From Candidatus Gastranaerophilaceae bacterium (GTDB lineage Bacteria > Cyanobacteriota > Vampirovibrionia > Gastranaerophilales > Gastranaerophilaceae): a stretch of 64,000 nucleotides of DNA. Where the stretch lies: assembly GCA_045538535.1 (NCBI GenBank), contig JAZSRN010000053.1:15315-79314 (forward strand), read 5' to 3'. This document shows, one piece after another, positions 1 to 64,000 of the stretch. The translations under genes were made by a program, and so were the position numbers. Positions within the stretch are counted from its first letter, which is position 1, and every line of letters begins with the position of its first letter. The notes beneath the pieces were generated by a model. It had not been told where the DNA came from, did no database searches, and saw only the letters and a program-made list of their open reading frames with translations.

Positions 1-327
1 GGCATGTATCTTGCAATGTCTAGAGTTGCTGAAAGAGAAGGATACCCAGAAATTGCAGAAGCATATAAAAGATATGCATTTGAAGAAGCAGAACACGCTG
101 CAAAATTCGCGGAACTTCTTGGCGAAGTTGTAACTGATTCAACAAAGAAAAACCTAGAACTTAGAGCGGATGCTGAACACGGCGCTTGCGAAGGCAAATT
201 GGCTATCGCAGTGCGTGCAAAACAATTAGGCTATGATGCAATTCATGATACAGTTCACGAAATGGCAAAAGACGAAGCTCGTCATGGAAAAGGTTTTGAC
301 GGATTATTGAAAAGATATTTTTCATAA
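1..327 (+). CDS. Rubrerythrin/ferritin-like diiron protein, C-terminal part (5' end outside window)
   Basis: The frame is open from base 1. Two ExxH diiron motifs are present ([18 protein letters not shown]). A strong hairpin terminator follows. Confidence 0.75.
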
Positions 328-351
328 ACTACGGAAACTAATATTACAAAC

Positions 352-382
352 AAACGGCGTTGGAGAAATCCAACGCCGTTTT
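352..382. terminator. Bidirectional rho-independent terminator between convergent genes
   Basis: AAACGGCGTTGG-agaaat-CCAACGCCGTTT is a perfect 12-bp stem with an A-run on one side and a T-run on the other. Confidence 0.85.
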
Positions 383-401
383 AACATATAAAAAAATAAA
401 A

Positions 402-689
402 CTAAATTCTATTGTGCCAAACTCCGCCTCGTCTATCAACAAAAGCATCGTAACAAGACCAAAATCTAAAAATACCTGTCAAACCAAGTACAGCGTGTGT
501 AACGTTCTTGTCAACCGGATTGTCTAACATCAATTGCCCCAACCCTGGCCAAATTAGCAACGAAACCGCTGCTGCACCTACTGATTTGCCGGAAACTTTA
601 CCCGGAGTACCTTCGGTACCGCCCGCCATAACCGGAGTAGCGGTTAATATTAAACCTAACAACAAAGTTAATACTAAAACTTTTTTCAT
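402..689 (-). CDS. Small secreted/membrane protein, unknown function
   Basis: N-terminal signal-like segment MKKVLVLTLLLGLILTATPVMA plus a second hydrophobic stretch. The family is not recognised. Confidence 0.45.
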   Translation of the reverse strand: MKKVLVLTLLLGLILTATPVMAGGTEGTPGKVSGKSVGAAAVSLLIWPGLGQLMLDNPVDKNVTHAVLGLTGIFRFWSCYDAFVDRRGGVWHNRI

Positions 690-705
690 ATTTAACTTCC
701 TTTCC

Positions 706-2391
706 TTAAAGATTTACTAACTCTTTTACTTCTTTACGTTTAATTTTTCTCGTTGTAGTTTTTGGTAACGCGTCTTTTCGAACTACAATTGTTCCCGGAC
801 GTTTATAAGATGTCAATTGATTACATAATAACTTAACATCATCTTTTACCATTTTAACCAAAGTTTCCTCATCGTATTTTGCAAACAAATGTTCATGCGG
901 GATTACTACAGCAACAACTTCTTCGGTTCCACCTTTTGCCCCAAAAGTTCGTGAATAACCAAACACGCAAGTTTCGGCAACATATTGACTTTTTTCAATA
1001 ACTGATTCAACTTCTTCAGGGAAAACCTTTTTACCACCGGATAATACAATCATATTTTTAATTCTACCGGTAATAAAAATATGTCCATCTTTATCAATCT
1101 TGGCAATGTCACCGGTATGCAACCATCCATCTTCATCGATAGTTTCAGCAGTAAGTTCAGGTTGATTGTGATAACCCTTCATCACAGAAGGCCCTCTCAA
1201 TTGCAATTCGCCGGTTTCTTTATCAATACGAGACTCAAAATGCGGTAACGGACGACCAACCGAAGCCAAGATATTTCTCTTATCGTAATTTACAGACACA
1301 ACCGGACTTGTTTCTGATAAACCATAACCTTGGTAAACTTTAATACCGATTCGCTCAAAAAATTGTCCGACGTTAACATCTAATGGCGCACCTCCCGAAA
1401 TACAACCGATAAAATGTCCGCCAAATTTGTCATGAATCTTTTTGAATAAGAGTTTTTTAATACCGTATGACGGAATAAATTTTGCTAAATGATACATGAA
1501 TTTAAAGATCATTTTAGTTGCTTTTGGCGCTTTTTCCAGTTCATTTTCAATACCCGCCTTTAATAACTTCAAAAATGCAGGAACAACAATCATAAACTCA
1601 ATTTGTTTTTCTGTCATTATGCTAAGTATATCTTTAGGTTTAAGACTTTGGGTATAATAAACCGAAAATCCGAAATTCAAGAATGTTGAGAAACCAACTG
1701 TCATCTCAAACAAGTGATTCATCGGCAAAATAGACAAAACTTTTACTTCTCTATCGTTTAAAATTTGTTTTAACGCAAAGGTTAAATCCTCTAATTGTGC
1801 CATCATGTTTGAAAAAGATATTTCAACACCTTTAGGAGCACCAGTAGTACCGGAGGTATAAATAATAAACGCTGTAGATTTAGAACTTCTATGACGCCAT
1901 TTAGTTTCATATTTATCCGGCAATTCATAAATATTCTTCAAATCAGTATATTTAGAATGTTCATCCATTGTGATAATTTCTCTTATTGAAGGAATTGATT
2001 TTTGAAGTTCTTTTGCGGTTTCAACGAACTGCTCAGATACCAACATAACTGTTGGTTCACAATCTTTCAATATTGATGTTAATTCATAGATTGTAAGTTT
2101 AATATCCAACGGAACTGTAGTCATACCGGAAATGATAGACGCAAAAACACACGCACCATATTCAGGTTTTGACTCCGAAAGAATTGCTAATCTTTCACCT
2201 TTTTTAACCTCCATATCATTAATCAAATGATACGCAAGCTTTCTGGACATAAGCCCTAAACCGCGGTATGTAAATTCTCTCCATCCAAAAGCACCTTTAA
2301 TCCCAAGTGCCACTTTTTCGTAGTAAAATTCTGTCTTGTCTTGCAGTAACGACAATACGTTAGTTGATCTTAATCCCATAAATTTCTCCAT
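706..2391 (-). CDS. AMP-dependent acyl-CoA synthetase (long-chain fatty acid-CoA ligase-like)
   Basis: AMP-binding signature YTSGTTGAPKGV, then GYGLSET and TGDIAKIDKDG motifs. The 561-aa length is typical of FadD-like ligases. Confidence 0.85.
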   Translation of the reverse strand: MEKFMGLRSTNVLSLLQDKTEFYYEKVALGIKGAFGWREFTYRGLGLMSRKLAYHLINDMEVKKGERLAILSESKPEYGACVFASIISGMTTVPLDIKLTIYELTSILKDCEPTVMLVSEQFVETAKELQKSIPSIREIITMDEHSKYTDLKNIYELPDKYETKWRHRSSKSTAFIIYTSGTTGAPKGVEISFSNMMAQLEDLTFALKQILNDREVKVLSILPMNHLFEMTVGFSTFLNFGFSVYYTQSLKPKDILSIMTEKQIEFMIVVPAFLKLLKAGIENELEKAPKATKMIFKFMYHLAKFIPSYGIKKLLFKKIHDKFGGHFIGCISGGAPLDVNVGQFFERIGIKVYQGYGLSETSPVVSVNYDKRNILASVGRPLPHFESRIDKETGELQLRGPSVMKGYHNQPELTAETIDEDGWLHTGDIAKIDKDGHIFITGRIKNMIVLSGGKKVFPEEVESVIEKSQYVAETCVFGYSRTFGAKGGTEEVVAVVIPHEHLFAKYDEETLVKMVKDDVKLLCNQLTSYKRPGTIVVRKDALPKTTTRKIKRKEVKELVNL

Positions 2392-2509
2392 ATATCCACT
2401 AAACTTATAATGTTATTTTATTATCCGCAATACAAAAAGTCAACATTTTAAGCTTTTTTCAACTTTTTTGTGTTAAAATTAGTTCACAAGAGAAGAAATA
2501 AGGATTATT

Positions 2510-3844
2510 ATGAAAAAAGTTTATATTGAAACACTAGGTTGCCAAATGAACAAATCAGATTCTGAAAGAATGCTCGGGATGTTATATCACTTTGGTTACG
2601 AAGAAACAACAACCGCTGAAGATGCAGATTTACTAATGATTAACACTTGCTCTATAAGACAGCTAAGTGAAGATAAAGCGTTCAGCCAAGTCGGCACTTG
2701 GGGACGTTGGAAAAAGCTTGGTAAAGATATAAAAATAGGTTTTTGCGGTTGCGTTGCACAACAAAAGGCTCAAGAGGTTTTGAAACGTGCGCCTTATGTA
2801 GATTTTGTTATGGGGACTCATAAACTTTATTCACTCCCTGAGATTATAAAAAGAGTGGAAAATGGAGAACGGGTTTGCGAATGCGAAGAAACACATCTTG
2901 TAAATGAAGACAAAGATAATGAATTCAAAATTATGCGCGTAAAATCTACTAACGCTTGGATACCGATAACTGAAGGTTGCAATAATTTTTGTACATACTG
3001 TATTGTACCGTACACAAGAGGTCGTGAACGTTCACGTGCACCCGAAACAATCATCAAAGAGGCTAAAGATGCACTAAACGAAGGTTTCAAAGAAATTACA
3101 CTACTGGGACAAAATGTTGATAGTTATGGCAAAGATTTTAAAGACAAAAACTATCGTCTGGCAAACCTTTTGAGAGACTTAAACGCACTTGAAGGCCAAT
3201 TTAGAATACGTTTTGTAACTTCTTATCCTACAGACATTACGGATGAATTGATTGATACCGTTGTTGAACTGGATAAAGTTTGCGAATATTTCCATATACC
3301 TATGCAATCCGGTAGTAGCGAAGTACTAAAAAAAATGAATAGACGCTATGACCGAGAAACCTATGCAAAAATTGTTCGACACGTACGCGCAAAAGTTCCG
3401 GATGTAACAATTACAAGTGACTTTATTGCAGGCTTCCCAGGTGAAACCGAAGAACAATTTGTGGAAACATTAACTGCTATAGATGAATTTGAGCTTGATT
3501 ATTCAAATGTAGCAGCTTATTCGCCAAGGGAAAAAACAGTTGCCGCAAAATGGGTCGACAAATATATTCCGGAAAACATAAAAGAAGAAAGATTTCAAAG
3601 ATTAAACAACAAGGTTAAGGAAAACTGTTTGAAATCCAACCAAAAATTTGTCGGTAGAGAAATGGAAGTTTTAATCGAAAGCTTTTATGAGCATAAAGGT
3701 CAAATGATTAACACCGGCAAAACCAGAAATAATAAAACGGTTCATATCCCTTGTAAAACTGATTTGACCGGACAATTTGTAATGGTTAAAATCGTTGGTA
3801 CAAAAACTTGGTATATGAACGGAGAGCTTTTAGAACAAATTTAA
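2510..3844 (+). CDS. miaB: tRNA-i6A37 methylthiotransferase (radical SAM MTTase)
   Basis: N-terminal MTTase motif ETLGCQMNKSDSE, radical SAM CNNFCTYC and a C-terminal TRAM-like region. GGA-rich RBS upstream. Confidence 0.8.
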   Translation: MKKVYIETLGCQMNKSDSERMLGMLYHFGYEETTTAEDADLLMINTCSIRQLSEDKAFSQVGTWGRWKKLGKDIKIGFCGCVAQQKAQEVLKRAPYVDFVMGTHKLYSLPEIIKRVENGERVCECEETHLVNEDKDNEFKIMRVKSTNAWIPITEGCNNFCTYCIVPYTRGRERSRAPETIIKEAKDALNEGFKEITLLGQNVDSYGKDFKDKNYRLANLLRDLNALEGQFRIRFVTSYPTDITDELIDTVVELDKVCEYFHIPMQSGSSEVLKKMNRRYDRETYAKIVRHVRAKVPDVTITSDFIAGFPGETEEQFVETLTAIDEFELDYSNVAAYSPREKTVAAKWVDKYIPENIKEERFQRLNNKVKENCLKSNQKFVGREMEVLIESFYEHKGQMINTGKTRNNKTVHIPCKTDLTGQFVMVKIVGTKTWYMNGELLEQI

Positions 3845-3932
3845 AACCCTAATCGAGAAAGCTTAACATTCGCAATAATTTATTGAAAAATAAGAGAAAA
3901 CCTTTTAATATTTTAAGATAAAAGAGGTTTAT

Positions 3933-4646
3933 ATGGCAAATATTCAAAAACGTATTCTTATTGTTGATGATGATAATGAAATTAGGGATTTATTAGAGTT
4001 CGATATCGCACAAAGCGGCTATTTTGTTGATACTGCAAAGGACGGTTTAGAAGGCTTAAATAAAGCCCTTAACAATACTTATGACTTGATTTTATTAGAT
4101 GTCATGATGCCCAAAATGAACGGTTTTGATGTTGCTAAAAATATTAGACAAGCAAAACTGGCAATTCCCATATTGATGTTAACGGCAAAAGGAACAATTG
4201 ATGATAAAACCGAAGGTTTCGACTCCGGAGTTGATGATTATTTGGTAAAACCCTTCGATATTCAAGAAGTTCTGTTGCGAATAAAAGTATTATTAAGAAG
4301 AAATCAGATTGAAGATAAAAATTCACTTTCCGATGAAGTCTTGCAAGCTGGAGATATACAAATTTTTCCTGAAAGTTTAGAAACTGTGGTGGTAAACAAA
4401 CGAACAAAACTTACCCCAACAGAATTTGAAATTTTATATTGCTTACTACAGCATTTTAACCAACCTGTAACTTTGGCAACACTACTGGATGAAGTTTGGG
4501 GATATGATAGCAACGAAGATGTCCGCATGCTTCGTGTTCACGTCGGAGGCCTTCGTAATAAAATTGAACCCGATCCGAAAAATCCAAAATATTTGCATAC
4601 AGTTACAAATGTTGGTTATAAATTAACACCATTTAGCGGAGAATAG
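3933..4646 (+). CDS. OmpR-family response regulator
   Basis: Receiver domain (ILIVDDD...LILLDVMMPKMNG...LTAKG) plus a winged-helix trans_reg_C tail (LTPTEFEIL...VHVGGLRNKIE). Confidence 0.9.
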   Translation: MANIQKRILIVDDDNEIRDLLEFDIAQSGYFVDTAKDGLEGLNKALNNTYDLILLDVMMPKMNGFDVAKNIRQAKLAIPILMLTAKGTIDDKTEGFDSGVDDYLVKPFDIQEVLLRIKVLLRRNQIEDKNSLSDEVLQAGDIQIFPESLETVVVNKRTKLTPTEFEILYCLLQHFNQPVTLATLLDEVWGYDSNEDVRMLRVHVGGLRNKIEPDPKNPKYLHTVTNVGYKLTPFSGE

Positions 4647-4650
4647 TTAT

Positions 4651-6342
4651 ATGGCTATAAAATTCAAATTACATAGATTAAAAATTGTCGAACAAATTGC
4701 GATAGTTTTTTTCTTTGCAGTACTTATTCCAATGTCGGTAAGCGGCTTTATCATCAACAATATTAACCAACAAGCAGTACGGGCACAATTAAGAGACTAC
4801 GCCGTTTTAATCGCAAACGTTGTATCAGATGAAATTGATTTTTATACAGATAATGTACGTGACAGAGTTAATCAAATAGCTTCTGCACTCAAATTTTTCA
4901 ACACAGATTCAGAAAAAAGAATTTATTTAAATTCCGTAATGCAAAAATTCGAAAATTGTAAAGGTTTTGAATTTGCCGAAACAAAAGAACAAGTAGAAGA
5001 ATTAACGGAACAAAACAAACTAGAACATAAATCCACAGTTGCGGCCGTTATGGATGACGGTCGATATCTTGTGGTTGCATACGATCCTAGTTCTCTAAAA
5101 GATGAACTTTTCCATTCTCTAAAAGATGATTCTCGCCAAATTTATGTGCTAACTAATGAAGGAAAATTAATGGCAGAGCACAACTATACAGAGAAAGATT
5201 TCAAAAAAACTATGGCATTATTGCCAAAAAATCTCAAAACAAATGTTGCCGTAATATTTGGAGATGTAAAAAATCAACCGCTTGTTTATGTAAAAAAAAC
5301 GGACCCTAAAATTACCATTATCGTCAATACTACAGAAAAAATAACAAATACCACTATTAACGAAGACAGAATAAAAATTATTCTCTCGATACTTGCTGCA
5401 ATTTCTGTAATTTTTGGCGTTACACTAATTTACATCTTTTACTTGTATATTAACATAAGACAACTCTTCAAAGGTGTTATTGCAATTTCAAAGGGTAATT
5501 ACGAGCGTCAAATAAGGCTTTTGACCAGTGCTTTTACGCCGTATGAAATCGTATTTCTTTCTAAAGAATTCAACAAAATGGCGGGCGAAATTCACAAATC
5601 ATACCTCCAATTAAAAAGAAATAACAAAGAATTAAAACAACTAAACGAATTTCGCTCAAATTTAATTGATACGGTTAGCCACGAATTGAGAACACCATTA
5701 ACAAGTATACAAGGCTATACTTCGCGTCTAATGCGTCAAGATATCGAAATCAATGAAGAAACAAAACAAAAATCGTTAAGAATCATTAAAGAGCAATCCG
5801 AAAGACTAAAACACTTGATAGAAGATTTACTGACAGTACCGGATATTGAAGGCATGCGCCTAAGAACAATTAGCGAATCAGTTTGGTTGCCGGAAGTTAT
5901 GGAAGATGCCAGAATGCTTATAAGAAACAAACGAGCAATGGAATTTAACATTAATATCGATGAAAACTTCCCGCATCTTTTAGGTGATAAAAATCGACTT
6001 ATACAAGTTTTTGTCAACTTACTTGAAAACGCTGCAAAATATGCCGATGAAAATACTACCATAAATGTAACGGCAAGATATGATGAAAAATTTGCAAAAA
6101 TTCAAGTAAACAACCAATGCCCACAAATTCCACCTAAAAAACTCAACAAATTGTTCGAAAAATTTGTCCGCCTTGACGACAATACAACAAGAACAACCGG
6201 AGGAACAGGCTTGGGTTTGTTTATTGTTAAAGGATTAATTGAAGCAATGAACGGAAAAATAACGTTGAGGTCAACTTCTGAAATAGGTTTTTCGGCAGAA
6301 GTTACAATCCCTCTTGATACACAAAACGAGGTTCTTGCCTAA
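4651..6342 (+). CDS. Membrane sensor histidine kinase (HAMP + HisKA + HATPase)
   Basis: Two TM segments, H-box SHELRTPLTSIQGY, N-box NLLENAAKY and G-box GGTGLGLFIVKG. Lies 4 nt downstream of the regulator. Confidence 0.85.
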   Translation: MAIKFKLHRLKIVEQIAIVFFFAVLIPMSVSGFIINNINQQAVRAQLRDYAVLIANVVSDEIDFYTDNVRDRVNQIASALKFFNTDSEKRIYLNSVMQKFENCKGFEFAETKEQVEELTEQNKLEHKSTVAAVMDDGRYLVVAYDPSSLKDELFHSLKDDSRQIYVLTNEGKLMAEHNYTEKDFKKTMALLPKNLKTNVAVIFGDVKNQPLVYVKKTDPKITIIVNTTEKITNTTINEDRIKIILSILAAISVIFGVTLIYIFYLYINIRQLFKGVIAISKGNYERQIRLLTSAFTPYEIVFLSKEFNKMAGEIHKSYLQLKRNNKELKQLNEFRSNLIDTVSHELRTPLTSIQGYTSRLMRQDIEINEETKQKSLRIIKEQSERLKHLIEDLLTVPDIEGMRLRTISESVWLPEVMEDARMLIRNKRAMEFNINIDENFPHLLGDKNRLIQVFVNLLENAAKYADENTTINVTARYDEKFAKIQVNNQCPQIPPKKLNKLFEKFVRLDDNTTRTTGGTGLGLFIVKGLIEAMNGKITLRSTSEIGFSAEVTIPLDTQNEVLA

Positions 6343-6794
6343 TGGACTTTATGAAACAAGCAATAAATGCACTAAATTCTCAAGATAATTTTTCTGAAAT
6401 TCCGGTATGCGCAATTATTACAAAAAATAACGAAATTATTGCTATAGGTTTTAATCATAAAGAAAGTAAAAATGATGTTACATCACATGCCGAAATTGAA
6501 GCATTAAGGCTTGCTTCACAAAAACTCGGCAGATGGCGTCTTGAAGATTGCGAAATGTACGTCACTCTAGAACCATGCCCTATGTGCGCTTGGGCAATAA
6601 TTCAATCACGAATTAAAACCGTTTACTTCGGCAGTTACGATGAACTCTATGGCGGATTAATGTCAAAGTTGAATCTTCGACAACTCGGAAACTCAAAACT
6701 GAAAGTTTACGGCGGGATAATGCAGACCGAATGCGACAAAATCCTTGAAAATTATTTTTCAAATTTAAGACTAAAAATTAACCCAAAAGAATAG
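6342..6794 (+). CDS. tadA: tRNA-specific adenosine deaminase
   Basis: CDA zinc motifs HAEIEAL and PCPMCAWA in a 150-aa protein. The start overlaps the kinase stop (TAATG). Confidence 0.85.
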   Translation: MDFMKQAINALNSQDNFSEIPVCAIITKNNEIIAIGFNHKESKNDVTSHAEIEALRLASQKLGRWRLEDCEMYVTLEPCPMCAWAIIQSRIKTVYFGSYDELYGGLMSKLNLRQLGNSKLKVYGGIMQTECDKILENYFSNLRLKINPKE

Positions 6795-6828
6795 TTGCCA
6801 TAATGTTTTTTTTAGCTAAAATAACATT

Positions 6829-7179
6829 ATGATAAAAAGATTTGTTTCACTAATTGTTTTGATTTTAGCGTTTTCTTTTGCATTTGCAGATGCAGAGACT
6901 TTTGAACGCGTAAAAGCTAGACATATATTAGTAAAAACCCAAAAAGAAGCCATCGCTATTAAAAAAGATTTGGACGAGGGCGGAAGCTTTAATTATTATG
7001 CTAAATACCACTCAATATGTCCGTCTGGACAAAATGGTGGGGATTTAGGATTTTTTGGAAAAGGACAAATGGTAAAAGAATTTGAAAACGCAGCCTTTGC
7101 GTTACCTATCGGACAAGTATCGGAGCCAATACACACGCAATTTGGTTGGCATTTGATAGTTGTTGATGACAGAATTTAA
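6829..7179 (+). CDS. Parvulin-type peptidyl-prolyl cis-trans isomerase with signal peptide
   Basis: ARHILV...GGDLGFFGKGQMVKEFENAAF...GWHLI is a PpiC-type rotamase pattern. Hydrophobic N-terminus. Confidence 0.85.
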   Translation: MIKRFVSLIVLILAFSFAFADAETFERVKARHILVKTQKEAIAIKKDLDEGGSFNYYAKYHSICPSGQNGGDLGFFGKGQMVKEFENAAFALPIGQVSEPIHTQFGWHLIVVDDRI

Positions 7180-7207
7180 AAAGGGTTGATAAAAAATCAA
7201 CCCTTTT
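7179..7207. terminator. Bidirectional rho-independent terminator
   Basis: GGGTTGAT-aaaaa-ATCAACCC flanked by an A-run and a T-run, between convergent genes. Confidence 0.85.
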
Positions 7208-7227
7208 ACTTTATCCACAACCGTTAA

Positions 7228-7599
7228 TTATTTTTCTGCATTTTCTTCGTTTTTAAGGTCTGTGCTATCTTGAGCTTTTTGAAGTTTTGCTTGAACTTTT
7301 TGGAGTTTTTTAATCAATTTTTGTTCTTGCTTGCGCACCTTTTTTTCACCTTCCGGAAGATAAAAATCAGCTTGGTCTACAAAATGCATTCTCTCCCAAC
7401 ATCCCGGAACTTGAGATTCCTTTGAACAAATACTGTTGCGCCAAGTTTCACCGGTTTTCTTATCCAACAAGATTGTCAACATATTATCAGCAGTGATAAT
7501 TTTGTATCTGTCCGTTTCATCAAATTTTGGATGTAAAAAATCCGCAACCAATAACACTAACACTATTGCAATAGCAGTATTTAGAATTTTGTCTTTCAT
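7228..7599 (-). CDS. Membrane-anchored hypothetical protein with K/Q-rich coiled tail
   Basis: Single N-terminal TM (AIAIVLVLLVADFL). No recognisable family. Confidence 0.45.
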   Translation of the reverse strand: MKDKILNTAIAIVLVLLVADFLHPKFDETDRYKIITADNMLTILLDKKTGETWRNSICSKESQVPGCWERMHFVDQADFYLPEGEKKVRKQEQKLIKKLQKVQAKLQKAQDSTDLKNEENAEK

Positions 7600-7743
7600 A
7601 ATCCTCTTCTCCTTCTTGGAATATTATAATATATAAATTAAAATTTGTCATCTTTTTACAAATAGCCCAAGTGGGTAATTCCCATTATTTATTTATAGAT
7701 TTATCATATCAACGAAGGCAAAAAATAGGAATAAGTAATATTT

Positions 7744-8412
7744 ATGGAAAACGATAAAATCCAACTTTATATTGTAGAAGACTACATGTTAACAAGGGCA
7801 ACATACAAGCATTTCTTAAGTAAAAAACAAGACATTGAACTTCTCGGAGACTTCGAAAACGCAGAAAACTGTATTGATGCAATGCAAGAAAAAGAAGCCG
7901 ATGTAATTTTGATGGACCTAGGACTTCCAAAAATGAACGGACTGGAAGCAACTAAAATCTTAAAAGAGCGTTATCCAGCCGCAAAAGTTATTATATTAAC
8001 CTCACACGAACAAGAAGAAGAAATTTTAGCATCATTAGCAACCGGTGCCAACGCATACGTTTTGAAAGATATTGATTTCGGCGTTTTATATAACGTCATT
8101 CAATTAGTAAACAACGGGGCAATATGGATTGATCCAAAAATCGCACAAGTTGCACTTTCCGCCTTCCCTAAACCGGTTTCGACAAATTTCAACAACCTTT
8201 ATGACAAAAAAGTTTTAGATACAAATCTTACCAAACGAGAAATTGAAGTTCTGCGTTTAATTGTACAAGGAAAATCAAACACTGAAATCGCGGACGAAAT
8301 CCTTATTAGTCCAAATACAGCAAAAGCCCACGTTTGCAGCATTTTGCAAAAATTATCGGTAACCGATAGAGTTCAAGCTGCGGTTAAAGCTGTTAAACAA
8401 AATTTATTATAA
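7744..8412 (+). CDS. NarL/LuxR-family response regulator
   Basis: Receiver domain (LYIVEDY...ILMDLGLPKMNG) plus a LuxR-type HTH (LTKREIEVLRLIVQGKSNTEIADEILISPNTAKAHV). Confidence 0.9.
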   Translation: MENDKIQLYIVEDYMLTRATYKHFLSKKQDIELLGDFENAENCIDAMQEKEADVILMDLGLPKMNGLEATKILKERYPAAKVIILTSHEQEEEILASLATGANAYVLKDIDFGVLYNVIQLVNNGAIWIDPKIAQVALSAFPKPVSTNFNNLYDKKVLDTNLTKREIEVLRLIVQGKSNTEIADEILISPNTAKAHVCSILQKLSVTDRVQAAVKAVKQNLL

Positions 8413-8438
8413 CGTCACGTTCAATAAAAGGGATAGAA

Positions 8439-10070
8439 ATGAAGACAATTATAGTTTATGCAACAATCGCAGTAATATGCGCAACCTTCACAATATGTAA
8501 TTCAATACCGATAGATACAGTCAGCAGATTTTTAATTTCAGTCTGCATACTTGTATTGACAGTATTAATACAACAATGGATTAGAATAAATACTCTTTCA
8601 TCAAGACTTGAATACAAAAAAAACTTTATAGAAACATTTATAAAAAATTGTCCTGATATCGTTGATATAAAAGATGAAAACTTTAAATATTTAGTTTGTA
8701 ACAGTGCTTTTTGCACCGCTTTTGGTATTGCTCAACCTAAAGATGTTGAAGGCAGAGATGATTTTTCTATAATGAATAACGAAGCTGCACAAATAATTCG
8801 TAATCACGACGAAATGGTTGTACGATATGGCGCAGTTGAAAAATACAATGTAAAAATCAAACTAAATGATACCGGTTATAAAATATATGAAATTATTTCG
8901 GCACCTATGAGACAAAAAGATGGTATTGTAGGTATCGTAACTATTTCAAGAGATATGACTATTAGAGAAAATCTAAGAAAACAATATATCGAAAATTTAT
9001 ATCAAATGAATGCTATACTGGAAAATCTACCAGTAATTGCATACCTTAAAGACAGAAACGGGAACTACATTAGAGGCAATGACAAGCTTGCAAAACTTTT
9101 CAATTGTCCTGAAAGCGAAATAATAGGCAGACCTACAAAAGATTTATACAGAGAACATGGAATAGACTCCGTAGAAGAAATCGACGAAAAAATATTCCAA
9201 GGTAAAAAAGGTGCGAATTTTGATATTAAAATTAAAATATCAGAAGGTAATGACGAATGGTTCAGAGTTTATAAAGCACCAATTTTTGACTCTTCGGATG
9301 AAGTTTCTGGAATAACGGTCTTTTTAACCAACATAACAGCCGAAAAAGACTTGGAAAAACAACGCGAAACATTTATCGCGACACTAAGTCACGATTTAAA
9401 AACACCTACAATCGCTCAAATTCGTTCTCTCGAGCTTTTACTTCGAGAAGACTTTGGCTCTTTAAATGAAGAACAACGAGACATGCTTAATTTGACACTT
9501 GATTCTTGCAGATATATGTACGAAATGGTAACAACCGTTCTTTCCTCATATAAATACGAAAGTGGTGAAGTTAATCTAAACTTGAAAGATACAAACATCC
9601 AAGAGCTTACGCAAGAATGTTGCAACGAAATAAAACATTTACTAAAAGAAAAAAATCTAACAATTAGAACAAATACAGAAAACTTATCAAACAACATTTT
9701 AATTGTCGATAAAGTGCAAATCAAAAGAGTCATAACCAACTTTTTATCTAACGCACTTTCATACGCTTACGACAACTCAGAAATTGTAATCACTATGGAA
9801 AATGACCGTAAAAACAATTTTATATTTAAACTAAAAAGTAAAAGCCCATACATCGAGCCAGAACTAATGAAAACATTGTTCAAAAAATATACAACACACG
9901 CTTCTAAATTCAATAAAGTGGGTGATGGTTTAGGTTTATATTTAGCAAAACAAATCGTAACTCTTCACGGTGGAAAAGTCCTTGCTGAAAGTTGTAAAAA
10001 TGAAGAAAATATCTTTGGTTTTATCCTTAAAGCAACAAGTAATGCTCAATTAATAGTCAAAGAAAACTAA
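8439..10070 (+). CDS. Sensor histidine kinase with PAS-like domains
   Basis: Two N-terminal TM segments, two PAS-like segments, H-box LSHDLKTPTIAQ and G-box GDGLGLYLAKQIV. Confidence 0.85.
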   Translation: MKTIIVYATIAVICATFTICNSIPIDTVSRFLISVCILVLTVLIQQWIRINTLSSRLEYKKNFIETFIKNCPDIVDIKDENFKYLVCNSAFCTAFGIAQPKDVEGRDDFSIMNNEAAQIIRNHDEMVVRYGAVEKYNVKIKLNDTGYKIYEIISAPMRQKDGIVGIVTISRDMTIRENLRKQYIENLYQMNAILENLPVIAYLKDRNGNYIRGNDKLAKLFNCPESEIIGRPTKDLYREHGIDSVEEIDEKIFQGKKGANFDIKIKISEGNDEWFRVYKAPIFDSSDEVSGITVFLTNITAEKDLEKQRETFIATLSHDLKTPTIAQIRSLELLLREDFGSLNEEQRDMLNLTLDSCRYMYEMVTTVLSSYKYESGEVNLNLKDTNIQELTQECCNEIKHLLKEKNLTIRTNTENLSNNILIVDKVQIKRVITNFLSNALSYAYDNSEIVITMENDRKNNFIFKLKSKSPYIEPELMKTLFKKYTTHASKFNKVGDGLGLYLAKQIVTLHGGKVLAESCKNEENIFGFILKATSNAQLIVKEN

Positions 10071-11503
10071 ACCACATTCATTTGTTGCGTAGTAGATGCT
10101 TGATTACGTTTTTTTATTTCATTTTCCAATCGAGTTTGAAAAGCCAACTGACGTTTTGCATTTGAATTCACCCGCGCCTTATCAATCAAACCACCAAGAT
10201 GTGAAAACGCCAAACCTATCAAACCTGAAATCAACAAACCTTTTGAACCTGAAATCAAATTCGCACCCAAAAGAAGTGATGAAGTAATGGTACCAACAAT
10301 AGGAATACCTTTGGTTAATGTTTTTGAAATTCTTTCATCTTTATTATCAGCACGCGCAATAACCGCACCGGCAATGGTAGATGAACCAACAACCGTCACG
10401 ATATCAGTAGGCGCGCCGCCTAACGACAAATCCCTAAACTTGTCAAAATAGCTATGCGTTTCACTTTTGACCGCTTTTTGTAATGCTTTATCCGCGCGCT
10501 CCGCACCTACGACAAGCTTATCATAATCACTTTGAGGAATTTTACCCTTTAAGGAAGCCAATAACTCTTGAACTTTGCCCGCTGAACCCATACCTGAACA
10601 CGTAATTTTATCTTGCAGCACTTTAACCGCATCGGCATATTTTGCTTTATCCGCGGCCAAAATTTCTTCTGTATAAAATCTCAAATTGCCATCAACAAAC
10701 GTTGCACCTTCACTGAACGAATGTCCGCGATAATGTCTTTTATCAAAGATATTACGAGTTTTTTCCAAAACTTTTTCATCCAAACCTCGCATAATATCTT
10801 GTTGTGATCTCAAACGATTTGCAATCGCGCTATGCGAAAAACCATCCGTAATCGAACTTTGTAAATTGGCGATATTTTTTTCAATATTTGCCCATTCTGC
10901 AGCCGAAAAACTTCCTTTATGTTTGTAAATTTCTTCAATCAAATCATTATATTTTGAATTAGCACTATGATAATTTCTATACACAGTATTTTGTGCCATA
11001 TTAGTAAAGAATTTTGTTATTCGTCTATTAATTTTAACCAATAAAGAATTTTCTCCGCCTAAGAATTTACTTTTGCATAATCTGTTATATCCGATATCTT
11101 TAAGATTATTTAGCGTATTTGTAAAATCTATTTTTTTAAGCGTCCAGTTAGTTGCATTTACAGCTTTGTCGTAAAATTTTCTAGCCGTTGAATCTGCCGG
11201 AACTTTTGCCGCTTGTTTTTCAAAGAAAGTTCTTAATTTACCAACACTTTTTTGGAAAAATTTTGGTGAAGCTTTTGATAAAATAGCAACTCCGGCAATC
11301 AATGTTATAGCCGAAGCTCCAGCTATCCAACCAATTAAGCCTTTTTTACTCTTCTTATCTTTATCTGTTGATAAAGTAACCGTATCACCACCAACGGTTG
11401 TCGGATTATATTGATTTAAAGTTCGCGTCGAAATATCATTGACTGTTTGCTCAGTCAAAAAAAATCTATTATTCATCGGTGAATTTGCAACGCTATTAAT
11501 CAT
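10067..11503 (-). CDS. Membrane protein of unknown function with C-terminal small-residue (glycine-zipper-like) hydrophobic region
   Basis: N-terminal TM GLIGWIAGASAITLIAGVAIL. C-terminal segment GIPIVGTITSSLLLGANLISGSKGLLISGLIGLAFSHLGGL. Shares an upstream box with the genes at 36779 and 38131. Confidence 0.55.
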   Translation of the reverse strand: MINSVANSPMNNRFFLTEQTVNDISTRTLNQYNPTTVGGDTVTLSTDKDKKSKKGLIGWIAGASAITLIAGVAILSKASPKFFQKSVGKLRTFFEKQAAKVPADSTARKFYDKAVNATNWTLKKIDFTNTLNNLKDIGYNRLCKSKFLGGENSLLVKINRRITKFFTNMAQNTVYRNYHSANSKYNDLIEEIYKHKGSFSAAEWANIEKNIANLQSSITDGFSHSAIANRLRSQQDIMRGLDEKVLEKTRNIFDKRHYRGHSFSEGATFVDGNLRFYTEEILAADKAKYADAVKVLQDKITCSGMGSAGKVQELLASLKGKIPQSDYDKLVVGAERADKALQKAVKSETHSYFDKFRDLSLGGAPTDIVTVVGSSTIAGAVIARADNKDERISKTLTKGIPIVGTITSSLLLGANLISGSKGLLISGLIGLAFSHLGGLIDKARVNSNAKRQLAFQTRLENEIKKRNQASTTQQMNVV

Positions 11504-11506
11504 AAA

Positions 11507-11554
11507 CTAACCTTATATATTTATAAAGTATTTTCACTTTTAAAAATTGCCCTA
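11507..11554 (-). promoter_or_regulatory. Conserved upstream box, copy 1 of 3 (gene strand TAGGGCAATTTTTAAAAG..ACTTTATAAA..AAGGTTAG)
   Basis: Hand alignment with 38008-38057 and 39002-39061. The TAGG(G)CA to TATA spacing is 22 nt in all three copies. Confidence 0.5.
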
Positions 11555-11575
11555 CCACACAAAAAATAATACTAT

Positions 11576-12724
11576 TTAATAACGTCCTTCTAAAATCTTA
11601 CCAAAATTATTGCCATGAGAATCGGTACCGCCAGTTGCAATCACATCTATATCCTTACATACATCCGCAACCGCTTGAACTAAATATTTCAATCTAGGAT
11701 ATTTATCAAAATATTTATCAGAATATATATAATTCAATTCGATAAACTTCAAATCACATGATTTTATAAACGATTTCAAGGCTTCATCATAAGAAATATC
11801 ACCTAAAAAATTATCACAACAATCAAAATCCCAGCCGTCTTCGAGTTTAGGACTCAATTCCAATAAAGCCGGATGCGCAAGCCCAATCGCACCAAAACAA
11901 TTTTTCAGTCTAATTTTAACATCCTCTAAACGCATTGTTGCTAACGTCGCCCGTCCATTTTGATTGGCATAAAACGGTTTGAATATCTCCAATATTTCAA
12001 TCGGGGAATAATATATACCCGCTTTGTTTAGCAAATCCTCAACATAATGTCTCGTAAATTTCAAAAACCCTGAACTTCCGCCGGTTTTTAATAAACAATG
12101 AAATTTACAAGACTCTTCATAGCTTGCGCCTAAATTCCATTTCTGATTAACTTTGTGCATAATCAATTTTGAATAATCTCTATTTTTATTCGTATAGGTT
12201 TCAAACATATCTATCAGACTTTTTTCAAACGGATTGATACAATAAATAATCGCATCAAACGGTATCGGCTTTTTAAAAACTTTTTCATTATCAAACCTAA
12301 AACAAGGCTCAACCCCTACCATCACTCTTATATTAGAATATTTTTTACAATTATGCGCAATCGTTTTTACAAGATGAACGGCCCCGGACAAGCAATCATG
12401 ATCTGTAATCCCGATTAAAAATCCACGTCCGGACTTTTCAGCTCTAATCTGCGCCTCATCTAAGATTTGCTCAATTGTTGCAGCGCCATCAGAAAAAACG
12501 GAATGACTATGTAAATTTATCAAATAATTTTCAGACTTAGGGTTGAAATTATCAAATGCGGCATTCTTCAATATGGCTTTCAACTCATCAAGACCTACAA
12601 TGGCCGACAGTTTATCAATATTAACACCTAATGCGAGCGCCAATGATTGAATATATTTTTTATCTAATTCCGTCCTATTATTAAAATCTATTTGCGGAAT
12701 TTCATTAATCGTCAGTGTATTCAT
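11576..12724 (-). CDS. PHP-domain metal-dependent phosphoesterase
   Basis: PHP motifs NLHSHSVFSDG, GITDHD, GVEPCF, GLAHP and GGTDSHG. Confidence 0.7.
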   Translation of the reverse strand: MNTLTINEIPQIDFNNRTELDKKYIQSLALALGVNIDKLSAIVGLDELKAILKNAAFDNFNPKSENYLINLHSHSVFSDGAATIEQILDEAQIRAEKSGRGFLIGITDHDCLSGAVHLVKTIAHNCKKYSNIRVMVGVEPCFRFDNEKVFKKPIPFDAIIYCINPFEKSLIDMFETYTNKNRDYSKLIMHKVNQKWNLGASYEESCKFHCLLKTGGSSGFLKFTRHYVEDLLNKAGIYYSPIEILEIFKPFYANQNGRATLATMRLEDVKIRLKNCFGAIGLAHPALLELSPKLEDGWDFDCCDNFLGDISYDEALKSFIKSCDLKFIELNYIYSDKYFDKYPRLKYLVQAVADVCKDIDVIATGGTDSHGNNFGKILEGRY

Positions 12725-12766
12725 ACCAAAATTTTAGCACAAAATCAACACGATTAAAAAGAACTA

Positions 12767-13417
12767 CTAAAATCCAAATGGATAATCGTCCGGAACCTTC
12801 CAACCGTTCGCTTGAATTAAAGCCGCACAACCATGGCGAAACTCAACATCTTGACGACATCCATGATCCGCTTTTTTTATTTTATCTGCACCTAACCCCT
12901 CATAATAAGTCGCAAATTTATATCTATTACCATGAGCAACCATTCTAAAAGTAAAACGTTCAGTTCCATCCTTTGCCATTGCATAATGCTTATTTTCGTT
13001 TAGCAATAGATGGGATTTTGGATAGTAATAAAAATGAATAGAATCTACACCTGTGAAATGATTAAACATTACAAACCCTGAACCATCTGACAAACGAACA
13101 ACTATTCTCTTATTATCAGAGCTAACATATGCATCTTGAACATTAAGTTTGCTTTTTAGATATTTGTTAAACCACTCTAGACACTCCGAACCATTAGCAT
13201 TAGATGAAAAAGTATCCCAATTTTGTACCGGTTCACCATGCTCGTATTCAGCAGCAATTACAGCTTGACTCATTGTTGAGTAGAATTTTTTCAGCTTAGA
13301 TTCTACAACCATTTTTCTATGATTACTCATTACCGTTGGAAGAGTTAACGCTGCAACAACCCCAACAATCCCCAATGTTATCAAAACCTCTGCTAATGTA
13401 AAAGCTAATTTTCGCAT
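12767..13417 (-). CDS. Prepilin-type N-terminal cleavage/methylation domain protein (type IV pilin / pseudopilin-like)
   Basis: MRKLA|FTLAEVLITLGIVGVVAALTLP class III signal. C-terminal C-x9-C-x6-NGWK motif. I prefer the ATG at 13417 (RBS AAGAGGA) over the TTG at 13432. Confidence 0.8.
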   Translation of the reverse strand: MRKLAFTLAEVLITLGIVGVVAALTLPTVMSNHRKMVVESKLKKFYSTMSQAVIAAEYEHGEPVQNWDTFSSNANGSECLEWFNKYLKSKLNVQDAYVSSDNKRIVVRLSDGSGFVMFNHFTGVDSIHFYYYPKSHLLLNENKHYAMAKDGTERFTFRMVAHGNRYKFATYYEGLGADKIKKADHGCRQDVEFRHGCAALIQANGWKVPDDYPFGF

Positions 13418-13550
13418 ATAATCCTCTTTCAAAAACTACAACATAGTAATAAAATTTCTTGTTTACAATACTTATTATAATTGATTTATATACGGTTTAC
13501 AACTATCGGATAGTTTAAAATTTACAAATATATACATTACAATTAACTGC

Positions 13551-13778
13551 ATGGGAAGAAAAGTATTCAAATACGACAAAATTTTATGTAGGAAGTTTGG
13601 CAAAAAAATTGCAAACTACCGTATTGAAGCTGATATTACCCAAGAAGAATTAGCATTCAGAGCAAATATTTCCCCAAGCTACATGAGCGCCATAGAACGA
13701 GGGATTACGGATACAACGATATCAACCGCAAAACGCTTGGCCAAAGCATTGCAAGTAAATATCACAGAATTATTCTAA
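13551..13778 (+). CDS. XRE-family HTH transcriptional regulator
   Basis: ITQEELAFRANISPSYMSAIERG HTH_3 pattern in 75 aa. Divergent from the pilin-like gene. Confidence 0.85.
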   Translation: MGRKVFKYDKILCRKFGKKIANYRIEADITQEELAFRANISPSYMSAIERGITDTTISTAKRLAKALQVNITELF

Positions 13779-13865
13779 TTTATACGCAAAAAACATATAA
13801 TTGGAGGATAAAATTTTCATAAATTATCGCTATACTTATAAAGCACATAAGTTGAGAGGTATATT

Positions 13866-14429
13866 ATGAAAAGAGATTATCAAGAATTAATTAACAATTA
13901 TCAAGGTGGCGACTTAGATTTATCAGGTTGCGAAATTAAGAGTTTAGTTTTAGGCGATATTGAAGGCAGCTTAAACCTATCAAAATGCGTTATTGGCAAA
14001 CTTTCAATCGGCTGGGTTTCAAGAGAATTAAACTTGTCTGGCGCAGAAATCAAGAAAATTGAAAGCCCTATCGATGCCAATTCAGTTGACATGTCCGGTG
14101 CAATAATCGGCAAATTACCGGTTCACATTTGGACAGACAGCTTAAACATGGAAAAATGCAGTGTTGAAAAATTAAACACTGATATTAGAGCAAACTATTT
14201 CAATATTAAAGGAACCAAATTTACTTCACTTCCTAAAATGATGAAAGTTCAAAAACTTGTAGTTGACTCAAAAGCTGCAAAAACTCTTCCGTTGACATCA
14301 TTAAGACAATGTGATGAACTAATCTTTGATGAATTTAGATATTCAGAGTATAGCGAATTTGTACGCAACAGTAGCTTTTCTGTAATTTCAAGCTCTGAAA
14401 GAGAAATGGAAGTTGTTTGCTCAATGTAA
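13866..14429 (+). CDS. Repeat protein (six 19-20-aa LNLSxxxIxKL units, LRR-like)
   Basis: Periodicity read directly from the translation. RBS GAGAGG upstream. Confidence 0.5.
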   Translation: MKRDYQELINNYQGGDLDLSGCEIKSLVLGDIEGSLNLSKCVIGKLSIGWVSRELNLSGAEIKKIESPIDANSVDMSGAIIGKLPVHIWTDSLNMEKCSVEKLNTDIRANYFNIKGTKFTSLPKMMKVQKLVVDSKAAKTLPLTSLRQCDELIFDEFRYSEYSEFVRNSSFSVISSSEREMEVVCSM

Positions 14430-14457
14430 TTTGCTGTGAACAAAAATCAAATCAATT

Positions 14458-14487
14458 AAAACTCTGGGTTATAAAATCCGGAGTTTT
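14458..14487 (+). terminator. Rho-independent terminator
   Basis: AAAACTCTGG-loop-CCGGAGTTTT, with one G-U pair. Confidence 0.65.
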
Positions 14488-14525
14488 AATTTTAAAATAA
14501 AATAACACAAAATACAAAAAAGTAC

Positions 14526-14554
14526 TTTACAAAAAAAAATCAGCATGTATTATA
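14526..14554 (+). promoter_or_regulatory. Possible sigma70-type promoter for tRNA-Ala
   Basis: TTTACA, a 16-17 nt spacer, then TATTAT/ATTATA about 65 nt upstream of the tRNA 5' end. Confidence 0.35.
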
Positions 14555-14619
14555 AAGAAGTGAGCCGAAATAAAGTTAGAAGAAACAAGTTTTGGTAAAC
14601 GAACCAGAAAAGAACTCGT

Positions 14620-14692
14620 GGGGGTTTAGCTCAGCTGGTAGAGCACCTGCTTTGCACGCAGGGGGTCAGGAGTTCGAATCTCCTAACCTCCA
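14620..14692 (+). tRNA. tRNA-Ala (anticodon UGC), CCA not encoded
   Basis: Cloverleaf folded by hand. Acceptor GGGGGTT/AACCTCC carries the G3:U70 alanine identity pair. D arm GCTC..GAGC, anticodon loop TTTGCAC, T arm AGGAG-TTCGAAT-CTCCT. Confidence 0.93.
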
Positions 14693-14699
14693 AAATTTA

Positions 14700-14728
14700 A
14701 AAAGACCTGTATCAAACAGGTCTTTTTT
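14700..14728 (+). terminator. Rho-independent terminator after the tRNA
   Basis: AAAAGACCTGT-atcaa-ACAGGTCTTTTTT. Confidence 0.85.
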
Positions 14729-14839
14729 ATTGTCCCACAAGGGTTTTCAGAGTTCAATGGCTCCAAAATTGATATATCTTTTTTATATACAATAAAATTA
14801 GCCTAAAAGCTAGGTGTAGCAATACTTATAGGAGGTTTT

Positions 14840-15037
14840 ATGAGAGAGGACAGGTTTAGGAGAGTCGAACACCAATGGGAAATTAACATGATTAAAGGTA
14901 AAAATTTTTCTGAAGAAGATAAAATAAAAATAGGAAAAAGTTTTTTAGAAATGATGAACCATTTTTATTCTGATCCAAAAAATGAAAAAGAATTTTGGGA
15001 ATGGTATGAGAAAAAACATGGACCTATGCAACTCTAA
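14840..15037 (+). CDS. Small hypothetical protein (65 aa, W/E/K-rich)
   Basis: Strong RBS TAGGAGG 5 nt upstream of the ATG, and a terminator downstream. Confidence 0.45.
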   Translation: MREDRFRRVEHQWEINMIKGKNFSEEDKIKIGKSFLEMMNHFYSDPKNEKEFWEWYEKKHGPMQL

Positions 15038-15128
15038 ATGAGTAAATAAAAATCTTGTTTTTTATGTCAAAGTCAATAACGGAGCCTTTTTCAAGAGTTC
15101 GGATGTTGTTACGTAAACTCCAAAATAG

Positions 15129-15160
15129 AAAACCGAATGACATCTGTTATTCGGTTTTTT
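15129..15160 (+). terminator. Rho-independent terminator
   Basis: AAAACCGAAT-loop-ATTCGGTTTTTT. Confidence 0.7.
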
Positions 15161-15161
15161 A

Positions 15162-15398
15162 TTTTTCGTCATTGCGAGAGCGAAAGCCCGAAGCAATCTA
15201 GCCTTTGTCGATTTTAATTGGTCGGAAGTTTGCATTTTCAAACTAGACGAAAACGGTCTTTTCTTGCACTTTTTTGCACACTTTTGCATTAACCTTGCAC
15301 AAAATTGCACCAATTTTGCATACTTTTGCATTCTCTAGTAGGGTTGACTTCAACCAAACACTATTCTTTTTCGGTAGACTGAAGTCTACCCTACTTGC
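15162..15398. repeat. Composite ~235-bp repeat, copy A (GC-rich hairpin + GGTCGGAAGT..GACGAAAACGGTCTTTT core + phased TTGCA array + terminal stem-loop)
   Basis: Aligns end to end with 16424-16655 in direct orientation. Ends in a 16-bp imperfect inverted repeat, AGTAGGGTTGACTTCA (15337-15352) and TGAAGTCTACCCTACT (15380-15395). Confidence 0.85.
15264..15331. repeat. Array of seven TTGCA(C/T) motifs phased at 10-11 bp, copy A
   Basis: Motif starts at 15264, 15274, 15284, 15295, 15305, 15316 and 15326. T/A tracts between motifs share the same phase. Confidence 0.85.
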
Positions 15399-15440
15399 TA
15401 CTGGCTGATAAAGTGGTCATTTTTTTTAGCATTTTGAATT

Positions 15441-16280
15441 TTAGTGGTGACAGCCGTAGCCGAATCTACTGGTATCATACCCTAAGGCTGTTAAGTATGG
15501 GTAATTAAAGTTGTTACCAGGAGATTCAAAAATGCGCTTTACTTCAAGCAGTTTATTATTCTTTTCTGCTAAGGCAAGTATTACTTTACGCATGTGCTTT
15601 TTTACTTCTGGTGAAATTGAGTTAAATTCTTCAATTGTTGTAGTCAAGTCAATTAATCTCTGTACAAGAGAATATCTACTTTGTTTCCAGTATTTTGGTT
15701 TAATATCTAACATTTTTATAACGTATTCTATGTTATTTTCATCGATTTTTAAAATGGCATCTAATAGTTTTTCTGGTTCATATTCCATTTTTACATTAAC
15801 CCCCCAATATATTCCTGGGACTATAGTCGATTTTGTCTCTTTAGCATAGTGATTAATATCATTGGCAATTTTTCTTGCTTCATTACGAACATCTTTTATT
15901 GTGTTTTGTGAGGTTTTATTTGCTCTTTGTCCTTGATAAGATGAAATACTCTGAGAATTTGACTGAATATTTTGTGTTTCCTGAAAAATTGATTTAAATT
16001 CATCTATATTAAGTAGTTGATCATTGGTTTTATCATATAAGGACATTTGAAAATTATCGATACCTAATTCATTAATCTCTTTTTGAGAGATATACATATC
16101 TTTAGGCGCATTATCAAGCATGTTAAACGTCTTATAAATTATGTTATTAGCGGTTTCTGTTCTGTTATTTTGTGCAGTACCAGCCATAGGTGATGCCAAC
16201 GCTGTTGTTAATACCATACATTGTAATGCCTTTTTAGGCGTTGTAAATGAGGTATTTGATTGAGTGGGAGTAATCGTCAT
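15441..16280 (-). CDS. Hypothetical protein (279 aa) with one EF-hand-like loop
   Basis: RBS AAGGAA. DKTNDQLLNIDEF resembles a Ca-binding loop. Otherwise unrecognised. Confidence 0.45.
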   Translation of the reverse strand: MTITPTQSNTSFTTPKKALQCMVLTTALASPMAGTAQNNRTETANNIIYKTFNMLDNAPKDMYISQKEINELGIDNFQMSLYDKTNDQLLNIDEFKSIFQETQNIQSNSQSISSYQGQRANKTSQNTIKDVRNEARKIANDINHYAKETKSTIVPGIYWGVNVKMEYEPEKLLDAILKIDENNIEYVIKMLDIKPKYWKQSRYSLVQRLIDLTTTIEEFNSISPEVKKHMRKVILALAEKNNKLLEVKRIFESPGNNFNYPYLTALGYDTSRFGYGCHH

Positions 16281-16423
16281 ATAAATTCCTTTCTTATCTT
16301 TAATACTTTGATTGCAACAAAATTAAAACCTGTAAAAAAAAAATTTGCTATTAATTCAAGAATGAGCTTGTAGAAAAATTTTCCTAAATAGTTCAAATTG
16401 ATTGTCAAAACATATAGAAAGTA

Positions 16424-16655
16424 TTTTTCGTCATTGCGAGGGCAAAAGCCCGAAGCAATCTAGTTCTTACCAACTTTAAACGGCCGGAAATTTACCAATC
16501 CAAACTGGACGAAAACGGTCTTTTCTTGCACTTTTTTTCACTTTTTTTCACACTTTTGCACTAACCTTGCACAAAATTGCACTGTTTTTGCACTTAAAAA
16601 ATTGTTGGGTTTTACCCAACCTACCCACTATTTTTTCGGTAGACTGAAGTTTCCC
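16424..16655. repeat. Composite ~235-bp repeat, copy B
   Basis: Direct repeat of 15162-15398. Its right end supplies the last codons and stop of ORF 16628-17071 and a hairpin, GTTGGGT-ttt-ACCCAAC. Confidence 0.85.
16526..16593. repeat. Array of seven TTGCAC/TTTCAC motifs phased at 10-11 bp, copy B
   Basis: Motif starts at 16526, 16536, 16546, 16556, 16567, 16577 and 16588. Confidence 0.85.
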
Positions 16656-17071
16656 ATACATGCTTTTATAGATTCAAAGAATTCTTCATCAGACATCGGC
16701 TTAAATCTAGACTTAATAACTCCAGTACTTTCATTCAATGTAATTGATTTATTAGGAACAAAACCATTCATTAATACAATTTCAGATTTTGCTTTAATAG
16801 GTTGTTCAAATTTAGGGAGGGCTTCAGCTATTGTAGATAATCCACCATATTTAAAAGGATTGGTAAACATATTCAAGAAACAAGTTTTTTTACCTTTATA
16901 TTTTGCACCCATTGAAAGCATTACACTATCTTGTGTTAAAGCTGTATTTGGTAAAGTTTTATTTACTAATGTTGTAGCTTGTAGCAATTCCCTTATTCCA
17001 TTTTTTGTTGGGGTATTGGTTACTAAATTACGGCATTGAACTTTTGACACACAATCTACAAAATTTACCAT
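16628..17071 (-). CDS. Hypothetical protein (147 aa)
   Basis: Strong RBS AAGGAG 7 nt upstream of the ATG. Preferred over the overlapping plus-strand ORF 16602-17039, which starts inside the repeat. Confidence 0.5.
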   Translation of the reverse strand: MVNFVDCVSKVQCRNLVTNTPTKNGIRELLQATTLVNKTLPNTALTQDSVMLSMGAKYKGKKTCFLNMFTNPFKYGGLSTIAEALPKFEQPIKAKSEIVLMNGFVPNKSITLNESTGVIKSRFKPMSDEEFFESIKACMGNFSLPKK

Positions 17072-17217
17072 TTTAAAACTCCTTTATAATTATTTAACTA
17101 CACCTAAAAACATTAACGTCAATGAATATTTAAAATTGACTAAATATTACAAAATCCTTTCTATATACTTTTTTATATTTATCATAAACCTTCTAAAAAT
17201 ATTTTTTGCTAGTTAAC

Positions 17218-17276
17218 ATAAAAATTATCAAACCAACTGTTCTTTTTTCTCAAACCTAGTGTCAAAATACAATTGT
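17218..17276 (-). promoter_or_regulatory. Shared promoter box U, copy 1 (gene strand TTGACA..TTGAGA-N18-GATAAT)
   Basis: About 47 of 58 positions are identical to 18372-18429 by hand alignment. GATAAT lies at 17224-17229 on the minus strand. Confidence 0.5.
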
Positions 17277-17280
17277 CCAG

Positions 17281-17530
17281 TTTGGTCGGAAGTAAAAAGT
17301 AAAACTGTCATGCTGAACTTGTTTCAGCATCTTGCCACTTAGGCGTGTTCACTACATTCTGGTGAGACCCTGAAATGAATTCAGACTGACAAAATGGTCG
17401 GAAGTCTATAAATCCAAGCTGGACCAAAACGGACTTTTGATGGACTTTGTTTTTCCATTTTTATACACCCTCACCCGAGCTTTGGGCACCCTCTCCTACA
17501 AGGGGCGAGGGTAATAAAAGTCCTATTTGA
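17281..17530. repeat. Mosaic of GC-rich hairpin modules, block C
   Basis: GGTCGGAAGT occurs at 17284 and 17396. The core CTGGACCAAAACGGACTTTT (17419-17438) is shared with blocks A and B. Hairpins are ATGCTGAA/TTCAGCAT (17310-17330) and ACCCTC/GAGGGT (17488-17512). Confidence 0.75.
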
Positions 17531-17559
17531 GAATTTTGAAGGAGTAAATAAAGTCGGGT

Positions 17560-18312
17560 TTAACCTTTTCTTATTTTTTCCATTTTTTCAATCAAGGTTC
17601 TTTCAATAATTTCATACTTTTCTTCAAAAGCACATTTTTTATTAATATTCACTTTAGAACCATATTTCATAGATTCATTGAACGCTAATGCTTCGTTAAT
17701 AATGGCATATCTAAAAAACTGCAAGGCATTTACTTGTTTTTCTTCCGGCATTGTTGCTAAAAACTTATTCAAACGATTTTCAAACCTTTTTTGCCAATTA
17801 AAAAGTTTATCTAATATTGAAATGCTACTATAAATATTTTTTTCAAAAAAGTTCGCAATAGGCTTATTAATAGAATTTACTCTTGCATTTATTTTTGGAT
17901 TTAAAAGACTTACAAATAAATGAAAAGTTTCATGCATAAGGAATTCACTATCGTATTTCTTAATTTTGTATTTATGATAACTTGTTGCACCGTCTTTGCT
18001 AGCTTTTACACCAAGATATAAATTATTTTTAAATCTATGAAAATAACCAAGTGTTTGTGAAGTCCACATATTAACAGGACGAACATCTAATTTAAAATTT
18101 TTTGGTATAAAGTTTTTTGAAAGAACGTATTTCATTTCCTCTATTGTCATAAACCCTTTTTTCATTTTTTCATTTGCTAATTGATAAAATTCAGCATTAA
18201 GTTCTTGGGCTTTTACAAGTCCAGATGTAACAGGGCCTTTAGGACCTACTATATTACGAACAATTTGAGATTTATTGGGGATAGTTTTTATCATGCTAAA
18301 CCTAAAACTCAT
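17560..18312 (-). CDS. Hypothetical protein (250 aa) with HExxH motif
   Basis: FLMHETFHLFV is a zincin-like HExxH. No signal peptide. The start codon is uncertain because no clear RBS is present. Confidence 0.45.
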   Translation of the reverse strand: MSFRFSMIKTIPNKSQIVRNIVGPKGPVTSGLVKAQELNAEFYQLANEKMKKGFMTIEEMKYVLSKNFIPKNFKLDVRPVNMWTSQTLGYFHRFKNNLYLGVKASKDGATSYHKYKIKKYDSEFLMHETFHLFVSLLNPKINARVNSINKPIANFFEKNIYSSISILDKLFNWQKRFENRLNKFLATMPEEKQVNALQFFRYAIINEALAFNESMKYGSKVNINKKCAFEEKYEIIERTLIEKMEKIRKG

Positions 18313-18371
18313 AAATTTTAAATTTTGACTAAATATTTACGATATTAAGTTTGTAAGTTGATTGAAACGCA

Positions 18372-18429
18372 ACAAAAATTATCAAGCTCACTGTTCTTTC
18401 TTCTCGAATCAAGTGTCAAAACACAGTGT
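18372..18429 (-). promoter_or_regulatory. Shared promoter box U, copy 2
   Basis: Aligned to 17218-17276. GATAAT lies at 18378-18383 on the minus strand. Confidence 0.5.
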
Positions 18430-18522
18430 ATCAGAAATTTTGACATAAAGTATCGCAAGTTTGACATATTAATCGGAAGTTTGTCGAATGTATTTTATAA
18501 TCCGGTATTTTAAAATCCTTAA

Positions 18523-18867
18523 ATGCAAAGAATTGTACGAAATACCTTGTTAAATTACATACCTAACAATTTCACTATAGAAAAAGAGATTAACACAGCA
18601 AGAGTTTATGAGCTTAATAATAAACCTATCAAAAATCACGATATAATTTACTTATGCGAAAGAGAAATTAGAGCAAAGGACAATTTTGCCCTACAATTTG
18701 CGATAGAAAAAAGCAAGGAGTCTGTAGGTTGGGTGAAACCCAACAAAATTTATCTACAAGTTGTCCAAAGAGATTATTTCGTTTTTTCTTCTAATTTATT
18801 TTTCATTTTTGCCGCCAAAGGAGTTGATACGGCAGGAGCTATTACTCGTTTTGCAATTATTGATTGA
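18523..18867 (+). pseudogene. Truncated duplicate of the photolyase 5' end (66 codons), then read-through into unrelated sequence
   Basis: 18511-18720 matches 20661-20870 with 7 mismatches. Homology stops abruptly at 18720. The remaining frame is antisense to ORF 18774-19430. Confidence 0.8.
18724..18746. repeat. Hairpin element GTAGGTTGGGTGAAACCCAACAA, an inverted copy of 16602-16624
   Basis: Its reverse complement matches 16602-16624 at 22 of 23 positions. It starts 3 nt after the photolyase-duplication breakpoint. Confidence 0.8.
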
Positions 18868-19430
18868 AGTACAATTGCTGTAAATGTACTAAGGCCATTT
18901 ATTACCATATTATAACGAGGCGTTTTTTCTAGAGGTTTTAATATTTTTTCAAATCCTTTTGTAATCTTATTCACAGACATAGGGCCTAATATAAAAGATA
19001 AAACTACCGTTGTTAGACATGCCATAACATCATATGAGCCCATAAATAATCGCTTTTCACGTGAATAATCAGGATTAGTAAAGGATTGAGATGTACTTAC
19101 AATCCCCGTCATTAAATCTTTCAATATATTACCAATAAGCACTGCATTAATTATCGTTTTTCCTAAATCGTTTGTTTTATGACCACCGACTTTGTTAAAT
19201 AATTTTGCAAATTTTTCAAAAATTTTTGTTATAATTTCATCTGTTTTTTTATGGAATTTGCTTGTTGATAGTTTTTTATCAAGCTCATTTTGAGCAAGCG
19301 TACATGTTTGTGCCGCTAATTCTTTTATTTGTTTGTAGTCTTCTAGAGAAGGTGTTTTACCTAAGCGATTTATCATTCTATTGACATTTTTTAATGATTC
19401 ATAAGAATTTATTGGAGGTATTTTATTCAT
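18774..19430 (-). CDS. Hypothetical membrane protein (218 aa)
   Basis: RBS GGAGGG. Hydrophobic segments in the C-terminal half. Overlaps the upstream ORF by 8 nt. Confidence 0.5.
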   Translation of the reverse strand: MNKIPPINSYESLKNVNRMINRLGKTPSLEDYKQIKELAAQTCTLAQNELDKKLSTSKFHKKTDEIITKIFEKFAKLFNKVGGHKTNDLGKTIINAVLIGNILKDLMTGIVSTSQSFTNPDYSREKRLFMGSYDVMACLTTVVLSFILGPMSVNKITKGFEKILKPLEKTPRYNMVINGLSTFTAIVLQSIIAKRVIAPAVSTPLAAKMKNKLEEKTK

Positions 19431-20526
19431 TTTTACCCTCCGTATTTTTGTTTAAATTTAACAATTTTACAGCTTTACCATGAATTACATTCAGAAATAT
19501 TCTGCTAAGAATAACTACCGTAACAATATTCATTGCTATTTTAGGTTTTATTTTCGCAAGTTCATAGTTCCCTACAGCATCTGCAATAATCTTAAATTTT
19601 TTTCTAACATAGTCTATATTTTCCGGTTTTATAATTCCTTGCTTAATTTGTCTTTCAAAATTCCGAACATAGCTTTCATAGGTTTCAGGTTCAAAAGCAT
19701 CGATAGTTATTAATTTGCGAGCATCATTTTCTGAAAGTATATCTTTTAACCCGCCTTTTTCTTGTGCCATATTCGTTAATTCGATAAATAATCGCTTCGC
19801 TTCATTAGGGTTATATTTAATATTTTCAAATTGATTTACCAAAATCTTTCCATGCTCTTTAATTTGCTCTCTAATTTCTTTTGTTTCAAATATATTATTT
19901 GAAAGAATCTTCGGCATATATACATTAAAAAGCTTATCAAAAGCTCCTTGTAAAGTAAAAGTAGCAAGAACCGACAACGGTTCTCTTATTATTACGTATG
20001 CTTTTTCATCCTTAGAGGATTCTTTTTTCCCTATAATGCTTGTTAATATTACAAGAGGCATAATAAAAAGTTTTCCGACAGAATTGATAAGGTTATTATA
20101 AAGTTCATCTCCCATTTTGGCTTTTGAATTTTGAAAACTCTGTCCAAGATTATATAACGTTTTGGTAAAAAATTTCTTAATTTTTCCTTGAGATTCAAGG
20201 AGTTTATCTATATTAGTTTCATCTTTAATCTTTTGGATATTTTCCAACTTTGAATACTGTTTTTCAATCCGTTTTGCTTTATTATAAATATATTCAGGAC
20301 TATGTGTTCTTAATATTCCAGTTTTATACGCAGCAAAACCAACGGCTGTCAACCATAACGATGTAGCCGTCACATCCGCAATTTTTTTTACATTATTATG
20401 TCCAGATTTTTGGTATTTGATTTCGTTTTTAGGTTCAATAAACCAATCGCGATGTTCAATATGTTTAACTAAACTTATATCATACATATACATAACAACG
20501 TTCATAAAAATAAATTTTGCTACCAA
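19423..20526 (-). CDS. Hypothetical membrane protein (up to 367 aa, start uncertain)
   Basis: Long K/I/N-rich ORF with TM segments near both ends. The TTG start at 20526 sits 2 nt from a TATATA box, so a downstream ATG (for example 20505) is more likely. Confidence 0.45.
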   Translation of the reverse strand: MVAKFIFMNVVMYMYDISLVKHIEHRDWFIEPKNEIKYQKSGHNNVKKIADVTATSLWLTAVGFAAYKTGILRTHSPEYIYNKAKRIEKQYSKLENIQKIKDETNIDKLLESQGKIKKFFTKTLYNLGQSFQNSKAKMGDELYNNLINSVGKLFIMPLVILTSIIGKKESSKDEKAYVIIREPLSVLATFTLQGAFDKLFNVYMPKILSNNIFETKEIREQIKEHGKILVNQFENIKYNPNEAKRLFIELTNMAQEKGGLKDILSENDARKLITIDAFEPETYESYVRNFERQIKQGIIKPENIDYVRKKFKIIADAVGNYELAKIKPKIAMNIVTVVILSRIFLNVIHGKAVKLLNLNKNTEGKNE

Positions 20527-20672
20527 CTATATAAAGTTAAACAAATTTATACGAGCATTTTTGCAACCGACACACTACAATACAGATAAAAAACTCAACA
20601 ATCTAACACTTTGACCTAAACATTAGATATTTAGTGAATATGTTTTTTTATTCTGCATTTTATAATCCTTAA

Positions 20673-21950
20673 ATGCAAAGAATTGTACGAAACACCTTAT
20701 TAAATTACATACCTAACAATTTCACTATAGAAAAAGAGATTAACACAGCAAGAGTTTATGAGTTTAACAATAAACCTATCAAAAATCACGATATAATTTA
20801 CTTATGCGAAAGAGAAATTAGAGCAAAGGACAATTTCGCACTACAATTTGCGATAGAAAAAAGCAAGGAGTTAGACTTGCCATTAAAAATAATTCATCCA
20901 AAGATTAATTATGAACACGCATCAAAACAAAGATTTATTGACAATCAAATAGAACAAGCAAAAACTCAATTTTGGGATATAGGTTTAGATTTTGAAATAA
21001 TCAAAAATACATCGCTTGAAATAATAAAAAATACAAATCCGGCTATTTTAATTGTTGATTTTAATCCGATTTTAAAAAGAGATTACTTAAAAAACACTAA
21101 TTGCAAGATTTATGAGATTGATGGCCATAATATAATTCCTACAAGATTTGTTTCAGACAAACAAGAATATAGCGCAGCGACTCTAAGAACAAAAATTTAT
21201 CATAAAATATATCCATTCTTAACCGAGTTTGACAATTTAATAACAGAAAAAGTAGAAGCAGATTGTGTTTTAGAAACTTTCATTAAAAACAAATTACCGT
21301 ATTATGCAGAATATAAAAATGACCCGTCAAAAAATGTTATATCAAGTTTATCAAAATATTTAAATCTAGGTTTTATTTCAAGTCAAAGAGTTGCACTTGA
21401 AGTTATAAAATCCGGAGCAAATAATATAAATAAAGAAACATTTTTAGAAGAATTAATTATTAGAAAAGAATTGGCAGATAATTTTTGCCTATATTCAAAA
21501 AGTTTTAAAGATTTTTCTTCAATTCCAAACTGGGCAAAAATCTCTCTTAATAATCACCGATTAGATATTCGCCCGTACCTATATTTACTCCAAGATTTAG
21601 AAAAGGCAAAAACACATGACCAATTATGGAATGCTGCGCAAATCCAATTGATAAAAGAAGGAACAATTCACGGATATTTAAGAATGTACTGGGCAAAGAA
21701 AATCTTGGAATGGAGCAGTTCACCAGAAGACGCTCTAAAAATAGCGATTTACTTAAATGATAAATATGCTTATGATGCACCATCTGCGAATGGTTATGTC
21801 GGAGTTTTATGGGCAATTGGAGGTTTACACGATAGAGCATTTGCGGATTATCCAATAACTGGCAAAATACGCCGAATGAGTTATAACTCTACAAAAAGAA
21901 AATATGATTTGTCCACTTATATAAACCACAACAATCGCAATTTATTTTAA
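20673..21950 (+). CDS. phr: Deoxyribodipyrimidine photolyase, class II-like
   Basis: C-terminal FAD-binding pattern IHGYLRMYWAKKILEW ... NGYVGVLWAIGGLHDRAF in a 425-aa protein. Confidence 0.8.
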   Translation: MQRIVRNTLLNYIPNNFTIEKEINTARVYEFNNKPIKNHDIIYLCEREIRAKDNFALQFAIEKSKELDLPLKIIHPKINYEHASKQRFIDNQIEQAKTQFWDIGLDFEIIKNTSLEIIKNTNPAILIVDFNPILKRDYLKNTNCKIYEIDGHNIIPTRFVSDKQEYSAATLRTKIYHKIYPFLTEFDNLITEKVEADCVLETFIKNKLPYYAEYKNDPSKNVISSLSKYLNLGFISSQRVALEVIKSGANNINKETFLEELIIRKELADNFCLYSKSFKDFSSIPNWAKISLNNHRLDIRPYLYLLQDLEKAKTHDQLWNAAQIQLIKEGTIHGYLRMYWAKKILEWSSSPEDALKIAIYLNDKYAYDAPSANGYVGVLWAIGGLHDRAFADYPITGKIRRMSYNSTKRKYDLSTYINHNNRNLF

Positions 21951-22751
21951 TTTTGAAAGATTTTCTATTCGTTGCTGAGGCGAAGGGTGCGTAGAAAAAT
22001 AATGAACAAACTCCGGAACATTATAATTCTTTTCCAGATAATTAAAAAACTCAACTGCCGAACGATTTGAACCATAACGCTTTTTAACATAATTGTTCGC
22101 AAAACTATCAGCGGACAACTCTTGTTCTTTCGAGTAACTAAGTTCAGTCAACCCTCCGGCACTATATGTCAATTGTCCAATACCGCTAGAAGAAGAACCC
22201 GCGGTTAAAGGGAGTGTCAACACTTGCCAAATTAGTTGTCTGCCTATACTCTTTAAATGATCGCGGTGACGATAATGCCCAAGCTCATGCGCCATTACAA
22301 ATGCCAACGCTTCATCGTTTTTAAGTTCTTTTAACAAGCCGGATGTCACTAAAATCGTCCCGTCCGGAGTAACCATAGCATTTACATCTTTTGATTCTAA
22401 CACGTATAACGGGAAATCATTTTTTGCTTGCAATACCTTATCATGCACAACAATTTCTTTTTTTATTTTCTCTAATTTTTTCAGCTCGTATTGATATTTC
22501 AAATCGTTGGTAAATCTGTTTTGCGCACGATAAAGACTTTCTAACTTAAATTGAGTTTTATAAGTCATTTTGTCAACCACAAAATTTGCAGCAAGACCGG
22601 ATACAACATACAACACCAAAATAATTGACAACACACTTGCGATTAGCCAACAAAATTCTTTACCGTCCGAAGTTTTTGAAATATTCACATTATCTTCAAG
22701 CATTGAAATATATCTAGCTTTTTGCATTTCGTAATCGGAATTATTTTTCAT
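21942..22751 (-). CDS. M48-family zinc metallopeptidase, membrane anchored
   Basis: AFVMAHELGHYRHRDH HExxH motif and an N-terminal TM. Confidence 0.8.
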   Translation of the reverse strand: MKNNSDYEMQKARYISMLEDNVNISKTSDGKEFCWLIASVLSIILVLYVVSGLAANFVVDKMTYKTQFKLESLYRAQNRFTNDLKYQYELKKLEKIKKEIVVHDKVLQAKNDFPLYVLESKDVNAMVTPDGTILVTSGLLKELKNDEALAFVMAHELGHYRHRDHLKSIGRQLIWQVLTLPLTAGSSSSGIGQLTYSAGGLTELSYSKEQELSADSFANNYVKKRYGSNRSAVEFFNYLEKNYNVPEFVHYFSTHPSPQQRIENLSKLK

Positions 22752-23196
22752 AAGTTATAGCAGTCCCATAAGCAATAACAGCAAGTCGCGGAATTACGTT
22801 CCCATTTGTGGATAAATCGGATAACATTGCTGATTCGATTTTTACATTAATAACCATATCTGCTTGGCGTGCTTTTTCACGCATTCTTAATATAGCTTCT
22901 CTTCTGCCTCTATCCATTAATGATTCAAATGTAGTTAATCTTCCACCAAAAACATTTTTAAAACTTGCAACAAAGTTCTTGAAATAATCGCCACTTACAA
23001 CAACTTCACCCGTAACAAGCTCAGATTTTGCAACCTTACGCTTTGAAGACCATTTTTTAATTTGAAAATTCACAACTGGCTTATTATATAAACGAATTTC
23101 TCTTTTTTTTAATTTTTTAAAATGACTTTTTTCAATAGAACTTCCGATAAAATAAGTTATCAAAAGAATTGAAACCAGTACTATTATATCAAACAT
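22741..23196 (-). CDS. YbjQ/UPF0145-like domain protein with N-terminal TM
   Basis: FKNVFGGRLTTFESLMDRGRREAILRMREKA parallels the neighbouring YbjQ protein. TM MFDIIVLVSILLITYFI. Confidence 0.65.
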   Translation of the reverse strand: MFDIIVLVSILLITYFIGSSIEKSHFKKLKKREIRLYNKPVVNFQIKKWSSKRKVAKSELVTGEVVVSGDYFKNFVASFKNVFGGRLTTFESLMDRGRREAILRMREKARQADMVINVKIESAMLSDLSTNGNVIPRLAVIAYGTAITYEK

Positions 23197-23214
23197 TTAT
23201 CGATTTCCTTAATT

Positions 23215-23553
23215 CTAAACCTCTGTAGCAACTGTTACCGGAACAACCGTAACCGCAGTTCCATAAGCATAAACCTCCGCAGCCCCAGCAGTAACCGCAG
23301 AAGTTGCAAATCGCACATTTATAACCGCATTTGCACCGAGTCTTTGAGCTTGATACTTCATCCTATCTATAGCTTCTTTGCGTGCTTCTTCCAAAAGTTC
23401 AGTATAACTTCTCAACTCGCCACCAACCATGTTTTTCATACTTGCACCAAAATCTTTAAACACGTTTTTAGCTCTAACTGTAGAACCTGAAACAACACCA
23501 TATTGATTTGTAATCTTCATTCCCGGAACTGATTCAATGTTTGTCAAATACAT
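23215..23553 (-). CDS. YbjQ/UPF0145 family protein
   Basis: FGASMKNMVGGELRSYTELLEEARKEAIDRM...GANAVINVRF. I prefer the ATG at 23553 (RBS GGAGG). Confidence 0.8.
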   Translation of the reverse strand: MYLTNIESVPGMKITNQYGVVSGSTVRAKNVFKDFGASMKNMVGGELRSYTELLEEARKEAIDRMKYQAQRLGANAVINVRFATSAVTAGAAEVYAYGTAVTVVPVTVATEV

Positions 23554-23625
23554 AATAACCTCCAACTGTATTCTTTATTAAGAATATAGCCAAAGCCACT
23601 TTTTAACATCAACAATATGATTGAT

Positions 23626-24993
23626 TTATACGTTATTACTGTACTTACTTAGAACTTCACACATACATTCGTGCGCAATTTTAACCACATAATCCATATC
23701 TTTACGTTCAAAAATCAATGGAGGATTAAAATAAATAACGTCACCAAGCGGCCTTAACAAAACGCCTTTAGTCAAGGCTAATTTATAAATTTGATAACCA
23801 ATGCGCAATTTTGAAGGAAAAGATTTTTTACTTTCTTTATCTTCAATAATTTCAATTGCATTTATCAATCCGATATTACGAACTTCTCCCACATTAGAAT
23901 TGTTTGCAAAAGTTTTTCTTATCAAATCATTAAAATAAATCGCATTTTCATTTGCTTGTTTTAGGATTTTACCATCTTCCATCATTTTAAGGACTTCAAC
24001 TGCTGCCGACGCTGCAAGAGGATTTCCGGCGTATGTATGACTATGCATAAATGCTTTACCTTTAACATAATCCGCATAAAAAGCGTCGTAAATTTTTTGC
24101 GTAGTAATCGTTATCGCCATTGGCATATAACCACCGGTCAACCCTTTTGATACACACATAATATTAGGGGAAACACCGGCATGGTCAAATGCAAACATTT
24201 TCCCTGTTCTGCCAAATCCCGTCGCAATTTCATCAGCAATTAAATGGACGTCGTATTTGTCGCAAAGCTGTCTCAATTTTGTTAAATACAAAGGCGGATA
24301 GACTTTCATACCTGCTGAACCTTGTAATAACGGTTCCACAAGGATTGCACAACAATCTTTTCCAAATTCCGCAAATACTTTTTCAGCATTTTCGAAACAT
24401 TCACATTTACAATCACATCGATCTTTATTGTATGGACATCTATAACAATCAGGCGCCGGCACCTTGACTGTATTGAGCAGAATGGGTTTATAAATCTCTG
24501 AATACAAATCAACCGCACCAACCGACAATGCTCCGATAGTTTCACCATGATAAGCATCCGTCAACGCCATGAATTTTGTTTTTTGTGTGTTACCAGTTTG
24601 TTGGTGATATTGGAAACTCATTTTCATAGCCATTTCAACCGATGAAGAACCATTGTCGGCAAAATTAAATTTACACAACCCTTTCGGAACAATTTTAGAT
24701 AATCTTTCACAAAGTTCTATCACCTTTTTATGTGTAAAATTTGCAAAAATAACATGTTCTAATTTGTCAATTTGTTCTTTTACAGCCTTATTTATTTGAG
24801 GATTACAATGCCCCAAAAGATTACACCACCAAGAACTGATGACATCTATATAACGATTACCATCAATATCGTACAAATAAACCCCTTCACCTCGCTCAAT
24901 AACAATCGGTGGCAAGGTCTCATAATCTTTCATTTGTGAGCACGGATGCCAAATATATTCTAAATCTTTTTCGACCCAATTCATATTTTCCAT
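23626..24993 (-). CDS. bioA: Adenosylmethionine-8-amino-7-oxononanoate aminotransferase
   Basis: Class III aminotransferase pattern (IADEIATGFGRTGKMFA, SHTYAGNPLA). Directly abuts bioD. Confidence 0.88.
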   Translation of the reverse strand: MENMNWVEKDLEYIWHPCSQMKDYETLPPIVIERGEGVYLYDIDGNRYIDVISSWWCNLLGHCNPQINKAVKEQIDKLEHVIFANFTHKKVIELCERLSKIVPKGLCKFNFADNGSSSVEMAMKMSFQYHQQTGNTQKTKFMALTDAYHGETIGALSVGAVDLYSEIYKPILLNTVKVPAPDCYRCPYNKDRCDCKCECFENAEKVFAEFGKDCCAILVEPLLQGSAGMKVYPPLYLTKLRQLCDKYDVHLIADEIATGFGRTGKMFAFDHAGVSPNIMCVSKGLTGGYMPMAITITTQKIYDAFYADYVKGKAFMHSHTYAGNPLAASAAVEVLKMMEDGKILKQANENAIYFNDLIRKTFANNSNVGEVRNIGLINAIEIIEDKESKKSFPSKLRIGYQIYKLALTKGVLLRPLGDVIYFNPPLIFERKDMDYVVKIAHECMCEVLSKYSNNV

Positions 24994-25677
24994 CTATAAC
25001 TCCTTAAAGATTGCAAGCAAAGCATCATTATCTATATTTATAACCGTTGAATTTTCCAAAACTTCAGCAAGAATTTTACACCCGGAAAGATTCGCTATTT
25101 GTAATTTATTATCTAATTCCATAAAATCAGAGGGATTATAATTATTTAAAATAAGACCTTCAATATGGATATTTTTATTCTTCAAATATTCAGTTGTCAA
25201 AACGGCTGAATTTATTGAGCCAAGCTTGGTGCCAGCAACCACGACGGCGCTAAGATTTAACGCTTTTATTACATCCGCAAGTAAAAGATTGTCTTCAATA
25301 TTAAATGGACAAACAACACCTCCAGCACCTTCAACTACTACATAATCATATTTTTTTGTGCGCACATTAAAATCCGAAACAATTTTTTCAAGTTTTATTG
25401 GATTTTTTTCAATCTTTGCCGCTAAATGTGGAGAAACAGCAGTTTCAAAAATGTACGACGCAAAGCTATTTGAATCTCCCTCAAGACCGGATACTAACTG
25501 AACATGTTCACAATCTCCGGCAACAAGTTTCCCATTTTTACGATAGGCACCACTCAAAGCCGGCTTATAATAACCGCAATTAAAACCTAATTCTCGCATT
25601 TTTTTTACAATAAGTGCGGATACATAAGTTTTACCTACATCGGTTCCAGTAGCTGTAATAAAAATACCTTTAGTCAT
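24994..25677 (-). CDS. bioD: Dethiobiotin synthase
   Basis: P-loop TATGTDVGKTYVS in a 227-aa protein, upstream of bioA. Confidence 0.88.
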   Translation of the reverse strand: MTKGIFITATGTDVGKTYVSALIVKKMRELGFNCGYYKPALSGAYRKNGKLVAGDCEHVQLVSGLEGDSNSFASYIFETAVSPHLAAKIEKNPIKLEKIVSDFNVRTKKYDYVVVEGAGGVVCPFNIEDNLLLADVIKALNLSAVVVAGTKLGSINSAVLTTEYLKNKNIHIEGLILNNYNPSDFMELDNKLQIANLSGCKILAEVLENSTVINIDNDALLAIFKEL

Positions 25678-25745
25678 AACTATAATTTTGCCATAAAAAA
25701 AAGAACAATACCAGTTGTATTGTTCTTTTTGAAATTATTTTAGTT

Positions 25746-27710
25746 CTATAGTGAACCTCCGCCTCCGTCTTTGAAGTAATCATAGTGACGAGGATCCGGA
25801 TAATTATCTATATATTGTTGTGCCGGAGCCGGTTGAGCTTTCACGTCGTTTCTGTATCTACTAGCTAATAGCGCATCGAAATTTGGTGAAAGTGTCAATT
25901 CAAAGTGGAAACGTCCATATTTTCTATCAGTTTCCCAACGGTTATTGATTAGTGGGAAGCCCCAATATAAACGTGCACTCAAATCAGCCGGCAATTGGAC
26001 TCTTAGACCTAAACCAACTGAAGATACGAAATAACTACCGTCATAAATATCTTCTTTTGCTGCCGGGAAAATACCTGCATGGTCTGTAAAAATAGCACCT
26101 TTTATATATTTACCAACGAACGCGCGTTTTTCGCCATCACGACCAGTAATTTCTCTAGGTAAAAGCGGGAACATCAATTCACCACTCAAGAAATAACCGT
26201 TTTTACCAATCATGATACCTTCGTTGTAACCTCTAACCGTAGCTAAACCACCGGTTTGGAATTGATCAAGATACGGAATATGTTTGTTGCCAGGTATAAT
26301 TTGGTAATTGCTTCGAATTTGACCGATTACACCGTGTGAAAAGTCGTGTAAGCGAACAATACTACCACTATATTTGAAATAATCAGATTCTTTGTCAAAA
26401 ATAGGGAACGCATAGTAGAAATCTTGGTTCAAATACCAAATACCATATTTAGTATCTTTTCTCAATTGGAATCCGATATCAGCTGAAGTAACTTGGTCTC
26501 TATCTAATTCAATCAAGTTATCAAATAACGTAGTTCTTGAACGTTTGTAGTTCAATGCAGCTAACCCTTTTAATTCCAAGCCCGGCTTACGCACGATAGG
26601 TTGTTGGAAATATAAAGAGTACATATATGATTTACTTTTCAAATCTAAATCTTTAAGTGCACCGTAACCGATTTTAGCAAATGTTGAAGAATACATAAAA
26701 CCAATACGTCCGTCACCTTTGTTAACCGGAATATTGTAATCAAAGAACGGCGATTGTGCATGACCGCTCAAATATGTACCGACAGACATTCTATCTCTTT
26801 GATGGAACAATGAATCGTTATAAAGCATTACACCGCCACGTAAACGACCAGTAGTATAACGACCAGCGTTATCCATAACTCCGGCAATATGCCAAGGGAA
26901 TGTTTCGTGTGCTTCAAGTTCTATATCTGTAGTTCCAGGTTTTGTACCTGCTTTAAGGTTTGCGGTAAGGTTTACACCTTCGTGATATCTGTTAAAATCT
27001 AGTACATCTTTTTCTAATTCAACGACATCGAAAATTTCACCAGCTTTTTGTGGCATTCTGTTCAAGATAAAATTATCTGTAGTATGTCTGTTATTTTCTA
27101 CAGTAATTTGACCAACGCGGCTTTCCATCAAACCGATATAAATTTTGCCTTCTGAAACTGTTTGTTCCGGCAAAAATGCTCGCGCGGTAATATAACCTTT
27201 ATTTTCGTACAATTTATTTAAGTCATCAATTACTGATTGCAAATCTTCCATATAAACTTCTTTACCAACCAAACGACCGGCAATTTCGTTTATTTCAGAG
27301 GAAGAAAGAATTTCTGAAGGCGCAACCTCAACTGATGTAACATAAATACCACTAATTTCAGTCGCACTTACATTACCTTGTACCGGCTGTCCATCTTTTC
27401 CTATACCATACCCACCGGAATGCGTACCGTTCAAATCTCTAATAATTTCGGAAGTGTTATCAGGATCTTCTTCCAATTGTTTACGTCGTTCGTAATACTG
27501 ATAATCGCGCTCAACGGCCTTACGACTACGACTGTATCTCATATTTACGGTATCGTTCATATAACTGGTACCGGCTTGATACTGCATTTCCGTTCTAACT
27601 TCGGCCGGCACATCCATTGCTTGGACTTGAGACATTAACGAAAACAAGCAACAAGTTGCAAGTCCCATCAAAGTTCTCTTCATAACATAGCTATTGCTGT
27701 TTTTACTCAT
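25746..27710 (-). CDS. ShlB/FhaC/HecB-type outer-membrane transporter (TpsB-like, POTRA + beta-barrel)
   Basis: Signal peptide, POTRA-like NKGYITARAFLPEQTVSEGKIYIGLMESRVGQITVE, and an alternating beta-strand C-terminal half. Confidence 0.7.
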   Translation of the reverse strand: MSKNSNSYVMKRTLMGLATCCLFSLMSQVQAMDVPAEVRTEMQYQAGTSYMNDTVNMRYSRSRKAVERDYQYYERRKQLEEDPDNTSEIIRDLNGTHSGGYGIGKDGQPVQGNVSATEISGIYVTSVEVAPSEILSSSEINEIAGRLVGKEVYMEDLQSVIDDLNKLYENKGYITARAFLPEQTVSEGKIYIGLMESRVGQITVENNRHTTDNFILNRMPQKAGEIFDVVELEKDVLDFNRYHEGVNLTANLKAGTKPGTTDIELEAHETFPWHIAGVMDNAGRYTTGRLRGGVMLYNDSLFHQRDRMSVGTYLSGHAQSPFFDYNIPVNKGDGRIGFMYSSTFAKIGYGALKDLDLKSKSYMYSLYFQQPIVRKPGLELKGLAALNYKRSRTTLFDNLIELDRDQVTSADIGFQLRKDTKYGIWYLNQDFYYAFPIFDKESDYFKYSGSIVRLHDFSHGVIGQIRSNYQIIPGNKHIPYLDQFQTGGLATVRGYNEGIMIGKNGYFLSGELMFPLLPREITGRDGEKRAFVGKYIKGAIFTDHAGIFPAAKEDIYDGSYFVSSVGLGLRVQLPADLSARLYWGFPLINNRWETDRKYGRFHFELTLSPNFDALLASRYRNDVKAQPAPAQQYIDNYPDPRHYDYFKDGGGGSL

Positions 27711-27952
27711 CTATTTTACCTTTTTCATATTTATTAGTCGCGTACTATTATTCTATTAAAAATTGGTAATATATTTTTTTGCCATATTTTTTACAAAAAT
27801 TAATATTTTCGCAAATTCGTGACAAAATATTTCTTTACGTATATAATTATATAAAATTACTCATGGCTTGTAAAGTTAGCATCATAAAAATACATCGCTT
27901 GATGTAGAAGTAAAAAATATATACACCACAGAGCGGATATAAGGAGATTATA

Positions 27953-28453
27953 ATGAAAAAAACATCAAAAAAATTGGCCGTTATCACTGCATTGTTAATA
28001 ACTCTTAATGCAAGTTATACTCTTGCGGCACCAAAAGTAACAGAAAAAGCTCCGGACACAACAGCTACACAAACAATAGTAAATAACGTTGCAATAGTAG
28101 ATGTTTCAAAAGTTGTTTCTTCATCCGCACAAGTTGCAGCCCTAAAAAAAGAACAAGAAGCAAAAAGTAAAGAGTTGATTACCTTTGTAGAAAAAGCAAG
28201 AAAAGACATTGCCGCAACAACAGACGCCAAGAAAAAACAAGCGTTAGAAGAAAAATACAACAAACAATTAGCTGAGAAAAAAGAAGCTATTGACAAAAAC
28301 TATGCTAAAAAACTTGCCGATATCGATACAAACATATCAAAACAAATAGAAGCAATTGCAAAAGCCGAAGGTTATAGTGTTGTAGTTGCAAAAGGTGTTG
28401 TATTGTACGGCGGCGCTGATATTACAGAAAAAGTTATCAAAGCGTTAAAGTAA
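27953..28453 (+). CDS. OmpH/Skp-like periplasmic chaperone
   Basis: Signal peptide, K/E/A-rich coiled region, VAIVDVSKVV start and SVVVAKGVVLYGG end, typical of OmpH. Confidence 0.7.
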   Translation: MKKTSKKLAVITALLITLNASYTLAAPKVTEKAPDTTATQTIVNNVAIVDVSKVVSSSAQVAALKKEQEAKSKELITFVEKARKDIAATTDAKKKQALEEKYNKQLAEKKEAIDKNYAKKLADIDTNISKQIEAIAKAEGYSVVVAKGVVLYGGADITEKVIKALK

Positions 28454-28627
28454 TCCTTTCATTTTTTTGTTTATGCTTTGTTACAGGGCTCTTGAGTGTA
28501 AAACTCTTGAGCTCTATTTTTATTATAAAATCACATTTCAAAAGCCATTTATTCCCCCACTATCTTATTGAGTTTTTATTTTTTTTAAGTTATGATTTTT
28601 GCGAACTAGAAAAAGGGGAGCTATTTA

Positions 28628-29935
28628 ATGGTTATATTAGAAGAGTTAAAAACAATTAACGACGTAATCAAAGATATTGCACATTTTGTACAAGAAGATA
28701 AATTTGTAAGTCCGGACTTTATGGAATATTTAAAAACAATAGGTATCGGATCTACACAACAAAACATCAATTTTCAATCCGCATGTTTTAATTATATTTT
28801 TGAAAGAAACCTCGGAGAAGAAAGAAAATCCATTATTGAATTATACAAACAATCAGACGAATTCAAGACAAAATCCAAAGATGACAACAAAATCAAAGAC
28901 ATTGTAAACGCTCTTGATAATTCGATATCTTCAATTTTTGAAATCAAAAGAGTTTTAAAATGTGGATTTAAATTATATAACATTATCAACGAAAAAGAAT
29001 ACGATGTGACATCTTTAGTAAAAATGTCATCATTCAAAGGTCTTGGCGTAGGCCAACACACTATAGCTCGTATTTTTATTTTTGAAAACGCACCTTATTT
29101 GCTAGAAATTTCAGGAGTACTCCCAGCTTACAGAACAGACGACGCTTTAAGATTTGCCGTTGCCAAAATTATTCAAAATCCGGAAATAGTCTACTTAGAC
29201 AACCCTGAAAAAGAAGCAGAAATACAAAAAGACGTCGAAAATATTTATGAAAAATTTATCGAATTATTTGGAACTGACGAAATTGTAACAACAAATAAAT
29301 ATGCAGATGAAATCATCGGAATATTCAACGATTACGCCGAAACCGGAGAAAAATCTGATTTTCAAGAGTTAATACAAAAACCAGATACATTAAGATTTTT
29401 TGATGTTTCAGAGTTCAACAATTCGTATGACAACTTCCTTGAAAATTCACTCGGCGGATTTTCATCACACAAGGAAACTTACGATGTTGCAGTTATTTAT
29501 GATAGAGAACTAGGTTTGTATGCTATACCATTTTATGAAACTTTCAATAAAATATTTGAAGAAAAAGATTACAAATCTATTGAAGGATATGACAAATGTG
29601 TTGACTATTTCTTAAATAACGATAAATTTTCCGCAAACATCATTAAACGAGTTGCGGCAAAACACAAAAACTTTATGGATGTAATTAATGCTATTTACAA
29701 CACAACTATAACTCTAGATGAGCTATTAAACAAATACAAATCAAGATATTTAAAAAATAAAATCTATTCATCAACTACAGTGCTATACAAGTCTAAAGTA
29801 TTCTCTAGAACTTTAGGGATAATCGAAGAATATGAAGAAAAACCAAAAATCGAAACGAAGGGTGTCGGCAGAAACGACCCTTGTCCTTGCGGAAGCGGTA
29901 AAAAATTCAAAAAATGCTGTGGCGCAAATGTATAA
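28628..29935 (+). CDS. SEC-C metal-binding motif protein
   Basis: C-terminal GRNDPCPCGSGKKFKKCCG. The remainder is unrecognised. Confidence 0.7.
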   Translation: MVILEELKTINDVIKDIAHFVQEDKFVSPDFMEYLKTIGIGSTQQNINFQSACFNYIFERNLGEERKSIIELYKQSDEFKTKSKDDNKIKDIVNALDNSISSIFEIKRVLKCGFKLYNIINEKEYDVTSLVKMSSFKGLGVGQHTIARIFIFENAPYLLEISGVLPAYRTDDALRFAVAKIIQNPEIVYLDNPEKEAEIQKDVENIYEKFIELFGTDEIVTTNKYADEIIGIFNDYAETGEKSDFQELIQKPDTLRFFDVSEFNNSYDNFLENSLGGFSSHKETYDVAVIYDRELGLYAIPFYETFNKIFEEKDYKSIEGYDKCVDYFLNNDKFSANIIKRVAAKHKNFMDVINAIYNTTITLDELLNKYKSRYLKNKIYSSTTVLYKSKVFSRTLGIIEEYEEKPKIETKGVGRNDPCPCGSGKKFKKCCGANV

Positions 29936-29938
29936 CAC

Positions 29939-29971
29939 AAAAAATGGTGACCTAAAAAGGTCACCATTTTT
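29939..29971. terminator. Bidirectional rho-independent terminator
   Basis: AATGGTGACC-taaaaa-GGTCACCATT flanked by A and T runs. Confidence 0.85.
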
Positions 29972-30188
29972 ATATTTTAAAAATATTCTTCTTTTTTAAC
30001 TTTTTCTTATTTACAACTAATCCACATTTTGAACAAGCCAAAACCTCTCCGGTAGAATCAATCGGCATAAAAACATGCTCACACTGACCAGATGTATCGT
30101 CCTCATTTGCCTCAACTAAAGGGCTATATTGAGAAGTAAAATCTTTTTTCTTATTTATAAATTTACATATCAATTCCAAAAAATACAT
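29970..30188 (-). CDS. Small zinc-ribbon-like protein (72 aa)
   Basis: CEH...CSKC pattern. 1-nt spacing to cdd suggests an operon. Confidence 0.4.
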   Translation of the reverse strand: MYFLELICKFINKKKDFTSQYSPLVEANEDDTSGQCEHVFMPIDSTGEVLACSKCGLVVNKKKLKKKNIFKI

Positions 30189-30189
30189 T

Positions 30190-30573
30190 CTACAAAATAA
30201 AACCTTCCGGCAACAATTCGTTGAGATTATAAATTTTTAATTCTTGATTACTTTTAGTGATAACATCACAACCTTGTTCAATTTGGAACTCATGTAAAAC
30301 TTCTCGACAAGCACCACAAGGAGTACAATTATCTTTGTTTGGAGAATATATTGCAATAGCCTTAACCTTCTTGTCTCCTGCAGCTATAAGACTTCCTATT
30401 GCGTTACGTTCAGCACAAATAGTAAGGCCAAAACTCGAGTTTTCAAAATTACAACCACAGTATACATTATCATTCTCCGATAATGCACAAGCACCAACGG
30501 CAAACTTTGAATATGGAGAGTATGAATTTTTTGAAACTTCTTCCGCTTTTTGCATTAAAAATTCGTAGTTCAT
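30190..30573 (-). CDS. cdd: Cytidine deaminase
   Basis: CAERNAI and PCGACREV zinc motifs in 127 aa. Confidence 0.85.
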   Translation of the reverse strand: MNYEFLMQKAEEVSKNSYSPYSKFAVGACALSENDNVYCGCNFENSSFGLTICAERNAIGSLIAAGDKKVKAIAIYSPNKDNCTPCGACREVLHEFQIEQGCDVITKSNQELKIYNLNELLPEGFIL

Positions 30574-30667
30574 ATTATAATCCTTATTAATCTCTTTTAA
30601 ATCAGTTTATATTATTTAGAAAATTTTACAATCCGCTAATCGAAGGAATATATGTTATAATTACATT

Positions 30668-31495
30668 ATGAGAAAAGTACTTTTAGCAATATTAATTTTA
30701 TTCATAAATATTCAAGCAAATTTAGCTGCCAATTTTGAAGTTGTTGTTTTACCGACTTCAATTTGCAAAATAACGGACAATTACTACAGTTTTGATAACG
30801 TTGACGAAATTTTTGCAAAAGACATCACTAAACAATTTAATTCTTCGCACAAAATACATGCTTTTAGCATTGATGAACTTCAAGCAAAAATTTATACTGA
30901 CGCAACTACAAAATCAAAAGTTTGTTCCGCAATAAATCAATATAACAAATTAGGAACAATCAATTATCAAAACTTTAAATCCCTTGCAAAATCATTTAAT
31001 GCACGCTCAATACTTTTAATATCCGCTACATCCGAAACCTTCGATGGCGAAATAAAAAAAGATGTTTGGGAAAGTCTAAATATATCAAGCGCCTTTGACA
31101 TCAAGCAAATGAACAATATGAAAATAGACGCCGTATTATTAGATAATGTTAACGATTTGGTAATGTATAGCGCGGTATATAACTTCCCACTTGCAGATAA
31201 AAACGGTTCTTTTCAAGCTATGAACTACGCACAAGCAACCGAGCATTTAGAAAAAATTAAACATTTTTCAAAAGAAATTTTATCAAAATCAATCGCCCAA
31301 AACGTTACTCTAAGATTTTTTCCGAAAAGCATTAGACCAATAGAAGTAAAAAGCACCGGCGATAGTGTAGATTCCGGACTTTTGAAATACAACAAAAATA
31401 TTCCGTCAATGCATAAATTTGGCAAAAAACGCCAAGAAAAACAACGCGATGAATTCAAAGAAGATGAATTTGGCGAAATGATTTACGGTCTATAA
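30668..31495 (+). CDS. Secreted hypothetical protein (275 aa)
   Basis: Signal peptide MRKVLLAILILFINIQANLA. Confidence 0.5.
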   Translation: MRKVLLAILILFINIQANLAANFEVVVLPTSICKITDNYYSFDNVDEIFAKDITKQFNSSHKIHAFSIDELQAKIYTDATTKSKVCSAINQYNKLGTINYQNFKSLAKSFNARSILLISATSETFDGEIKKDVWESLNISSAFDIKQMNNMKIDAVLLDNVNDLVMYSAVYNFPLADKNGSFQAMNYAQATEHLEKIKHFSKEILSKSIAQNVTLRFFPKSIRPIEVKSTGDSVDSGLLKYNKNIPSMHKFGKKRQEKQRDEFKEDEFGEMIYGL

Positions 31496-31605
31496 ATTTA
31501 GTGATATTGACTTAATCTTATTTGGCAACAGACATTATCCAAGTGGAGATAGATAGGTTTCCAATCTCTTGTACAATAAACTTGTACAACGAAAGGAAGT
31601 AGCTT

Positions 31606-31827
31606 ATGAACAAATTTTTATCTATGTTTATCGTTTCAGGTGTATTAGCATTTATGGCCCCGAGCGCATTTGCTTGGCAATACGAAGGCCTAAACAGCCT
31701 AAATCCATTTACAGGATTTAGAGTTTGCAATAAGTGTGAAAAAGTTAAAAAGGACAAATGTTCAAAAATCAAAGAATGCCCATGCAAAGTACAAAAAGTT
31801 ACTAAGTGTCCTTGTCAAATTCGATAA
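31606..31827 (+). CDS. Small secreted cysteine-rich, lysine-rich protein (73 aa)
   Basis: RBS GAAAGGAAG, signal peptide ending SAFA, seven Cys in the last 33 residues, and a terminator downstream. Confidence 0.55.
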   Translation: MNKFLSMFIVSGVLAFMAPSAFAWQYEGLNSLNPFTGFRVCNKCEKVKKDKCSKIKECPCKVQKVTKCPCQIR

Positions 31828-31831
31828 CACT

Positions 31832-31857
31832 AAAGCGGTGAAAATTCACCGCTTTTT
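31832..31857. terminator. Rho-independent terminator
   Basis: AAAGCGGTGAA-aa-TTCACCGCTTTTT. Confidence 0.85.
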
Positions 31858-32200
31858 ATTTTAGGAAATTTTCATATTGTGATTTTAAAAACGAAATTGA
31901 ATTAATATAAAAATCCAATTCTTTATCGTTCAAACTATATATAAGATTGGCAAATTTTTCACGTTTTGAATTGTTTTGAAACTTAGCTTGCACCCCAAAC
32001 TCAGATATATCTATATTTAAAACTTCAATAATTTTAAAAAACGTAACCAAAGAAGGTATGTTAGCTCCAGTTTCAATTTTACAAATTTGCTTTTCGCCCA
32101 CACCGATTTTTTCTGCAAGTTCACTTTGAGTCAAACCTGCATATTTGCGATATTCACGAATCTTTTTAGCAATAAAATTTTTTTCTTCAAAAACGGCCAT
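31856..32200 (-). CDS. XRE-family HTH transcriptional regulator
   Basis: LTQSELAEKIGVGEKQICKIETG. I prefer the start at MAVFEE (32200), preceded by AAGGGAG. Confidence 0.8.
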   Translation of the reverse strand: MAVFEEKNFIAKKIREYRKYAGLTQSELAEKIGVGEKQICKIETGANIPSLVTFFKIIEVLNIDISEFGVQAKFQNNSKREKFANLIYSLNDKELDFYINSISFLKSQYENFLK

Positions 32201-32422
32201 AATCTCCCTTTCTTTTAGATAGCTTAACGTTATTGAAAAATTAAATAAACCACCTATAGGGTATATAGCCCAATCAATCAACCACATTGTTACTAAATAT
32301 TTACATTACCTTTGTTAAAAAAGTATACTATAGGTCTTTTATGATAAGATAAAAAGTAACATATAGGCAACTTTATTTTAACAATCAACCTATAATTAAC
32401 ATGTGGACGGAGAAATGAAAAA

Positions 32423-34213
32423 ATGAAAAACAGAGCAATTATATGCGTATTTTGGGAACGTAATGGCCATTTAAGAAGATATGTCGAATATTATTTACAA
32501 CATTTAAAAAGAATTTCTCAACGACTAATCGTTGTCATTAACGGTGACATAACATTGGAAAGTGAACAAATCCTAAAAGATTTAGGATTAGAATACTATT
32601 GCAGAGAAAATAAAGGGCTTGATTTTGGCGGTTATAAATACGGTATCGAAAAAATTGGCTACAACAATTTATATAAATATGACGACTTGATTTTGACCAA
32701 TACAACTTGTTATGGCCCAGTATATCCACTTGAAGAAATGTTTGAAGCAATGGATAAAAAAGATTGCGATTTTTGGGGAATAACAGAACATCCGCAAACC
32801 CGAAAAATAAAAAAACATCTACAATCATATTTTCTTGTTTTCAGAAATTCCATAATAAAGAGCGAAACGTTCCAAAAATATTGGAAAAATTTACCGATTA
32901 TTTCTGATTACAAAAAAGTTGTGGAAAAACTGGAGACTCGTTTAACTTCGCATTTTAAAAGTTTTGGTTTTTGTTATTCCGCATATATTCCAATAAAAGA
33001 CAATTTTACACTTAATCCTATGCTGATAACCGACAAATTATTACAAGAAAACCGTCTCCCATTAATTAAACGTAAAGCAATATGCGGTGCCTTTAAATCT
33101 TTTGTCGGTTGTACACCTATAAACTATACTGAAAAAATCTTAAACTATTTGAAAGAGCATACTGATTATAAAATAGCAATAATATACGAAGATATTATAA
33201 ATTCATATGCCATGTCTGAAATTAGACAATGCTTAGGATTAAATTGGTGCTTACCAACAGATAATGCATTAGCAAAAATTAATAAAAACAAAAAGATTGC
33301 ACTCATTTTATATATTTACTATCCAGATTTAGTAGATTATTGCTTAAATTACGCACAATCCATGCCGGAAAATGCCGATATATATATAGTCACCTCAAGA
33401 GAAGATACAAAAAAAATCTGCGAAGAAAAAATGCTCTCATTCAAATGCAACCATTATGAAATCAGATTAAAACCAAATCGAGGAAGGGATGTTAGTGCAT
33501 ATCTAGTTACATGTAGAGATATTTTCAAAAAATATGATTACGTCTGTTGTATGCATGATAAAAAAACGCCAACAGCAAAAAACAACTTAATTGGAGAATC
33601 TTTCGCTGAACATTGTTTTAGAAGTTGTTTAGAAAGCAAAGATTATGTCAAAAATGTATTATCCATTTTTGATAATAACGAAAAAATAGGTCTTCTTTGT
33701 CCTTTTCCGCCATTAGCAATGGGCTATCACTTTTGGCTAGGAAATGAAATTGGAGCCGCCAATTATACAAATTTAAAACATTTGTATAATTACTTTAACT
33801 TAACCGTTCCATTTGACAAAACACCTATTGTTCCCTTAGGTGCTATGTTTTGGATACGGACAAAAGCACTAAAAAGATTATTTAGCAAGAAGTGGGAATA
33901 TACAGATTTTCCTGATGAACCTCTTGCTAATGACGGAACAATTTCACACGCAATAGAAAGATTTTATCCTTATATAACTCAAGAAGAAGGATACTTTTCT
34001 GGATATATATGTCCAATTACAATAATCAACTATAAAACTAATTTATTATTGTATTTTTATCGCTACTACAAATATATTGTCGAAAACAACATTTGTTTAG
34101 CTCAAGGCTTTAAGTGGATTTTCTCAATAGGAAACCATTTTTCAAACGGGAGAAAAATAAAAATATTAACTATTTTTGGACTAAACATTCGACTTAAAGA
34201 ATTGAAAGGTTAG
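32423..34213 (+). CDS. Rhamnan synthesis protein F (RgpF)-like glycosyltransferase
   Basis: 596 aa with a duplicated RgpF-like pattern (NKGLDFGGYKYGI ... NRGRDVSAYL). Confidence 0.65.
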   Translation: MKNRAIICVFWERNGHLRRYVEYYLQHLKRISQRLIVVINGDITLESEQILKDLGLEYYCRENKGLDFGGYKYGIEKIGYNNLYKYDDLILTNTTCYGPVYPLEEMFEAMDKKDCDFWGITEHPQTRKIKKHLQSYFLVFRNSIIKSETFQKYWKNLPIISDYKKVVEKLETRLTSHFKSFGFCYSAYIPIKDNFTLNPMLITDKLLQENRLPLIKRKAICGAFKSFVGCTPINYTEKILNYLKEHTDYKIAIIYEDIINSYAMSEIRQCLGLNWCLPTDNALAKINKNKKIALILYIYYPDLVDYCLNYAQSMPENADIYIVTSREDTKKICEEKMLSFKCNHYEIRLKPNRGRDVSAYLVTCRDIFKKYDYVCCMHDKKTPTAKNNLIGESFAEHCFRSCLESKDYVKNVLSIFDNNEKIGLLCPFPPLAMGYHFWLGNEIGAANYTNLKHLYNYFNLTVPFDKTPIVPLGAMFWIRTKALKRLFSKKWEYTDFPDEPLANDGTISHAIERFYPYITQEEGYFSGYICPITIINYKTNLLLYFYRYYKYIVENNICLAQGFKWIFSIGNHFSNGRKIKILTIFGLNIRLKELKG

Positions 34214-34220
34214 GATAATT

Positions 34221-35393
34221 ATGAAAAAATTTTTATTGGCTGGTTTTTATTTTGATGGCTATCACGGTTCTATGATGCACATATGCGAAATTGCCAAATA
34301 TCTGAAATCCATCGGTTTTGATGTAACAATTGCTGCAGTTTCAATAACAGATGAAATTAAAAATTATGTTAAAGATATTGGGATAAACCTTGTGCAAGTC
34401 CTTGATATTCCCCAAAAGTCGTTTTTTGATTATGGTTTGTGCTACCACTTTCCAATTTTATCATTTTTATTACATCAAGGAGTAGTAATTGACAAATTAA
34501 TTATTGGTAGTCTGTCATCGATTTTGGAATTAGAAATGCCAAATCTAATATACAAGTACGGAATTCCTATCCACGTACATAATGCGTCATTAAAGGAAAA
34601 ATTCAAAAAAGAACTGTTAATTTATCCGTCAAACATATATGTAATGCCTAATCTAGTTCCTATTGAATATTTGAATTTTAAAAAACAAACGTCAAATGAT
34701 CAAATAAAAAATATCGCAATTGTGTCAAATCACATCCCAAAAGAGATACGAGAAGCAACTTCGTTACTTGCATTGCAGAAAATAAATATTGATATTTATG
34801 GTAAAGCCGATAATTACATCGCAATTACACCTCAAATTTTATCTCAATATGATGTAATAATTTCTATAGGGAAAACAGTTCAATACGCGTTAGCACTTGG
34901 TATCCCCGTTTATAATTATGACCATTTTGGTGGAATGGGCTATATCAATACAGAAAATATTAAACGAGAAGAATACTATAATTTTTCTGGACGCTCAAGC
35001 TTTAGAAAAATAGAAGCAGATGATATTGTTTGTGAATTATTGGCATATTATAAACAAACACTCGCCGAAAAAGATAAACTAAAAGAATATGCAGCCCGCA
35101 CATACGCCATAAACACTAATATGGAAGGGCTTATTTCATATTTAGATAAATTACCTCCTAGTAACATCGAAGAGTTTTTACAAAATGAAAAATTATATAT
35201 TAAATGTTGTAATTTTATCATTTATCAATGTTCAAATTTATTCAATGAAAATAAGCACTTAAAATACGTGATAAATAATCTAAAACTACATTTACTTATA
35301 AAATACAGAATCAAATTATTTTTCTATAAACACATATTAAAAAACACATTCAAAAGGGAAAAATACGAAAAATTACTAGGTATATGGAGGTAA
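34221..35393 (+). CDS. Hypothetical protein, possible glycosyltransferase
   Basis: Operon context only. No clear motif. Confidence 0.35.
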   Translation: MKKFLLAGFYFDGYHGSMMHICEIAKYLKSIGFDVTIAAVSITDEIKNYVKDIGINLVQVLDIPQKSFFDYGLCYHFPILSFLLHQGVVIDKLIIGSLSSILELEMPNLIYKYGIPIHVHNASLKEKFKKELLIYPSNIYVMPNLVPIEYLNFKKQTSNDQIKNIAIVSNHIPKEIREATSLLALQKINIDIYGKADNYIAITPQILSQYDVIISIGKTVQYALALGIPVYNYDHFGGMGYINTENIKREEYYNFSGRSSFRKIEADDIVCELLAYYKQTLAEKDKLKEYAARTYAINTNMEGLISYLDKLPPSNIEEFLQNEKLYIKCCNFIIYQCSNLFNENKHLKYVINNLKLHLLIKYRIKLFFYKHILKNTFKREKYEKLLGIWR

Positions 35394-35395
35394 AT

Positions 35396-35614
35396 ATGAC
35401 AGATAAAATAAGATTTCTTAACCTCTCCAAGCGTGAAAAACTGGTCATTGAATACCTTGTGCAAGGATTCACAAATGGAGAAATTGGACGAAAACTAGGA
35501 TGTTCAGAAAGTTGCATCAAAATACACGTTTCAAACATCCTTTCAAAAATGGACGTTAGAAATCGAGCACAATTAGGGTTTGTAATCGGAAAAGATTATA
35601 CCTCTAAAAATTAA
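35396..35614 (+). CDS. Stand-alone LuxR-type HTH protein
   Basis: LSKREKLVIEYLVQGFTNGEIGRKLGCSESCIKIHVSNILSKM. RBS GGAGG before the ATG at 35396. Confidence 0.7.
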   Translation: MTDKIRFLNLSKREKLVIEYLVQGFTNGEIGRKLGCSESCIKIHVSNILSKMDVRNRAQLGFVIGKDYTSKN

Positions 35615-36447
35615 TATTCGATATCTCTAAGAGTTTTAAAAATCCTATCTGTAATTTGCTGGATATACTCTTGACTTACCATACCATTTATTACAGCATC
35701 TGCAATCGGGTACGTAGGACGAATGTATTGTTGTGCCGTTTTATTGACATCAGCAAATTGTAAATCCGCAGCCTCTCCGGTTTTTCCTCGAGAAGCAGCA
35801 CGCTTATACCAACGCTCTTTTATAACTTCAAGCGGAGTAAATACATAAACCTTTACATCCATTACATCCCGAACATTATCATTTAGAACATACAATCCTT
35901 CTGTTAAAATGACTTTTGCAGGCTTCTTAATTTCACCATTAGGGTCAGATTCACACGTCACAAAATCATATCTTGGTGACATAATGGCTTTACCAGCCTT
36001 TAAATCAATTAAATGACTTTTCATTAAGTCTAAATTAATAGCATCAGGAGTATCAAAGCTAAAACCGGTCTTGAAAAGCTCTTCATAACTTCCGGCTTCT
36101 TTCAATTCTTTTGATGTATCTTTATAATAATCATCACATCTTATTACTGTATAAATCCCTTCAGTCTTGTCTTTTACACAAGCTTTAATTGTGTTATCTA
36201 CAAAAACCGTCTTACCCGAAGCGCTTTCGCCGGTAATACCAATCAAAAAAGTTTGTTTCTTTTCTTGCACAACCTTACGCGCAATATCCATAATCAAATT
36301 ATCTGAAATTTGCAAAAACAACGGTTGTTTTTCTTTTTTATCATCCTCAAGAATTTTCTTTAACGCATCAACAATTGTAGATATGATTTCCATATCTCGT
36401 CGGCTTGAATAATAGTTATAGTCTGTTACTTGAAAACTTGACATCAT
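35611..36447 (-). CDS. Uridine kinase/phosphoribulokinase-family P-loop kinase
   Basis: P-loop GITGESASGKT. The fold assignment from the surrounding pattern is tentative. Confidence 0.55.
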   Translation of the reverse strand: MMSSFQVTDYNYYSSRRDMEIISTIVDALKKILEDDKKEKQPLFLQISDNLIMDIARKVVQEKKQTFLIGITGESASGKTVFVDNTIKACVKDKTEGIYTVIRCDDYYKDTSKELKEAGSYEELFKTGFSFDTPDAINLDLMKSHLIDLKAGKAIMSPRYDFVTCESDPNGEIKKPAKVILTEGLYVLNDNVRDVMDVKVYVFTPLEVIKERWYKRAASRGKTGEAADLQFADVNKTAQQYIRPTYPIADAVINGMVSQEYIQQITDRIFKTLRDIEY

Positions 36448-36605
36448 GATAAGCTATTCCCCTTTTTCTCTAATTATAACATTTTACTTTAAAGGAAAAA
36501 AAAATTCCCACTATGCTAAATTTTGTAACAATTATATTTTATTTTCTAAAGTATAACGTTATTTATTCCGTAAATATTGGTATAGAGAAAATAAGGAGTA
36601 AAATT

Positions 36606-36773
36606 TTGCACGACGAAATTTTTAGAACAGCTTTATGTGAAGCGAAGTCAGAATCATATTCTGCATTAAAAAATGAAGTAATATCAATGGAAAAAGCCAT
36701 TGAAAGATTTTTGGCCAATGTATTTGAATGCGCAGGCAGCTTTACAGAACGAGATTTTCAATCTTCAAAATAA
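36606..36773 (+). CDS. Possible small protein (55 aa, TTG start)
   Basis: AAGGAG lies 7 nt upstream of the TTG at 36606. The longer 36513 start has no RBS. Confidence 0.35.
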   Translation: MHDEIFRTALCEAKSESYSALKNEVISMEKAIERFLANVFECAGSFTERDFQSSK

Positions 36774-36778
36774 AACAT

Positions 36779-37978
36779 TTAACCTTTGAGATTTAGTCCT
36801 AATCGATTTTTCAAGTCAGCCGCAACCGTACCGAACGATTGCTCTAAGGGTAAAGTGTCCCTACCGTTCTTAGCAAGTGTATCAATATGCTCTTTTGCTA
36901 TGCCCATAAATTCAACTTTATCTTTATCAGAATTTTTAAGTTGTTTAATTATGGCTTCGCCTTGTGCTTGTCTGTGTTTTTCAAGTTCGGATTTGCCAAC
37001 TATGGCTTTCATACCTTTTCCGGCAAAATGTCCAACAACCATACCGCAAGCCATACCGACCAAACCGCCGACAATAGCACCGACTGCGTTACCAATACCT
37101 GGAACAACTGTGCCAAGTAACGCACCGAGTTTAGCACCGGCAATACCTCCGACTTTTGCACCAGCCCAGAAACCAGCCGTTTCAGCTGCCACTACAGCCG
37201 TAGATTTCAATAACTGTTTATTACCTTTACTTGTTCCTAATGTTTTATATGTTTCTATAATTTCCGGAGCTTCACACGCAAGAGAAATACCGGCAAATAA
37301 GGCATTACCTTTTACCCCGCTCGCAATTTTACGGAATATCGGTGATTTAACCGCCCAACTTTTTGTTTTACCGCTCAAATACGTTACACCAGTATATTTT
37401 TTAGCACCCGCAATTATTTTACCGGTTGTTGTTGTCGGTTTTAAATTACCATTAATTTTTGCATTATGAACATTTAATTTTGCTTCTGCAACTTTTTGTT
37501 CAATTTCCGCCAAAGCCTTTGCTTGATCTACACCTTTTAAACCTTTAGCATTATTAACTGCGGTTCGTACATCATCAAAGTAAGCCATTTTGCGAGAATT
37601 TCTTATAAACTTTGCTCTTTCCGCAGCTGAAGCACCAGCAGAAAGCGGTTGAGGCATCGAATATTTTGCACCAAGACCATTTATTCTGTTCATTCTATCA
37701 AGATTCATGGCCGTTTGGAAAATATTATTGCCCTTCATCGATTGGTTAAGTGCATTTTGAGCCACACCATTAGCTTTCAGAGCTTGCCAAGCACTTTGAT
37801 AATTACCTCGATTTTGCCATAACCAAGTCCCTCCGTTCCAAGCTGCCGGTACTGCTGAAAACGCAGCCATAAAACCGAAACCGTCTAATGGCCCGATTTG
37901 TTTCATTGCTGAAACACCCGCAACTGAATATGAGAGTCTTGCCAACTCGTTATTTACCTTAACGAAATTGTAGTTCAT
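36779..37978 (-). CDS. Glycine-zipper membrane protein, unknown function (399 aa)
   Basis: aa 261-322 read AVVAAETAGFWAGAKVGGIAGAKLGALLGTVVPGIGNAVGAIVGGLVGMACGMVVGHFAGKG. No signal peptide. Confidence 0.6.
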   Translation of the reverse strand: MNYNFVKVNNELARLSYSVAGVSAMKQIGPLDGFGFMAAFSAVPAAWNGGTWLWQNRGNYQSAWQALKANGVAQNALNQSMKGNNIFQTAMNLDRMNRINGLGAKYSMPQPLSAGASAAERAKFIRNSRKMAYFDDVRTAVNNAKGLKGVDQAKALAEIEQKVAEAKLNVHNAKINGNLKPTTTTGKIIAGAKKYTGVTYLSGKTKSWAVKSPIFRKIASGVKGNALFAGISLACEAPEIIETYKTLGTSKGNKQLLKSTAVVAAETAGFWAGAKVGGIAGAKLGALLGTVVPGIGNAVGAIVGGLVGMACGMVVGHFAGKGMKAIVGKSELEKHRQAQGEAIIKQLKNSDKDKVEFMGIAKEHIDTLAKNGRDTLPLEQSFGTVAADLKNRLGLNLKG

Positions 37979-38007
37979 CTTTTTCCCTTAAATTTTAATT
38001 CCCCGTA

Positions 38008-38057
38008 GTTATATAAAGTTTTTTTGTTTAAAATAATTGCCTAATTATTAAGAAACA
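38008..38057 (-). promoter_or_regulatory. Conserved upstream box, copy 2 of 3
   Basis: Gene strand reads TTCTTAATAATTAGGCAATTATTTTAAAC..AAAAAACTTTATATA. It begins directly after the upstream gene's terminator. Confidence 0.5.
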
Positions 38058-38085
38058 TTAAAAGAGCAGAAAACATTTTCTGCTC
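38058..38085 (-). terminator. Rho-independent terminator of 38131-38976
   Basis: Minus strand reads GAGCAGAAAA-tg-TTTTCTGCTC followed by TTTT. Confidence 0.8.
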
Positions 38086-38130
38086 ATAAATAAGGGGTAT
38101 TGTTATATATATTAAGGGGAGGATAAATTA

Positions 38131-38976
38131 TTAACTCATATAATTTAATTTTTGTGGCTGATTCATCATATAATTCATACTTGAAGGATTCATCATATTA
38201 TAACCCATTGAATTCATACCAGTAGCATTCATCATAAAATCATCATTCATTGTGCCCATCGCAGACATCATATAAGCATTTTGCAATTGCTGAATTTGTT
38301 GAGGAGTCATAGTCGACACTTGCGAATTTGCACTATATGATCCAAATGCTGGTGCATTACTTGATTGAGATTGATTATACGCCATTTTTGCAGCTTCCTC
38401 AGCTTCCATTTTCTTTTCGGTATATGTTTTGCCGACAACTGCACTTGCTAACATTTCACCGGCAATCCATCCTAATAAACCACCTACAATAGGAATAGGA
38501 CAAATAGCTTGGCCTATAGCTGCACAAGCCGCTCCTGAAGCCAACCTTGCCGTTGCCTTACCGGTTTCTAAAAGACCAGAACCAATACCTTCTTCAGTAG
38601 TTGCTTTAAATATATTCGGAAGTTCAAATGCAATCATTAAAGCAGAACCGATAAGTGGTAAACGTTTAACTAGTTCATTTCCGGCACCTTTAAATGAACT
38701 CCAGAAACCCTTTCCGGCCTTCCAAGCATTTTTCATATCTTTTGGAAGCGACATTGCAGAATCTTTCATGCCTTTCCATACATTTGTACCTTTAGTGGCA
38801 TTTTCAGCAGCTTTAAAACCATCTTTAATTTGAGTTCCAAAGTTGGTAAATCTACTTTTTCCGGCAGCTTTGAATACAGAACCACTATTTTTTATAGATT
38901 GTTCAACAGCGGTTTGGTATTTTACATCAAATAGGAGTTTTCCAACATTACTCGCAATTCTACCTATAGAAACCAT
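38131..38976 (-). CDS. Glycine/small-residue zipper membrane protein with Met/Asn/Gln-rich C-terminal tail (281 aa)
   Basis: LASGAACAAIGQAICPIPIVGGLLGWIAGEMLASAVVG. The tail reads YMMSAMGTMNDDFMMNATGMNSMGYNMMNPSSMNYMMNQ. Confidence 0.6.
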   Translation of the reverse strand: MVSIGRIASNVGKLLFDVKYQTAVEQSIKNSGSVFKAAGKSRFTNFGTQIKDGFKAAENATKGTNVWKGMKDSAMSLPKDMKNAWKAGKGFWSSFKGAGNELVKRLPLIGSALMIAFELPNIFKATTEEGIGSGLLETGKATARLASGAACAAIGQAICPIPIVGGLLGWIAGEMLASAVVGKTYTEKKMEAEEAAKMAYNQSQSSNAPAFGSYSANSQVSTMTPQQIQQLQNAYMMSAMGTMNDDFMMNATGMNSMGYNMMNPSSMNYMMNQPQKLNYMS

Positions 38977-39001
38977 TTTCTACCTACCTTAAACTTTATA
39001 A

Positions 39002-39061
39002 CTAACCTTACCTATATAAAGTTTTTTAGAGTTAAAAAATTGCCTATAATATTAAGAAATG
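39002..39061 (-). promoter_or_regulatory. Conserved upstream box, copy 3 of 3
   Basis: Gene strand reads TTCTTAATATTATAGGCAATTTTTTAAC..AAAAAACTTTATATAGGTAAGGTTAG. Confidence 0.5.
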
Positions 39062-39114
39062 TTAACTTACTTAATCAACTTTACAGAAACAACCAAAAGT
39101 TGTATAATTAACCT

Positions 39115-39306
39115 ATGTATTGCCAAGATGGAAAAATCTATATTGAAACAACCGATTTGTGTATAACTTGTGACAATTACGCACGAGGTGTAGCATGTCC
39201 TTTACTCACAGCATTAGGTGAAGGAGCAGTTTTTATGGAAGATTGTTTAACGGTTGAAGATTGTGGGTTTTACAAAGAGTTTAAACGGAATTTACACATA
39301 GTTTAG
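39115..39306 (+). CDS. Possible small Cys-rich protein (63 aa)
   Basis: ORF only, with no clear RBS. Lies 11 nt upstream of the dehydrogenase gene. Confidence 0.3.
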   Translation: MYCQDGKIYIETTDLCITCDNYARGVACPLLTALGEGAVFMEDCLTVEDCGFYKEFKRNLHIV

Positions 39307-39317
39307 AAGGAAAATAT

Positions 39318-40310
39318 ATGCAAAAAATTACATTAATAAACGGTGATGGCATCGGCCCTGAAATAAGTGATGCCGTTGTAAAAATTATAGATGCAAGCGG
39401 ATTAAAAATAGATTGGGATATACAAAGTGCCGGCGCAGACGTAATAGAAACCGAAGGCACACCGCTTCCACAGAGAGTTTTAGACTCTATCAAAAGCAAC
39501 AAAATAGCTCTAAAAGCTCCTGTTACAACCCCTATCGGAAAAGGATTTCGTTCAGTTAATGTTCAATTACGCAAAGATTTGGATTTGTATGCAAATTTAA
39601 GACCTTGCAAAAACCTTCCAAACATAAAAACAAAATTCGACAATGTAAATATTGTTGTTGTTCGAGAAAACACCGAGGATTTGTATGCCGGTATAGAACG
39701 CCAAGTTGATGAAGATACAGCTGAAAGCATAAAAATCATAACTCGTAAAGCTTCCGAACGTATAAGTCGCTTTGCATTTGATTATGCGGTAAAAAACGAA
39801 AGGAAAGAAGTTTGTGTTGTAACAAAAGCAAACATAATGAAATTATCCGACGGATTATTTTTAGAATGTTTTAGGCAAGTAGCAGAAGATTATCCTCAGA
39901 TTTCAGCAAAAGAAATTTTGGTCGACAATCTGTGCATGCAACTGGTTCAAAATCCGACAAAATTTGACGTTTTGGTATTGCCAAACCTTTATGGCGATAT
40001 TGTATCAGACCTATGCGCCGGATTAATCGGAGGATTAGGAGTCGCACAAGGCGCTAACATTGGTGAAGATTATGCCGTATTTGAACCGGTACATGGTTCT
40101 GCACCGGATATTCAAGGCCAAAATATAGCCAATCCAACCGCATTATTATTATCTGCAATTGAAATGTTACGCTACATAGGACAAAACACATACGCTGACA
40201 GAATTGAACGAGCATTATTTATGACTCTTAAGGCTGGAATTTGTACTCCGGACTTAGGAGGAGTAGCTACAACCACTCAATTTAGAGAGGCAATTATTCG
40301 CGCCTTATAA
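39318..40310 (+). CDS. Isocitrate/isopropylmalate dehydrogenase family, most like NAD-dependent isocitrate dehydrogenase
   Basis: LINGDGIGPEI, RSVNVQLRKDLDLYANLRP, VVRENTEDLYAG and NLYGDIVSDL motifs in 330 aa. Confidence 0.8.
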   Translation: MQKITLINGDGIGPEISDAVVKIIDASGLKIDWDIQSAGADVIETEGTPLPQRVLDSIKSNKIALKAPVTTPIGKGFRSVNVQLRKDLDLYANLRPCKNLPNIKTKFDNVNIVVVRENTEDLYAGIERQVDEDTAESIKIITRKASERISRFAFDYAVKNERKEVCVVTKANIMKLSDGLFLECFRQVAEDYPQISAKEILVDNLCMQLVQNPTKFDVLVLPNLYGDIVSDLCAGLIGGLGVAQGANIGEDYAVFEPVHGSAPDIQGQNIANPTALLLSAIEMLRYIGQNTYADRIERALFMTLKAGICTPDLGGVATTTQFREAIIRAL

Positions 40311-40324
40311 CAAAAAACATTTAA

Positions 40325-41284
40325 TTATTCATATAAAAAACACTTAACACTGTGCGAGTCCGAAAAACTTGTTTCCACCGGACAATTGGATTTGCAAACA
40401 TCCATACAATATTTACACCTTGTATGGAATTTACATCCACTCGGCAAATTCGTTGGTGAAGGGATATCACCTTTTAAAAGCTCTTCTCTATTTTGCAAAT
40501 TATCAAATTTTGGGATAGCACTTAATAAAGCTTTTGTATAAGGATGTTTTGGATTATTAAAAATTTCTTCAGTTAATCCGACTTCAATAATTTCGCCAAG
40601 GTACATTATTGCTACCCTATCCGCAAGATATTCAATAACGCTCATATCATGAGTAATAAGCAAAAACGTCAAATTATAAGACTCTTTCAATTCTTTTAAA
40701 AGATTAATTATCTGCGCTTGAATACTGACATCCAAGGCACTTACAGGCTCATCTGCAAGAATAAACTTTGGAGACAAAACAAGTGCTCTTGCTATAGCAA
40801 TACGCTGTCTTTGACCTCCCGAAAACTCATGCGGATAAAGTTCTAAACAATTTTCATCCAAACCAGCTTGTTTTAATTTATCTCTAACAATATCATCCAT
40901 TTCTTCTTTTGCATATTTACAATTAATTTCAAGCGGCTCTCGCAAAATTTCGCCTATTTTCATCTTTGGATTTAAACTGGAATAAGGATTTTGAAAAATC
41001 ATTTGAGCTTTTTGGCGAAACTCTTTGTGCTGGACTTTTGTTTGACACCCCAAATCAATACCATCAAACACTATAGAACCTGATTTTGCCTCTTTAAGTT
41101 TGAGAATTGCTTTTGCCAAAGTTGATTTACCACAACCGGATTCGCCTGCCAACGCTAAAATTTCGCCTTCTTTAATATTTATAGAAACATCATTTACTGC
41201 TTTTACTATCTCGGTTTTTGATAATAAACCTTTTCGAGTTTCATATTCAACATTTAAATCTTTTATCTCAATTAAATTGGCCAT
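40325..41284 (-). CDS. ABC transporter ATP-binding protein, oligopeptide/dipeptide (OppF/DppF) type
   Basis: Walker A GESGCGKST, signature FSGGQRQRIAIARAL, Walker B ILADEP, and a C-terminal Cys-rich oligopeptide-type extension. Confidence 0.85.
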   Translation of the reverse strand: MANLIEIKDLNVEYETRKGLLSKTEIVKAVNDVSINIKEGEILALAGESGCGKSTLAKAILKLKEAKSGSIVFDGIDLGCQTKVQHKEFRQKAQMIFQNPYSSLNPKMKIGEILREPLEINCKYAKEEMDDIVRDKLKQAGLDENCLELYPHEFSGGQRQRIAIARALVLSPKFILADEPVSALDVSIQAQIINLLKELKESYNLTFLLITHDMSVIEYLADRVAIMYLGEIIEVGLTEEIFNNPKHPYTKALLSAIPKFDNLQNREELLKGDIPSPTNLPSGCKFHTRCKYCMDVCKSNCPVETSFSDSHSVKCFLYE

Positions 41285-41440
41285 ATCAGTAGTTTAATAA
41301 GAAAAACTTTTAAAATCAATTATTCAAATGGATATAAATATTTCATCTTCAATCATAGTTGTTTGCCATTCTAACAAAATCATGATAATATAATACTAAT
41401 ATAAAGATTTCGAGCATAATGATATTAGGAAGAGAGTCAG

Positions 41441-42526
41441 ATGGATTTCAAACAAAGTATTTTTATTCAAATACTCAAACAAATAAACTTCCATATTAAA
41501 TACATTATAAATAGTACTAAACGGATTGATTTTATAGAAAAACAAATTGTTGCAAATTCAAGCTATTGGGACGATTTATGGTACATTAAGACCTATAACC
41601 ACAATTTTACTCGCAAAGAAGCTTTGAATTATTGGTATAAAAAAGGCTGGTTAAAAGGTGAAAATCCTTCAAAATATATTAACACAAAATACTGCTTACA
41701 TCGGTGTAATGGCCAAAACCCAATATTAGCTTATTTAAACAAAGACTTAGTATTTTTCCCTGATAATAAAAATAATTATAAAGATAAATCGGATGCAACC
41801 AAAATCACTGAATACCTCGAATATAAACAAACCCGAAAGGCTAAATCCGTTATCTACACAAGCATAACAAACGATTATGACGACATAAGAGAAATTGAAA
41901 CACACAAATATATCGACAAAGATTGGGATTATGTATGTTTTTCTGATAATGAAGATTTAATCAAACAAGGACAAGTTGGAATTTGGGAAATCAAACCATT
42001 ACAATTTTGTGAAAAAGATAGTATTCGAAATCAGCGTTGGCACAAAATGTTTGCACATATATTATTCCCGGAATACGAAGAAAGTATTTATATTGATGGG
42101 AATATAAATATTCTAAGCCCATATTTATTTGACCTAGTTAAAAATACCGAAAAAATATTTCTCCAACCAAAACATTTTAAGAATTTATGTATTTATGGTG
42201 AATATAAAGATGTTCTATCTAAACGCCTTGATAAAAGAGAACTAATTAAAAAAGAACGAGATTTTATTAAGAACGAAGGAATGCCTCGTAATTATGGCTT
42301 TGGAGAAAACAATATTTTATACAGAAAACACCACCATCAACAAATAAAAAATATTATGAACGATTGGTGGAACATGCTATCTGACTACGCAAAACGTGAT
42401 CAATTGTCACTTGCATATTTACTATGGAAGAACAACATAAAACTTGAAGAACACACTTTTGAAAATGCAAGATTTCAAACCGATAATTTCTATATTTTCG
42501 GGCACAAGAAAGGTTGGCCAAAATGA
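41441..42526 (+). CDS. DUF616-like putative glycosyltransferase
   Basis: The VIYTSITNDYDDI...WHKM...RDQLSLAYLLW pattern resembles DUF616. Polysaccharide-cluster context. Confidence 0.5.
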   Translation: MDFKQSIFIQILKQINFHIKYIINSTKRIDFIEKQIVANSSYWDDLWYIKTYNHNFTRKEALNYWYKKGWLKGENPSKYINTKYCLHRCNGQNPILAYLNKDLVFFPDNKNNYKDKSDATKITEYLEYKQTRKAKSVIYTSITNDYDDIREIETHKYIDKDWDYVCFSDNEDLIKQGQVGIWEIKPLQFCEKDSIRNQRWHKMFAHILFPEYEESIYIDGNINILSPYLFDLVKNTEKIFLQPKHFKNLCIYGEYKDVLSKRLDKRELIKKERDFIKNEGMPRNYGFGENNILYRKHHHQQIKNIMNDWWNMLSDYAKRDQLSLAYLLWKNNIKLEEHTFENARFQTDNFYIFGHKKGWPK

Positions 42527-43470
42527 ATATACTAATTACCGGAGGCGCAGGATTTATAGGTTCAACACTTGCAGATAGGCTACTTAAAGAAAACAATAAC
42601 GTAATAGTTATTGATAATTTTAATGACTATTATGACATTTCACTAAAAGAACAAAACGTCAAAAACAATATTAATAATCCTAATTACAAATTATACAGAG
42701 GAGATATTTGCAACTCCGAACTTTTACAAGAAATTTTTTCCAAAAACGATATTGATACAGTTATACACACAGCAGCTAGAGCCGGAGTTCGTAAATCAAT
42801 AGAAGAACCTCTCGAATATATTCACTCTAATATTCAAGGAACGGTTAACATCCTTGAACAAATGAGGCAACACCACGTCAATAAAATAATATTTGCATCA
42901 TCATCTTCTGTTTATGGAAACTGCAATGCTGAAAGGTTTTCAGAAGATTTAAAAACTTCCGAACCTATTTCGCCATACGCCGCAACAAAACTGGCTTGTG
43001 AGCAATTTTTATATACATATTCAAAACTTTACAACATACAAGCTATTTGTCTGCGCCTATTTACAGTCTATGGCCCTAGACAAAGACCGGATTTAGCAAT
43101 TCGAAAATTCATAGAACTTATAGAACAAGATAAGCCTATACCGGTTTATGGAGATGGAACAACAATTAGAGACTATACGTATATCGATGATATTATCGAA
43201 GGTTTTTGTGCAGCAATCGAATATAACAAAACTCAATACGAAATCATAAACCTAGGAGGCGGCAATCCTATAACATTAAACAACCTGATTGAAACAATAG
43301 AAGGCTTAATGGATAAAAAAGCTAAAATCCAAAATTCATCCAGACAAGCCGGAGATGTCGACAAAACAATAAGCGATATAACAAAAGCAAGAAATCTATT
43401 GAATTACGAACCAAAAATTTCACTTAAAAATGGAATTAAAAATTTTATCGACTGGAAAAACTCACATTAA
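42514..43470 (+). CDS. NAD-dependent nucleotide-sugar epimerase/dehydratase
   Basis: Rossmann TGGAGFIGS and catalytic YAATKLACE (YxxxK). Confidence 0.85.
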   Translation: MAKMNILITGGAGFIGSTLADRLLKENNNVIVIDNFNDYYDISLKEQNVKNNINNPNYKLYRGDICNSELLQEIFSKNDIDTVIHTAARAGVRKSIEEPLEYIHSNIQGTVNILEQMRQHHVNKIIFASSSSVYGNCNAERFSEDLKTSEPISPYAATKLACEQFLYTYSKLYNIQAICLRLFTVYGPRQRPDLAIRKFIELIEQDKPIPVYGDGTTIRDYTYIDDIIEGFCAAIEYNKTQYEIINLGGGNPITLNNLIETIEGLMDKKAKIQNSSRQAGDVDKTISDITKARNLLNYEPKISLKNGIKNFIDWKNSH

Positions 43471-43491
43471 TATATATTCATAAGGATAAAT

Positions 43492-44499
43492 ATGGAAAAA
43501 CGAATTATACCTATAGCAATAATTACGGATAATAAATTAGCTTTTTCGGTTGCAACATTGATTGTTAATTTATTAGAAACTAAAAACGACAACACTTTTT
43601 ATGATTTAAATATTGTTGTGACAACCAATTTTGAATCCGACAACATAGACAAAATTCAAAATCTTGAACAACAGTATAAAAACCATTGTTCAATAAATTT
43701 TGTAAAAATGGATGAACGTTTTAAAGAAGCTAAAAACGGCACCGGATACATTTCAAACGCATGTGCTTTTAAAATGTGTTTTGGAGAACTATTCCCGCAA
43801 TATTCAAAAATATTATATTTAGATACTGATATTATAGTATTTGAAGATTTGAGTGAATTATACAATAATGAACTAGATGACAATTATATTGGCGGAGTTT
43901 TCTCGTTAGGCCACTATTTAAAACGAAGAGAATTAATTCAAGAACTTGCTATCCCGGATTTATCAAGTTACATAAATGCCGGCGTATTACTTCTCAATTT
44001 GGATAAAATCAGAGATGATAATATTGAAAGACAACTACAAGAACTTGTGGGAAGTTATAAAGATTCAGTAGACCAACATATTTTTAACAAAATTTGTTAC
44101 AACAAAATTAAACTTTTACACCCAAAATACAATATAACAAATACGAATATTGAATATTATAACAATGGTTCCGGAATAATCGCGTTTACAAACAAAGAAA
44201 TTCAAGAAGTAAGAAACAATCCCGTAATTTATCACTACACCGGAAAATACAAACCTTGGAATTCGTACAATTTGAGATATGCTTTGATATGGCTAAGATA
44301 CTACAAAAAAACAGCTTATAGTACATATCCACTGACCCTGTCGTTATTTATATCAGAGAAACACGCTAACAAAAAAATAAAAATGAAACTCTACAAAAAA
44401 TTTATTCATTACACGTACAGATTGCTTTATCTAATCACTAAATCTGACTTTATTAACGATAGAATAGAAAGACATCAACGCCGATACATAATAGACTAA
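43492..44499 (+). CDS. Glycosyltransferase family 8
   Basis: DxD in LYLDTDIIV and the HYTGKYKPW motif. Confidence 0.75.
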   Translation: MEKRIIPIAIITDNKLAFSVATLIVNLLETKNDNTFYDLNIVVTTNFESDNIDKIQNLEQQYKNHCSINFVKMDERFKEAKNGTGYISNACAFKMCFGELFPQYSKILYLDTDIIVFEDLSELYNNELDDNYIGGVFSLGHYLKRRELIQELAIPDLSSYINAGVLLLNLDKIRDDNIERQLQELVGSYKDSVDQHIFNKICYNKIKLLHPKYNITNTNIEYYNNGSGIIAFTNKEIQEVRNNPVIYHYTGKYKPWNSYNLRYALIWLRYYKKTAYSTYPLTLSLFISEKHANKKIKMKLYKKFIHYTYRLLYLITKSDFINDRIERHQRRYIID

Positions 44500-44507
44500 C
44501 AAATATT

Positions 44508-45113
44508 TTAAGAAGGATTGACTTCTCTTCTGCCTTCTAAAGCCTTTGTAATTGTTATCTCATCTGCATATTCCAAATCCCCACCAACCGGAAGTCCAAA
44601 AGCAATTCGAGAAACTTTTATTCCAAATGGCTTTATCAATTTGCTTAAATAAAGACTTGTAGCTTCACCCTCAACAGAAGGACTCAACGCCAAAATAACT
44701 TCATTAACCCTTTCATCCGTCAATCTATTCAATAGCTCTTTAACCCTAATGTCATCGACACCAATACCATCCATCGGCGATATAACACCTTGCAAAACAT
44801 GATAAAGACCTTTGTATTCATTAGTTTTTTCTATCGCAATTAAATCTTTAGTCTCCGCAACAACACAAATAAGGCTTTTATCTCTTGTTGTTGATGTACA
44901 AATTTCGCAAGGACTAGACGCAGATAAATTGAAGCAAACTTCACAAGTTCTTGTGTTTTCTTTTGCTTCAATCATACTCTGCGCAAACCTTTCAATCTCC
45001 TCCTTTGACATCCTTAACAGATAAAACGCCATTCGCTGAGCCGATTTTGGTCCAATAGAAGGAAATTTTTGAAAATGTTCAATTAAAGTTGCTATAGATT
45101 TTGGATAAATCAT
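44508..45113 (-). CDS. recR: Recombination protein RecR
   Basis: HhH FPSIGPKSAQRMAFYL, zinc finger CEVCFNLSASSPCEIC and a Toprim region. I prefer the ATG at 45113. Confidence 0.9.
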   Translation of the reverse strand: MIYPKSIATLIEHFQKFPSIGPKSAQRMAFYLLRMSKEEIERFAQSMIEAKENTRTCEVCFNLSASSPCEICTSTTRDKSLICVVAETKDLIAIEKTNEYKGLYHVLQGVISPMDGIGVDDIRVKELLNRLTDERVNEVILALSPSVEGEATSLYLSKLIKPFGIKVSRIAFGLPVGGDLEYADEITITKALEGRREVNPS

Positions 45114-45138
45114 GCCGGCACTCTTTAAAAACAATAAA

Positions 45139-45474
45139 TTATAAGTTCAAACCTGGAATATTTATACCACCAGTTACAGCTTTCATTTTTGTTTCCATTT
45201 CTTTTGTAGCTTTATCACTGGCTTGTTTTATAGCAGAAGAAATGATATCTTCAAGCATTTCAATAGACTCAGCATCAACTGCAGAAGGATTTTCCGGATT
45301 GATTGCTTCAGCGCTCAATTTGATAGCCTTAAATTTACCCTGACCGTCACAAGTAACTTTTACTGCACCACCAGCTGATTCACCAACAATTTCAGTTTCA
45401 GCTAGTTGTTTTTGAGTATCTTTCAATCTTGCTTGCAATGTTTGAGCTTGCTTCATCATCTGCATAATATTCAT
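45139..45474 (-). CDS. ybaB: YbaB/EbfC nucleoid-associated protein
   Basis: NIMQMMKQAQTLQ...GGAVKVT.DG pattern with the classic ybaB-recR pairing. Confidence 0.9.
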   Translation of the reverse strand: MNIMQMMKQAQTLQARLKDTQKQLAETEIVGESAGGAVKVTCDGQGKFKAIKLSAEAINPENPSAVDAESIEMLEDIISSAIKQASDKATKEMETKMKAVTGGINIPGLNL

Positions 45475-45560
45475 AGCTTATTCTCCTTAATTTATACACA
45501 TATCCATGCGAAAACACTTAACATTTCGCTTTTTTAACAATTTTATTATACAATAAAAAT

Positions 45561-46349
45561 ATGCAAAAATGTACTTATGTATCAGAATCTTTAAAAAACG
45601 GACGCCTTATGCGCTGGACGTTCATGCCGTTAAAGGTATATATTGCACCTATGAAGTTTTATTCAAAACAAGGTCAAGATTACAAATATAACGGACTTGT
45701 ACGACGCGCACTTCAAGAATGGGAACAAGCTACAAAGGGCAAAGTTCGCTTTAAAGTTGTGCCTACATTGTTAGAATCAAATGTCAACATAGATTGGAAA
45801 AGAGTTGAACGCAAAGCTCTCGGCTGTTGCTATTTTAGCTATGACCCATCAAACCGACTTTATGGAGCAGAAGTCTCAATCGGACTGACTGACGGCCTTA
45901 TACACAAGGATTATATGAGTGAAGACGAAGTTTATCATACAATTTTGCACGAAATAGGGCACGCTATAGGGTTAGGCCATAGCCCCTTTAAAGAAGACAT
46001 AATGTACACCCCGCATCAAAAAGGTATTACAAAAGTTTCGGCCGGCGATGTGCGTACCATAAATTGGCTTTATACGTTCCCACAAGGTTATTCTACTCAA
46101 GAAATAGCATCAAAATACGGCGTCGGGGCCTCAGATTTAGACGAGCTTGTACTAAAAATTTTAAACAAACAATCAAATTCCGAATTTGAAAAAGTAAAAC
46201 AGAATATTAAACCTCAAAATCGAGACTTGCTTGAAGAATCAGAGAGCATTGCTAACTTACGCAAATATCACCTTGCACTACAAAATGTCAAAATCTCAGA
46301 AGACATGACAAAATTTTTCAAAACCCAACAACAAAACAAAAACAAGTAA
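45561..46349 (+). CDS. Matrixin-like (M10) zinc metalloprotease
   Basis: HEIGHAIGLGHS followed by a Met-turn, IMY. Confidence 0.75.
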   Translation: MQKCTYVSESLKNGRLMRWTFMPLKVYIAPMKFYSKQGQDYKYNGLVRRALQEWEQATKGKVRFKVVPTLLESNVNIDWKRVERKALGCCYFSYDPSNRLYGAEVSIGLTDGLIHKDYMSEDEVYHTILHEIGHAIGLGHSPFKEDIMYTPHQKGITKVSAGDVRTINWLYTFPQGYSTQEIASKYGVGASDLDELVLKILNKQSNSEFEKVKQNIKPQNRDLLEESESIANLRKYHLALQNVKISEDMTKFFKTQQQNKNK

Positions 46350-46361
46350 ATGCACAATTCT

Positions 46362-46781
46362 TTAATTTCTTTTTCTACCGGTATTTATATCTATAATTTC
46401 TGAAACATAAGGCAAATAACTGTATTTACCCATAAATGACGTAATCGCAAGATAAGTCAACAACCCATAAACTAAAATCTGAATTATAGAATACCCAAAC
46501 AATAACGGCATATTTAGGTAGAATGTAATCTGTGCTGTCAATGCATTTATAAATGGTATATAGGCCAAAATATCACAAATAAAATGTAGTAAATATGACA
46601 ACAAAACAAATGCTATCGAAATAAATATAGATTGAAAAATGTGATATTGCATAAATGGTCTCAAGTTAGCTTTAGTGAACAACCCCAACAACAACCAAAT
46701 AAATCCGACCATACCCATTGTATAGTAACTTAAAGCCGCAACAATTCTTTCAATCATATAAACTTTATTTTTATCAGCCAT
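46362..46781 (-). CDS. Four-TM membrane protein, Tic20/DUF4870-like
   Basis: ERIVAALSYYT...FMQYHIFQSI pattern. Tentative. Confidence 0.45.
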   Translation of the reverse strand: MADKNKVYMIERIVAALSYYTMGMVGFIWLLLGLFTKANLRPFMQYHIFQSIFISIAFVLLSYLLHFICDILAYIPFINALTAQITFYLNMPLLFGYSIIQILVYGLLTYLAITSFMGKYSYLPYVSEIIDINTGRKRN

Positions 46782-47847
46782 TAATTTTGTCTAATTCTCC
46801 GCTACGTTTTTTATCAATATATTCTTCTAATATTTGCATATAAACCAACTTAAATTCATCATTTTCAGGCTCAATATTCATAGACGCTCTATAAGCCGCA
46901 ATAGAATTTTCAATCTCACCTTTTAGATAATGTGCATTTCCTAAAAGCATATACGTTTGCGCATCATTTGGTTTTGCATGAAGAACTTTTTTATATAAAT
47001 CCATTGCTGAATCAAGATGATTAAAATTAGTATAAAGATTTGCTAACAATACTTGAGCATTAGTTTCTTGAGGCGAAATTTCAATAGCTTTGTTGTACAT
47101 TGCAACTGCCATATCATATTCTTCAAATTCTGAAAGTGATATTGCATAACAAATATACGCTTTATAATTATCACCTTCCATTTGTAGAGCTTTTTCATAA
47201 TAAGCATAGGCATTTTCTTTATCTTTCATCAAGGTATATGTGTTACCTATACAAATTGCAACGATTTTATTGTCCGGATTTAACACAAATACACGTTTGT
47301 ACAAATCCAAGGCTGTTTCATAATCAAACAATTTAAAACAAACATTACCCATATCCACAAGAGCAGTTATATTCTCTGCATCAAGTGACAACGCTTTTTC
47401 ATAATAAGCTTTCGATTCAATATAATCCTCATTATCATTATACAAAAGTGCAATAGCATTATAAATTTCCGGATTTGTAGAATTCAAATCAATTGCACGA
47501 TTATAATAGAAAAGTGCTTTATCAAAATTTTTCCATTCAGCAAAAACATTGCCTATGTTATAATAAATCAAATAGTTTTTAGGGTTAATTTCAAGAGCAC
47601 GATTATAATAAGAAAGAGATTTTCTGAAATCTTTTTCATAAAACCACATTGACCCCATACCGATAAGCGCACGCACATCGTTCGGATGAATAGTCAAAAG
47701 ACTTTCCAAAACCGACATTACTTTATCATAATTTTGCTCTTCCAAATATAACTCAGCCAAATTGTGATAATTTTCTGCATTTTGAGGGTCTTTTGCCATT
47801 AAAGTTATTGCTTCATTAATTTTTTGATTTAGCTCTTCTCTTTCCAT
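46774..47847 (-). CDS. Tetratricopeptide repeat protein
   Basis: About nine 34-aa TPR units (A..YY..AL...P.N). Confidence 0.8.
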   Translation of the reverse strand: MEREELNQKINEAITLMAKDPQNAENYHNLAELYLEEQNYDKVMSVLESLLTIHPNDVRALIGMGSMWFYEKDFRKSLSYYNRALEINPKNYLIYYNIGNVFAEWKNFDKALFYYNRAIDLNSTNPEIYNAIALLYNDNEDYIESKAYYEKALSLDAENITALVDMGNVCFKLFDYETALDLYKRVFVLNPDNKIVAICIGNTYTLMKDKENAYAYYEKALQMEGDNYKAYICYAISLSEFEEYDMAVAMYNKAIEISPQETNAQVLLANLYTNFNHLDSAMDLYKKVLHAKPNDAQTYMLLGNAHYLKGEIENSIAAYRASMNIEPENDEFKLVYMQILEEYIDKKRSGELDKING

Positions 47848-47925
47848 AAAAAATCCTTAAATTTACTACTTTAAATATTGTAACCAATATTACTAAAACA
47901 TGCAAAACTATTTAGAAATGTAAAA

Positions 47926-48324
47926 CTACTTCGCAAAATCTGCGAATTCTTTACTATTTTCTTTCCATTCATCTTCAGAAACTGAAAACGCATTGTTCCA
48001 AAATTTCTCAATAGCATAAGCTTCTCGTTCATCACGATGTAAAATATGCACAACAACATCGCCATAATCCAACAAATTCCAACGATTTTTGGCATCGTTT
48101 TCCATTCGTACCGGCAAACGCGAAAAAATCTCTTTTATTTTTTCTCTTGTATTGGCCATCAAAGCTTTTACCTGAGGGGTTGAATCTCCCGTAACTATTA
48201 CGAAATAATCAGCTAATGATGACACATTACTAATATTTAATATTGTAATATCTTTTCCTAATTTATCATCTAATGCCCTTGCAATAACACAAGCAAGCTT
48301 TAATGATGAAATTTCTTCTGTCAT
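47926..48324 (-). CDS. rsfS: Ribosome silencing factor RsfS
   Basis: DYFVIVTGDSTPQVKAL...WNLLDYGDVVVHI..R..Y.IE.FW. Confidence 0.85.
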   Translation of the reverse strand: MTEEISSLKLACVIARALDDKLGKDITILNISNVSSLADYFVIVTGDSTPQVKALMANTREKIKEIFSRLPVRMENDAKNRWNLLDYGDVVVHILHRDEREAYAIEKFWNNAFSVSEDEWKENSKEFADFAK

Positions 48325-48401
48325 AGATTTTCCTTTTTTATTATACTTTCAAATCCATTATAGCATAAGAATATCATAATTATAAGTATCAAATCTTATA
48401 A

Positions 48402-49196
48402 TCAATTAAAAACTTTATCTCTAAGCCTTTTAAGCCCCGCTCCGTAAAAATATTTCAATTGTTCCGGAAAATTTTTCTCAATATCAACCAAATACATATC
48501 ATGTGCAATAAACGATTTCAAAAGGGTAACAATTTCAACATTTTTAGTAGTAATAAAGTTAGTTTCATCATTACGATTATAAACTTCTCCGAACATACAA
48601 ACTTCATCATCGGCAACCATAAAAAGATATCGTTGCCCCAAATTCGCTGGCATAATTCGGGCTCCCGAATGCAAAAAAACCGTCCCAAAACTACAAGCAA
48701 ATTTTTCACCGTAGCCTACAATTTTTATATCCAATCCTCTATGATAAGCCTCCAAAAGAGGTTTCTCAAGATATTTAAAATCTTGTGTCCAAACTTCTAA
48801 GAAAATCTGTTTTTTAGCTGTCGAAATAACTTCTACTAAAGCCTCTATTATTTTTATATAACCGTTGACAGATGCAACTGGCTCAATACAATTATCTTTG
48901 ACATTTGGCAATTTTTTATCAAGAAAATTTATTGTAGAGTCAATTTTCTTTTTATAACGCTTTGTCAGTTCCTTCGGCTTTATTGGCGAATATGTAATAG
49001 GTTTTTGCGAAGAAACAATAACAATTTGTGCATTTTCAAGGGCTTTCAAAGTATCATAAGCTCTAGCTTGCGGAATATCAGCCAATTTACTAACTTCATA
49101 TCCGGTTGCAGGATACTTTTTCAATAATGCCAAGTAAACCTTAGCCTCATACCCATTTAAACCTATTTGTTTTAGTTTTTCTACTAATTCATCCAT
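48402..49196 (-). CDS. TrmB-family transcriptional regulator
   Basis: N-terminal wHTH LGLNGYEAKVYLALLKKYPATGYEVSKLADIPQARAYDTLKALE plus a C-terminal TrmB-like domain. Confidence 0.75.
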   Translation of the reverse strand: MDELVEKLKQIGLNGYEAKVYLALLKKYPATGYEVSKLADIPQARAYDTLKALENAQIVIVSSQKPITYSPIKPKELTKRYKKKIDSTINFLDKKLPNVKDNCIEPVASVNGYIKIIEALVEVISTAKKQIFLEVWTQDFKYLEKPLLEAYHRGLDIKIVGYGEKFACSFGTVFLHSGARIMPANLGQRYLFMVADDEVCMFGEVYNRNDETNFITTKNVEIVTLLKSFIAHDMYLVDIEKNFPEQLKYFYGAGLKRLRDKVFN

Positions 49197-49231
49197 AAAT
49201 TAATTCTATCAAAATTTTTAAAAATTAGCAA

Positions 49232-49264
49232 ATCGCCTTATTTGAAAATTTCAAATAAGGCGAT
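49232..49264 (-). terminator. Terminator formed by a perfect 16-bp palindrome
   Basis: ATCGCCTTATTTGAAA-a-TTTCAAATAAGGCGAT. Confidence 0.75.
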
Positions 49265-49288
49265 ATAAAAATAACAAATCAAAAATTT

Positions 49289-49447
49289 CTACGCTAAACC
49301 CAAAACTTTTTTATACCAAGTAAAAGTTTCAAGTTCTAGACCATTGAACGTTGTTTTTAGGCATTGTTTTTTCAAATAACTTTCAAACTCTTCATTAAAT
49401 TTCGATTTGATACAATTTTCCTCTTTTGCAGACACAGAAACTTTCAT
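49289..49447 (-). CDS. Small protein (52 aa), not in the supplied ORF track
   Basis: AAAGGAG lies 7 nt upstream of the ATG. Translation is MKVSVSAKEENCIKSKFNEEFESYLKKQCLKTTFNGLELETFTWYKKVLGLA. A palindromic terminator follows. Confidence 0.5.
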   Translation of the reverse strand: MKVSVSAKEENCIKSKFNEEFESYLKKQCLKTTFNGLELETFTWYKKVLGLA

Positions 49448-49600
49448 AGACAGACTCCTTTATTAACACGTAACCCTTTTGCTGAATATATTATAACATA
49501 CAATTAGAGAATTTTCTAGTGGCATAAAATCAAAAATCGTAAAGATTTGCCCTATAACTAAAAAACGAAATGTAAATTTTAATTAAGAACTTTTGTTTAA

Positions 49601-50272
49601 TTAATAATTACGATATTTAATAATTTCAGATAACTCCTTTTTAGGATGTTTTTCATCACCGGTATTTAGATGCCCATAGGTATTTTTAACTTTCTTTATC
49701 AGACGTTCTCTATCGGGTTCAAAATAAATTTCAGAATACAAACAAACCCCATTTTTCACAATTGGAGCTTCTTCTCCGGCAAAAACATCATCATATTTAC
49801 GTTTAAAATCTCTATGTGCCATTGCATTTAAGGATAGACAATCAATCTCCTCTTGAATTGAACTTATTCCGTCATCATCTTTTGCATGACCGGCCTCATG
49901 GAAAATTGCTTCTGTAATAGCCAAGACAACGGCCTTACTTTTAGTATTTTTATAAATTTCATTTATTCTAATAGTTTTTTTATCAATATCCCATTGCGCA
50001 TGAACATTTTTGTCCGACAATTTTTCAAATTTTATTTTAATTCCATTATCTTTAATAAAGTTATAAGCTTCTTCACCGGATTTAAACGGCGGAGTTGCAC
50101 CGACCGCTTTTACAAACATCACGTCATCATAACTCAATTGAACATTTTTTAGTTCGTTTAAGGCCAACTCCAAAACATCTTCCCCCGCTTTATGCGAGCC
50201 AAAATTATGAGGATAGAGACCATTATTAAACTTCACTGCATTAACCCTAAGCATGTAATAATTGTACCACAT
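49601..50272 (-). CDS. Hypothetical protein (223 aa) with HExxH motif
   Basis: AIFHEAGHAKDD. No signal peptide. Confidence 0.45.
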   Translation of the reverse strand: MWYNYYMLRVNAVKFNNGLYPHNFGSHKAGEDVLELALNELKNVQLSYDDVMFVKAVGATPPFKSGEEAYNFIKDNGIKIKFEKLSDKNVHAQWDIDKKTIRINEIYKNTKSKAVVLAITEAIFHEAGHAKDDDGISSIQEEIDCLSLNAMAHRDFKRKYDDVFAGEEAPIVKNGVCLYSEIYFEPDRERLIKKVKNTYGHLNTGDEKHPKKELSEIIKYRNY

Positions 50273-50308
50273 AAAGATTATTTTAAATATTTATGTTAAC
50301 ATTAAACC

Positions 50309-51217
50309 ATGATACTTATAGGCGAAAATATACATATTATATCAAAAACCGTTCGGGAAGCCCTACTAAATCGTGACGAAAAGTTTATAAACGACTTAAT
50401 TGTTGCACAACAACAAGTTGATTACATAGATTTAAACATCGGCCCGGCTAAAGGTCAAATGGAGAATATATTTTCTTGGATTATTGAAAATAACAAAAAT
50501 ATAAAAATCTCATTTGACACAACAAACACTACCGAAATGAAAAACGGGCTAAACGCTTATTCAAATAATGATTGCTTTATCAACAGCATAAGTTACGATG
50601 AACCTAGAATGTCCGAATTCATCAATCTGGCATTAGCAAAAGATTGTAATCTGGTTGCTCTTACAATGTCTAAAGAAAAAGGGATACCAAAAACAGCAGA
50701 TGAACGTTTAGAATTAGCTTTCAATATTTACGAAAAATGCATCGAAGCTGGTCTAAATTCTGAAAAACTTTTTTTCGACCCGCTTATTTTGCCTATATCT
50801 ATTGAACAAACACAAGCACAAGAAGCTTTGAACACTATAAAAATGCTTAAAGAAAGTTTCGAACATCCTATCAAAACAATAATCGGATTGTCAAACATAT
50901 CTAATGGATGCCCAACAAGCTTAAGACCGCTAATCAATCGTGTTTTTGCAGTATTAGCATACGGTGCGGGACTAGATGCGGCAATTATTGATGCAAAAGA
51001 TTCTGAATTAATACGTATTATTAAAATGCTCGAACGAAACACTCCTCAAAATAACACTGATGAATTATACATAAATTTAAGCAAAATGGTGGAAAATTTC
51101 GAAGATATTTCATCAATTTCGTACGATACCAATTGCAGTGAACAATCTGTAATAATTAAAACTGCCGAAATTTTGCTAAATAATAAAATATATTCAGAAA
51201 GTTATACCAAAATTTAA
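50309..51217 (+). CDS. Pterin-binding domain protein (methyltetrahydrofolate methyltransferase / DHPS-like TIM barrel)
   Basis: The LIGENIH...DYIDLNIGP...GLSNISNG pattern is typical of pterin-binding domains. Confidence 0.6.
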   Translation: MILIGENIHIISKTVREALLNRDEKFINDLIVAQQQVDYIDLNIGPAKGQMENIFSWIIENNKNIKISFDTTNTTEMKNGLNAYSNNDCFINSISYDEPRMSEFINLALAKDCNLVALTMSKEKGIPKTADERLELAFNIYEKCIEAGLNSEKLFFDPLILPISIEQTQAQEALNTIKMLKESFEHPIKTIIGLSNISNGCPTSLRPLINRVFAVLAYGAGLDAAIIDAKDSELIRIIKMLERNTPQNNTDELYINLSKMVENFEDISSISYDTNCSEQSVIIKTAEILLNNKIYSESYTKI

Positions 51218-51316
51218 CTTTACACATCTCTAATTTTTTGCTAATATGTTATCAGTTGAAGGTTATTTGAGGGCAGAAAAATAAAAAGGCAATTAATTAT
51301 ATTATCAATTTTAGCA

Positions 51317-53323
51317 TTGACGCTTCCGGGACTAAAAACCCTTGCCTATTCATCGGCACAAGCAAACACTTTGTATCAACAAGCTTGCACTGCTGAATAC
51401 CAAAACAATTTTGAAGAGGTTGTATCTAATCTGCTAAAAGCCATCGAAATCGTAGGCGATGACGCAACATTATACACAAAACTTGCAGGCGCATACACAG
51501 AACTTGGCGAGTACGATAAAGCAATTGATGTTTATCGCAAAGTTTCACAATTAAAACCGGATGATGCGTTCATATATATTAGTATCGGAAGCATTTTAGA
51601 AACTCAAAATAATTACCAAGAAGCCCTTGAAGCATATCAAAAAGCCATTACACTGTTTCCAGATTACAAATACAACTACTTGAATATTGCTAACGCACAA
51701 TACCATCTAAAAGATTACAAATCAGCAATAGAAAGTTATAATAAATTTTTAAGCATATATTCCAGACACTCAGAAGCCCGAGAAAGCTTGGCCGGTGCAT
51801 ACTTGGGGAATAACATGCCGGAAAAAGCTATAGAACAATATCGCAATCTTTATGCCATTAACCCTAATGATTTTAAAGATTATGTAAATTATGGTATTGC
51901 TCTTTATCAAACCAAAAATTACGAAAAAGCAGTGGAAATCCTAGAAGCTGGCCTACCTAAAATCAAAGATAACGTTACCGCACACGTAACCTTGGCACTA
52001 AGCTATCAAGAACTGGAACAAAATCAAAAAGCATACAATGAATATCAAACTATTTTTGAAATGCAACCGGATTTTGACGGTATAAGATTTGATTACGCAA
52101 ATTTGCTTGCGGATATGAACCAAAATACCGAAGCAATTGCGCAATACAACCTTTATATTGCCAAATATCCAGAAAATTATCTTGCGTATAAAAATCTGGG
52201 TATCGTATACAAAAAGCTAAACAATCCGCAAATGGCCATCACAAATCTTGAAAAATCGTTGGCTATCAATCCAAACGATGCCGATACTAAAAAACATCTT
52301 GCACAAAGCTATCATGTAAATAACGATTATGATAACGCGATAAAACTTTATGATGAATTATTAATCACAAACAAAAATGATTACGATACAAAATACAACA
52401 AAGCAGTTGCACTACATGCACAAAAAAAATACGATTTGGCAATACCTATTTATAACGAACTTCTAAAAGTTAAAGATGATGAAAAATTGAAGTCAAACCT
52501 TGTGGCTGCACTTCTTGCGCAAGGTCAATTACTTTTAAACGACAAAAATTACACACAAGCGGTTGAACAATACATAAAAGTTGCGAAAATAAACCCTAAT
52601 GACAGTTTGGCATATTACGGCCAAGCAAAATGCTATAGAGCCTTAGGCGAAAACGAAAAGGCCGCAACAAACTATGAAAAAGCCATTGCTTTAGCGCCGG
52701 AAAAAACCGCATTTAGCAATGAATACGCAGATTTTATCGCTGCGACCGCGGCTTCGGGAGCTGATGAATTCAGTACAATGTTACAAACCGGTGGTGAATT
52801 GCCTGAAATAAATTTGCCGCTTGATATGTTCAGTCCATATACTGAAGCGGATAAAGAAAAAAGTCTCGCGCTTATCCAATCCGGTGACAACAACTTTAAG
52901 TCACAAAATTATGACGCAGCAATTGCGGACTATCAAGAATCCCTAAAATTATTCGCAAATGATGATGTCACGCTCCTTAAAATCGGAAACTCATACAAAC
53001 TTAAAAATGACATAAAAAATGCGATAAATTTTTACAAAAAAGCTATTTTCGTAAACCCTTCATACGCAGACGGTTGGTTTAATTTAGGTCTTGTTTATGC
53101 TGAAGAAAACAATTTGGCGAAAGCTAAAGAAAGTTTTTATCGAGTAACCGCCCTAAATCCGTCATACGCAAACGCATACTATGCATTAGCAATGGCATAC
53201 GAAAAAGAAAACAACAACGTTGAGGCCGTTAAAAATTACACTTTATATGTAAATTACGCAAAAGACGCAGATGAAACAATTCTCAACGCGGCAAAAGAAA
53301 AAATCAAAACGTTAGGTCAATAG
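51317..53323 (+). CDS. Large TPR repeat protein, probably secreted (start uncertain)
   Basis: More than 15 TPR units. The frame is open from 51272, and the upstream residues complete a signal-peptide-like segment. Confidence 0.75.
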   Translation: MTLPGLKTLAYSSAQANTLYQQACTAEYQNNFEEVVSNLLKAIEIVGDDATLYTKLAGAYTELGEYDKAIDVYRKVSQLKPDDAFIYISIGSILETQNNYQEALEAYQKAITLFPDYKYNYLNIANAQYHLKDYKSAIESYNKFLSIYSRHSEARESLAGAYLGNNMPEKAIEQYRNLYAINPNDFKDYVNYGIALYQTKNYEKAVEILEAGLPKIKDNVTAHVTLALSYQELEQNQKAYNEYQTIFEMQPDFDGIRFDYANLLADMNQNTEAIAQYNLYIAKYPENYLAYKNLGIVYKKLNNPQMAITNLEKSLAINPNDADTKKHLAQSYHVNNDYDNAIKLYDELLITNKNDYDTKYNKAVALHAQKKYDLAIPIYNELLKVKDDEKLKSNLVAALLAQGQLLLNDKNYTQAVEQYIKVAKINPNDSLAYYGQAKCYRALGENEKAATNYEKAIALAPEKTAFSNEYADFIAATAASGADEFSTMLQTGGELPEINLPLDMFSPYTEADKEKSLALIQSGDNNFKSQNYDAAIADYQESLKLFANDDVTLLKIGNSYKLKNDIKNAINFYKKAIFVNPSYADGWFNLGLVYAEENNLAKAKESFYRVTALNPSYANAYYALAMAYEKENNNVEAVKNYTLYVNYAKDADETILNAAKEKIKTLGQ

Positions 53324-53325
53324 TA

Positions 53326-53739
53326 TTGAAAAAATTTATCATAACATATTGTCTTTTAATACTTTTTTTAACCGGAACAAATTTTGCATACGCAAAACGA
53401 GAAAAACCGATTATTTTGTTTAACAAAAACCCAATAACTCAAGATAACGTTGCTGAATTTTGCGATACATTCAACCGAGGCGAGCGAATACATTACTTAA
53501 TTACAACTCCTAAAAAAATTCGTTCGAGATTTATGTATATTCAAATTGTAAAAATGGGAAAACTGGAACGCCTCGGGTACGATTTGGCGTACGGCGAGAC
53601 CGTTCGATTAAAAGATGAACAACAATTTTATTACACCGATTATATAGTATTAAACGATTCGGGCACTTACGTAATGAAAGTGTACACCAAAGATAACCCA
53701 CGCAAAGTGTACGCAATTGCCCAATTTTTGGTTAAGTAA
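53326..53739 (+). CDS. Secreted hypothetical protein (137 aa, TTG start)
   Basis: Signal peptide MKKFIITYCLLILFLTGTNFAYA. Confidence 0.5.
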   Translation: MKKFIITYCLLILFLTGTNFAYAKREKPIILFNKNPITQDNVAEFCDTFNRGERIHYLITTPKKIRSRFMYIQIVKMGKLERLGYDLAYGETVRLKDEQQFYYTDYIVLNDSGTYVMKVYTKDNPRKVYAIAQFLVK

Positions 53740-53774
53740 AAAGAGGCGACAAAATTGCCGCCCAATAACTTATA

Positions 53775-54470
53775 TTAATAATCCATCTTCCATCCATTTT
53801 GAGCAAGGTAATTATAACAACCTTGACCTTCTAATTGCCCTTCTTTGCAATCTTCAGGATTACCAGAATCAACTAATATGCCATCATTTCTTAAATCAAA
53901 TAGAAACACATCATACCCATATTTATTTGGCGCCTTAAAACCATTTACATCCATTTCAATAACCCCTAAAGAATTTCCAACGCCATTACCTATCATCATA
54001 CTCATCATAGCATTATCATTTAACACAAGCATAGTTGCCCCACGCATATTATTAGTGCCAGTATTTGATAAATTAGTAAATTTATAGTCGTTAGGTGCAA
54101 TTGCATAATCTATAATATTAAAATATTTTTTCAAATCATTTTTAAAGAAATTTTGACACAATTGACTAGCTTGTTCTAAATTGGAATTTGAACAGTCAAC
54201 ACTATCCGTAGAAAGTTGAACAAATGGTTCCGTATCTTCCAAGCTATCAACACCTCCAGCATCTGCACGCATTTTTTGGAATCCTTGTTCAAGAGTTGAT
54301 ACTGTTTTTCTTAATTGAGCAACCCAAACTTGCTTTTTGTGACTAGCAATCAAATTTGGCATTGTTAATGCTGCAACAATACCAATAATACCTAACGTAA
54401 TTAACACTTCTGCTAACGTAAACCCAAGCCGAATATTAACATTAGTACTCTTTTTGCAAAATAATTCCAT
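53775..54470 (-). CDS. Prepilin-type N-terminal cleavage/methylation domain protein
   Basis: RLG|FTLAEVLITLGIIGIVAALTMP. C-terminal C-x9-C-x6-NGWK motif. RBS AAAGGAA. Confidence 0.8.
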   Translation of the reverse strand: MELFCKKSTNVNIRLGFTLAEVLITLGIIGIVAALTMPNLIASHKKQVWVAQLRKTVSTLEQGFQKMRADAGGVDSLEDTEPFVQLSTDSVDCSNSNLEQASQLCQNFFKNDLKKYFNIIDYAIAPNDYKFTNLSNTGTNNMRGATMLVLNDNAMMSMMIGNGVGNSLGVIEMDVNGFKAPNKYGYDVFLFDLRNDGILVDSGNPEDCKEGQLEGQGCYNYLAQNGWKMDY

Positions 54471-54544
54471 AAAAATTCCTTTCTCTTTCTTTAGTAAAAC
54501 ACTTTTAATTAAAAACAGTCTATCAAACTAAAATCCGATACGGA

Positions 54545-54592
54545 AAAATAGGTCACAGACTTTAATGCAAGTTTAGGGCAAAATAGGTCACA
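54545..54592 (+). promoter_or_regulatory. Two 13-bp direct repeats AAAATAGGTCACA (candidate operator)
   Basis: The copies lie at 54545-54557 and 54580-54592. The second overlaps the first base of the XRE start codon. Confidence 0.45.
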
Positions 54593-54801
54593 TGTCAAGA
54601 TTAAAAAAATTAGGTAACAATATAGCATGCGCACGAAAAGCAAAAGGTTTTTCGCAAGAATTATTGGCCGAAAAAGTTGACTTATCTAGGGAATACATTG
54701 CTCGTGTAGAAAATGGTCAAAAAAATATTAGCCTAAAAAAACTTTTTATGATTGCAGATACGCTAAACATTAAATTTTCGGACTTAACTAATTTCGACTA
54801 A
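54592..54801 (+). CDS. XRE-family HTH transcriptional regulator
   Basis: FSQELLAEKVDLSREYIARVENG in a 69-aa protein. Confidence 0.85.
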   Translation: MSRLKKLGNNIACARKAKGFSQELLAEKVDLSREYIARVENGQKNISLKKLFMIADTLNIKFSDLTNFD

Positions 54802-54958
54802 ATATCGCATAAAATGGATAAAAATAACAAATAATTATATTTAAACTTAGGAAAAATGCGTCTAATCTTTCTCTTAATATTAGTTCATATACTAACAAAA
54901 TAAATATTGCTGTTTTTTTATAAATACTGTATTATTAAAACAAGATTGGATTGTGTAG

Positions 54959-56119
54959 ATGACTAAAAAATATTTTTTACCGCAAAAAGCTGAATTAAAA
55001 CAATTAAAAATTACAGATATTAGCTTGCCAAAACCCGATTTGAAAAACATTTACGAATCAAAAACCGTAGCTATCGGCAAGTGGCTTATTGCTTGGATTG
55101 ATAACGATTTAAAGTCTAACAAAATCAAACATAACGAACTTTTGCCGTCAAAATCTGATTTTGCATATTACCTAGGCGTAAGTATCGGAACTATACAAAA
55201 CGCTTTTAGATACATTGAAGATTTAGGCTGGATAGAATCAAAACAGTGTATCGGGACTTTAGTCAAAGATAAAAACTCTTCGACATCAAACATCCGAAAA
55301 TTAACTTCAAAACGCGAAAAAGCAATCGAAGCCATTAAAAAATACATTTGGGAAAACAATTACAAATGCGGACAAATTTTGCCATCATCACGTTTAATCG
55401 CCGACAGAATCAACTCTTCTCCAAATACCACTCGTCTTGCCCTTGAATATTTGGGAACACAAGGAGTCTTGAAACATAAATTCAAAAAAAGTAATGAAGC
55501 CGGATGGGTTGTACAAAAATCAGATTTTGAATTCCAAAATTATTCTTCGGATAATATCTCCGGCACAACACTTGTTGAAAAGGTGGAAGAAGAACTTAAA
55601 GAATTTATTTCTCAAAACCTAAAAATCGGAGACAAACTTCCAGCGCATTCAGAGTTGTCGAAAATACTAAAAGTTAGCATCAAAACCGTTCACGATGCGC
55701 TTTCTCATTTGATTGATAACGGAATTTTGCTTGCTCGTCGCGGACGTTATGGCACAACAGTTATCAAAATGCCTTACTCCAACAATATTGACGTCAAAAA
55801 AGAAACCTCGATATTTGCACCGGCAAAAGATACGGCATTTTACTATTATGAAAAAACTCAAAATCACATAAAAAAAATGATTGCTGAAAAATATCAAATC
55901 GGCGAAAAATTACCGTCAATAGTTGAACTTTCAAAAGAATTAGACATAAGCCCAAATACTATCCGAAAAGCATTTGGTAACCTCGCAAAAGAAGGTTATT
56001 TGGCATTTTCAAGAGGGCGCTACGGCGGAACTTTTGTCCTCGACATTCCGGAGATGGAAGAACACGCATTCAAATGGTTAGCGGTAAATCCTAAATTCGC
56101 GGAATTGTATAAAAATTAG
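54959..56119 (+). CDS. Protein composed of four tandem GntR-type winged-helix domains
   Basis: Four repeats of the pattern LPS..(E)L...L.VS..T...A...L...G.L....G.G..V, around aa 36-103, 118-187, 205-270 and 294-361. Confidence 0.7.
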   Translation: MTKKYFLPQKAELKQLKITDISLPKPDLKNIYESKTVAIGKWLIAWIDNDLKSNKIKHNELLPSKSDFAYYLGVSIGTIQNAFRYIEDLGWIESKQCIGTLVKDKNSSTSNIRKLTSKREKAIEAIKKYIWENNYKCGQILPSSRLIADRINSSPNTTRLALEYLGTQGVLKHKFKKSNEAGWVVQKSDFEFQNYSSDNISGTTLVEKVEEELKEFISQNLKIGDKLPAHSELSKILKVSIKTVHDALSHLIDNGILLARRGRYGTTVIKMPYSNNIDVKKETSIFAPAKDTAFYYYEKTQNHIKKMIAEKYQIGEKLPSIVELSKELDISPNTIRKAFGNLAKEGYLAFSRGRYGGTFVLDIPEMEEHAFKWLAVNPKFAELYKN

Positions 56120-56195
56120 TCTAAAAATTGACAAAATATCAAAAAACTTATATAATCTAGACGTTATAGTATTATTTATTATAAAGGATTATTAT

Positions 56196-56867
56196 ATGAG
56201 AAAGATATTTTCTAACAAAACACAACGCCAAGCGTTCACACTTGCAGAAGTTTTAATAACATTGGGTATTATCGGCATTGTGTCTGCAATTACAATGCCA
56301 ACATTGATTAGCAACCATAAACAACAGACTTATATGACAACCTTGCATAAAGTCTACAACGAAACACATCAAGCATTAACCCAATTAAAAACTGACAAAA
56401 ACGTGGAAACTTTGACTGAAGCTGGCTTAAATTCTAATGCAGCATTAGCTGACTGGGCAAAAAAATATTTCAAAGTTCAAACTGATTGCGGTACAAGTGC
56501 TACACCGTGTTTTGCTCCTTCATACAAGCATTTAAAAGGTGCAACCGTCAGCGACATATCATTTACAAGCGGTGCTAGTTGTTTCCAACTTCCAAGCGGT
56601 GCATCCATAAGACCATATTACAAGAGTGAATACGAAAAGAAAATTAATCTTTTTGTCGACACAAACGGTGCAAAAGGCCCAAATATTTTGGGTAGAGATG
56701 CATATTTATTAGGAATATACAATAACGGAACAATTGATGACTATGATGGAGGTTCTGTACCATTGACTCCGGCAAGACGAACTGCGCTATATAACAATAA
56801 ATGCAATTCCACTACTGGCAGTGTTTGGGGTTGTTTTGGCAACGTATTAAACAACGGCTGGAAATAG
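56196..56867 (+). CDS. Prepilin-type N-terminal cleavage/methylation domain protein
   Basis: RQA|FTLAEVLITLGIIGIVSAITMP. The C-terminus is C-x9-C-x6-NGWK. Confidence 0.8.
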   Translation: MRKIFSNKTQRQAFTLAEVLITLGIIGIVSAITMPTLISNHKQQTYMTTLHKVYNETHQALTQLKTDKNVETLTEAGLNSNAALADWAKKYFKVQTDCGTSATPCFAPSYKHLKGATVSDISFTSGASCFQLPSGASIRPYYKSEYEKKINLFVDTNGAKGPNILGRDAYLLGIYNNGTIDDYDGGSVPLTPARRTALYNNKCNSTTGSVWGCFGNVLNNGWK

Positions 56868-56868
56868 A

Positions 56869-57525
56869 TTATACATTACAAATTTTTGAATATTCACAAG
56901 AGGCACATTTATCAGATTTTTTACAATCAAAAGATGTGTCTTTTGTTATTTCAGCACAAACGTTTTCTATTATATTTTTATATTGCGCTTTCAAATTGTC
57001 ATCAAATAAAACTTCCACATTACGATTATTTTTCAAATCAATATAAACAAACTGTATCTTACGAGTATCTCCTTTAGAGCGCAAAAACTCATCTAATATT
57101 AACAAATACGAAATCGTTTGAAAATCATACTGTGGATTTTTTGGAACTGAACCGGTCTTGTAGTCCAAAATATAATATCCGGACTCATCTTTCATTAAGG
57201 CATCAAGTCTTCCGCTCAACCAATACCCGCTAATATTTGCAGACAAATTATATTCTGAATTTACATAACACTTTTTAAAATAACTATTTTCACAAAGTTT
57301 TTGGAAAATTTCGGTTTCTTCAAAGTTTAAAGCCTCACCTAATTTCGTAATATCTTGTCCGCTCAAGTAATAATGTGCAAGTGCATGGATTTTTTTACCT
57401 TTTACAAAATAAGATGAAGGCATAGGGATATTGATTTTTTCAAGATACTTAAGCCTATATTTATAAGGGCATTCACTATATGTTTTTAGCATATTCGGGT
57501 AAAATATAATCGAATTTTTAAGCAT
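56869..57525 (-). CDS. PD-(D/E)XK nuclease with Cas4/AddB-type four-cysteine Fe-S cluster motif
   Basis: One N-terminal Cys (YSECPYKY), RLDAL...ILDYKTG catalytic core, QxxxY (FQTISY) and C-terminal CKKSDKCASC. ATG 57525 has RBS GGAGG and overlaps the helicase stop by 8 nt. Confidence 0.75.
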   Translation of the reverse strand: MLKNSIIFYPNMLKTYSECPYKYRLKYLEKINIPMPSSYFVKGKKIHALAHYYLSGQDITKLGEALNFEETEIFQKLCENSYFKKCYVNSEYNLSANISGYWLSGRLDALMKDESGYYILDYKTGSVPKNPQYDFQTISYLLILDEFLRSKGDTRKIQFVYIDLKNNRNVEVLFDDNLKAQYKNIIENVCAEITKDTSFDCKKSDKCASCEYSKICNV

Positions 57526-60500
57526 TAATGACCTCCACATCCCCAATGATTTGTTCGAAAATCATACTCGGCTTTTCAATTTTCATTTTACCATAGCTTT
57601 TAACATTAGTCGCGGCAGTAATATATAAATACTTACGCGCGCGGGTAATTGCAACATATAATAATCGCAAATGTTCAGATATCAATTCTTTTTTTAACTC
57701 AAAAACCGTTTTTTTCTTATATTTTGGATTTAGTTGTTTTAATTGTTCCGGCAAAGAACTGCCTTTCAATTCAAACCCATTAAAATCAATGTTCAAATTT
57801 TTCTCCAACAATTCGGGAATAAAAACATAATCAAACTCATCACCTTTTGACTTATGCATTGTCATAATTTGAATTTTACCCACCAAAACATCATTAGCTG
57901 CTTCATCTTCTTCTGAGAAAAACCTAAAGCCACTCAAACTTTTACGTTTTGATAATTCATACAAACGTTCTAAAACATAGTTAAAACCGGAATTTGTCAC
58001 AGACAAACGTTTTATGAGGGTACCTATCAAGTAAATATTAGATTTTTCAATCTCACCTGAAAAATAATAAAGTCCTATTTTCATCGCCAATTCATCAATA
58101 GGCAAATGAGCAAACGAAATCCAATAATTTACATCCCAATAAAACTGTTCAAGATATATATTTCCGATAACATCACAATTCAATTGCACAAAAGGATTTT
58201 CATATTTCCGAATATCCGAAGCCATACGACCATTATACAATCCAAAATCAGACAAAACCTCATACTGTGTTGCTAAATTGTCATTATCGAACGGTCGTTG
58301 AATGATTTTAAGCATTGCAAATATTACTTTAAATATTGATTTTTGCTCTAAAGATTCACTTCTAGTAATTGCTTTTAAACCACTATTATTTATAAAATTT
58401 TGCCACTCAATAACTTGATAATTCGTTCTTAACAAAATCCCAAACGTTGCTTTCGGATTTTTTTTAAGTGCTTTCTTAATTTCTCTAAGCACATAATTCC
58501 GCTCTTCCGAAATTGTTTTGAAAACCCTTGCTTGTATAGCATTTTCACTAACCGGATTTTTACCTTCTACCGGTTTCATCATCATATTATAAAAAGAATT
58601 TTTGTAACTCGGCCGTTTTTCAGCCCATTCAACCAAAGCATTTGCAAGTTTCCAAACACCTTCACAACAACGCTGAGAACAATCCATACTTACGGGATTG
58701 CTCTCTTTTATAAAATTACGAAATCCCTCGACATCGGCATTTGAAAATGTTGTAGTAATAGCTTGATTTATATCCCCACAACGTATAAGATTCTGGTGTT
58801 TTCCACTCAAAAGATTTATTAACCGTTGCTGAATTTCGGAAGAATCTTGCGCTTCATCTTCTATAATATAATGACAAACATTTTGATAATACGCCAATAT
58901 ATCCGGATTTTCTTCCAATAATTTTACAGACGAAATCAAAATATCATCATAATCTATTAAATTGTTTTCTGCCAATTTTTTTTGATAAGCAAGGAAAAAT
59001 TCCTTAAATTTTAATATCTTTTTGTCCGTAATTCTTGCATCAAAACTAACATTAGAAAATTTACAACACGAAAGGCAACTCATAAACTCTTCGGTTTCTT
59101 TTTGTTTTAAACCTAATTCCGCAGAAACCTCTTTTACAATTCGAGTTTTTTGAGTATCATCACAAATTTCAAAATCTGATGATAAGTTTAATCTTTCAAA
59201 ATTCGAATTTTCTTTCAAAATCCTCAATGCTAAACCATGAATAGTGCTAATGTTAGGTAATTGATTTGACTCCGGTCGAATATTTTTAATTCTCTCCCTA
59301 AAATTACGCGCTGCAGATTCCATATATGTCATAACGAAAATATTTTCAGGGTTTACACCTTGATTAAGGATTTTTAATATTAAAGCCAATAAAATAGTTG
59401 TTTTACCGGCACCCGGAACCGCGGATATTGCCATTTTACCAGCCTTATATTCTAATACGGGTTTTTGGTCATCCCGAGGAATTATAGGCTTTACACTTTT
59501 GATTTCATTGTTTTTTTCTGTATTCTCTTTTACACAGATATGGTTTTCTATTCCGCCGAAATTCTCAACACCACTACTATCAAACAAACTAGAAAAAGCG
59601 TATACTTTTTCTTCAGACAATAAAGTTAACTTTCGTAGAATTTTTGCAGTTTTTTCTGTCGAAAGATTTATATTATCTTCAATCGTAAATTCATTTTTTT
59701 CCCAACCTTTTTGAAAAACCCAAGCATTATATAATGGCCCCGTATCCGATTTTATCCACTCAGAATTTGAAACATCGAGCCAGAAGGAATATTTCACTTT
59801 TACTTGATTATCTATTATTTTTTGCGGAGTCCCTACAACCAAATCGTTCTTAAATATTTCAACTTTAGAAACGGGATTTTCAGCAATAATTGAATTTTCG
59901 ATTTGTGTTAAAATTTCTTCTTTTCTATTGATGAAATCAGCACCTAAAACATTCTCAAAATCTTCAATCTGCTTTACAAAAAAATTAAACTTTACAAGTT
60001 CCTCTAATTTCACCAAAGAAAAATCGGCCAATTGGTTAAAAATATCCACAACTTGCTCGGAAAGATTTCGGTTATCCCTTGAACCTTCGTCCAAAACTTT
60101 GAGTAACAAATTGTATTTAGCCAAATATTCATTCGGCAACACCTCACAAACATCTAGTTTTTTGGTTTTAGTAAAATTTACTAATATTTCACGACAATAT
60201 TTCAACGGAATACCTAAAAAACCTGTCAATATACTTCGGATATCAAATTCACTCAAATTGTTTTTCAATTCAGAATTCAATTTTAGAATATTTATAACAG
60301 ATAACACTAAACGATTTTGAATTAACTTTTCATTACCGGATAAATATTTTGTTTTTACGAATTTACGCAATTTTTCACGCAATGAAAACTTTAACATATC
60401 ATCAATTACCGGCGTAACAATAGAAATTTCACAAGGTTTAACATTTCTATCTAAAAGAGAATTAATCTCTTCAATAACAAAATCTACCATCGATGCCCTT

Positions 60501-61438
60501 TTTGACAACGAAAAACTTTTAAAATTTTCTAAAATATTTTGTTCGTTATTAAGAACATTTAAAAACAACTTCTCTGCATCTTGCAAACCACAAGACTCCA
60601 AAACTTCAGATGTAGAATTGGTAAAAACATTTTCAAACTCCCAAACCGACATCCTATCTGCACTCAAATAACCACAACGACTCCCACCTTTTTTATCGTA
60701 TACAATAAAATAATCCGTAAGTTGAGGCGCAAGATATTTTATAAACTCAAAACAAACCGGTGTTATTTCATCTCCATCATCTAAAATTAAATATTTAATT
60801 TTTTCGAAACAATTGGTATTCTTGTACAAATAATTAAAAACCAAAATTTGTCTCAAATAATCCATCTGCCGATAAAAAAGAGTTTTCGACAAAAATTTTT
60901 TCAATGTCAATTTAATATCGGCCGCAAACCCCTCCTTCAGAATTTTTGATCTTTCCTCAACATCTTTGTCTGAAAGATTATTTTGCACAATAAGTGAATA
61001 CCTTCTAAATATTTGATGCAAAAGGGATTTTTTAGAATTATACCCTTTAAATTCAACTTTTTTGAGAATGTCACGAAGCAAAAATTGCGAAACCTCAAGC
61101 CCCGCCAAATTTGGCAAAACCGTTGGATTATTAAACGGATTAGACTGCTCTATACTTGCCCAATTATCAGTTATCGCATTATAAACCAAAGAATTAAACG
61201 AGTGCACTTGCAATTTTTCAAACGAGTTTATTGTTAATAAAGGTAATATTTTTTCAATAAATTTATCTTTTAAACTTGAATTTAAAACAAGAACCAAAAT
61301 TTCAGAAGCATCAATGCCACTGTTCAGCAATTGCGCATACTTTTGAATTAAAAAATCCGTTTTATTACTCGACAAATCCGCTTCTACTAACAACTTTACA
61401 TCCCTTTTTAATTTTAATTTTAACATGAAAAAACACAA
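57518..61438 (-). CDS. UvrD/AddA-type helicase fused to an N-terminal degenerate AddB-like helicase-like half (1306 aa)
   Basis: The C-terminal half carries Walker A AVPGAGKTT (about aa 675), IIEDEAQDS, MTMHKSKGDEFDYVFIP and VAITRARKYLYI. The N-terminal 650 aa has degenerate equivalents (DLSSNKT, ILDDGDE). No nuclease domain is present. Confidence 0.8.
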   Translation of the reverse strand: MCFFMLKLKLKRDVKLLVEADLSSNKTDFLIQKYAQLLNSGIDASEILVLVLNSSLKDKFIEKILPLLTINSFEKLQVHSFNSLVYNAITDNWASIEQSNPFNNPTVLPNLAGLEVSQFLLRDILKKVEFKGYNSKKSLLHQIFRRYSLIVQNNLSDKDVEERSKILKEGFAADIKLTLKKFLSKTLFYRQMDYLRQILVFNYLYKNTNCFEKIKYLILDDGDEITPVCFEFIKYLAPQLTDYFIVYDKKGGSRCGYLSADRMSVWEFENVFTNSTSEVLESCGLQDAEKLFLNVLNNEQNILENFKSFSLSKRASMVDFVIEEINSLLDRNVKPCEISIVTPVIDDMLKFSLREKLRKFVKTKYLSGNEKLIQNRLVLSVINILKLNSELKNNLSEFDIRSILTGFLGIPLKYCREILVNFTKTKKLDVCEVLPNEYLAKYNLLLKVLDEGSRDNRNLSEQVVDIFNQLADFSLVKLEELVKFNFFVKQIEDFENVLGADFINRKEEILTQIENSIIAENPVSKVEIFKNDLVVGTPQKIIDNQVKVKYSFWLDVSNSEWIKSDTGPLYNAWVFQKGWEKNEFTIEDNINLSTEKTAKILRKLTLLSEEKVYAFSSLFDSSGVENFGGIENHICVKENTEKNNEIKSVKPIIPRDDQKPVLEYKAGKMAISAVPGAGKTTILLALILKILNQGVNPENIFVMTYMESAARNFRERIKNIRPESNQLPNISTIHGLALRILKENSNFERLNLSSDFEICDDTQKTRIVKEVSAELGLKQKETEEFMSCLSCCKFSNVSFDARITDKKILKFKEFFLAYQKKLAENNLIDYDDILISSVKLLEENPDILAYYQNVCHYIIEDEAQDSSEIQQRLINLLSGKHQNLIRCGDINQAITTTFSNADVEGFRNFIKESNPVSMDCSQRCCEGVWKLANALVEWAEKRPSYKNSFYNMMMKPVEGKNPVSENAIQARVFKTISEERNYVLREIKKALKKNPKATFGILLRTNYQVIEWQNFINNSGLKAITRSESLEQKSIFKVIFAMLKIIQRPFDNDNLATQYEVLSDFGLYNGRMASDIRKYENPFVQLNCDVIGNIYLEQFYWDVNYWISFAHLPIDELAMKIGLYYFSGEIEKSNIYLIGTLIKRLSVTNSGFNYVLERLYELSKRKSLSGFRFFSEEDEAANDVLVGKIQIMTMHKSKGDEFDYVFIPELLEKNLNIDFNGFELKGSSLPEQLKQLNPKYKKKTVFELKKELISEHLRLLYVAITRARKYLYITAATNVKSYGKMKIEKPSMIFEQIIGDVEVINA

Positions 61439-61557
61439 AAAAAAAATAAAAAATCATCCTAAAATACTATTGATTTTTGCCGACATATAAGCTAGTCTTG
61501 TATTCAAGGAATTACTGAGAGTTCAGTAAGAGAGAATTAAATAACATGGAGGCAAAC

Positions 61558-61764
61558 ATGCAAGAATTACAAGAACAAATCGGATTTTCAGCTGGTGAAA
61601 TTTATGATTATTTGAGCAGCAATGGAGAAGTAACTTTCTCTAAAATGAAAAAAGAATTAGACTTGAAAGGTAACTTTGCAGACTTAGGTCTTGGTTGGTT
61701 AGCTAGAGAAGATAAAGTAGAAATTTCTAAAAAAGGTTCTTCAGTTAGCGTAAGACTTAAATAG
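61558..61764 (+). CDS. Small winged-helix protein (DUF2582-like)
   Basis: GEIYDYLSSNGEVTFSKMKKEL...LGWLAREDKV. RBS GGAGG before the ATG at 61558. Confidence 0.55.
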   Translation: MQELQEQIGFSAGEIYDYLSSNGEVTFSKMKKELDLKGNFADLGLGWLAREDKVEISKKGSSVSVRLK

Positions 61765-61784
61765 TTGAATAAAAAATTCATTGT

Positions 61785-61815
61785 AAAAAAGACCACACAA
61801 TCGTGTGGTCTTTTT
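61785..61815. terminator. Bidirectional rho-independent terminator
   Basis: AAAAAGACCACAC-aatc-GTGTGGTCTTTTT. Confidence 0.85.
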
Positions 61816-61844
61816 GTCCCTAAATCCGGTAACTGTACCCTGCG

Positions 61845-62033
61845 CTATTCCAGCAAATCTTCTAATAACGACGCATTTTTACTTGCAGTCGTAGATTCAC
61901 GAACTTTTTGCTTGTAAATATAAGTTCGCAAAGCCTCTCTAATCAATTCACTACGTGAACGATTTTCACCATCCGCAACCTGATCAATCTTATTCAAAAA
62001 ATCTTCAGGCATAGAAATTAATACTCGAGCCAT
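61845..62033 (-). CDS. CopG/ribbon-helix-helix family protein
   Basis: MARVLISMPEDFLNKIDQVADGENRSRSELIREALRTYI is a typical RHH N-terminus. Confidence 0.75.
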   Translation of the reverse strand: MARVLISMPEDFLNKIDQVADGENRSRSELIREALRTYIYKQKVRESTTASKNASLLEDLLE

Positions 62034-62275
62034 GTATACTCCTTTTCTCTTTCAACATGTATTTTCTCTATATTTATATAAAAACGACAAGATATAAAAA
62101 AGTGCTAAATTTTATATAAAGAATATATGGCTTTGCGGAAAACCTAGGCAAAACAAGACTTTACAAGTTTACATTTCTTAATATATTTTGTATTTTTCTC
62201 AAATAAGTTAAAACGACTTTACAGAACGATTATTTTAATATACTATATAAAAAAAAGTATCCGATGGAGAAATAC

Positions 62276-62986
62276 ATGGAATTCAAGAGAATATTATTAA
62301 AAATAAGCGGGGAAGCACTTTTAGGAGAACAACAATTCGGAATTGACCAAAATCCGGTCAAAATGATTGCGCACGAAATCCAAAAAGCGCGTGAATTGGG
62401 CGCAGAAATTGCCGTTGTTGTTGGAGGCGGAAACATTTTCCGAGGAATGAGAAACTCTGCAAAATTAGGTATGGATCAAGCTTCCGGAGATTATGTTGGC
62501 ATGCTGGCTACAGTTATGAACGCAATCGCCTTGCAAAGTGCTCTTAACCAAATCGGAATTCCTTGCAGAGTGCAAAGTGCAATTGCAATGAATCAAATCG
62601 CAGAACCATATATTAGGCACAGAGCAATTCGTCATCTTGAAAAAGGACGTGTAGTAATTTTTGCTGCCGGCACCGGAAATCCATTCTTTACAACTGATAC
62701 CGCAGCCGCACTAAGAGCTTCCGAAATTAACGCCGAAGCTATGCTTATGGCTAAAAACGGCGTTGACGGGGTTTATGATGATGACCCACGTACAAATCCT
62801 AATGCTAAAAAATTAGAAGATATCACTTATGATGATATCATCAAACACGATTTAAAAGTTATGGACACTTCGGCTTGCACATTATGTAAACAAAACAACA
62901 TACCTATAGTAGTTTTTGATTTCGATGCGCAAAACGGAATCTGTGATATCCTAAATGGCAAAAAAATAGGAACATCAATTAAATAA
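62276..62986 (+). CDS. pyrH: UMP kinase
   Basis: [22 protein letters not shown] and [16 protein letters not shown] prefer the ATG at 62276 (GGAGA upstream). Confidence 0.9.
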
Positions 62987-63023
62987 ATGTATTAATATTA
63001 TAAATAAAGGAAAGAGGTTAAAA

Positions 63024-63590
63024 ATGGCAGAATCACTAGAAGAACTTTTTTTATTCGGTGAAGAAAAAATGGAAAAAGCTATTGCTCAGTTGCGTCGTGA
63101 ATTTGGACAAATACGTTCGGGCAGAGCTAATCCGTTAATTTTAGATAAAGTTGTAGTTGATTACTATGGTGCACCAACACCATTAAGACAAATGTCTCAA
63201 GTTACGGTTCAAGACGGGACAACATTGGTTATCACACCGTACGACAAATCAATTTTGAAAGAAATTGAAAAAGCTATCATCAAAGCTGAAATCGGTATCA
63301 CCCCAAATAGTGACGGTGTTTGCATCAGATTAGCATTCCCACCGCTAACTGAAGAAAGAAGAAAAGAAATCGTTAAAGATGTTAAAAAATTGGGCGAAGA
63401 TGCAAAAGTTGCAGTTAGAAATATTCGCCGCGATATGACAGATGACCTTAAAAAACTTGAAAAATCAGAAAATATGCCGGAAGATACCGTTAAAGATAAT
63501 CAAAATGAAATCCAAAAATTAACGGATAAATACACCGGAATTATTGATTCTGCAGTAGCAGACAAAGAAAAAGAGGTTCTCACAGTATAA
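63024..63590 (+). CDS. frr: Ribosome recycling factor
   Basis: [23 protein letters not shown]...V...D...L.I.P.D in a 188-aa protein downstream of pyrH. Confidence 0.92.
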
Positions 63591-64000
63591 TGGATGTTAT
63601 AAAAGGCTTGAATAAAAACGCAACAAGAATGCTGACCGGCTTGATTATGGGTACAATTGCAATGTTATCTATAATTCATGGTGGTGTTGCATTGCTTGCA
63701 CTTGTACTTTTGGTAATATTTGCGGCATCTAGAGAATATGTAAAAATTCTCGAACACAAAGGTTTTTATCCAAGCCTTAAAGTCATCCTTTTATCAGAAG
63801 CTTTCTTAGCAGCAATTGCATATTTTCAACGTTTTGACCTTGTTGCAGTTGCCCTAACATTTTGTACGGTTATAACATTTATGTGGGTACTATTCAAAGG
63901 ACGTCAACCATATATCGCAAATGCAGCAACAACAATCTTAGGATTTGTTTATTGTGGCTGGTTTCCTTTACATTTATTATTTTTAAGAAATTTAAACTGT
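63590..64000 (+). CDS. cdsA: Phosphatidate cytidylyltransferase, N-terminal part (3' end outside window)
   Basis: The ATG overlaps the frr stop (TAATG). The polytopic hydrophobic translation [21 protein letters not shown]...REYVKIL stays open to the window end, in the pyrH-frr-cdsA synteny. Confidence 0.65.
   Translation, partial: MDVIKGLNKNATRMLTGLIMGTIAMLSIIHGGVALLALVLLVIFAASREYVKILEHKGFYPSLKVILLSEAFLAAIAYFQRFDLVAVALTFCTVITFMWVLFKGRQPYIANAATTILGFVYCGWFPLHLLFLRNLNC

Follow-up and report, generated by a model that had tools for sequence, protein, structure and literature searches.

A paralogous pair of small-residue hairpin proteins and its predicted composite promoter in Candidatus Gastranaerophilales

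The F1/F2 locus and its products

The window, by which we mean the whole 64-kb stretch of DNA analysed here, carries two adjacent genes, F1 and F2, whose coordinates are given with those of the other features in Table 1. Both open reading frames of the initial annotation (36779-37978 and 38131-38976) are real, since full-length homologs are numerous for each. The earlier separation of the pair into two transcription units also holds: F2 is followed by a 9-bp stem and T-run, whose T-tail extends into module A of the F1 promoter, and a terminator-like hairpin lies between F2 and F1 in 53 of 74 distinct homologous pairs, compared with 3.8% of shuffled controls. Each gene is its own transcription unit, and both are under the same class of composite promoter.

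Table 1 Features of the F1/F2 locus and of related sites in the window
Feature	Position	Strand	Description
Response regulator	3933..4646	+	OmpR family, RpaA/RpaB clade; candidate module A binder
Histidine kinase	4651-6342		Follows the response regulator
P3	10067..11552	-	478-aa protein, unknown family, net charge +26
P3 module B	11520-11550	-	PWM 30.6 bits
s55	36606..36773	+	Acidic helical protein of 55 aa that converges on F1, stop codons 5 nt apart
F1	36779..37978	-	399-aa all-helical protein: basic N-domain (+21), E236-A-P238 motif, glycine-zipper hairpin (~residues 263-325) with VPGIG turn, GKSELEK motif, C-terminal helical tail
F1 5' leader	37979..38006	-	Proximal SD-like ACGGGGAA (37999-38006), RBS AAGGGAAAAAG (37979-37989)
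F1 module B	38010..38040	-	GCAATTA-N16-CTTTATATA, PWM 32.5 bits
F1 module A	38044..38061	-	HLR1-like tandem repeat TTAATGTT-TC-TTAATAAT, 11/16 against strict HLR1, gap to GCAATT 3 nt
F2 intrinsic terminator	38054..38085	-	9-bp stem at 38064-38085, loop of 4, T-run down to 38054
F2	38131..38976	-	281-aa all-helical paralog of F1: basic N-terminal helical domain (+12), ELPNIF motif, small-residue hairpin (~residues 141-182) with CPIPIVGG turn, GKTYTEKK motif, Q/N/M-rich C-terminal tail with conserved TMTPQQ and NDDFMMNATGMN motifs
F2 5' leader	38980..39012	-	Proximal SD-like GGTAAGGTTAG (39002-39012), RBS TAAGGTAGGTAG (38980-38991)
F2 module B	39013..39043	-	GCAATTT-N16-CTTTATATA, PWM 30.1 bits
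F2 module A	39048..39065	-	HLR1-like tandem repeat TTAACATT-TC-TTAATATT, 13/16 against strict HLR1, gap to GCAATT 4 nt

The two proteins had been described as not obviously homologous, but profile comparison with hhalign reveals a common core: the F1 family aligns with the F2 family at 97.5% probability (E 5.7e-12) across the stretch from E-x-P through the hairpin to GKSxxEK. At the level of sequence profiles, F1 and F2 are distant paralogs. The core consists of an E-x-P-x-I motif, a small-residue helical hairpin and a GK(S/T)xxEK motif, arranged so that a strongly basic all-helical N-domain leads into a short hydrophobic helix ending in the invariant E-x-P, followed by the small-residue (glycine-zipper) hairpin, which turns at Pro/Gly, and the GK(S/T)xxEK motif. 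In most family members the C-terminus is a Q/N/M-rich tail that carries a conserved motif at its end; the F1 of the window wholly lacks this tail. AlphaFold2 models of both proteins are all-helical, at a pLDDT (59.6 for F1, 70.6 for F2) that corresponds to moderate confidence only.

Kyte-Doolittle peaks in F1 and F2 occur in the hairpins only, and neither N-terminus combines a charged n-region with a hydrophobic core behind it, which agrees with the earlier statement that signal peptides are absent. A membrane-embedded small-residue hairpin in both proteins is likewise upheld. The GxxxG/AxxxG repeats ascribed to both are borne out in F1, where the hairpin contains 11 GxxxG motifs and shuffling predicts 4.1 (p<0.001; none of 2000 shuffles has as many), but not in F2 (2 observed against 0.9 in shuffles, not significant), whose hairpin is built of small residues around a Pro turn and is not a clear zipper. 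The F1 peptide quoted for nt 37013-37198 actually lies at nt 37031-37174. The N-domains carry a mean net charge of +20.4 in F1 (n=14) and +13.9 in F2 (n=27), and the C-tails are slightly acidic; under the positive-inside rule, these basic N-domains would be placed in the cytoplasm. Together with the close likeness of the hairpin to that of a bacterial dynamin-like GTPase (see below), this leads us to infer an N-in/C-in anchor facing the cytoplasm. Because the first hairpin helix of F1 contains conserved Lys residues and F2 has no significant GxxxG periodicity, insertion depth and topology are uncertain.

On the far side of F1, s55 keeps both its position and, to a very high degree, its sequence throughout the order. 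The small neighbour on the other side, s63, belongs with IsoDH, since its ORF overlaps that of IsoDH in related loci and it has its own canonical promoter in the window. Kyte-Doolittle analysis found no hydrophobic segment in s55 or s63, so neither resembles an immunity protein for F1/F2.

Distribution and likeness to known proteins

An exhaustive HMM search placed 548 clusters (at 50% identity) in the F1/F2 family, 201 of them at E<=1e-30. A peptide-pattern scan with one genome per species returned 124 matches confirmed by tblastn, and the titles of the 80 loci kept from it are almost entirely Gastranaerophilales or Melainabacteria. In these searches the members of the family came almost exclusively from Candidatus Gastranaerophilales, non-photosynthetic relatives of cyanobacteria, and most sampled genomes of that group have them. 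Most of the 87 loci examined share the gene order IsoDH(-), [s63(-)], F2(+), F1(+), s55(-), PRK(+), and the locus is also present in MEL.A1 (L043). No relatives were found in viral contigs (IMG/VR) or plasmids (PLSDB), which speaks against a mobile-element origin. A single syntenic block across the order, together with this absence from plasmids and viral contigs, points to a core function and not a toxin cassette; F1 and F2 are better seen as probable core components of the cell envelope than as a pair of toxins.

The initial annotation had assigned neither protein to a recognised family, and Pfam, NCBIfam and PDB give the same picture. Scans of F1, F2, P3, s55 and s63 against Pfam, NCBIfam, PHROGs and PADLOC gave hairpin-level or sub-threshold matches only, no credible relative emerged when either family profile was searched against PDB sequences, and Foldseek found no match at E<=0.001 for either model in the PDB or for the F2 model in BFVD. 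Among the Pfam glycine-zipper families, F1 stays below the gathering threshold for PF13488 Gly-zipper_Omp (18.8 bits against 25), PF13436 Gly-zipper_OmpA (12.2 against 27) and PF13441 Gly-zipper_YMGG (10.9 against 28.9), and F2 matches none of the three. Across the family, Gly-zipper_Omp appears at E<=1 in 7 of 14 F1 members, the best (E 0.0016) being the sub-cut-off match of the window's own F1. The C19orf12-like PF20721 appears at E<=1 in 5 of 28 F2 and 3 of 14 F1 members (best E 0.00048, sub-threshold), the proteins of the window not being among them.

A close likeness is to LeoB/Eleos-type dynamin-like GTPases. The GALLGTVVPGIGNAVGAIVGG of F1 is nearly identical (18 of 21 residues) to GALIGSVVPGIGTAVGAIVGG of P0019, a 680-aa Dynamin_N GTPase, which aligns with the F1 family at 97.6% (E 3e-12, hhalign); the PADLOC LeoB model matches F1 residues 275-354 at 27.2 bits, with a PDC-M09B match as well, and sub-threshold matches to Pfam DUF3482 recur. 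Like P0019, an example of this hairpin type (Pfam DUF3482 region), F1 has a Gly/Ala-rich helical hairpin with a VPGIG turn and helical domains, presumed cytoplasmic, on either side. Unlike these GTPases, F1 and F2 have no match to a dynamin-type GTPase domain (PF00350, PF01926), and their E-x-P, GKSxxEK, basic N-domain and Q/N/M tail are peculiar to the family. The similarity of the F1 and P0019 hairpins could also reflect convergent low complexity. A second parallel is Mic10 of MICOS, in which glycine motifs of the transmembrane hairpin drive oligomerisation and membrane bending (PMC4431669). The F1/F2 hairpin is similarly rich in small-xxx-small motifs, whereas the proteins are 3-5 times larger than Mic10, have big soluble domains and no Mic10 Pfam match.

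The third comparison is with alpha-pore-forming toxins. Like YaxAB/XaxAB, AhlABC/SmhABC and MakA, F1 and F2 are neighbouring paralogs that are helical throughout, have a hydrophobic hairpin and lack a classical signal peptide; unlike them, they form a core, syntenic locus, not an accessory one, and have basic N-domains. The best Foldseek PDB matches of F1 are AhlB, SmhB and MakA, at a non-significant E of 0.035-0.4 (best match: probability 0.51, TM 0.13-0.15, rmsd ~39 Å) and with TM-scores of 0.11-0.15 and an rmsd of ~40 Å that are not meaningful, from a model of pLDDT 59.6; the best match of F2 has E 1.9. Searches for the hallmarks of pore-forming colicins found no colicin Pfam match and no plasmid match, and the opposite-strand s55 has no hydrophobic segment. 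Cdz and class II bacteriocins are shorter than 100 aa and come with a leader and an exporter; the family proteins span 281-480 aa, no exporter is conserved in the 87 loci, and Bacteriocin_IIc and MccV matches occur in only 1 of 14 members (E 0.02-0.04).

A lineage-specific promoter class

The upstream regions of F1 and F2 align over ~55 nt, and a 34-nt degenerate pattern drawn from both has no other match in the 64 kb, with 0 expected. A 33-nt PWM for module B, built from 153 homologous upstream regions, matches the window exactly three times, before F2 (39013), before F1 (38010) and at 11520(-) before another gene; in ~1 Mb of homologous loci, 154 of 158 matches lie before F1/F2 genes. The shared box noticed earlier is thus real, and its sequence suggests a composite promoter made up of an HLR1-like tandem repeat (module A), a core GCAATTT-N16-CTTTATATA (module B) and an SD-like element close to where the transcript begins. 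As shared regulation of the pair, the proposal stands in that the box is common to both genes and not generic; it fails in that the box is not private to them, being a lineage-wide class that also precedes other genes. A generic promoter is ruled out by the rarity of module B and by the canonical TTTACA-N17-TATAAT-type promoters that serve the adjoining s63/IsoDH operon and a tRNA, and a pair-specific operator by the occurrence of the same module before P3 homologs at non-syntenic sites and before diverse metagenome genes. The module B promoter class is therefore lineage-specific, neither generic nor limited to F1/F2.

The gene preceded by the third match in the window, P3, uses the same promoter class, given the module B before it. 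Its product has an N-proximal transmembrane segment and a C-terminal small-residue hairpin; homology as a third paralog is unsupported, since hhalign gave only 1.6-6% probability when this sequence alone was aligned to the profiles of F1 and F2. Judged by eye against known consensus sequences, module B misfits in sequence or spacing sigma-54 (GG-N10-GC) and sigma-28 (TAAA-N15-GCCGATAA), as well as Synechocystis SigF (TAGGC at -32, GGTAA at -12) and B. subtilis sigma-B, F, G and K. The core has no described counterpart, nor is a sigma-factor consensus known for module B. The 'TAGGC' of the window is not kept in other species.

Module A has the consensus [T/G]T[T/A]ACA[T/A][T/A]-NN-[T/G]T[T/A]ACA[A/T][A/T] and agrees with strict HLR1 at 14 or more of 16 positions in 62 of 153 upstream regions (15 perfect), compared with 0.85% of shuffles. 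The window's own sites are degenerate (Table 1), and AT-rich repeats arise easily because the genome has 33% GC. Across the 153 regions the gap between module A and GCAATTT is quantised at 3-5, 13-16 and 22-25 nt, or more tightly at 3-4, 13-15 or 24 nt; by this spacing, module A sits one, two or three helical turns upstream of the core, in phase with it. Assuming that transcription starts 6-8 nt after TTTATATA, the centre of module A lies at ~-50 in the 3-4 nt gap class, and 10 and 20 nt further upstream in the other two.

This arrangement resembles two kinds of cyanobacterial promoter. HLR1, the pattern that RpaB binds in cyanobacteria, is activating when centred near -51 (PMC6525291), and module A, like the element in HLR1/RpaB promoters, is a tandem 8-nt direct repeat, (G/T)TTACA(T/A)(T/A)-N2-repeat, upstream of the -35 region. 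In contrast to HLR1, position 3 of each module A repeat is A or T about equally, and the host is non-photosynthetic. At the RpaA-activated kaiBC promoter, where a head-to-tail regulator dimer is documented, a tandem repeat likewise lies just upstream of -35, and RpaA bound to it makes contact with both sigma and the alpha-CTD (PMC12916501). Genomes of gut Melainabacteria contain homologs of RpaA, RpaB and NblS to which no role has been assigned (PMC3787301). The response regulator of the window, which scores 197.5 bits against an NCBIfam RpaB cut-off of 330 and has RpaA as its best PDB relative (216 bits), is a candidate for binding module A.

The SD-like elements of the leaders would pair with the anti-SD at mean duplex energies of -6.2 (F2) and -6.0 (F1) kcal/mol, compared with 0.05±2.0 kcal/mol for background, the 16S 3' end being assumed canonical. 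The precedent is the STAB-SD 5' stabiliser (PMC4113751) of B. thuringiensis cry3A, where an SD-like sequence near the 5' end of the leader, apart from the true RBS, is complementary to the 16S 3' end. In contrast to that precedent, the predicted F1/F2 leaders are only ~32-37 nt long, on an assumed start site.

Proposed function and competing explanations

Our best guess is that F1 and F2 build a scaffold, present in abundance, along the membrane's inner face. What the data establish is paralogy, distribution, synteny, the motif architecture with its phasing and the specificity of the promoter class; we infer the topology, oligomerisation, abundance, regulator identity and cellular role alike. 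The hairpin would serve as a re-entrant or two-span anchor of the bacterial dynamin-like GTPase kind, with both flanking domains on the cytoplasmic face of the inner membrane, and the two proteins may use their small-xxx-small faces to assemble as homo- or hetero-oligomers that build an abundant membrane scaffold or membrane-shaping layer. An RpaA/RpaB-family response regulator would bind module A and recruit RNA polymerase, and the SD-like copy near the transcript start may stabilise the mRNA in the STAB-SD manner, giving high expression. Taken as a whole, this explanation, an order-wide membrane scaffold pair under an RpaA/RpaB-type composite promoter, is tentative, and we hold it at somewhat less than even confidence.

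It is unlikely that F1 and F2 are instead stress-induced membrane-protection factors, similar in function to Psp/Lia or YmgE/GlsB and made only upon envelope or redox two-component activation. A response-regulator-type tandem repeat at an activating position, weak Pfam matches to small glycine-zipper stress proteins (Transgly_assoc, Gly-zipper_YMGG) and the control of stress-responsive membrane proteins by RpaB in cyanobacteria (PMC6525291) are in its favour. However, nothing points to inducibility of F1/F2, constitutive abundance would explain their strong core promoter, SD-like leader and universal conservation just as well, and both proteins are far larger than, and built differently from, the known small glycine-zipper stress proteins.

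Nucleic acid or polyphosphate would be just as possible a ligand for the basic N-domain, and the net charges of +20 (F1) and +14 (F2) in Lys/Ala-rich helices, with weak matches of the F1 profile (E 0.0009-0.006) to the ribosomal protein bS20 and to basic helical proteins of the TPPP type, would suit a tether of nucleoid DNA, RNA/ribosomes or polyphosphate to the membrane, in which the hairpin is an anchor only. These matches are compositional and below any reliable threshold, however, Pfam scans found no nucleic-acid-binding domain, and basic amphipathic helices are equally expected at anionic lipid surfaces, so that we rate such a tether as very unlikely. Non-classical export, with the conserved C-terminal motifs (TMTPQQ...; NDDFMM..GMNxLN) behind a low-complexity linker acting as a secretion signal and the proteins building a cell-surface or extracellular structure, is favoured by the strong-expression features and by the absence of a signal peptide; it is highly improbable given that none of the 87 loci has secretion-system genes linked to it, that the window's F1 lacks the conserved tail and that a basic N-domain and dynamin-type hairpin point to the cytoplasmic face.

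The toxin, bacteriocin or contact-dependent function suggested by the initial annotation is a poor fit: a membrane-permeabilising toxin (binary YaxAB/XaxAB or AhlB/MakA type, or colicin/Cdz-like), released without a signal peptide and inserting its hairpin into target membranes, would match the paired, all-helical hairpin architecture, but the order-wide syntenic chromosomal locus absent from plasmids and viral contigs, the strongly basic N-domains, the absence of toxin Pfam matches, the non-significant fold likeness and the lack of a membrane-embedded immunity candidate make it the least probable of these alternatives. The predicted helix order of F2, in which eight shorter or amphipathic helices flank a hydrophobic hairpin at helices 8-9, is reminiscent of the pore domains of colicins or Bcl-2 and would favour such a reading. 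MEL.A1 lacks flagellar filament, hook-junction and L/P-ring genes (PMC3787301), and the presence of the F1/F2 locus there argues against MakA-style flagellar export.

Hardly any gut Melainabacteria have been cultured, and many of the genes specific to their lineage await characterisation; our search of the literature on cultured or imaged Gastranaerophilales yielded nothing useful. A conserved pair of probably abundant envelope proteins offers possible markers and an entry point to the cell biology of the order. In a more far-reaching proposal, which we consider distinctly unlikely, the HLR1-like/GCAATTT class would be the regulon of the RpaA/RpaB (and NblS) homologs, with F1/F2 as flagship targets forming a hitherto unknown, order-specific glycine-zipper membrane-shaping coat akin to Mic10, reticulons and oleosins; if so, the RpaB circuit would have governed membrane architecture first and been co-opted later for thylakoid and photosystem genes. 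What RpaA, RpaB and NblS do without photosynthesis is a question raised by Di Rienzi et al. in 2013. An order-wide DNA motif, phased with the helical repeat, now links candidate regulators of the RpaA/RpaB type to target genes in a non-photosynthetic relative of cyanobacteria, which makes that role directly testable and bears on the job of the circuit before oxygenic photosynthesis evolved.

A paralogous gene pair in a conserved neighbourhood

The neighbouring genes F1 and F2 are the two open reading frames described in the initial annotation, and the terminator it placed between them is likewise present as a stem-loop with a T-run. The two proteins had been considered not obviously homologous. 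A profile-profile search of one family alignment against the other overturns this view (97.5% probability, E 5.7e-12) and identifies them as paralogs. Their shared core comprises four elements: a hydrophobic helix that terminates in an invariant E-x-P-(N/E)-I motif (CEAPEII in F1, FELPNIF in F2), an amphipathic helix, a small-residue hairpin with a Pro/Gly turn (VPGIG in F1, CPIPIVGG in F2) and a GK(S/T)xxEK motif. In most F2 proteins, and in the longer of the F1 proteins, a low-complexity tail rich in Q, N, M and Y follows, with terminal motifs that are conserved. The second gene of the pair fits F2 better than F1 by score in approximately 12 species, and one locus holds four tandem copies, from which we conclude that tandem duplication gave rise to the pair.

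The absence of a recognisable family holds: neither protein reaches the threshold of any Pfam or NCBIfam model, and PDB sequence searches returned no credible match. All homologs are unnamed metagenomic or MAG proteins (19 clusters for F1, 33 for F2). A peptide-pattern scan with one genome per species yielded 124 tblastn-confirmed F2 matches, and the 80 loci kept, nearly all labelled Candidatus Gastranaerophilales or Melainabacteria, include the closed genome MEL.A1 (CP017245.1). An HMM of the F2 alignment, searched exhaustively, recovered 548 representative clusters at 50% identity, of which 201 had E<=1e-30. Judged by these searches, the family is large and without any annotation. Three contigs with this Gastranaerophilales-type locus (L031, L066 and L077) belong to MAGs named as Muribaculaceae or Bacteroidaceae, probably through binning errors.

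In a context survey of 87 fetched loci by hmmsearch and phmmer, the order IsoDH(-), [s63(-)], F2(+), F1(+), s55(-), PRK-type kinase(+) is kept in the large majority, with contig ends accounting for most exceptions, and flanks outside this block, which runs from the dehydrogenase gene IsoDH to the kinase, vary by lineage. No F1 or F2 relative was found among IMG/VR viral contigs or PLSDB plasmids. The pattern is one of a lineage-defining core locus and not of an accessory toxin cassette. The small ORF s63, which has a weak DUF7930 match and a match to PHROG 38191 (E 5e-6), is assigned to IsoDH rather than to F2, since in the window it has its own canonical promoter and its homolog's ORF overlaps the IsoDH ORF in related loci. 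The other small ORF, s55 (consensus YHDEIFENAL..KEEsYkALKnEIssME.aIErFL..leCtSs.sERDFnv), always lies between F1 and the PRK-type kinase and is conserved far above F1 or F2; a search for a family match found none. As only 5 nt separate the s55 and F1 stop codons, their transcripts probably overlap in antisense.

Several other genes of the window were recorded. A stand-alone 76-aa LuxR/GerE-type HTH protein without a receiver domain (35384-35614, plus strand) is convergent with the PRK-type kinase gene and not syntenic in other species. Three prepilin-like proteins have N-terminal methylation motifs (12767-13432, minus; 53775-54470, minus; 56196-56867, plus); one carries DUF6613, a domain also present close to F2-F1 in L005. 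At 56869-61438 (minus), a 225-aa Cas4-like PD-(D/E)XK nuclease overlaps the end of a 1306-aa ORF, and the two may form an AddAB-type helicase-nuclease pair.

Features of the F1/F2 locus and of related elements in the window
Feature	Position	Strand	Description
Two-component pair	3933-6342	plus	OmpR-family response regulator (3933-4646; candidate module A binder), then histidine kinase
P3	10067-11503 (region with promoter 10067-11552)	minus	478-aa unannotated protein, TM segment, net charge +26
s55	36606-36773	plus	55-aa acidic helical protein, convergent with F1
F1	36779-37978	minus	ORF, 399 aa
Stem-loop between F1 and F2	38064-38085	minus	9-bp GC-containing stem, T-run down to 38054
F2	38131-38976	minus	ORF, 281 aa
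s63 promoter	39080-39108		canonical TTTACA-17-TATAAT
s63	39115-39306	plus	63-aa Cys-rich protein directly upstream of isocitrate/isopropylmalate dehydrogenase-family gene (IsoDH)

Predicted topology and function of F1 and F2

The hairpins are the only strongly hydrophobic stretches in either protein, and the N-termini of F1 and F2, inspected by eye, are unlike signal peptides, as initially proposed. The enrichment in small-residue GxxxG motifs applies to F1 (11 vs 4.1 expected, significant) and not to F2 (2 vs 0.9), and the F1 peptide first cited for it is encoded at nt 37031-37174, which corrects its earlier coordinates. AlphaFold2 models are all-helical, with mean pLDDT of 59.6 for F1 and 70.6 for F2 and values up to 80-89 in the N-terminal helices of F2. 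Mean net charge N-terminal to E-x-P is +20.4 in the F1 family and +13.9 in the F2 family, and the C-terminal parts are slightly acidic. By the positive-inside rule, a basic flank marks the cytoplasmic side, so the N-domain would be cytoplasmic and the hairpin would return the C-tail to the same side. The F1 segment GALLGTVVPGIGNAVGAIVGG is near-identical to GALIGSVVPGIGTAVGAIVGG of P0019, a 680-aa protein with Dynamin_N and GTPase domains that aligns with the F1 family (hhalign, 97.6%, E 3e-12), and the PADLOC dynamin-like LeoB model and Pfam DUF3482 match the same hairpin segment. In GTPases of this type, soluble domains that are presumably cytoplasmic flank the hairpin on both sides, an analogy that independently supports the predicted cytoplasm-facing F1 and F2 domains.

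Our leading reading, which we put at somewhat below even chances, is that F1 and F2 are hairpin-anchored, cytoplasm-facing basic helical proteins that would form a coat on the inner membrane or shape it, and would oligomerise by small-xxx-small packing. The model for such packing is the Mic10 hairpin, in which glycine motifs drive oligomerisation (PMC4431669), and conservation of the tandem pair suggests an F1:F2 hetero-oligomer. Stress-induced membrane protection is an unlikely alternative; a role as polyanion tether appears improbable, and non-classical export to the cell surface, which would contradict the predicted topology, more so. Least probable is a pore-forming toxin pair, and the toxin-like reading of the initial annotation finds only partial support: the locus lies in core synteny with no relatives on the mobile elements searched, the N-domains are basic, the neighbours s55 and s63 lack any hydrophobic segment and so do not resemble pore-toxin immunity proteins, and the locus occurs in MEL.A1 (L043), whose missing flagellar filament and outer-ring genes (PMC3787301) remove a MakA-like export route. 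Foldseek against PDB and BFVD gave no significant structural match; the best for F1, the alpha-pore-forming toxins AhlB, SmhB and MakA, have TM-scores of 0.11-0.15 and rmsd of ~40 Å, and we treat this likeness as non-evidence.

A composite promoter class

The shared upstream box of about 50 nt is confirmed, with the F1 and F2 upstream regions alignable across ~55 nt. A 34-nt degenerate pattern derived from these two sequences themselves, TAGGCAATTWTTTWAMWCWAAAAAACTTTATATA, has no further match in the 64-kb window (GC 32.7%; 0 expected from 100 shuffles). When the regions upstream of F1/F2-family genes in ~80 species are aligned (153 distinct sequences), four modules emerge: A, B, a 5' SD-like element and the RBS. 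Module A, T T (A/T) A C A (T/A)(T/A) - N N - (T/G) T (A/T) A C A (A/T)(A/T), has the tandem pattern of HLR1, (G/T)TTACA(T/A)(T/A)-N2-repeat, which is bound by the cyanobacterial response regulator RpaB (PMC6525291), and differs only at repeat position 3, where A and T are about equally frequent. A strict HLR1 score of at least 14/16 is reached by 62 of the 153 regions vs 0.85% of shuffled controls, and 15 are perfect; the window's own copies are weaker (F2 TTAACATT-TC-TTAATATT, 13/16; F1 TTAATGTT-TC-TTAATAAT, 11/16). Module B is GCAATTT-N16-(C/T)TTTATATA. The A-to-B gap is quantised at 3-5, 13-16 or 22-25 nt with almost none between, and such a 10-bp periodicity is the hallmark of a protein at A having to share one DNA face with a partner at B. 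We know of no earlier report of an HLR1-type motif helix-phased in a non-photosynthetic cyanobacterial relative. Two purine-rich SD-like elements follow module B, one directly after TTTATATA and the other being the RBS, and they are family-specific in sequence (AAGGTAGGTTA in F2, ACGGGGAAA in F1), each being complementary to a canonical anti-SD.

The initial annotation had allowed that the box might be simply the generic promoter of this genome. We reject this, as canonical promoters of the form TTTACA-N17-TATAAT or TATTAT serve a tRNA gene and the s63/IsoDH operon next to the pair. We also reject an operator private to F1 and F2: the 33-nt module B PWM has exactly three matches in the window, before F2, F1 and P3 (11520, minus), the last with the core GCAATTT-N16-CTTTATA. 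P3 has its own C-terminal small-residue hairpin and 12 clusters of homologs, all unnamed; homologs at non-syntenic sites in other species (L088-L090) retain module B. Across ~1 Mb of homologous loci, 154 of 158 matches precede F1/F2 genes, and the remaining four lie before other membrane proteins that are small or basic. In metagenome contigs, scanning for the exact pattern found 25 low-GC sites of this type, preceding an F-like protein (L103), a P3-like protein (L119), two ABC1 atypical kinases, an S8-like protease, a HEAT_PBS-repeat protein, a GNAT acetyltransferase, Lys-rich-repeat-tail TM proteins and several small proteins of unknown function (contigs L093, L143, L127, L128, L113 and L100 carry the ABC1 kinases, HEAT_PBS, S8-like, GNAT and a low-complexity Lys-rich-tail TM protein); wherever an HLR1-like repeat can be made out upstream of these sites, it too is spaced by 3-4 or 13-16 nt. 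The box therefore marks a lineage-specific promoter class with a heterogeneous regulon, which by rough extrapolation comprises ten to a few tens of promoters per genome.

Candidate regulators

We propose that a head-to-tail dimer of an RpaA/RpaB-family response regulator would occupy module A and recruit RNA polymerase to the core promoter, which is of an unusual kind. The OmpR-family regulator of the window is a candidate; among PDB entries it is closest to cyanobacterial RpaA (216 bits vs 156 for the next), and it scores 197.5 against NCBIfam RpaB, below the cut-off of 330. Gut Melainabacteria encode RpaA, RpaB and NblS homologs 'that may have another function' (PMC3787301). Given a 3-4 nt gap and a start site assumed to lie 6-8 nt after TTTATATA, the midpoint of module A falls at ~-50; activation is documented for HLR1 sites with centres near -51 (PMC6525291), and RpaA sits on a tandem repeat immediately upstream of -35, touching sigma and alpha-CTD (PMC12916501). 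The 5' SD-like copy has a mean calculated energy with a canonical anti-SD of -6.2 kcal/mol in F2 and -6.0 in F1 (background 0.05±2.0), and its likeness to the STAB-SD stabiliser (PMC4113751) suggests that it may yield long-lived, highly translated mRNAs.

The glycine-zipper hairpin anchor, the putative response-regulator-activated promoter and the 5' SD-like leader are parts of known kinds, and the F1/F2 protein family is undescribed; the chief value of the system is a testable handle on RpaA/RpaB-type regulation outside photosynthesis. GCAATTT, which is not known to fit any described consensus sequence, could either serve an alternative sigma factor as its -35 element or be the site of a second factor. 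At 7744-10070 a second two-component pair combines a NarL-type regulator with a PAS histidine kinase. HLR1-like tandem repeats that reach 15/16 under relaxed scoring number 7 in the window, only weakly above chance (3.5±1.5 expected), and among them are repeats that precede the PRK-type kinase gene (36512-36529, minus), an OmpH/Skp-like chaperone gene (27790-27807, plus) and an amino-acid-kinase gene (62168-62185, plus).

Follow-up and report, generated by a model that had tools for sequence, protein, structure and literature searches.

A tandem UvrD-fold helicase and a detached Fe-S nuclease as a candidate AddAB/AdnAB-type end-processing pair in Gastranaerophilales

Introduction

AddAB of the Bacillus subtilis type (PDB 3U44, 4CEH-4CEJ) combines one live SF1A motor with a helicase-fold module that lacks motor motifs, and has two nucleases, including a four-cysteine Fe-S PD-(D/E)XK nuclease. 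The helicase-like domain of AddB keeps Walker A only (PMC3321194). RecBCD is composed of a motorless helicase-fold scaffold (RecC), an SF1A motor (RecB), a second motor (RecD), and a single PD-(D/E)XK nuclease. Mycobacterial AdnAB (PDB 6PPR, 7SJR, 9NP6) pairs two separate UvrD-like chains, AdnA and AdnB, each with a C-terminal nuclease; the lead module, AdnA, keeps Walker A and B, and its motor function is dispensable. An operon of uvrD and a Cas4-like (pfam12705) gene in non-defence context, found in 'mostly Clostridiales', has been mentioned in one sentence as something that might act in repair (Hudaiberdiev et al. 2017, PMC5704561).

Here we analyse a helicase-nuclease pair in the window, that is, the whole 64,000-nucleotide stretch of contig JAZSRN010000053.1 from a Candidatus Gastranaerophilaceae bacterium. 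Gastranaerophilales are non-photosynthetic cyanobacteria of the gut. A preliminary description, made from the sequence alone, had read the pair as a rearranged AddAB-like machine, either a lineage-specific end-resection complex or a defence-type helicase-nuclease.

Results

Two UvrD-fold modules in one chain

The helicase gene encodes two UvrD-fold modules, of which only the C-terminal one keeps the invariant motor motifs.

57518..61426 (-) tandem-helicase gene, 1302-aa protein; database copy P0003, 100% identity
59549..61405 (-) N-module, residues ~8-626; diverged UvrD-fold module with a degenerate P-loop
59474..59548 (-) linker between N- and C-module, residues ~627-651; low conservation, pLDDT <50 at 636-646
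57569..59473 (-) C-module, residues ~652-1286; complete SF1A (UvrD/PcrA-type) motor

The ORF at 57518..61438(-) has 1306 open codons from a TTG at 61438, and the preliminary description had given the protein this length. Translation more likely begins at the ATG at 61426, because the database copy has 1302 aa and homologues align from residue ~8-9; the likelier protein is therefore 1302 aa long. Residues are numbered from this ATG.

The C-module carries AVPGAGKTT (669-677), DEAQDS (857-862), MHKSKGDEF (1190-1198), and VAITRARKYL (1258-1267). Residues 653-1272 match UvrD-helicase (2.6e-55) and UvrD_C (5e-21) in Pfam, and the module matches PcrA (1pjr) at 2e-35. AVPGAGKT and DEAQDS are unchanged in 79/79 sequences, and VAITRA[KR] is found in 76/79. 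The sequence is closer to PcrA/UvrD than to AddA or RecB. The chain stops 35 residues past motif VI, and no nuclease domain follows that motif.

The N-module has ADLSSNKT at residues 16-23, a degenerate P-loop (A16-DLSSN-K22-T23), and ILDDGDE at residues 214-220, together with the family motifs GGSRxGYL, TPQKIID, and WLDxSxxEW..PLYNAWV. It retains the invariant Lys-Thr (K22-T23), the DDxDE (D216-D217-x-D219-E220), and two arginines (R310 and R598). Because these residues are kept and a full GxxxxGKT is present in 3/79 orthologues, the N-module may still bind nucleotide. Its conservation is nearly equal to that of the motor (mean identity over 78 orthologues, 61.8% versus 66.3%).

The helicase likeness of the N-terminal half is more than an impression by eye: the N-module alone passes UvrD-helicase PF00580 with 25.1 bits against a gathering cut-off of 23 bits, so it is a real SF1A module. 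Its profile matches PcrA (8e-15) and AdnA (6ppj_A, 1e-5) in the PDB. In hhalign it matches Vampirovibrionia AddB at P 99 and E 8.5e-18, whereas the C-module reaches E 2e-8 only against the same AddB; the N-module is equally close to the C-module and to AddB. In the AlphaFold (AF2) model (pLDDT 86.3), the best TM-score is to AddB (4cei_B, 0.65 at 7.2 Å; UvrD, 0.58-0.60 at ~12 Å), and the top Foldseek matches by E-value are to UvrD (E 2e-17). Profiles and predicted model support a degenerate SF1A module of AddB/AdnA character. In accordance, this half, checked for an unrelated domain, matched UvrD-helicase, PcrA, AdnA, and AddB. ORF, motifs, Pfam, hhalign, and model superposition thus agree with the preliminary description, which had seen two helicase-type halves in one protein, a full UvrD/AddA motif set only in the C-terminal half without a nuclease domain, and a degenerate AddB-type half at the N-terminus.

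A detached Fe-S nuclease

The pair's only nuclease is a separate protein, encoded immediately downstream.

56869..57525 (-) Fe-S PD-(D/E)XK nuclease of the Cas4/AddB/AdnA type, 218 aa; PDDEXK_1 1.3e-23, Cas_Cas4 3.6e-8
57518..57536 (-) coupling junction; GGAGG at 57532-57536, nuclease ATG at 57523-57525, helicase stop TAA at 57518-57520

Residues C19, C207, C210, C216, H47, D108, D121-x-K123, and Q136..Y140 show no variation across 32 orthologues, and the catalytic and cysteine residues are also invariant in split-operon homologues. The best fold match of the AF2 model (pLDDT 92.5) is the nuclease domain of AdnA (7sjr_A, TM 0.73, E 3e-9). The four-cysteine nuclease of the preliminary description is thereby borne out.

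As originally noted, the nuclease ATG overlaps the helicase stop and is preceded by GGAGG; the overlap is 8 nt long, and GGAGG lies 6 nt upstream of the ATG. The overlap is not chance, because the identical 8 nt recur in 37/73 orthologous loci and overlaps of 4-11 nt are found in 16 further loci. The junction sequence indicates that the nuclease is translationally coupled to the helicase.

Upstream region and the DUF2582 gene

A small gene is divergently transcribed from the helicase gene.

61427..61545 putative divergent promoter region of the helicase and DUF2582 genes; conserved block TATAATAGACTAA..N..GCAATAGT..AGGATGA
61546..61764 (+) DUF2582 72-aa winged-helix protein; PF10771 4e-18

The conserved block is taken from an alignment of 80 intergenic regions. 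In essentially all of the 80 Gastranaerophilales loci, the DUF2582 gene is the immediate upstream neighbour and is divergently oriented (70-94% identity). It is also present at a locus with a 47%-identical helicase, and is single copy in the genome. Its product is possibly a local regulator or partner; its membership in the system is uncertain.

Distribution and gene arrangements

The N-module is present in 122/123 genomes of the family, in frames of ~1100-1580 aa (mostly 1260-1350). Helicase and nuclease are adjacent in 77 of the 80 named Gastranaerophilales loci, and the remaining three are on truncated contigs. The pair consists of single-copy core genes of the lineage. No phage matches the pair, no copy is found on a mobile plasmid, and the single distant plasmid match is on a 962-kb secondary replicon. 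Neither the window nor the annotated loci show defence genes beside the pair. In PADLOC, the C-module matches generic GajB/UvrD models and the N-module matches nothing. Several MAGs of the lineage carry wrong taxon labels (Clostridiaceae, Fusobacterium, or Brachyspira).

Lineage-specificity had been suggested, but the architecture reaches beyond this lineage: it is a set of three parts, spread through the phylum, in fused form. An N-like protein is encoded by 278/301 Cyanobacteriota genomes. Split three-gene operons are present at three loci (L022, L024, and L115), and at a further locus (L023) recJ is directly upstream of a split N-nuclease-helicase operon. The split three-gene operons serve as a Rosetta stone tying the three parts together. 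Comparison shows that the N-like ATP-binding module, the helicase, and the nuclease were ancestrally encoded by three separate genes, that the first two fused in Vampirovibrionia, and that the N-module Walker A decayed in Gastranaerophilales. In two independent distant lineages (L128 and L130), the fused gene starts 1-10 nt after priA in polA-x-priA-helicase-nuclease operons; another locus (L127) has a ruvC-x-IF2B-helicase-nuclease operon. Two distant fused homologues (L126 and L129) have no adjacent nuclease.

Other end-processing machines

In this genome, which is 97% complete, no RecC or AddB is found and no RecD scores above the cut-off. The genome also encodes a canonical PcrA/UvrD (C52), a single-chain UvrD-Cas4 helicase-nuclease as an accessory gene (C33), and the RecFOR route, with recR within the window.

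We surveyed complementarity in 121 Vampirovibrionia genomes. Tallied over related genomes, which are not independent, and resting on few evolutionary events, the tandem module is present in families f1 (24/24), f39 (2/2), f42 (13/14), f45 (9/9), and f47 (1/1) and absent from f40 (0/23) and f44 (0/2). AddB_N passes its cut-off in f40 (23/23) and in a single f44 genome but nowhere else, and none of the 121 genomes has both. In the phylum, f25 is the only large family in which the N-like protein is missing (0/13), and RecC is present in 13/13 of its genomes. Complementarity with RecC/AddB is imperfect, because RecC and the N-like protein occur together in f5 (13/13) and f29 (1/1), and the Vampirovibrionia families f41, f43, f2, and f46 have neither AddB nor the tandem module.

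Discussion

The pair is probably a housekeeping, single-motor, single-nuclease DNA-end-processing enzyme of the AddAB/AdnAB type that acts in recombinational repair and not in defence. Between the two functions first proposed, core status, the lack of AddB, RecC, and RecD, the absence from phages and true plasmids, and the polA-priA, ruvC, and recJ contexts in relatives favour end resection. By analogy we infer that the proteins form a complex, in which direction the motor runs, and which strand is cut. The complex would bind a duplex end, where the C-module would hydrolyse ATP, track 3'->5' on the 3'-ended strand, and unwind the duplex. The N-module, having lost its P-loop glycines, would no longer be a motor; it would be a scaffold and strand guide like AddB or RecC and would dock the nuclease. 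The displaced 5'-ended strand would thread into the Fe-S nuclease and be degraded there. As the enzyme has a single nuclease, it would directly yield a 3' single-stranded tail for RecA, and a Chi-type switch may be unnecessary.

Work at replication forks is a rather unlikely alternative, in which a Dna2-like helicase and Fe-S nuclease would cut back 5' flaps or reversed forks and so allow PriA to reload the replisome. The operons in which the fused gene follows priA are consistent with it, as are the presence of Dna2 and Exo5 among the fold matches of the nuclease model and the closeness of the C-module to PcrA/UvrD/Rep, which act at forks. However, the distribution exclusive of AddB/RecC and the ruvC and recJ contexts point to recombination, and no priA linkage is seen in the window. 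The idea also overlaps with end processing, since reversed forks are substrates of RecBCD and AddAB as well. More doubtful still is that the N-module is a built-in second protomer that activates the motor of a general-purpose UvrD, with the nuclease optional. UvrD-type monomers translocate but unwind poorly, and UvrD1 is activated by dimerisation; the M. tuberculosis UvrD1 dimer is among the Foldseek matches of the N-module, which UvrD tops by E-value. The equal hhalign closeness of N-module to C-module and AddB, and the homologues without adjacent nuclease, would fit as well. Against this very improbable reading, AddB/AdnAB fit the N-module model better than UvrD does by TM-score and rmsd, the nuclease gene adjoins and overlaps the helicase gene in 77/80 loci, and the genome already has a canonical PcrA/UvrD. 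Only the role of one module is at issue here, and the idea could hold together with end processing by the pair.

If the pair were mainly an anti-plasmid or anti-phage device, or provided Argonaute with its DNA guides, its task would be to degrade foreign linear DNA and not to repair the chromosome. Plasmid maintenance and transformation improved in Synechococcus elongatus when any one of a Cas4-like nuclease, a UvrD paralogue, and RecJcy was lost, as they did on loss of SeAgo (PMC10653904); those genes are candidate orthologues only. Five oxygenic cyanobacterial genomes have one orthologue-grade helicase and one nuclease of the family each. The PADLOC matches of the C-module would also fit, but they are generic UvrD cross-matches. 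Defence genes are usually patchy, whereas this pair is core and single-copy; flanking defence genes and phage or mobile-plasmid copies were not found in the sets described above, and RecBCD and AddAB, too, restrict foreign DNA as a side effect. We therefore regard a defence role as improbable.

Comparison with known systems

GajB of Gabija is resembled through the C-module (PADLOC, 2e-49), as are other defence UvrD-type helicases. We rejected this identity, since the match is a generic UvrD cross-match, the ORFs on either side of the pair include no GajA/OLD nuclease, no defence family is matched by the N-module, and the gene is core, not patchy. The unfused uvrD and cas4-like operon of PMC5704561 is similar, but that report describes neither a second, degenerate helicase module nor a three-gene form, and neither the spread through the phylum nor the exclusivity with AddB. 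The single-chain UvrD-Cas4 fusion that it discusses in detail is another protein, here the accessory gene.

With RecBCD the pair shares the motorless scaffold, the SF1A motor, and the single nuclease; it differs in having no RecD-type second motor and a nuclease that is Fe-S and untethered from the motor. No sequence relationship to RecC is found. AdnAB is alike in its two UvrD-like modules, and both nuclease and N-module match AdnA, but here one chain and a free nuclease replace two nuclease-bearing chains. AddAB is alike in its live motor, motorless module, and four-cysteine nuclease, and the N-like module of the wider family keeps Walker A as AddB does (PMC3321194). The NCBIfam AddA model scores 99 bits against a cut-off of 708, the AddB model 12 bits on the nuclease only, far below cut-off, and Pfam ADDB_N has no match in the pair. 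As the preliminary description held, the architecture differs from canonical AddAB: a single nuclease takes the place of two, the motor subunit lacks a nuclease domain, and the AddB-like module is fused to the motor N-terminus and not to the Fe-S nuclease. A gut bacterium without RecBCD or AddAB carries a pair that resembles a differently wired version of them, and its parts also occur unfused across almost the whole phylum.

Organization of the helicase–nuclease locus

The helicase and nuclease genes lie on the reverse strand of the window, next to two small genes:

56869–57525, reverse strand, nuclease ORF (218 aa), the ORF after the helicase
57518–61438, reverse strand, tandem-helicase ORF, 1306 codons open from TTG
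61427–61545, intergenic region between the helicase and DUF2582 genes, with the conserved block TATAATAGACTAA..GCAATAGT..AGGATGA
61546–61764, forward strand, DUF2582 winged-helix protein (72 aa; PF10771, 4e-18), divergent from the helicase gene
61845–62033, reverse strand, ribbon-helix-helix (CopG/antitoxin-like) ORF (62 aa), between the DUF2582 gene and pyrH

The database copy of the helicase is identical and 1302 aa long, and homologues begin to align at about residue 8–9; therefore, the ATG at 61426 is taken as the start, and residues are numbered from it. The two genes are translationally coupled: the nuclease ORF, from its ATG (57523–57525), overlaps the end of the helicase ORF by 8 nt, the helicase stop codon TAA is at 57518–57520, and a GGAGG at 57532–57536 lies 6 nt upstream of the nuclease ATG. 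The 8-nt overlap is seen again in 37 of 73 loci. Among the best 80 related loci, which come from a narrow alignment and are all Gastranaerophilales (named distant examples are few), the nuclease gene follows the helicase gene in 77, and the remaining three contigs end too early. The genes flanking the pair are not conserved across Gastranaerophilales.

The DUF2582 gene is divergently upstream of the helicase gene in essentially all of these 80 loci, and the intergenic length is ~120–145 nt across loci. With 70–94% identity, its product is better conserved than the helicase. The gene is single-copy in the window's genome and is present as well at L129, a distant locus where the helicase is only 47% identical. 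The DUF2582 protein may be a regulator of the operon or its fourth component. The ribbon-helix-helix ORF has three paralogues in the genome (contigs C21, C87, and C68), and no toxin partner was seen for it; just 3 of the 80 related loci have it close to the helicase gene, so it probably does not belong to the system.

The C-terminal half is a complete motor

Residues ~652–1286 (the C-module) form a complete SF1A helicase, matching Pfam UvrD-helicase (PF00580; 2.6e-55, 188.5 bits against a cut-off of 23) and UvrD_C (PF13361; 5e-21, 75.9 bits against a cut-off of 25.6). The closest solved structure is PcrA (2e-35). All 79 C-module sequences compared contain AVPGAGKT and DEAQDS without change, and 76 of them contain VAITRA[KR]. 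None of the equivalog cut-offs for PcrA, UvrD, Rep, AddA, and RecB is reached (PcrA/UvrD/Rep, 197 against 911 bits), indicating that the helicase is not an orthologue of PcrA, UvrD, or Rep; a canonical PcrA-like helicase is also encoded in the genome (contig C52). The chain ends 35 residues past motif VI and thus carries no nuclease domain. All motifs quoted in the preliminary description were found in the translated sequence, and together with the chain end they agree with its reading of a complete motor in the C-terminal half only, with no nuclease domain attached.

The N-terminal half is a degenerate UvrD-fold module

In hmmscan of the entire 1306-aa protein the N-terminal half is blank; a signal emerges only with the half alone or in six frames. 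Alone, this N-module matches Pfam UvrD-helicase (PF00580) at 25.1 bits, just over the 23-bit threshold, with degenerate motifs, and 23 of 24 stand-alone relatives (N-like proteins) likewise match that family. Against the PDB, the N-module family profile finds PcrA (8e-15), UvrD, Rep, and AdnA (1e-5).

An AlphaFold2 model built on an alignment of 40 sequences, deepened by a second homologue set of mostly truncated close relatives, predicts a four-subdomain UvrD fold (pLDDT 86.3, pTM 0.84). Ranked by Foldseek E-value, UvrD is the top match (2e-17); by global superposition, AddB is the best (4cei_B, TM 0.65, rmsd 7.2 Å), with AdnB and AdnA at TM 0.60–0.64 and UvrD at 0.58–0.60 and ~12 Å. In local profile–profile comparison, the N-module matches Vampirovibrionia AddB (P 99, E 8.5e-18) and its own C-module (E 2.4e-18) equally well, and the C-module is much more distant from the same AddB (E 2e-8). 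These results place the N-module between a live UvrD and AddB, and AdnA has been described much as such an intermediate (PMC3321194). The Pfam score, the profiles, and the model bear out the earlier proposal that the N-terminal half is a degenerate helicase-like module as in AddB.

In N-modules of the wider family, Walker A is intact (GPxGSGKT), motif II reads DDxDE, and motifs IV and VI each have an invariant Arg; in place of motifs Ia, III, and V stand the family blocks GGSRRGYL, TPQKIID, and WLDxSxxEWxRxDxxPLYNAWV. The P-loop is degenerate in Gastranaerophilales, where the Gly preceding the Walker A Lys is N, D, K, or E; in the window it reads ADLSSNKT, with the first Gly gone too. The Lys-Thr pair is invariant, and GxxxxGKT is still present in 3 of 79 orthologues. 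K22-T23, D216/D217, and R310 are invariant, and the mean identity is 61.8% for the N-module and 66.3% for the motor. With this level of identity, the N-module is under purifying selection; it is predicted to be inactive as a motor.

The nuclease is a stand-alone Fe-S protein

The 218-aa protein matches PDDEXK_1 (PF12705; 1.3e-23, 84.7 bits against a cut-off of 22) and Cas_Cas4 (PF01930; 3.6e-8, 34.1 bits against a cut-off of 22.7). It carries the complete Cas4/PD-(D/E)XK Fe-S set, D..D/ExK..QxxxY plus one N-terminal and three C-terminal Cys, in line with the preliminary description of a separate PD-(D/E)XK protein with a Cas4/AddB four-cysteine pattern. C19, H47, D108, D121-x-K123, Q136..Y140, C207, C210, and C216 show no variation across 32 aligned orthologues or in the split-operon homologues, and the same catalytic and Cys positions are at least 90% conserved among 74 orthologues. 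The closest structure to its model (pLDDT 92.5) is the AdnA nuclease domain (7sjr_A, TM 0.73, E 3e-9); further fold matches are cyanobacterial ACE1, Cas4, AddA/AddB, RecE, Exo5, and Dna2.

Fused and split forms, and their neighbours

With the N-terminal half as the query, an exhaustive search among 1.84 billion representative proteins returned only 380 clusters at E ≤ 1e-3, in two architectures, fused (1220–1560 aa) and stand-alone (645–715 aa). The named fused members whose second Walker A is intact are from Vampirovibrio and Vampirovibrionales; stand-alone members are from Sericytochromatia and Negativicutes/Bacillota. In the window's family, the N-module is present in 122 of 123 genomes, in a frame of ~1100–1580 aa, mostly 1260–1350. 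Among relatives of genus g2 (e.g. G075:C6:82920–84800), many N-module matches show one TGA inside the match. The alignments containing the TGA begin 2–4 residues before those free of it; therefore, the most probable position of the TGA is immediately before the true start codon, outside the gene.

Two other families of the phylum, one of which bears the name Sericytochromatia, have a three-gene operon in the order N-like, helicase, nuclease in three genomes altogether (L022, L024, and L115), and at a further locus, L023, the order is N-like, nuclease, helicase. The pair in the window is therefore a three-part set in fused form.

One stand-alone N-like protein is found in a cultured Fusobacteriota species, on the 962-kb secondary replicon pILYOP01 of Ilyobacter polytropus (NC_014633.1:902741–904714). 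It is 657 aa long and annotated just as 'UvrD-helicase domain-containing protein', with no helicase or nuclease gene beside it. I. polytropus is a possible tractable organism for studying the N-like protein.

Repair genes adjoin the set in several lineages. Among the five more distant fused loci examined (L126–L130), two (L128:1002–10319 and L130:2–8819) have packed or overlapping genes that run from polA through a small gene and priA to the fused helicase and nuclease genes, and at a third (L127:4064–10265) ruvC is followed by a small gene, an IF-2B-family gene, and then the helicase and nuclease genes. At the last two (L126:6001–9744 and L129:6001–9735; 40% and 47% identical), no nuclease adjoins the fused homologue, and a glycosyltransferase or GAPDH gene comes next instead. 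In the split form, recJ is immediately upstream of the N-like–nuclease–helicase operon (L023:3455–10539). The small gene between polA or ruvC and the priA or IF-2B gene is unannotated and encodes 118–143 aa.

Distribution relative to AddAB and RecBCD

The preliminary description raised the question of RecBCD or canonical AddAB elsewhere in the genome; no RecC, AddB, or RecD above cut-off was found in the assembly (1.72 Mb, 101 contigs, 97% complete). The genome does encode a second helicase-nuclease outside the window, a 1023-aa single chain next to holA/holB-like genes (G000:C33:48673–51744). This protein, in which a UvrD-type helicase ends in a Cas4/AddB-like Fe-S nuclease, is the 'UvrD-Cas4 fusion' of Hudaiberdiev 2017; its gene is accessory in the family, with 7 of 24 genomes carrying it.

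Tandem module and AddB_N above cut-off in the Vampirovibrionia survey of 121 genomes, by family (f labels); related genomes share ancestry, so the counts rest on few independent events
Family, tandem module, AddB_N
f1, 24/24, 0
f39, 2/2, 0
f42, 13/14, 0
f45, 9/9, 0
f47, 1/1, 0
f40, 0/23, 23/23
f44, 0/2, 1 genome

In none of the 121 genomes do the tandem module and AddB occur together, and RecC is found in none. Four families (f41, f43, f2, and f46) have neither the tandem module nor AddB; in f41, a ~1100-aa version of the single-chain helicase-nuclease is present in 21 of 23 genomes.

Across Cyanobacteriota, the N-like profile matches full-length in 278 of 301 genomes. The one large family lacking an N-like protein (f25, small complete genomes; 0 of 13) has RecC in 13 of 13, a pattern that fits the marine picocyanobacteria, the cyanobacteria known to bear recBCD (PMC5101192). 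The exclusivity is imperfect, as f5 (13 of 13) and f29 carry both RecC and the N-like protein, and owing to shared ancestry these counts too reflect few independent events.

The three parts in oxygenic cyanobacteria

Cyanobacteria other than marine picocyanobacteria have repeatedly been described as lacking RecBCD and AddAB (PMC5101192, PMC12094033). Five complete oxygenic genomes each contain one N-like gene, one full-length helicase of the window's type (260–399 bits; a second, PcrA-like paralogue scores 82–151 bits), and one orthologue of the nuclease (E 1e-23 to 1e-47), at dispersed positions. The oxygenic N-like proteins match no NCBIfam family. S. elongatus has been stated to encode AddAB (PMC10269773); we do not adopt this assignment because Pfam ADDB_N is silent in an S. 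elongatus control as well as in the five complete genomes.

In an RB-TnSeq study of S. elongatus, losing a Cas4-like nuclease, a UvrD paralogue distinct from PcrA, or RecJcy gave the phenotype of Argonaute loss (PMC10653904). As a lead, this cas4 gene and this uvrD gene are putative members of the three-part set.

Proposed function and alternatives

The recognized bacterial designs for double-strand-break resection are three: RecBCD, AddAB, and AdnAB. We tentatively propose, at somewhat less than even odds, that the pair in the window represents a fourth class in its fused and easily recognized form. Nearly all oxygenic cyanobacteria would carry the parts of this class at scattered positions: an unnamed N-like ATP-binding pseudo-helicase of ~650–770 aa, a dedicated UvrD paralogue, and a 'solo Cas4'. 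If the pair acts as AddAB and AdnAB do, the motor would track 3'→5' along the 3'-ended strand, the N-module would serve as a scaffold and strand guide and dock the nuclease, and the 5'-ended strand would be fed into the Fe-S nuclease. With a single nuclease, the product would directly be a 3' tail for RecA.

In one alternative, the N-module would be a pseudo-dimer activator of the motor instead of a scaffold and strand guide. In another, the enzyme would process forks in connection with PriA, whose gene lies in the packed clusters at two of the five distant fused loci. A third possibility is foreign-DNA degradation or guide supply, to which the Argonaute-loss phenotype is relevant. A defence role of the pair is given a low probability: the pair is core, no match to the N-module was found in phages and mobile plasmids, and PADLOC gave nothing for the N-module, its other matches being generic UvrD and Cas4 cross-matches.

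If the proposed resection class is real, it would provide the end-processing enzyme that is missing from a phylum in which RecBCD and AddAB are mostly reported absent. The cas4/uvrD/recJcy phenotypes and the Argonaute guide DNA of Synechococcus elongatus would then likely stem from it. The Vampirovibrionia fusion and the Sericytochromatia-like operons physically tie together three proteins that are scattered in oxygenic cyanobacteria and had never been connected with one another, and this linkage provides a testable candidate for the start of recombinational repair in the phylum, for which model cyanobacteria offer genetics. The set may also explain the Argonaute guide source and transformation limits in cyanobacterial chassis strains. 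In addition, it would be a natural experiment in helicase-nuclease rewiring, with the order N-module, motor, nuclease and a single nuclease, and with a second ATP site that decays progressively from AdnA-like through AddB-like to RecC-like.

Comparison with known machines

Unfused uvrD + cas4-like operons, 'mostly Clostridiales', are mentioned in one sentence of PMC5704561, which is the sole trace in the searched literature of a tandem UvrD + Cas4 machine; no description in cyanobacteria or Melainabacteria was found there. Gabija combines a UvrD-like GajB with an OLD-family GajA and is patchy, whereas the nuclease here is PD-(D/E)XK and the helicase gene is core (122 of 123 genomes); the only GajB matches are generic cross-matches. 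Compared with CRISPR Cas4 proper, the nuclease scores 60.7 bits against TIGR00372, just under the 65-bit cut-off, its partner is the helicase in 77 of the best 80 related loci, and no cas genes are among the ORFs neighbouring it in the window.

AddA joins an SF1A helicase and a C-terminal RecB-type nuclease in one chain, whereas the motor chain here has no nuclease and scores far below the cut-offs of the AddA models (TIGR02785, 99 bits against 708; TIGR02784, 74 against 861). In AddB, an inactivated helicase fold is covalently joined to the Fe-S nuclease; here the two are separate polypeptides, and the N-module is joined to the motor instead. The protein encoded in this genome does not match Pfam ADDB_N, and AddB models match the nuclease only (12 bits). 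Like AddB, the N-module lacks motor motifs and keeps nucleotide-site residues (Walker A Lys-Thr, motif II Asp, and motif IV Arg; comparison set from PMC3321194). AddAB performs dual-nuclease, Chi-regulated resection, and the pair here has one nuclease gene. AdnAB consists of two subunits, each a UvrD-like motor with a C-terminal nuclease, in contrast to one two-module chain and a free nuclease. By analogy, the pair would work like AddAB or AdnAB, yet it lacks the features that define membership of either, since its motor chain has no nuclease, its AddB-like module is not joined to the nuclease, and it has one nuclease, not two.
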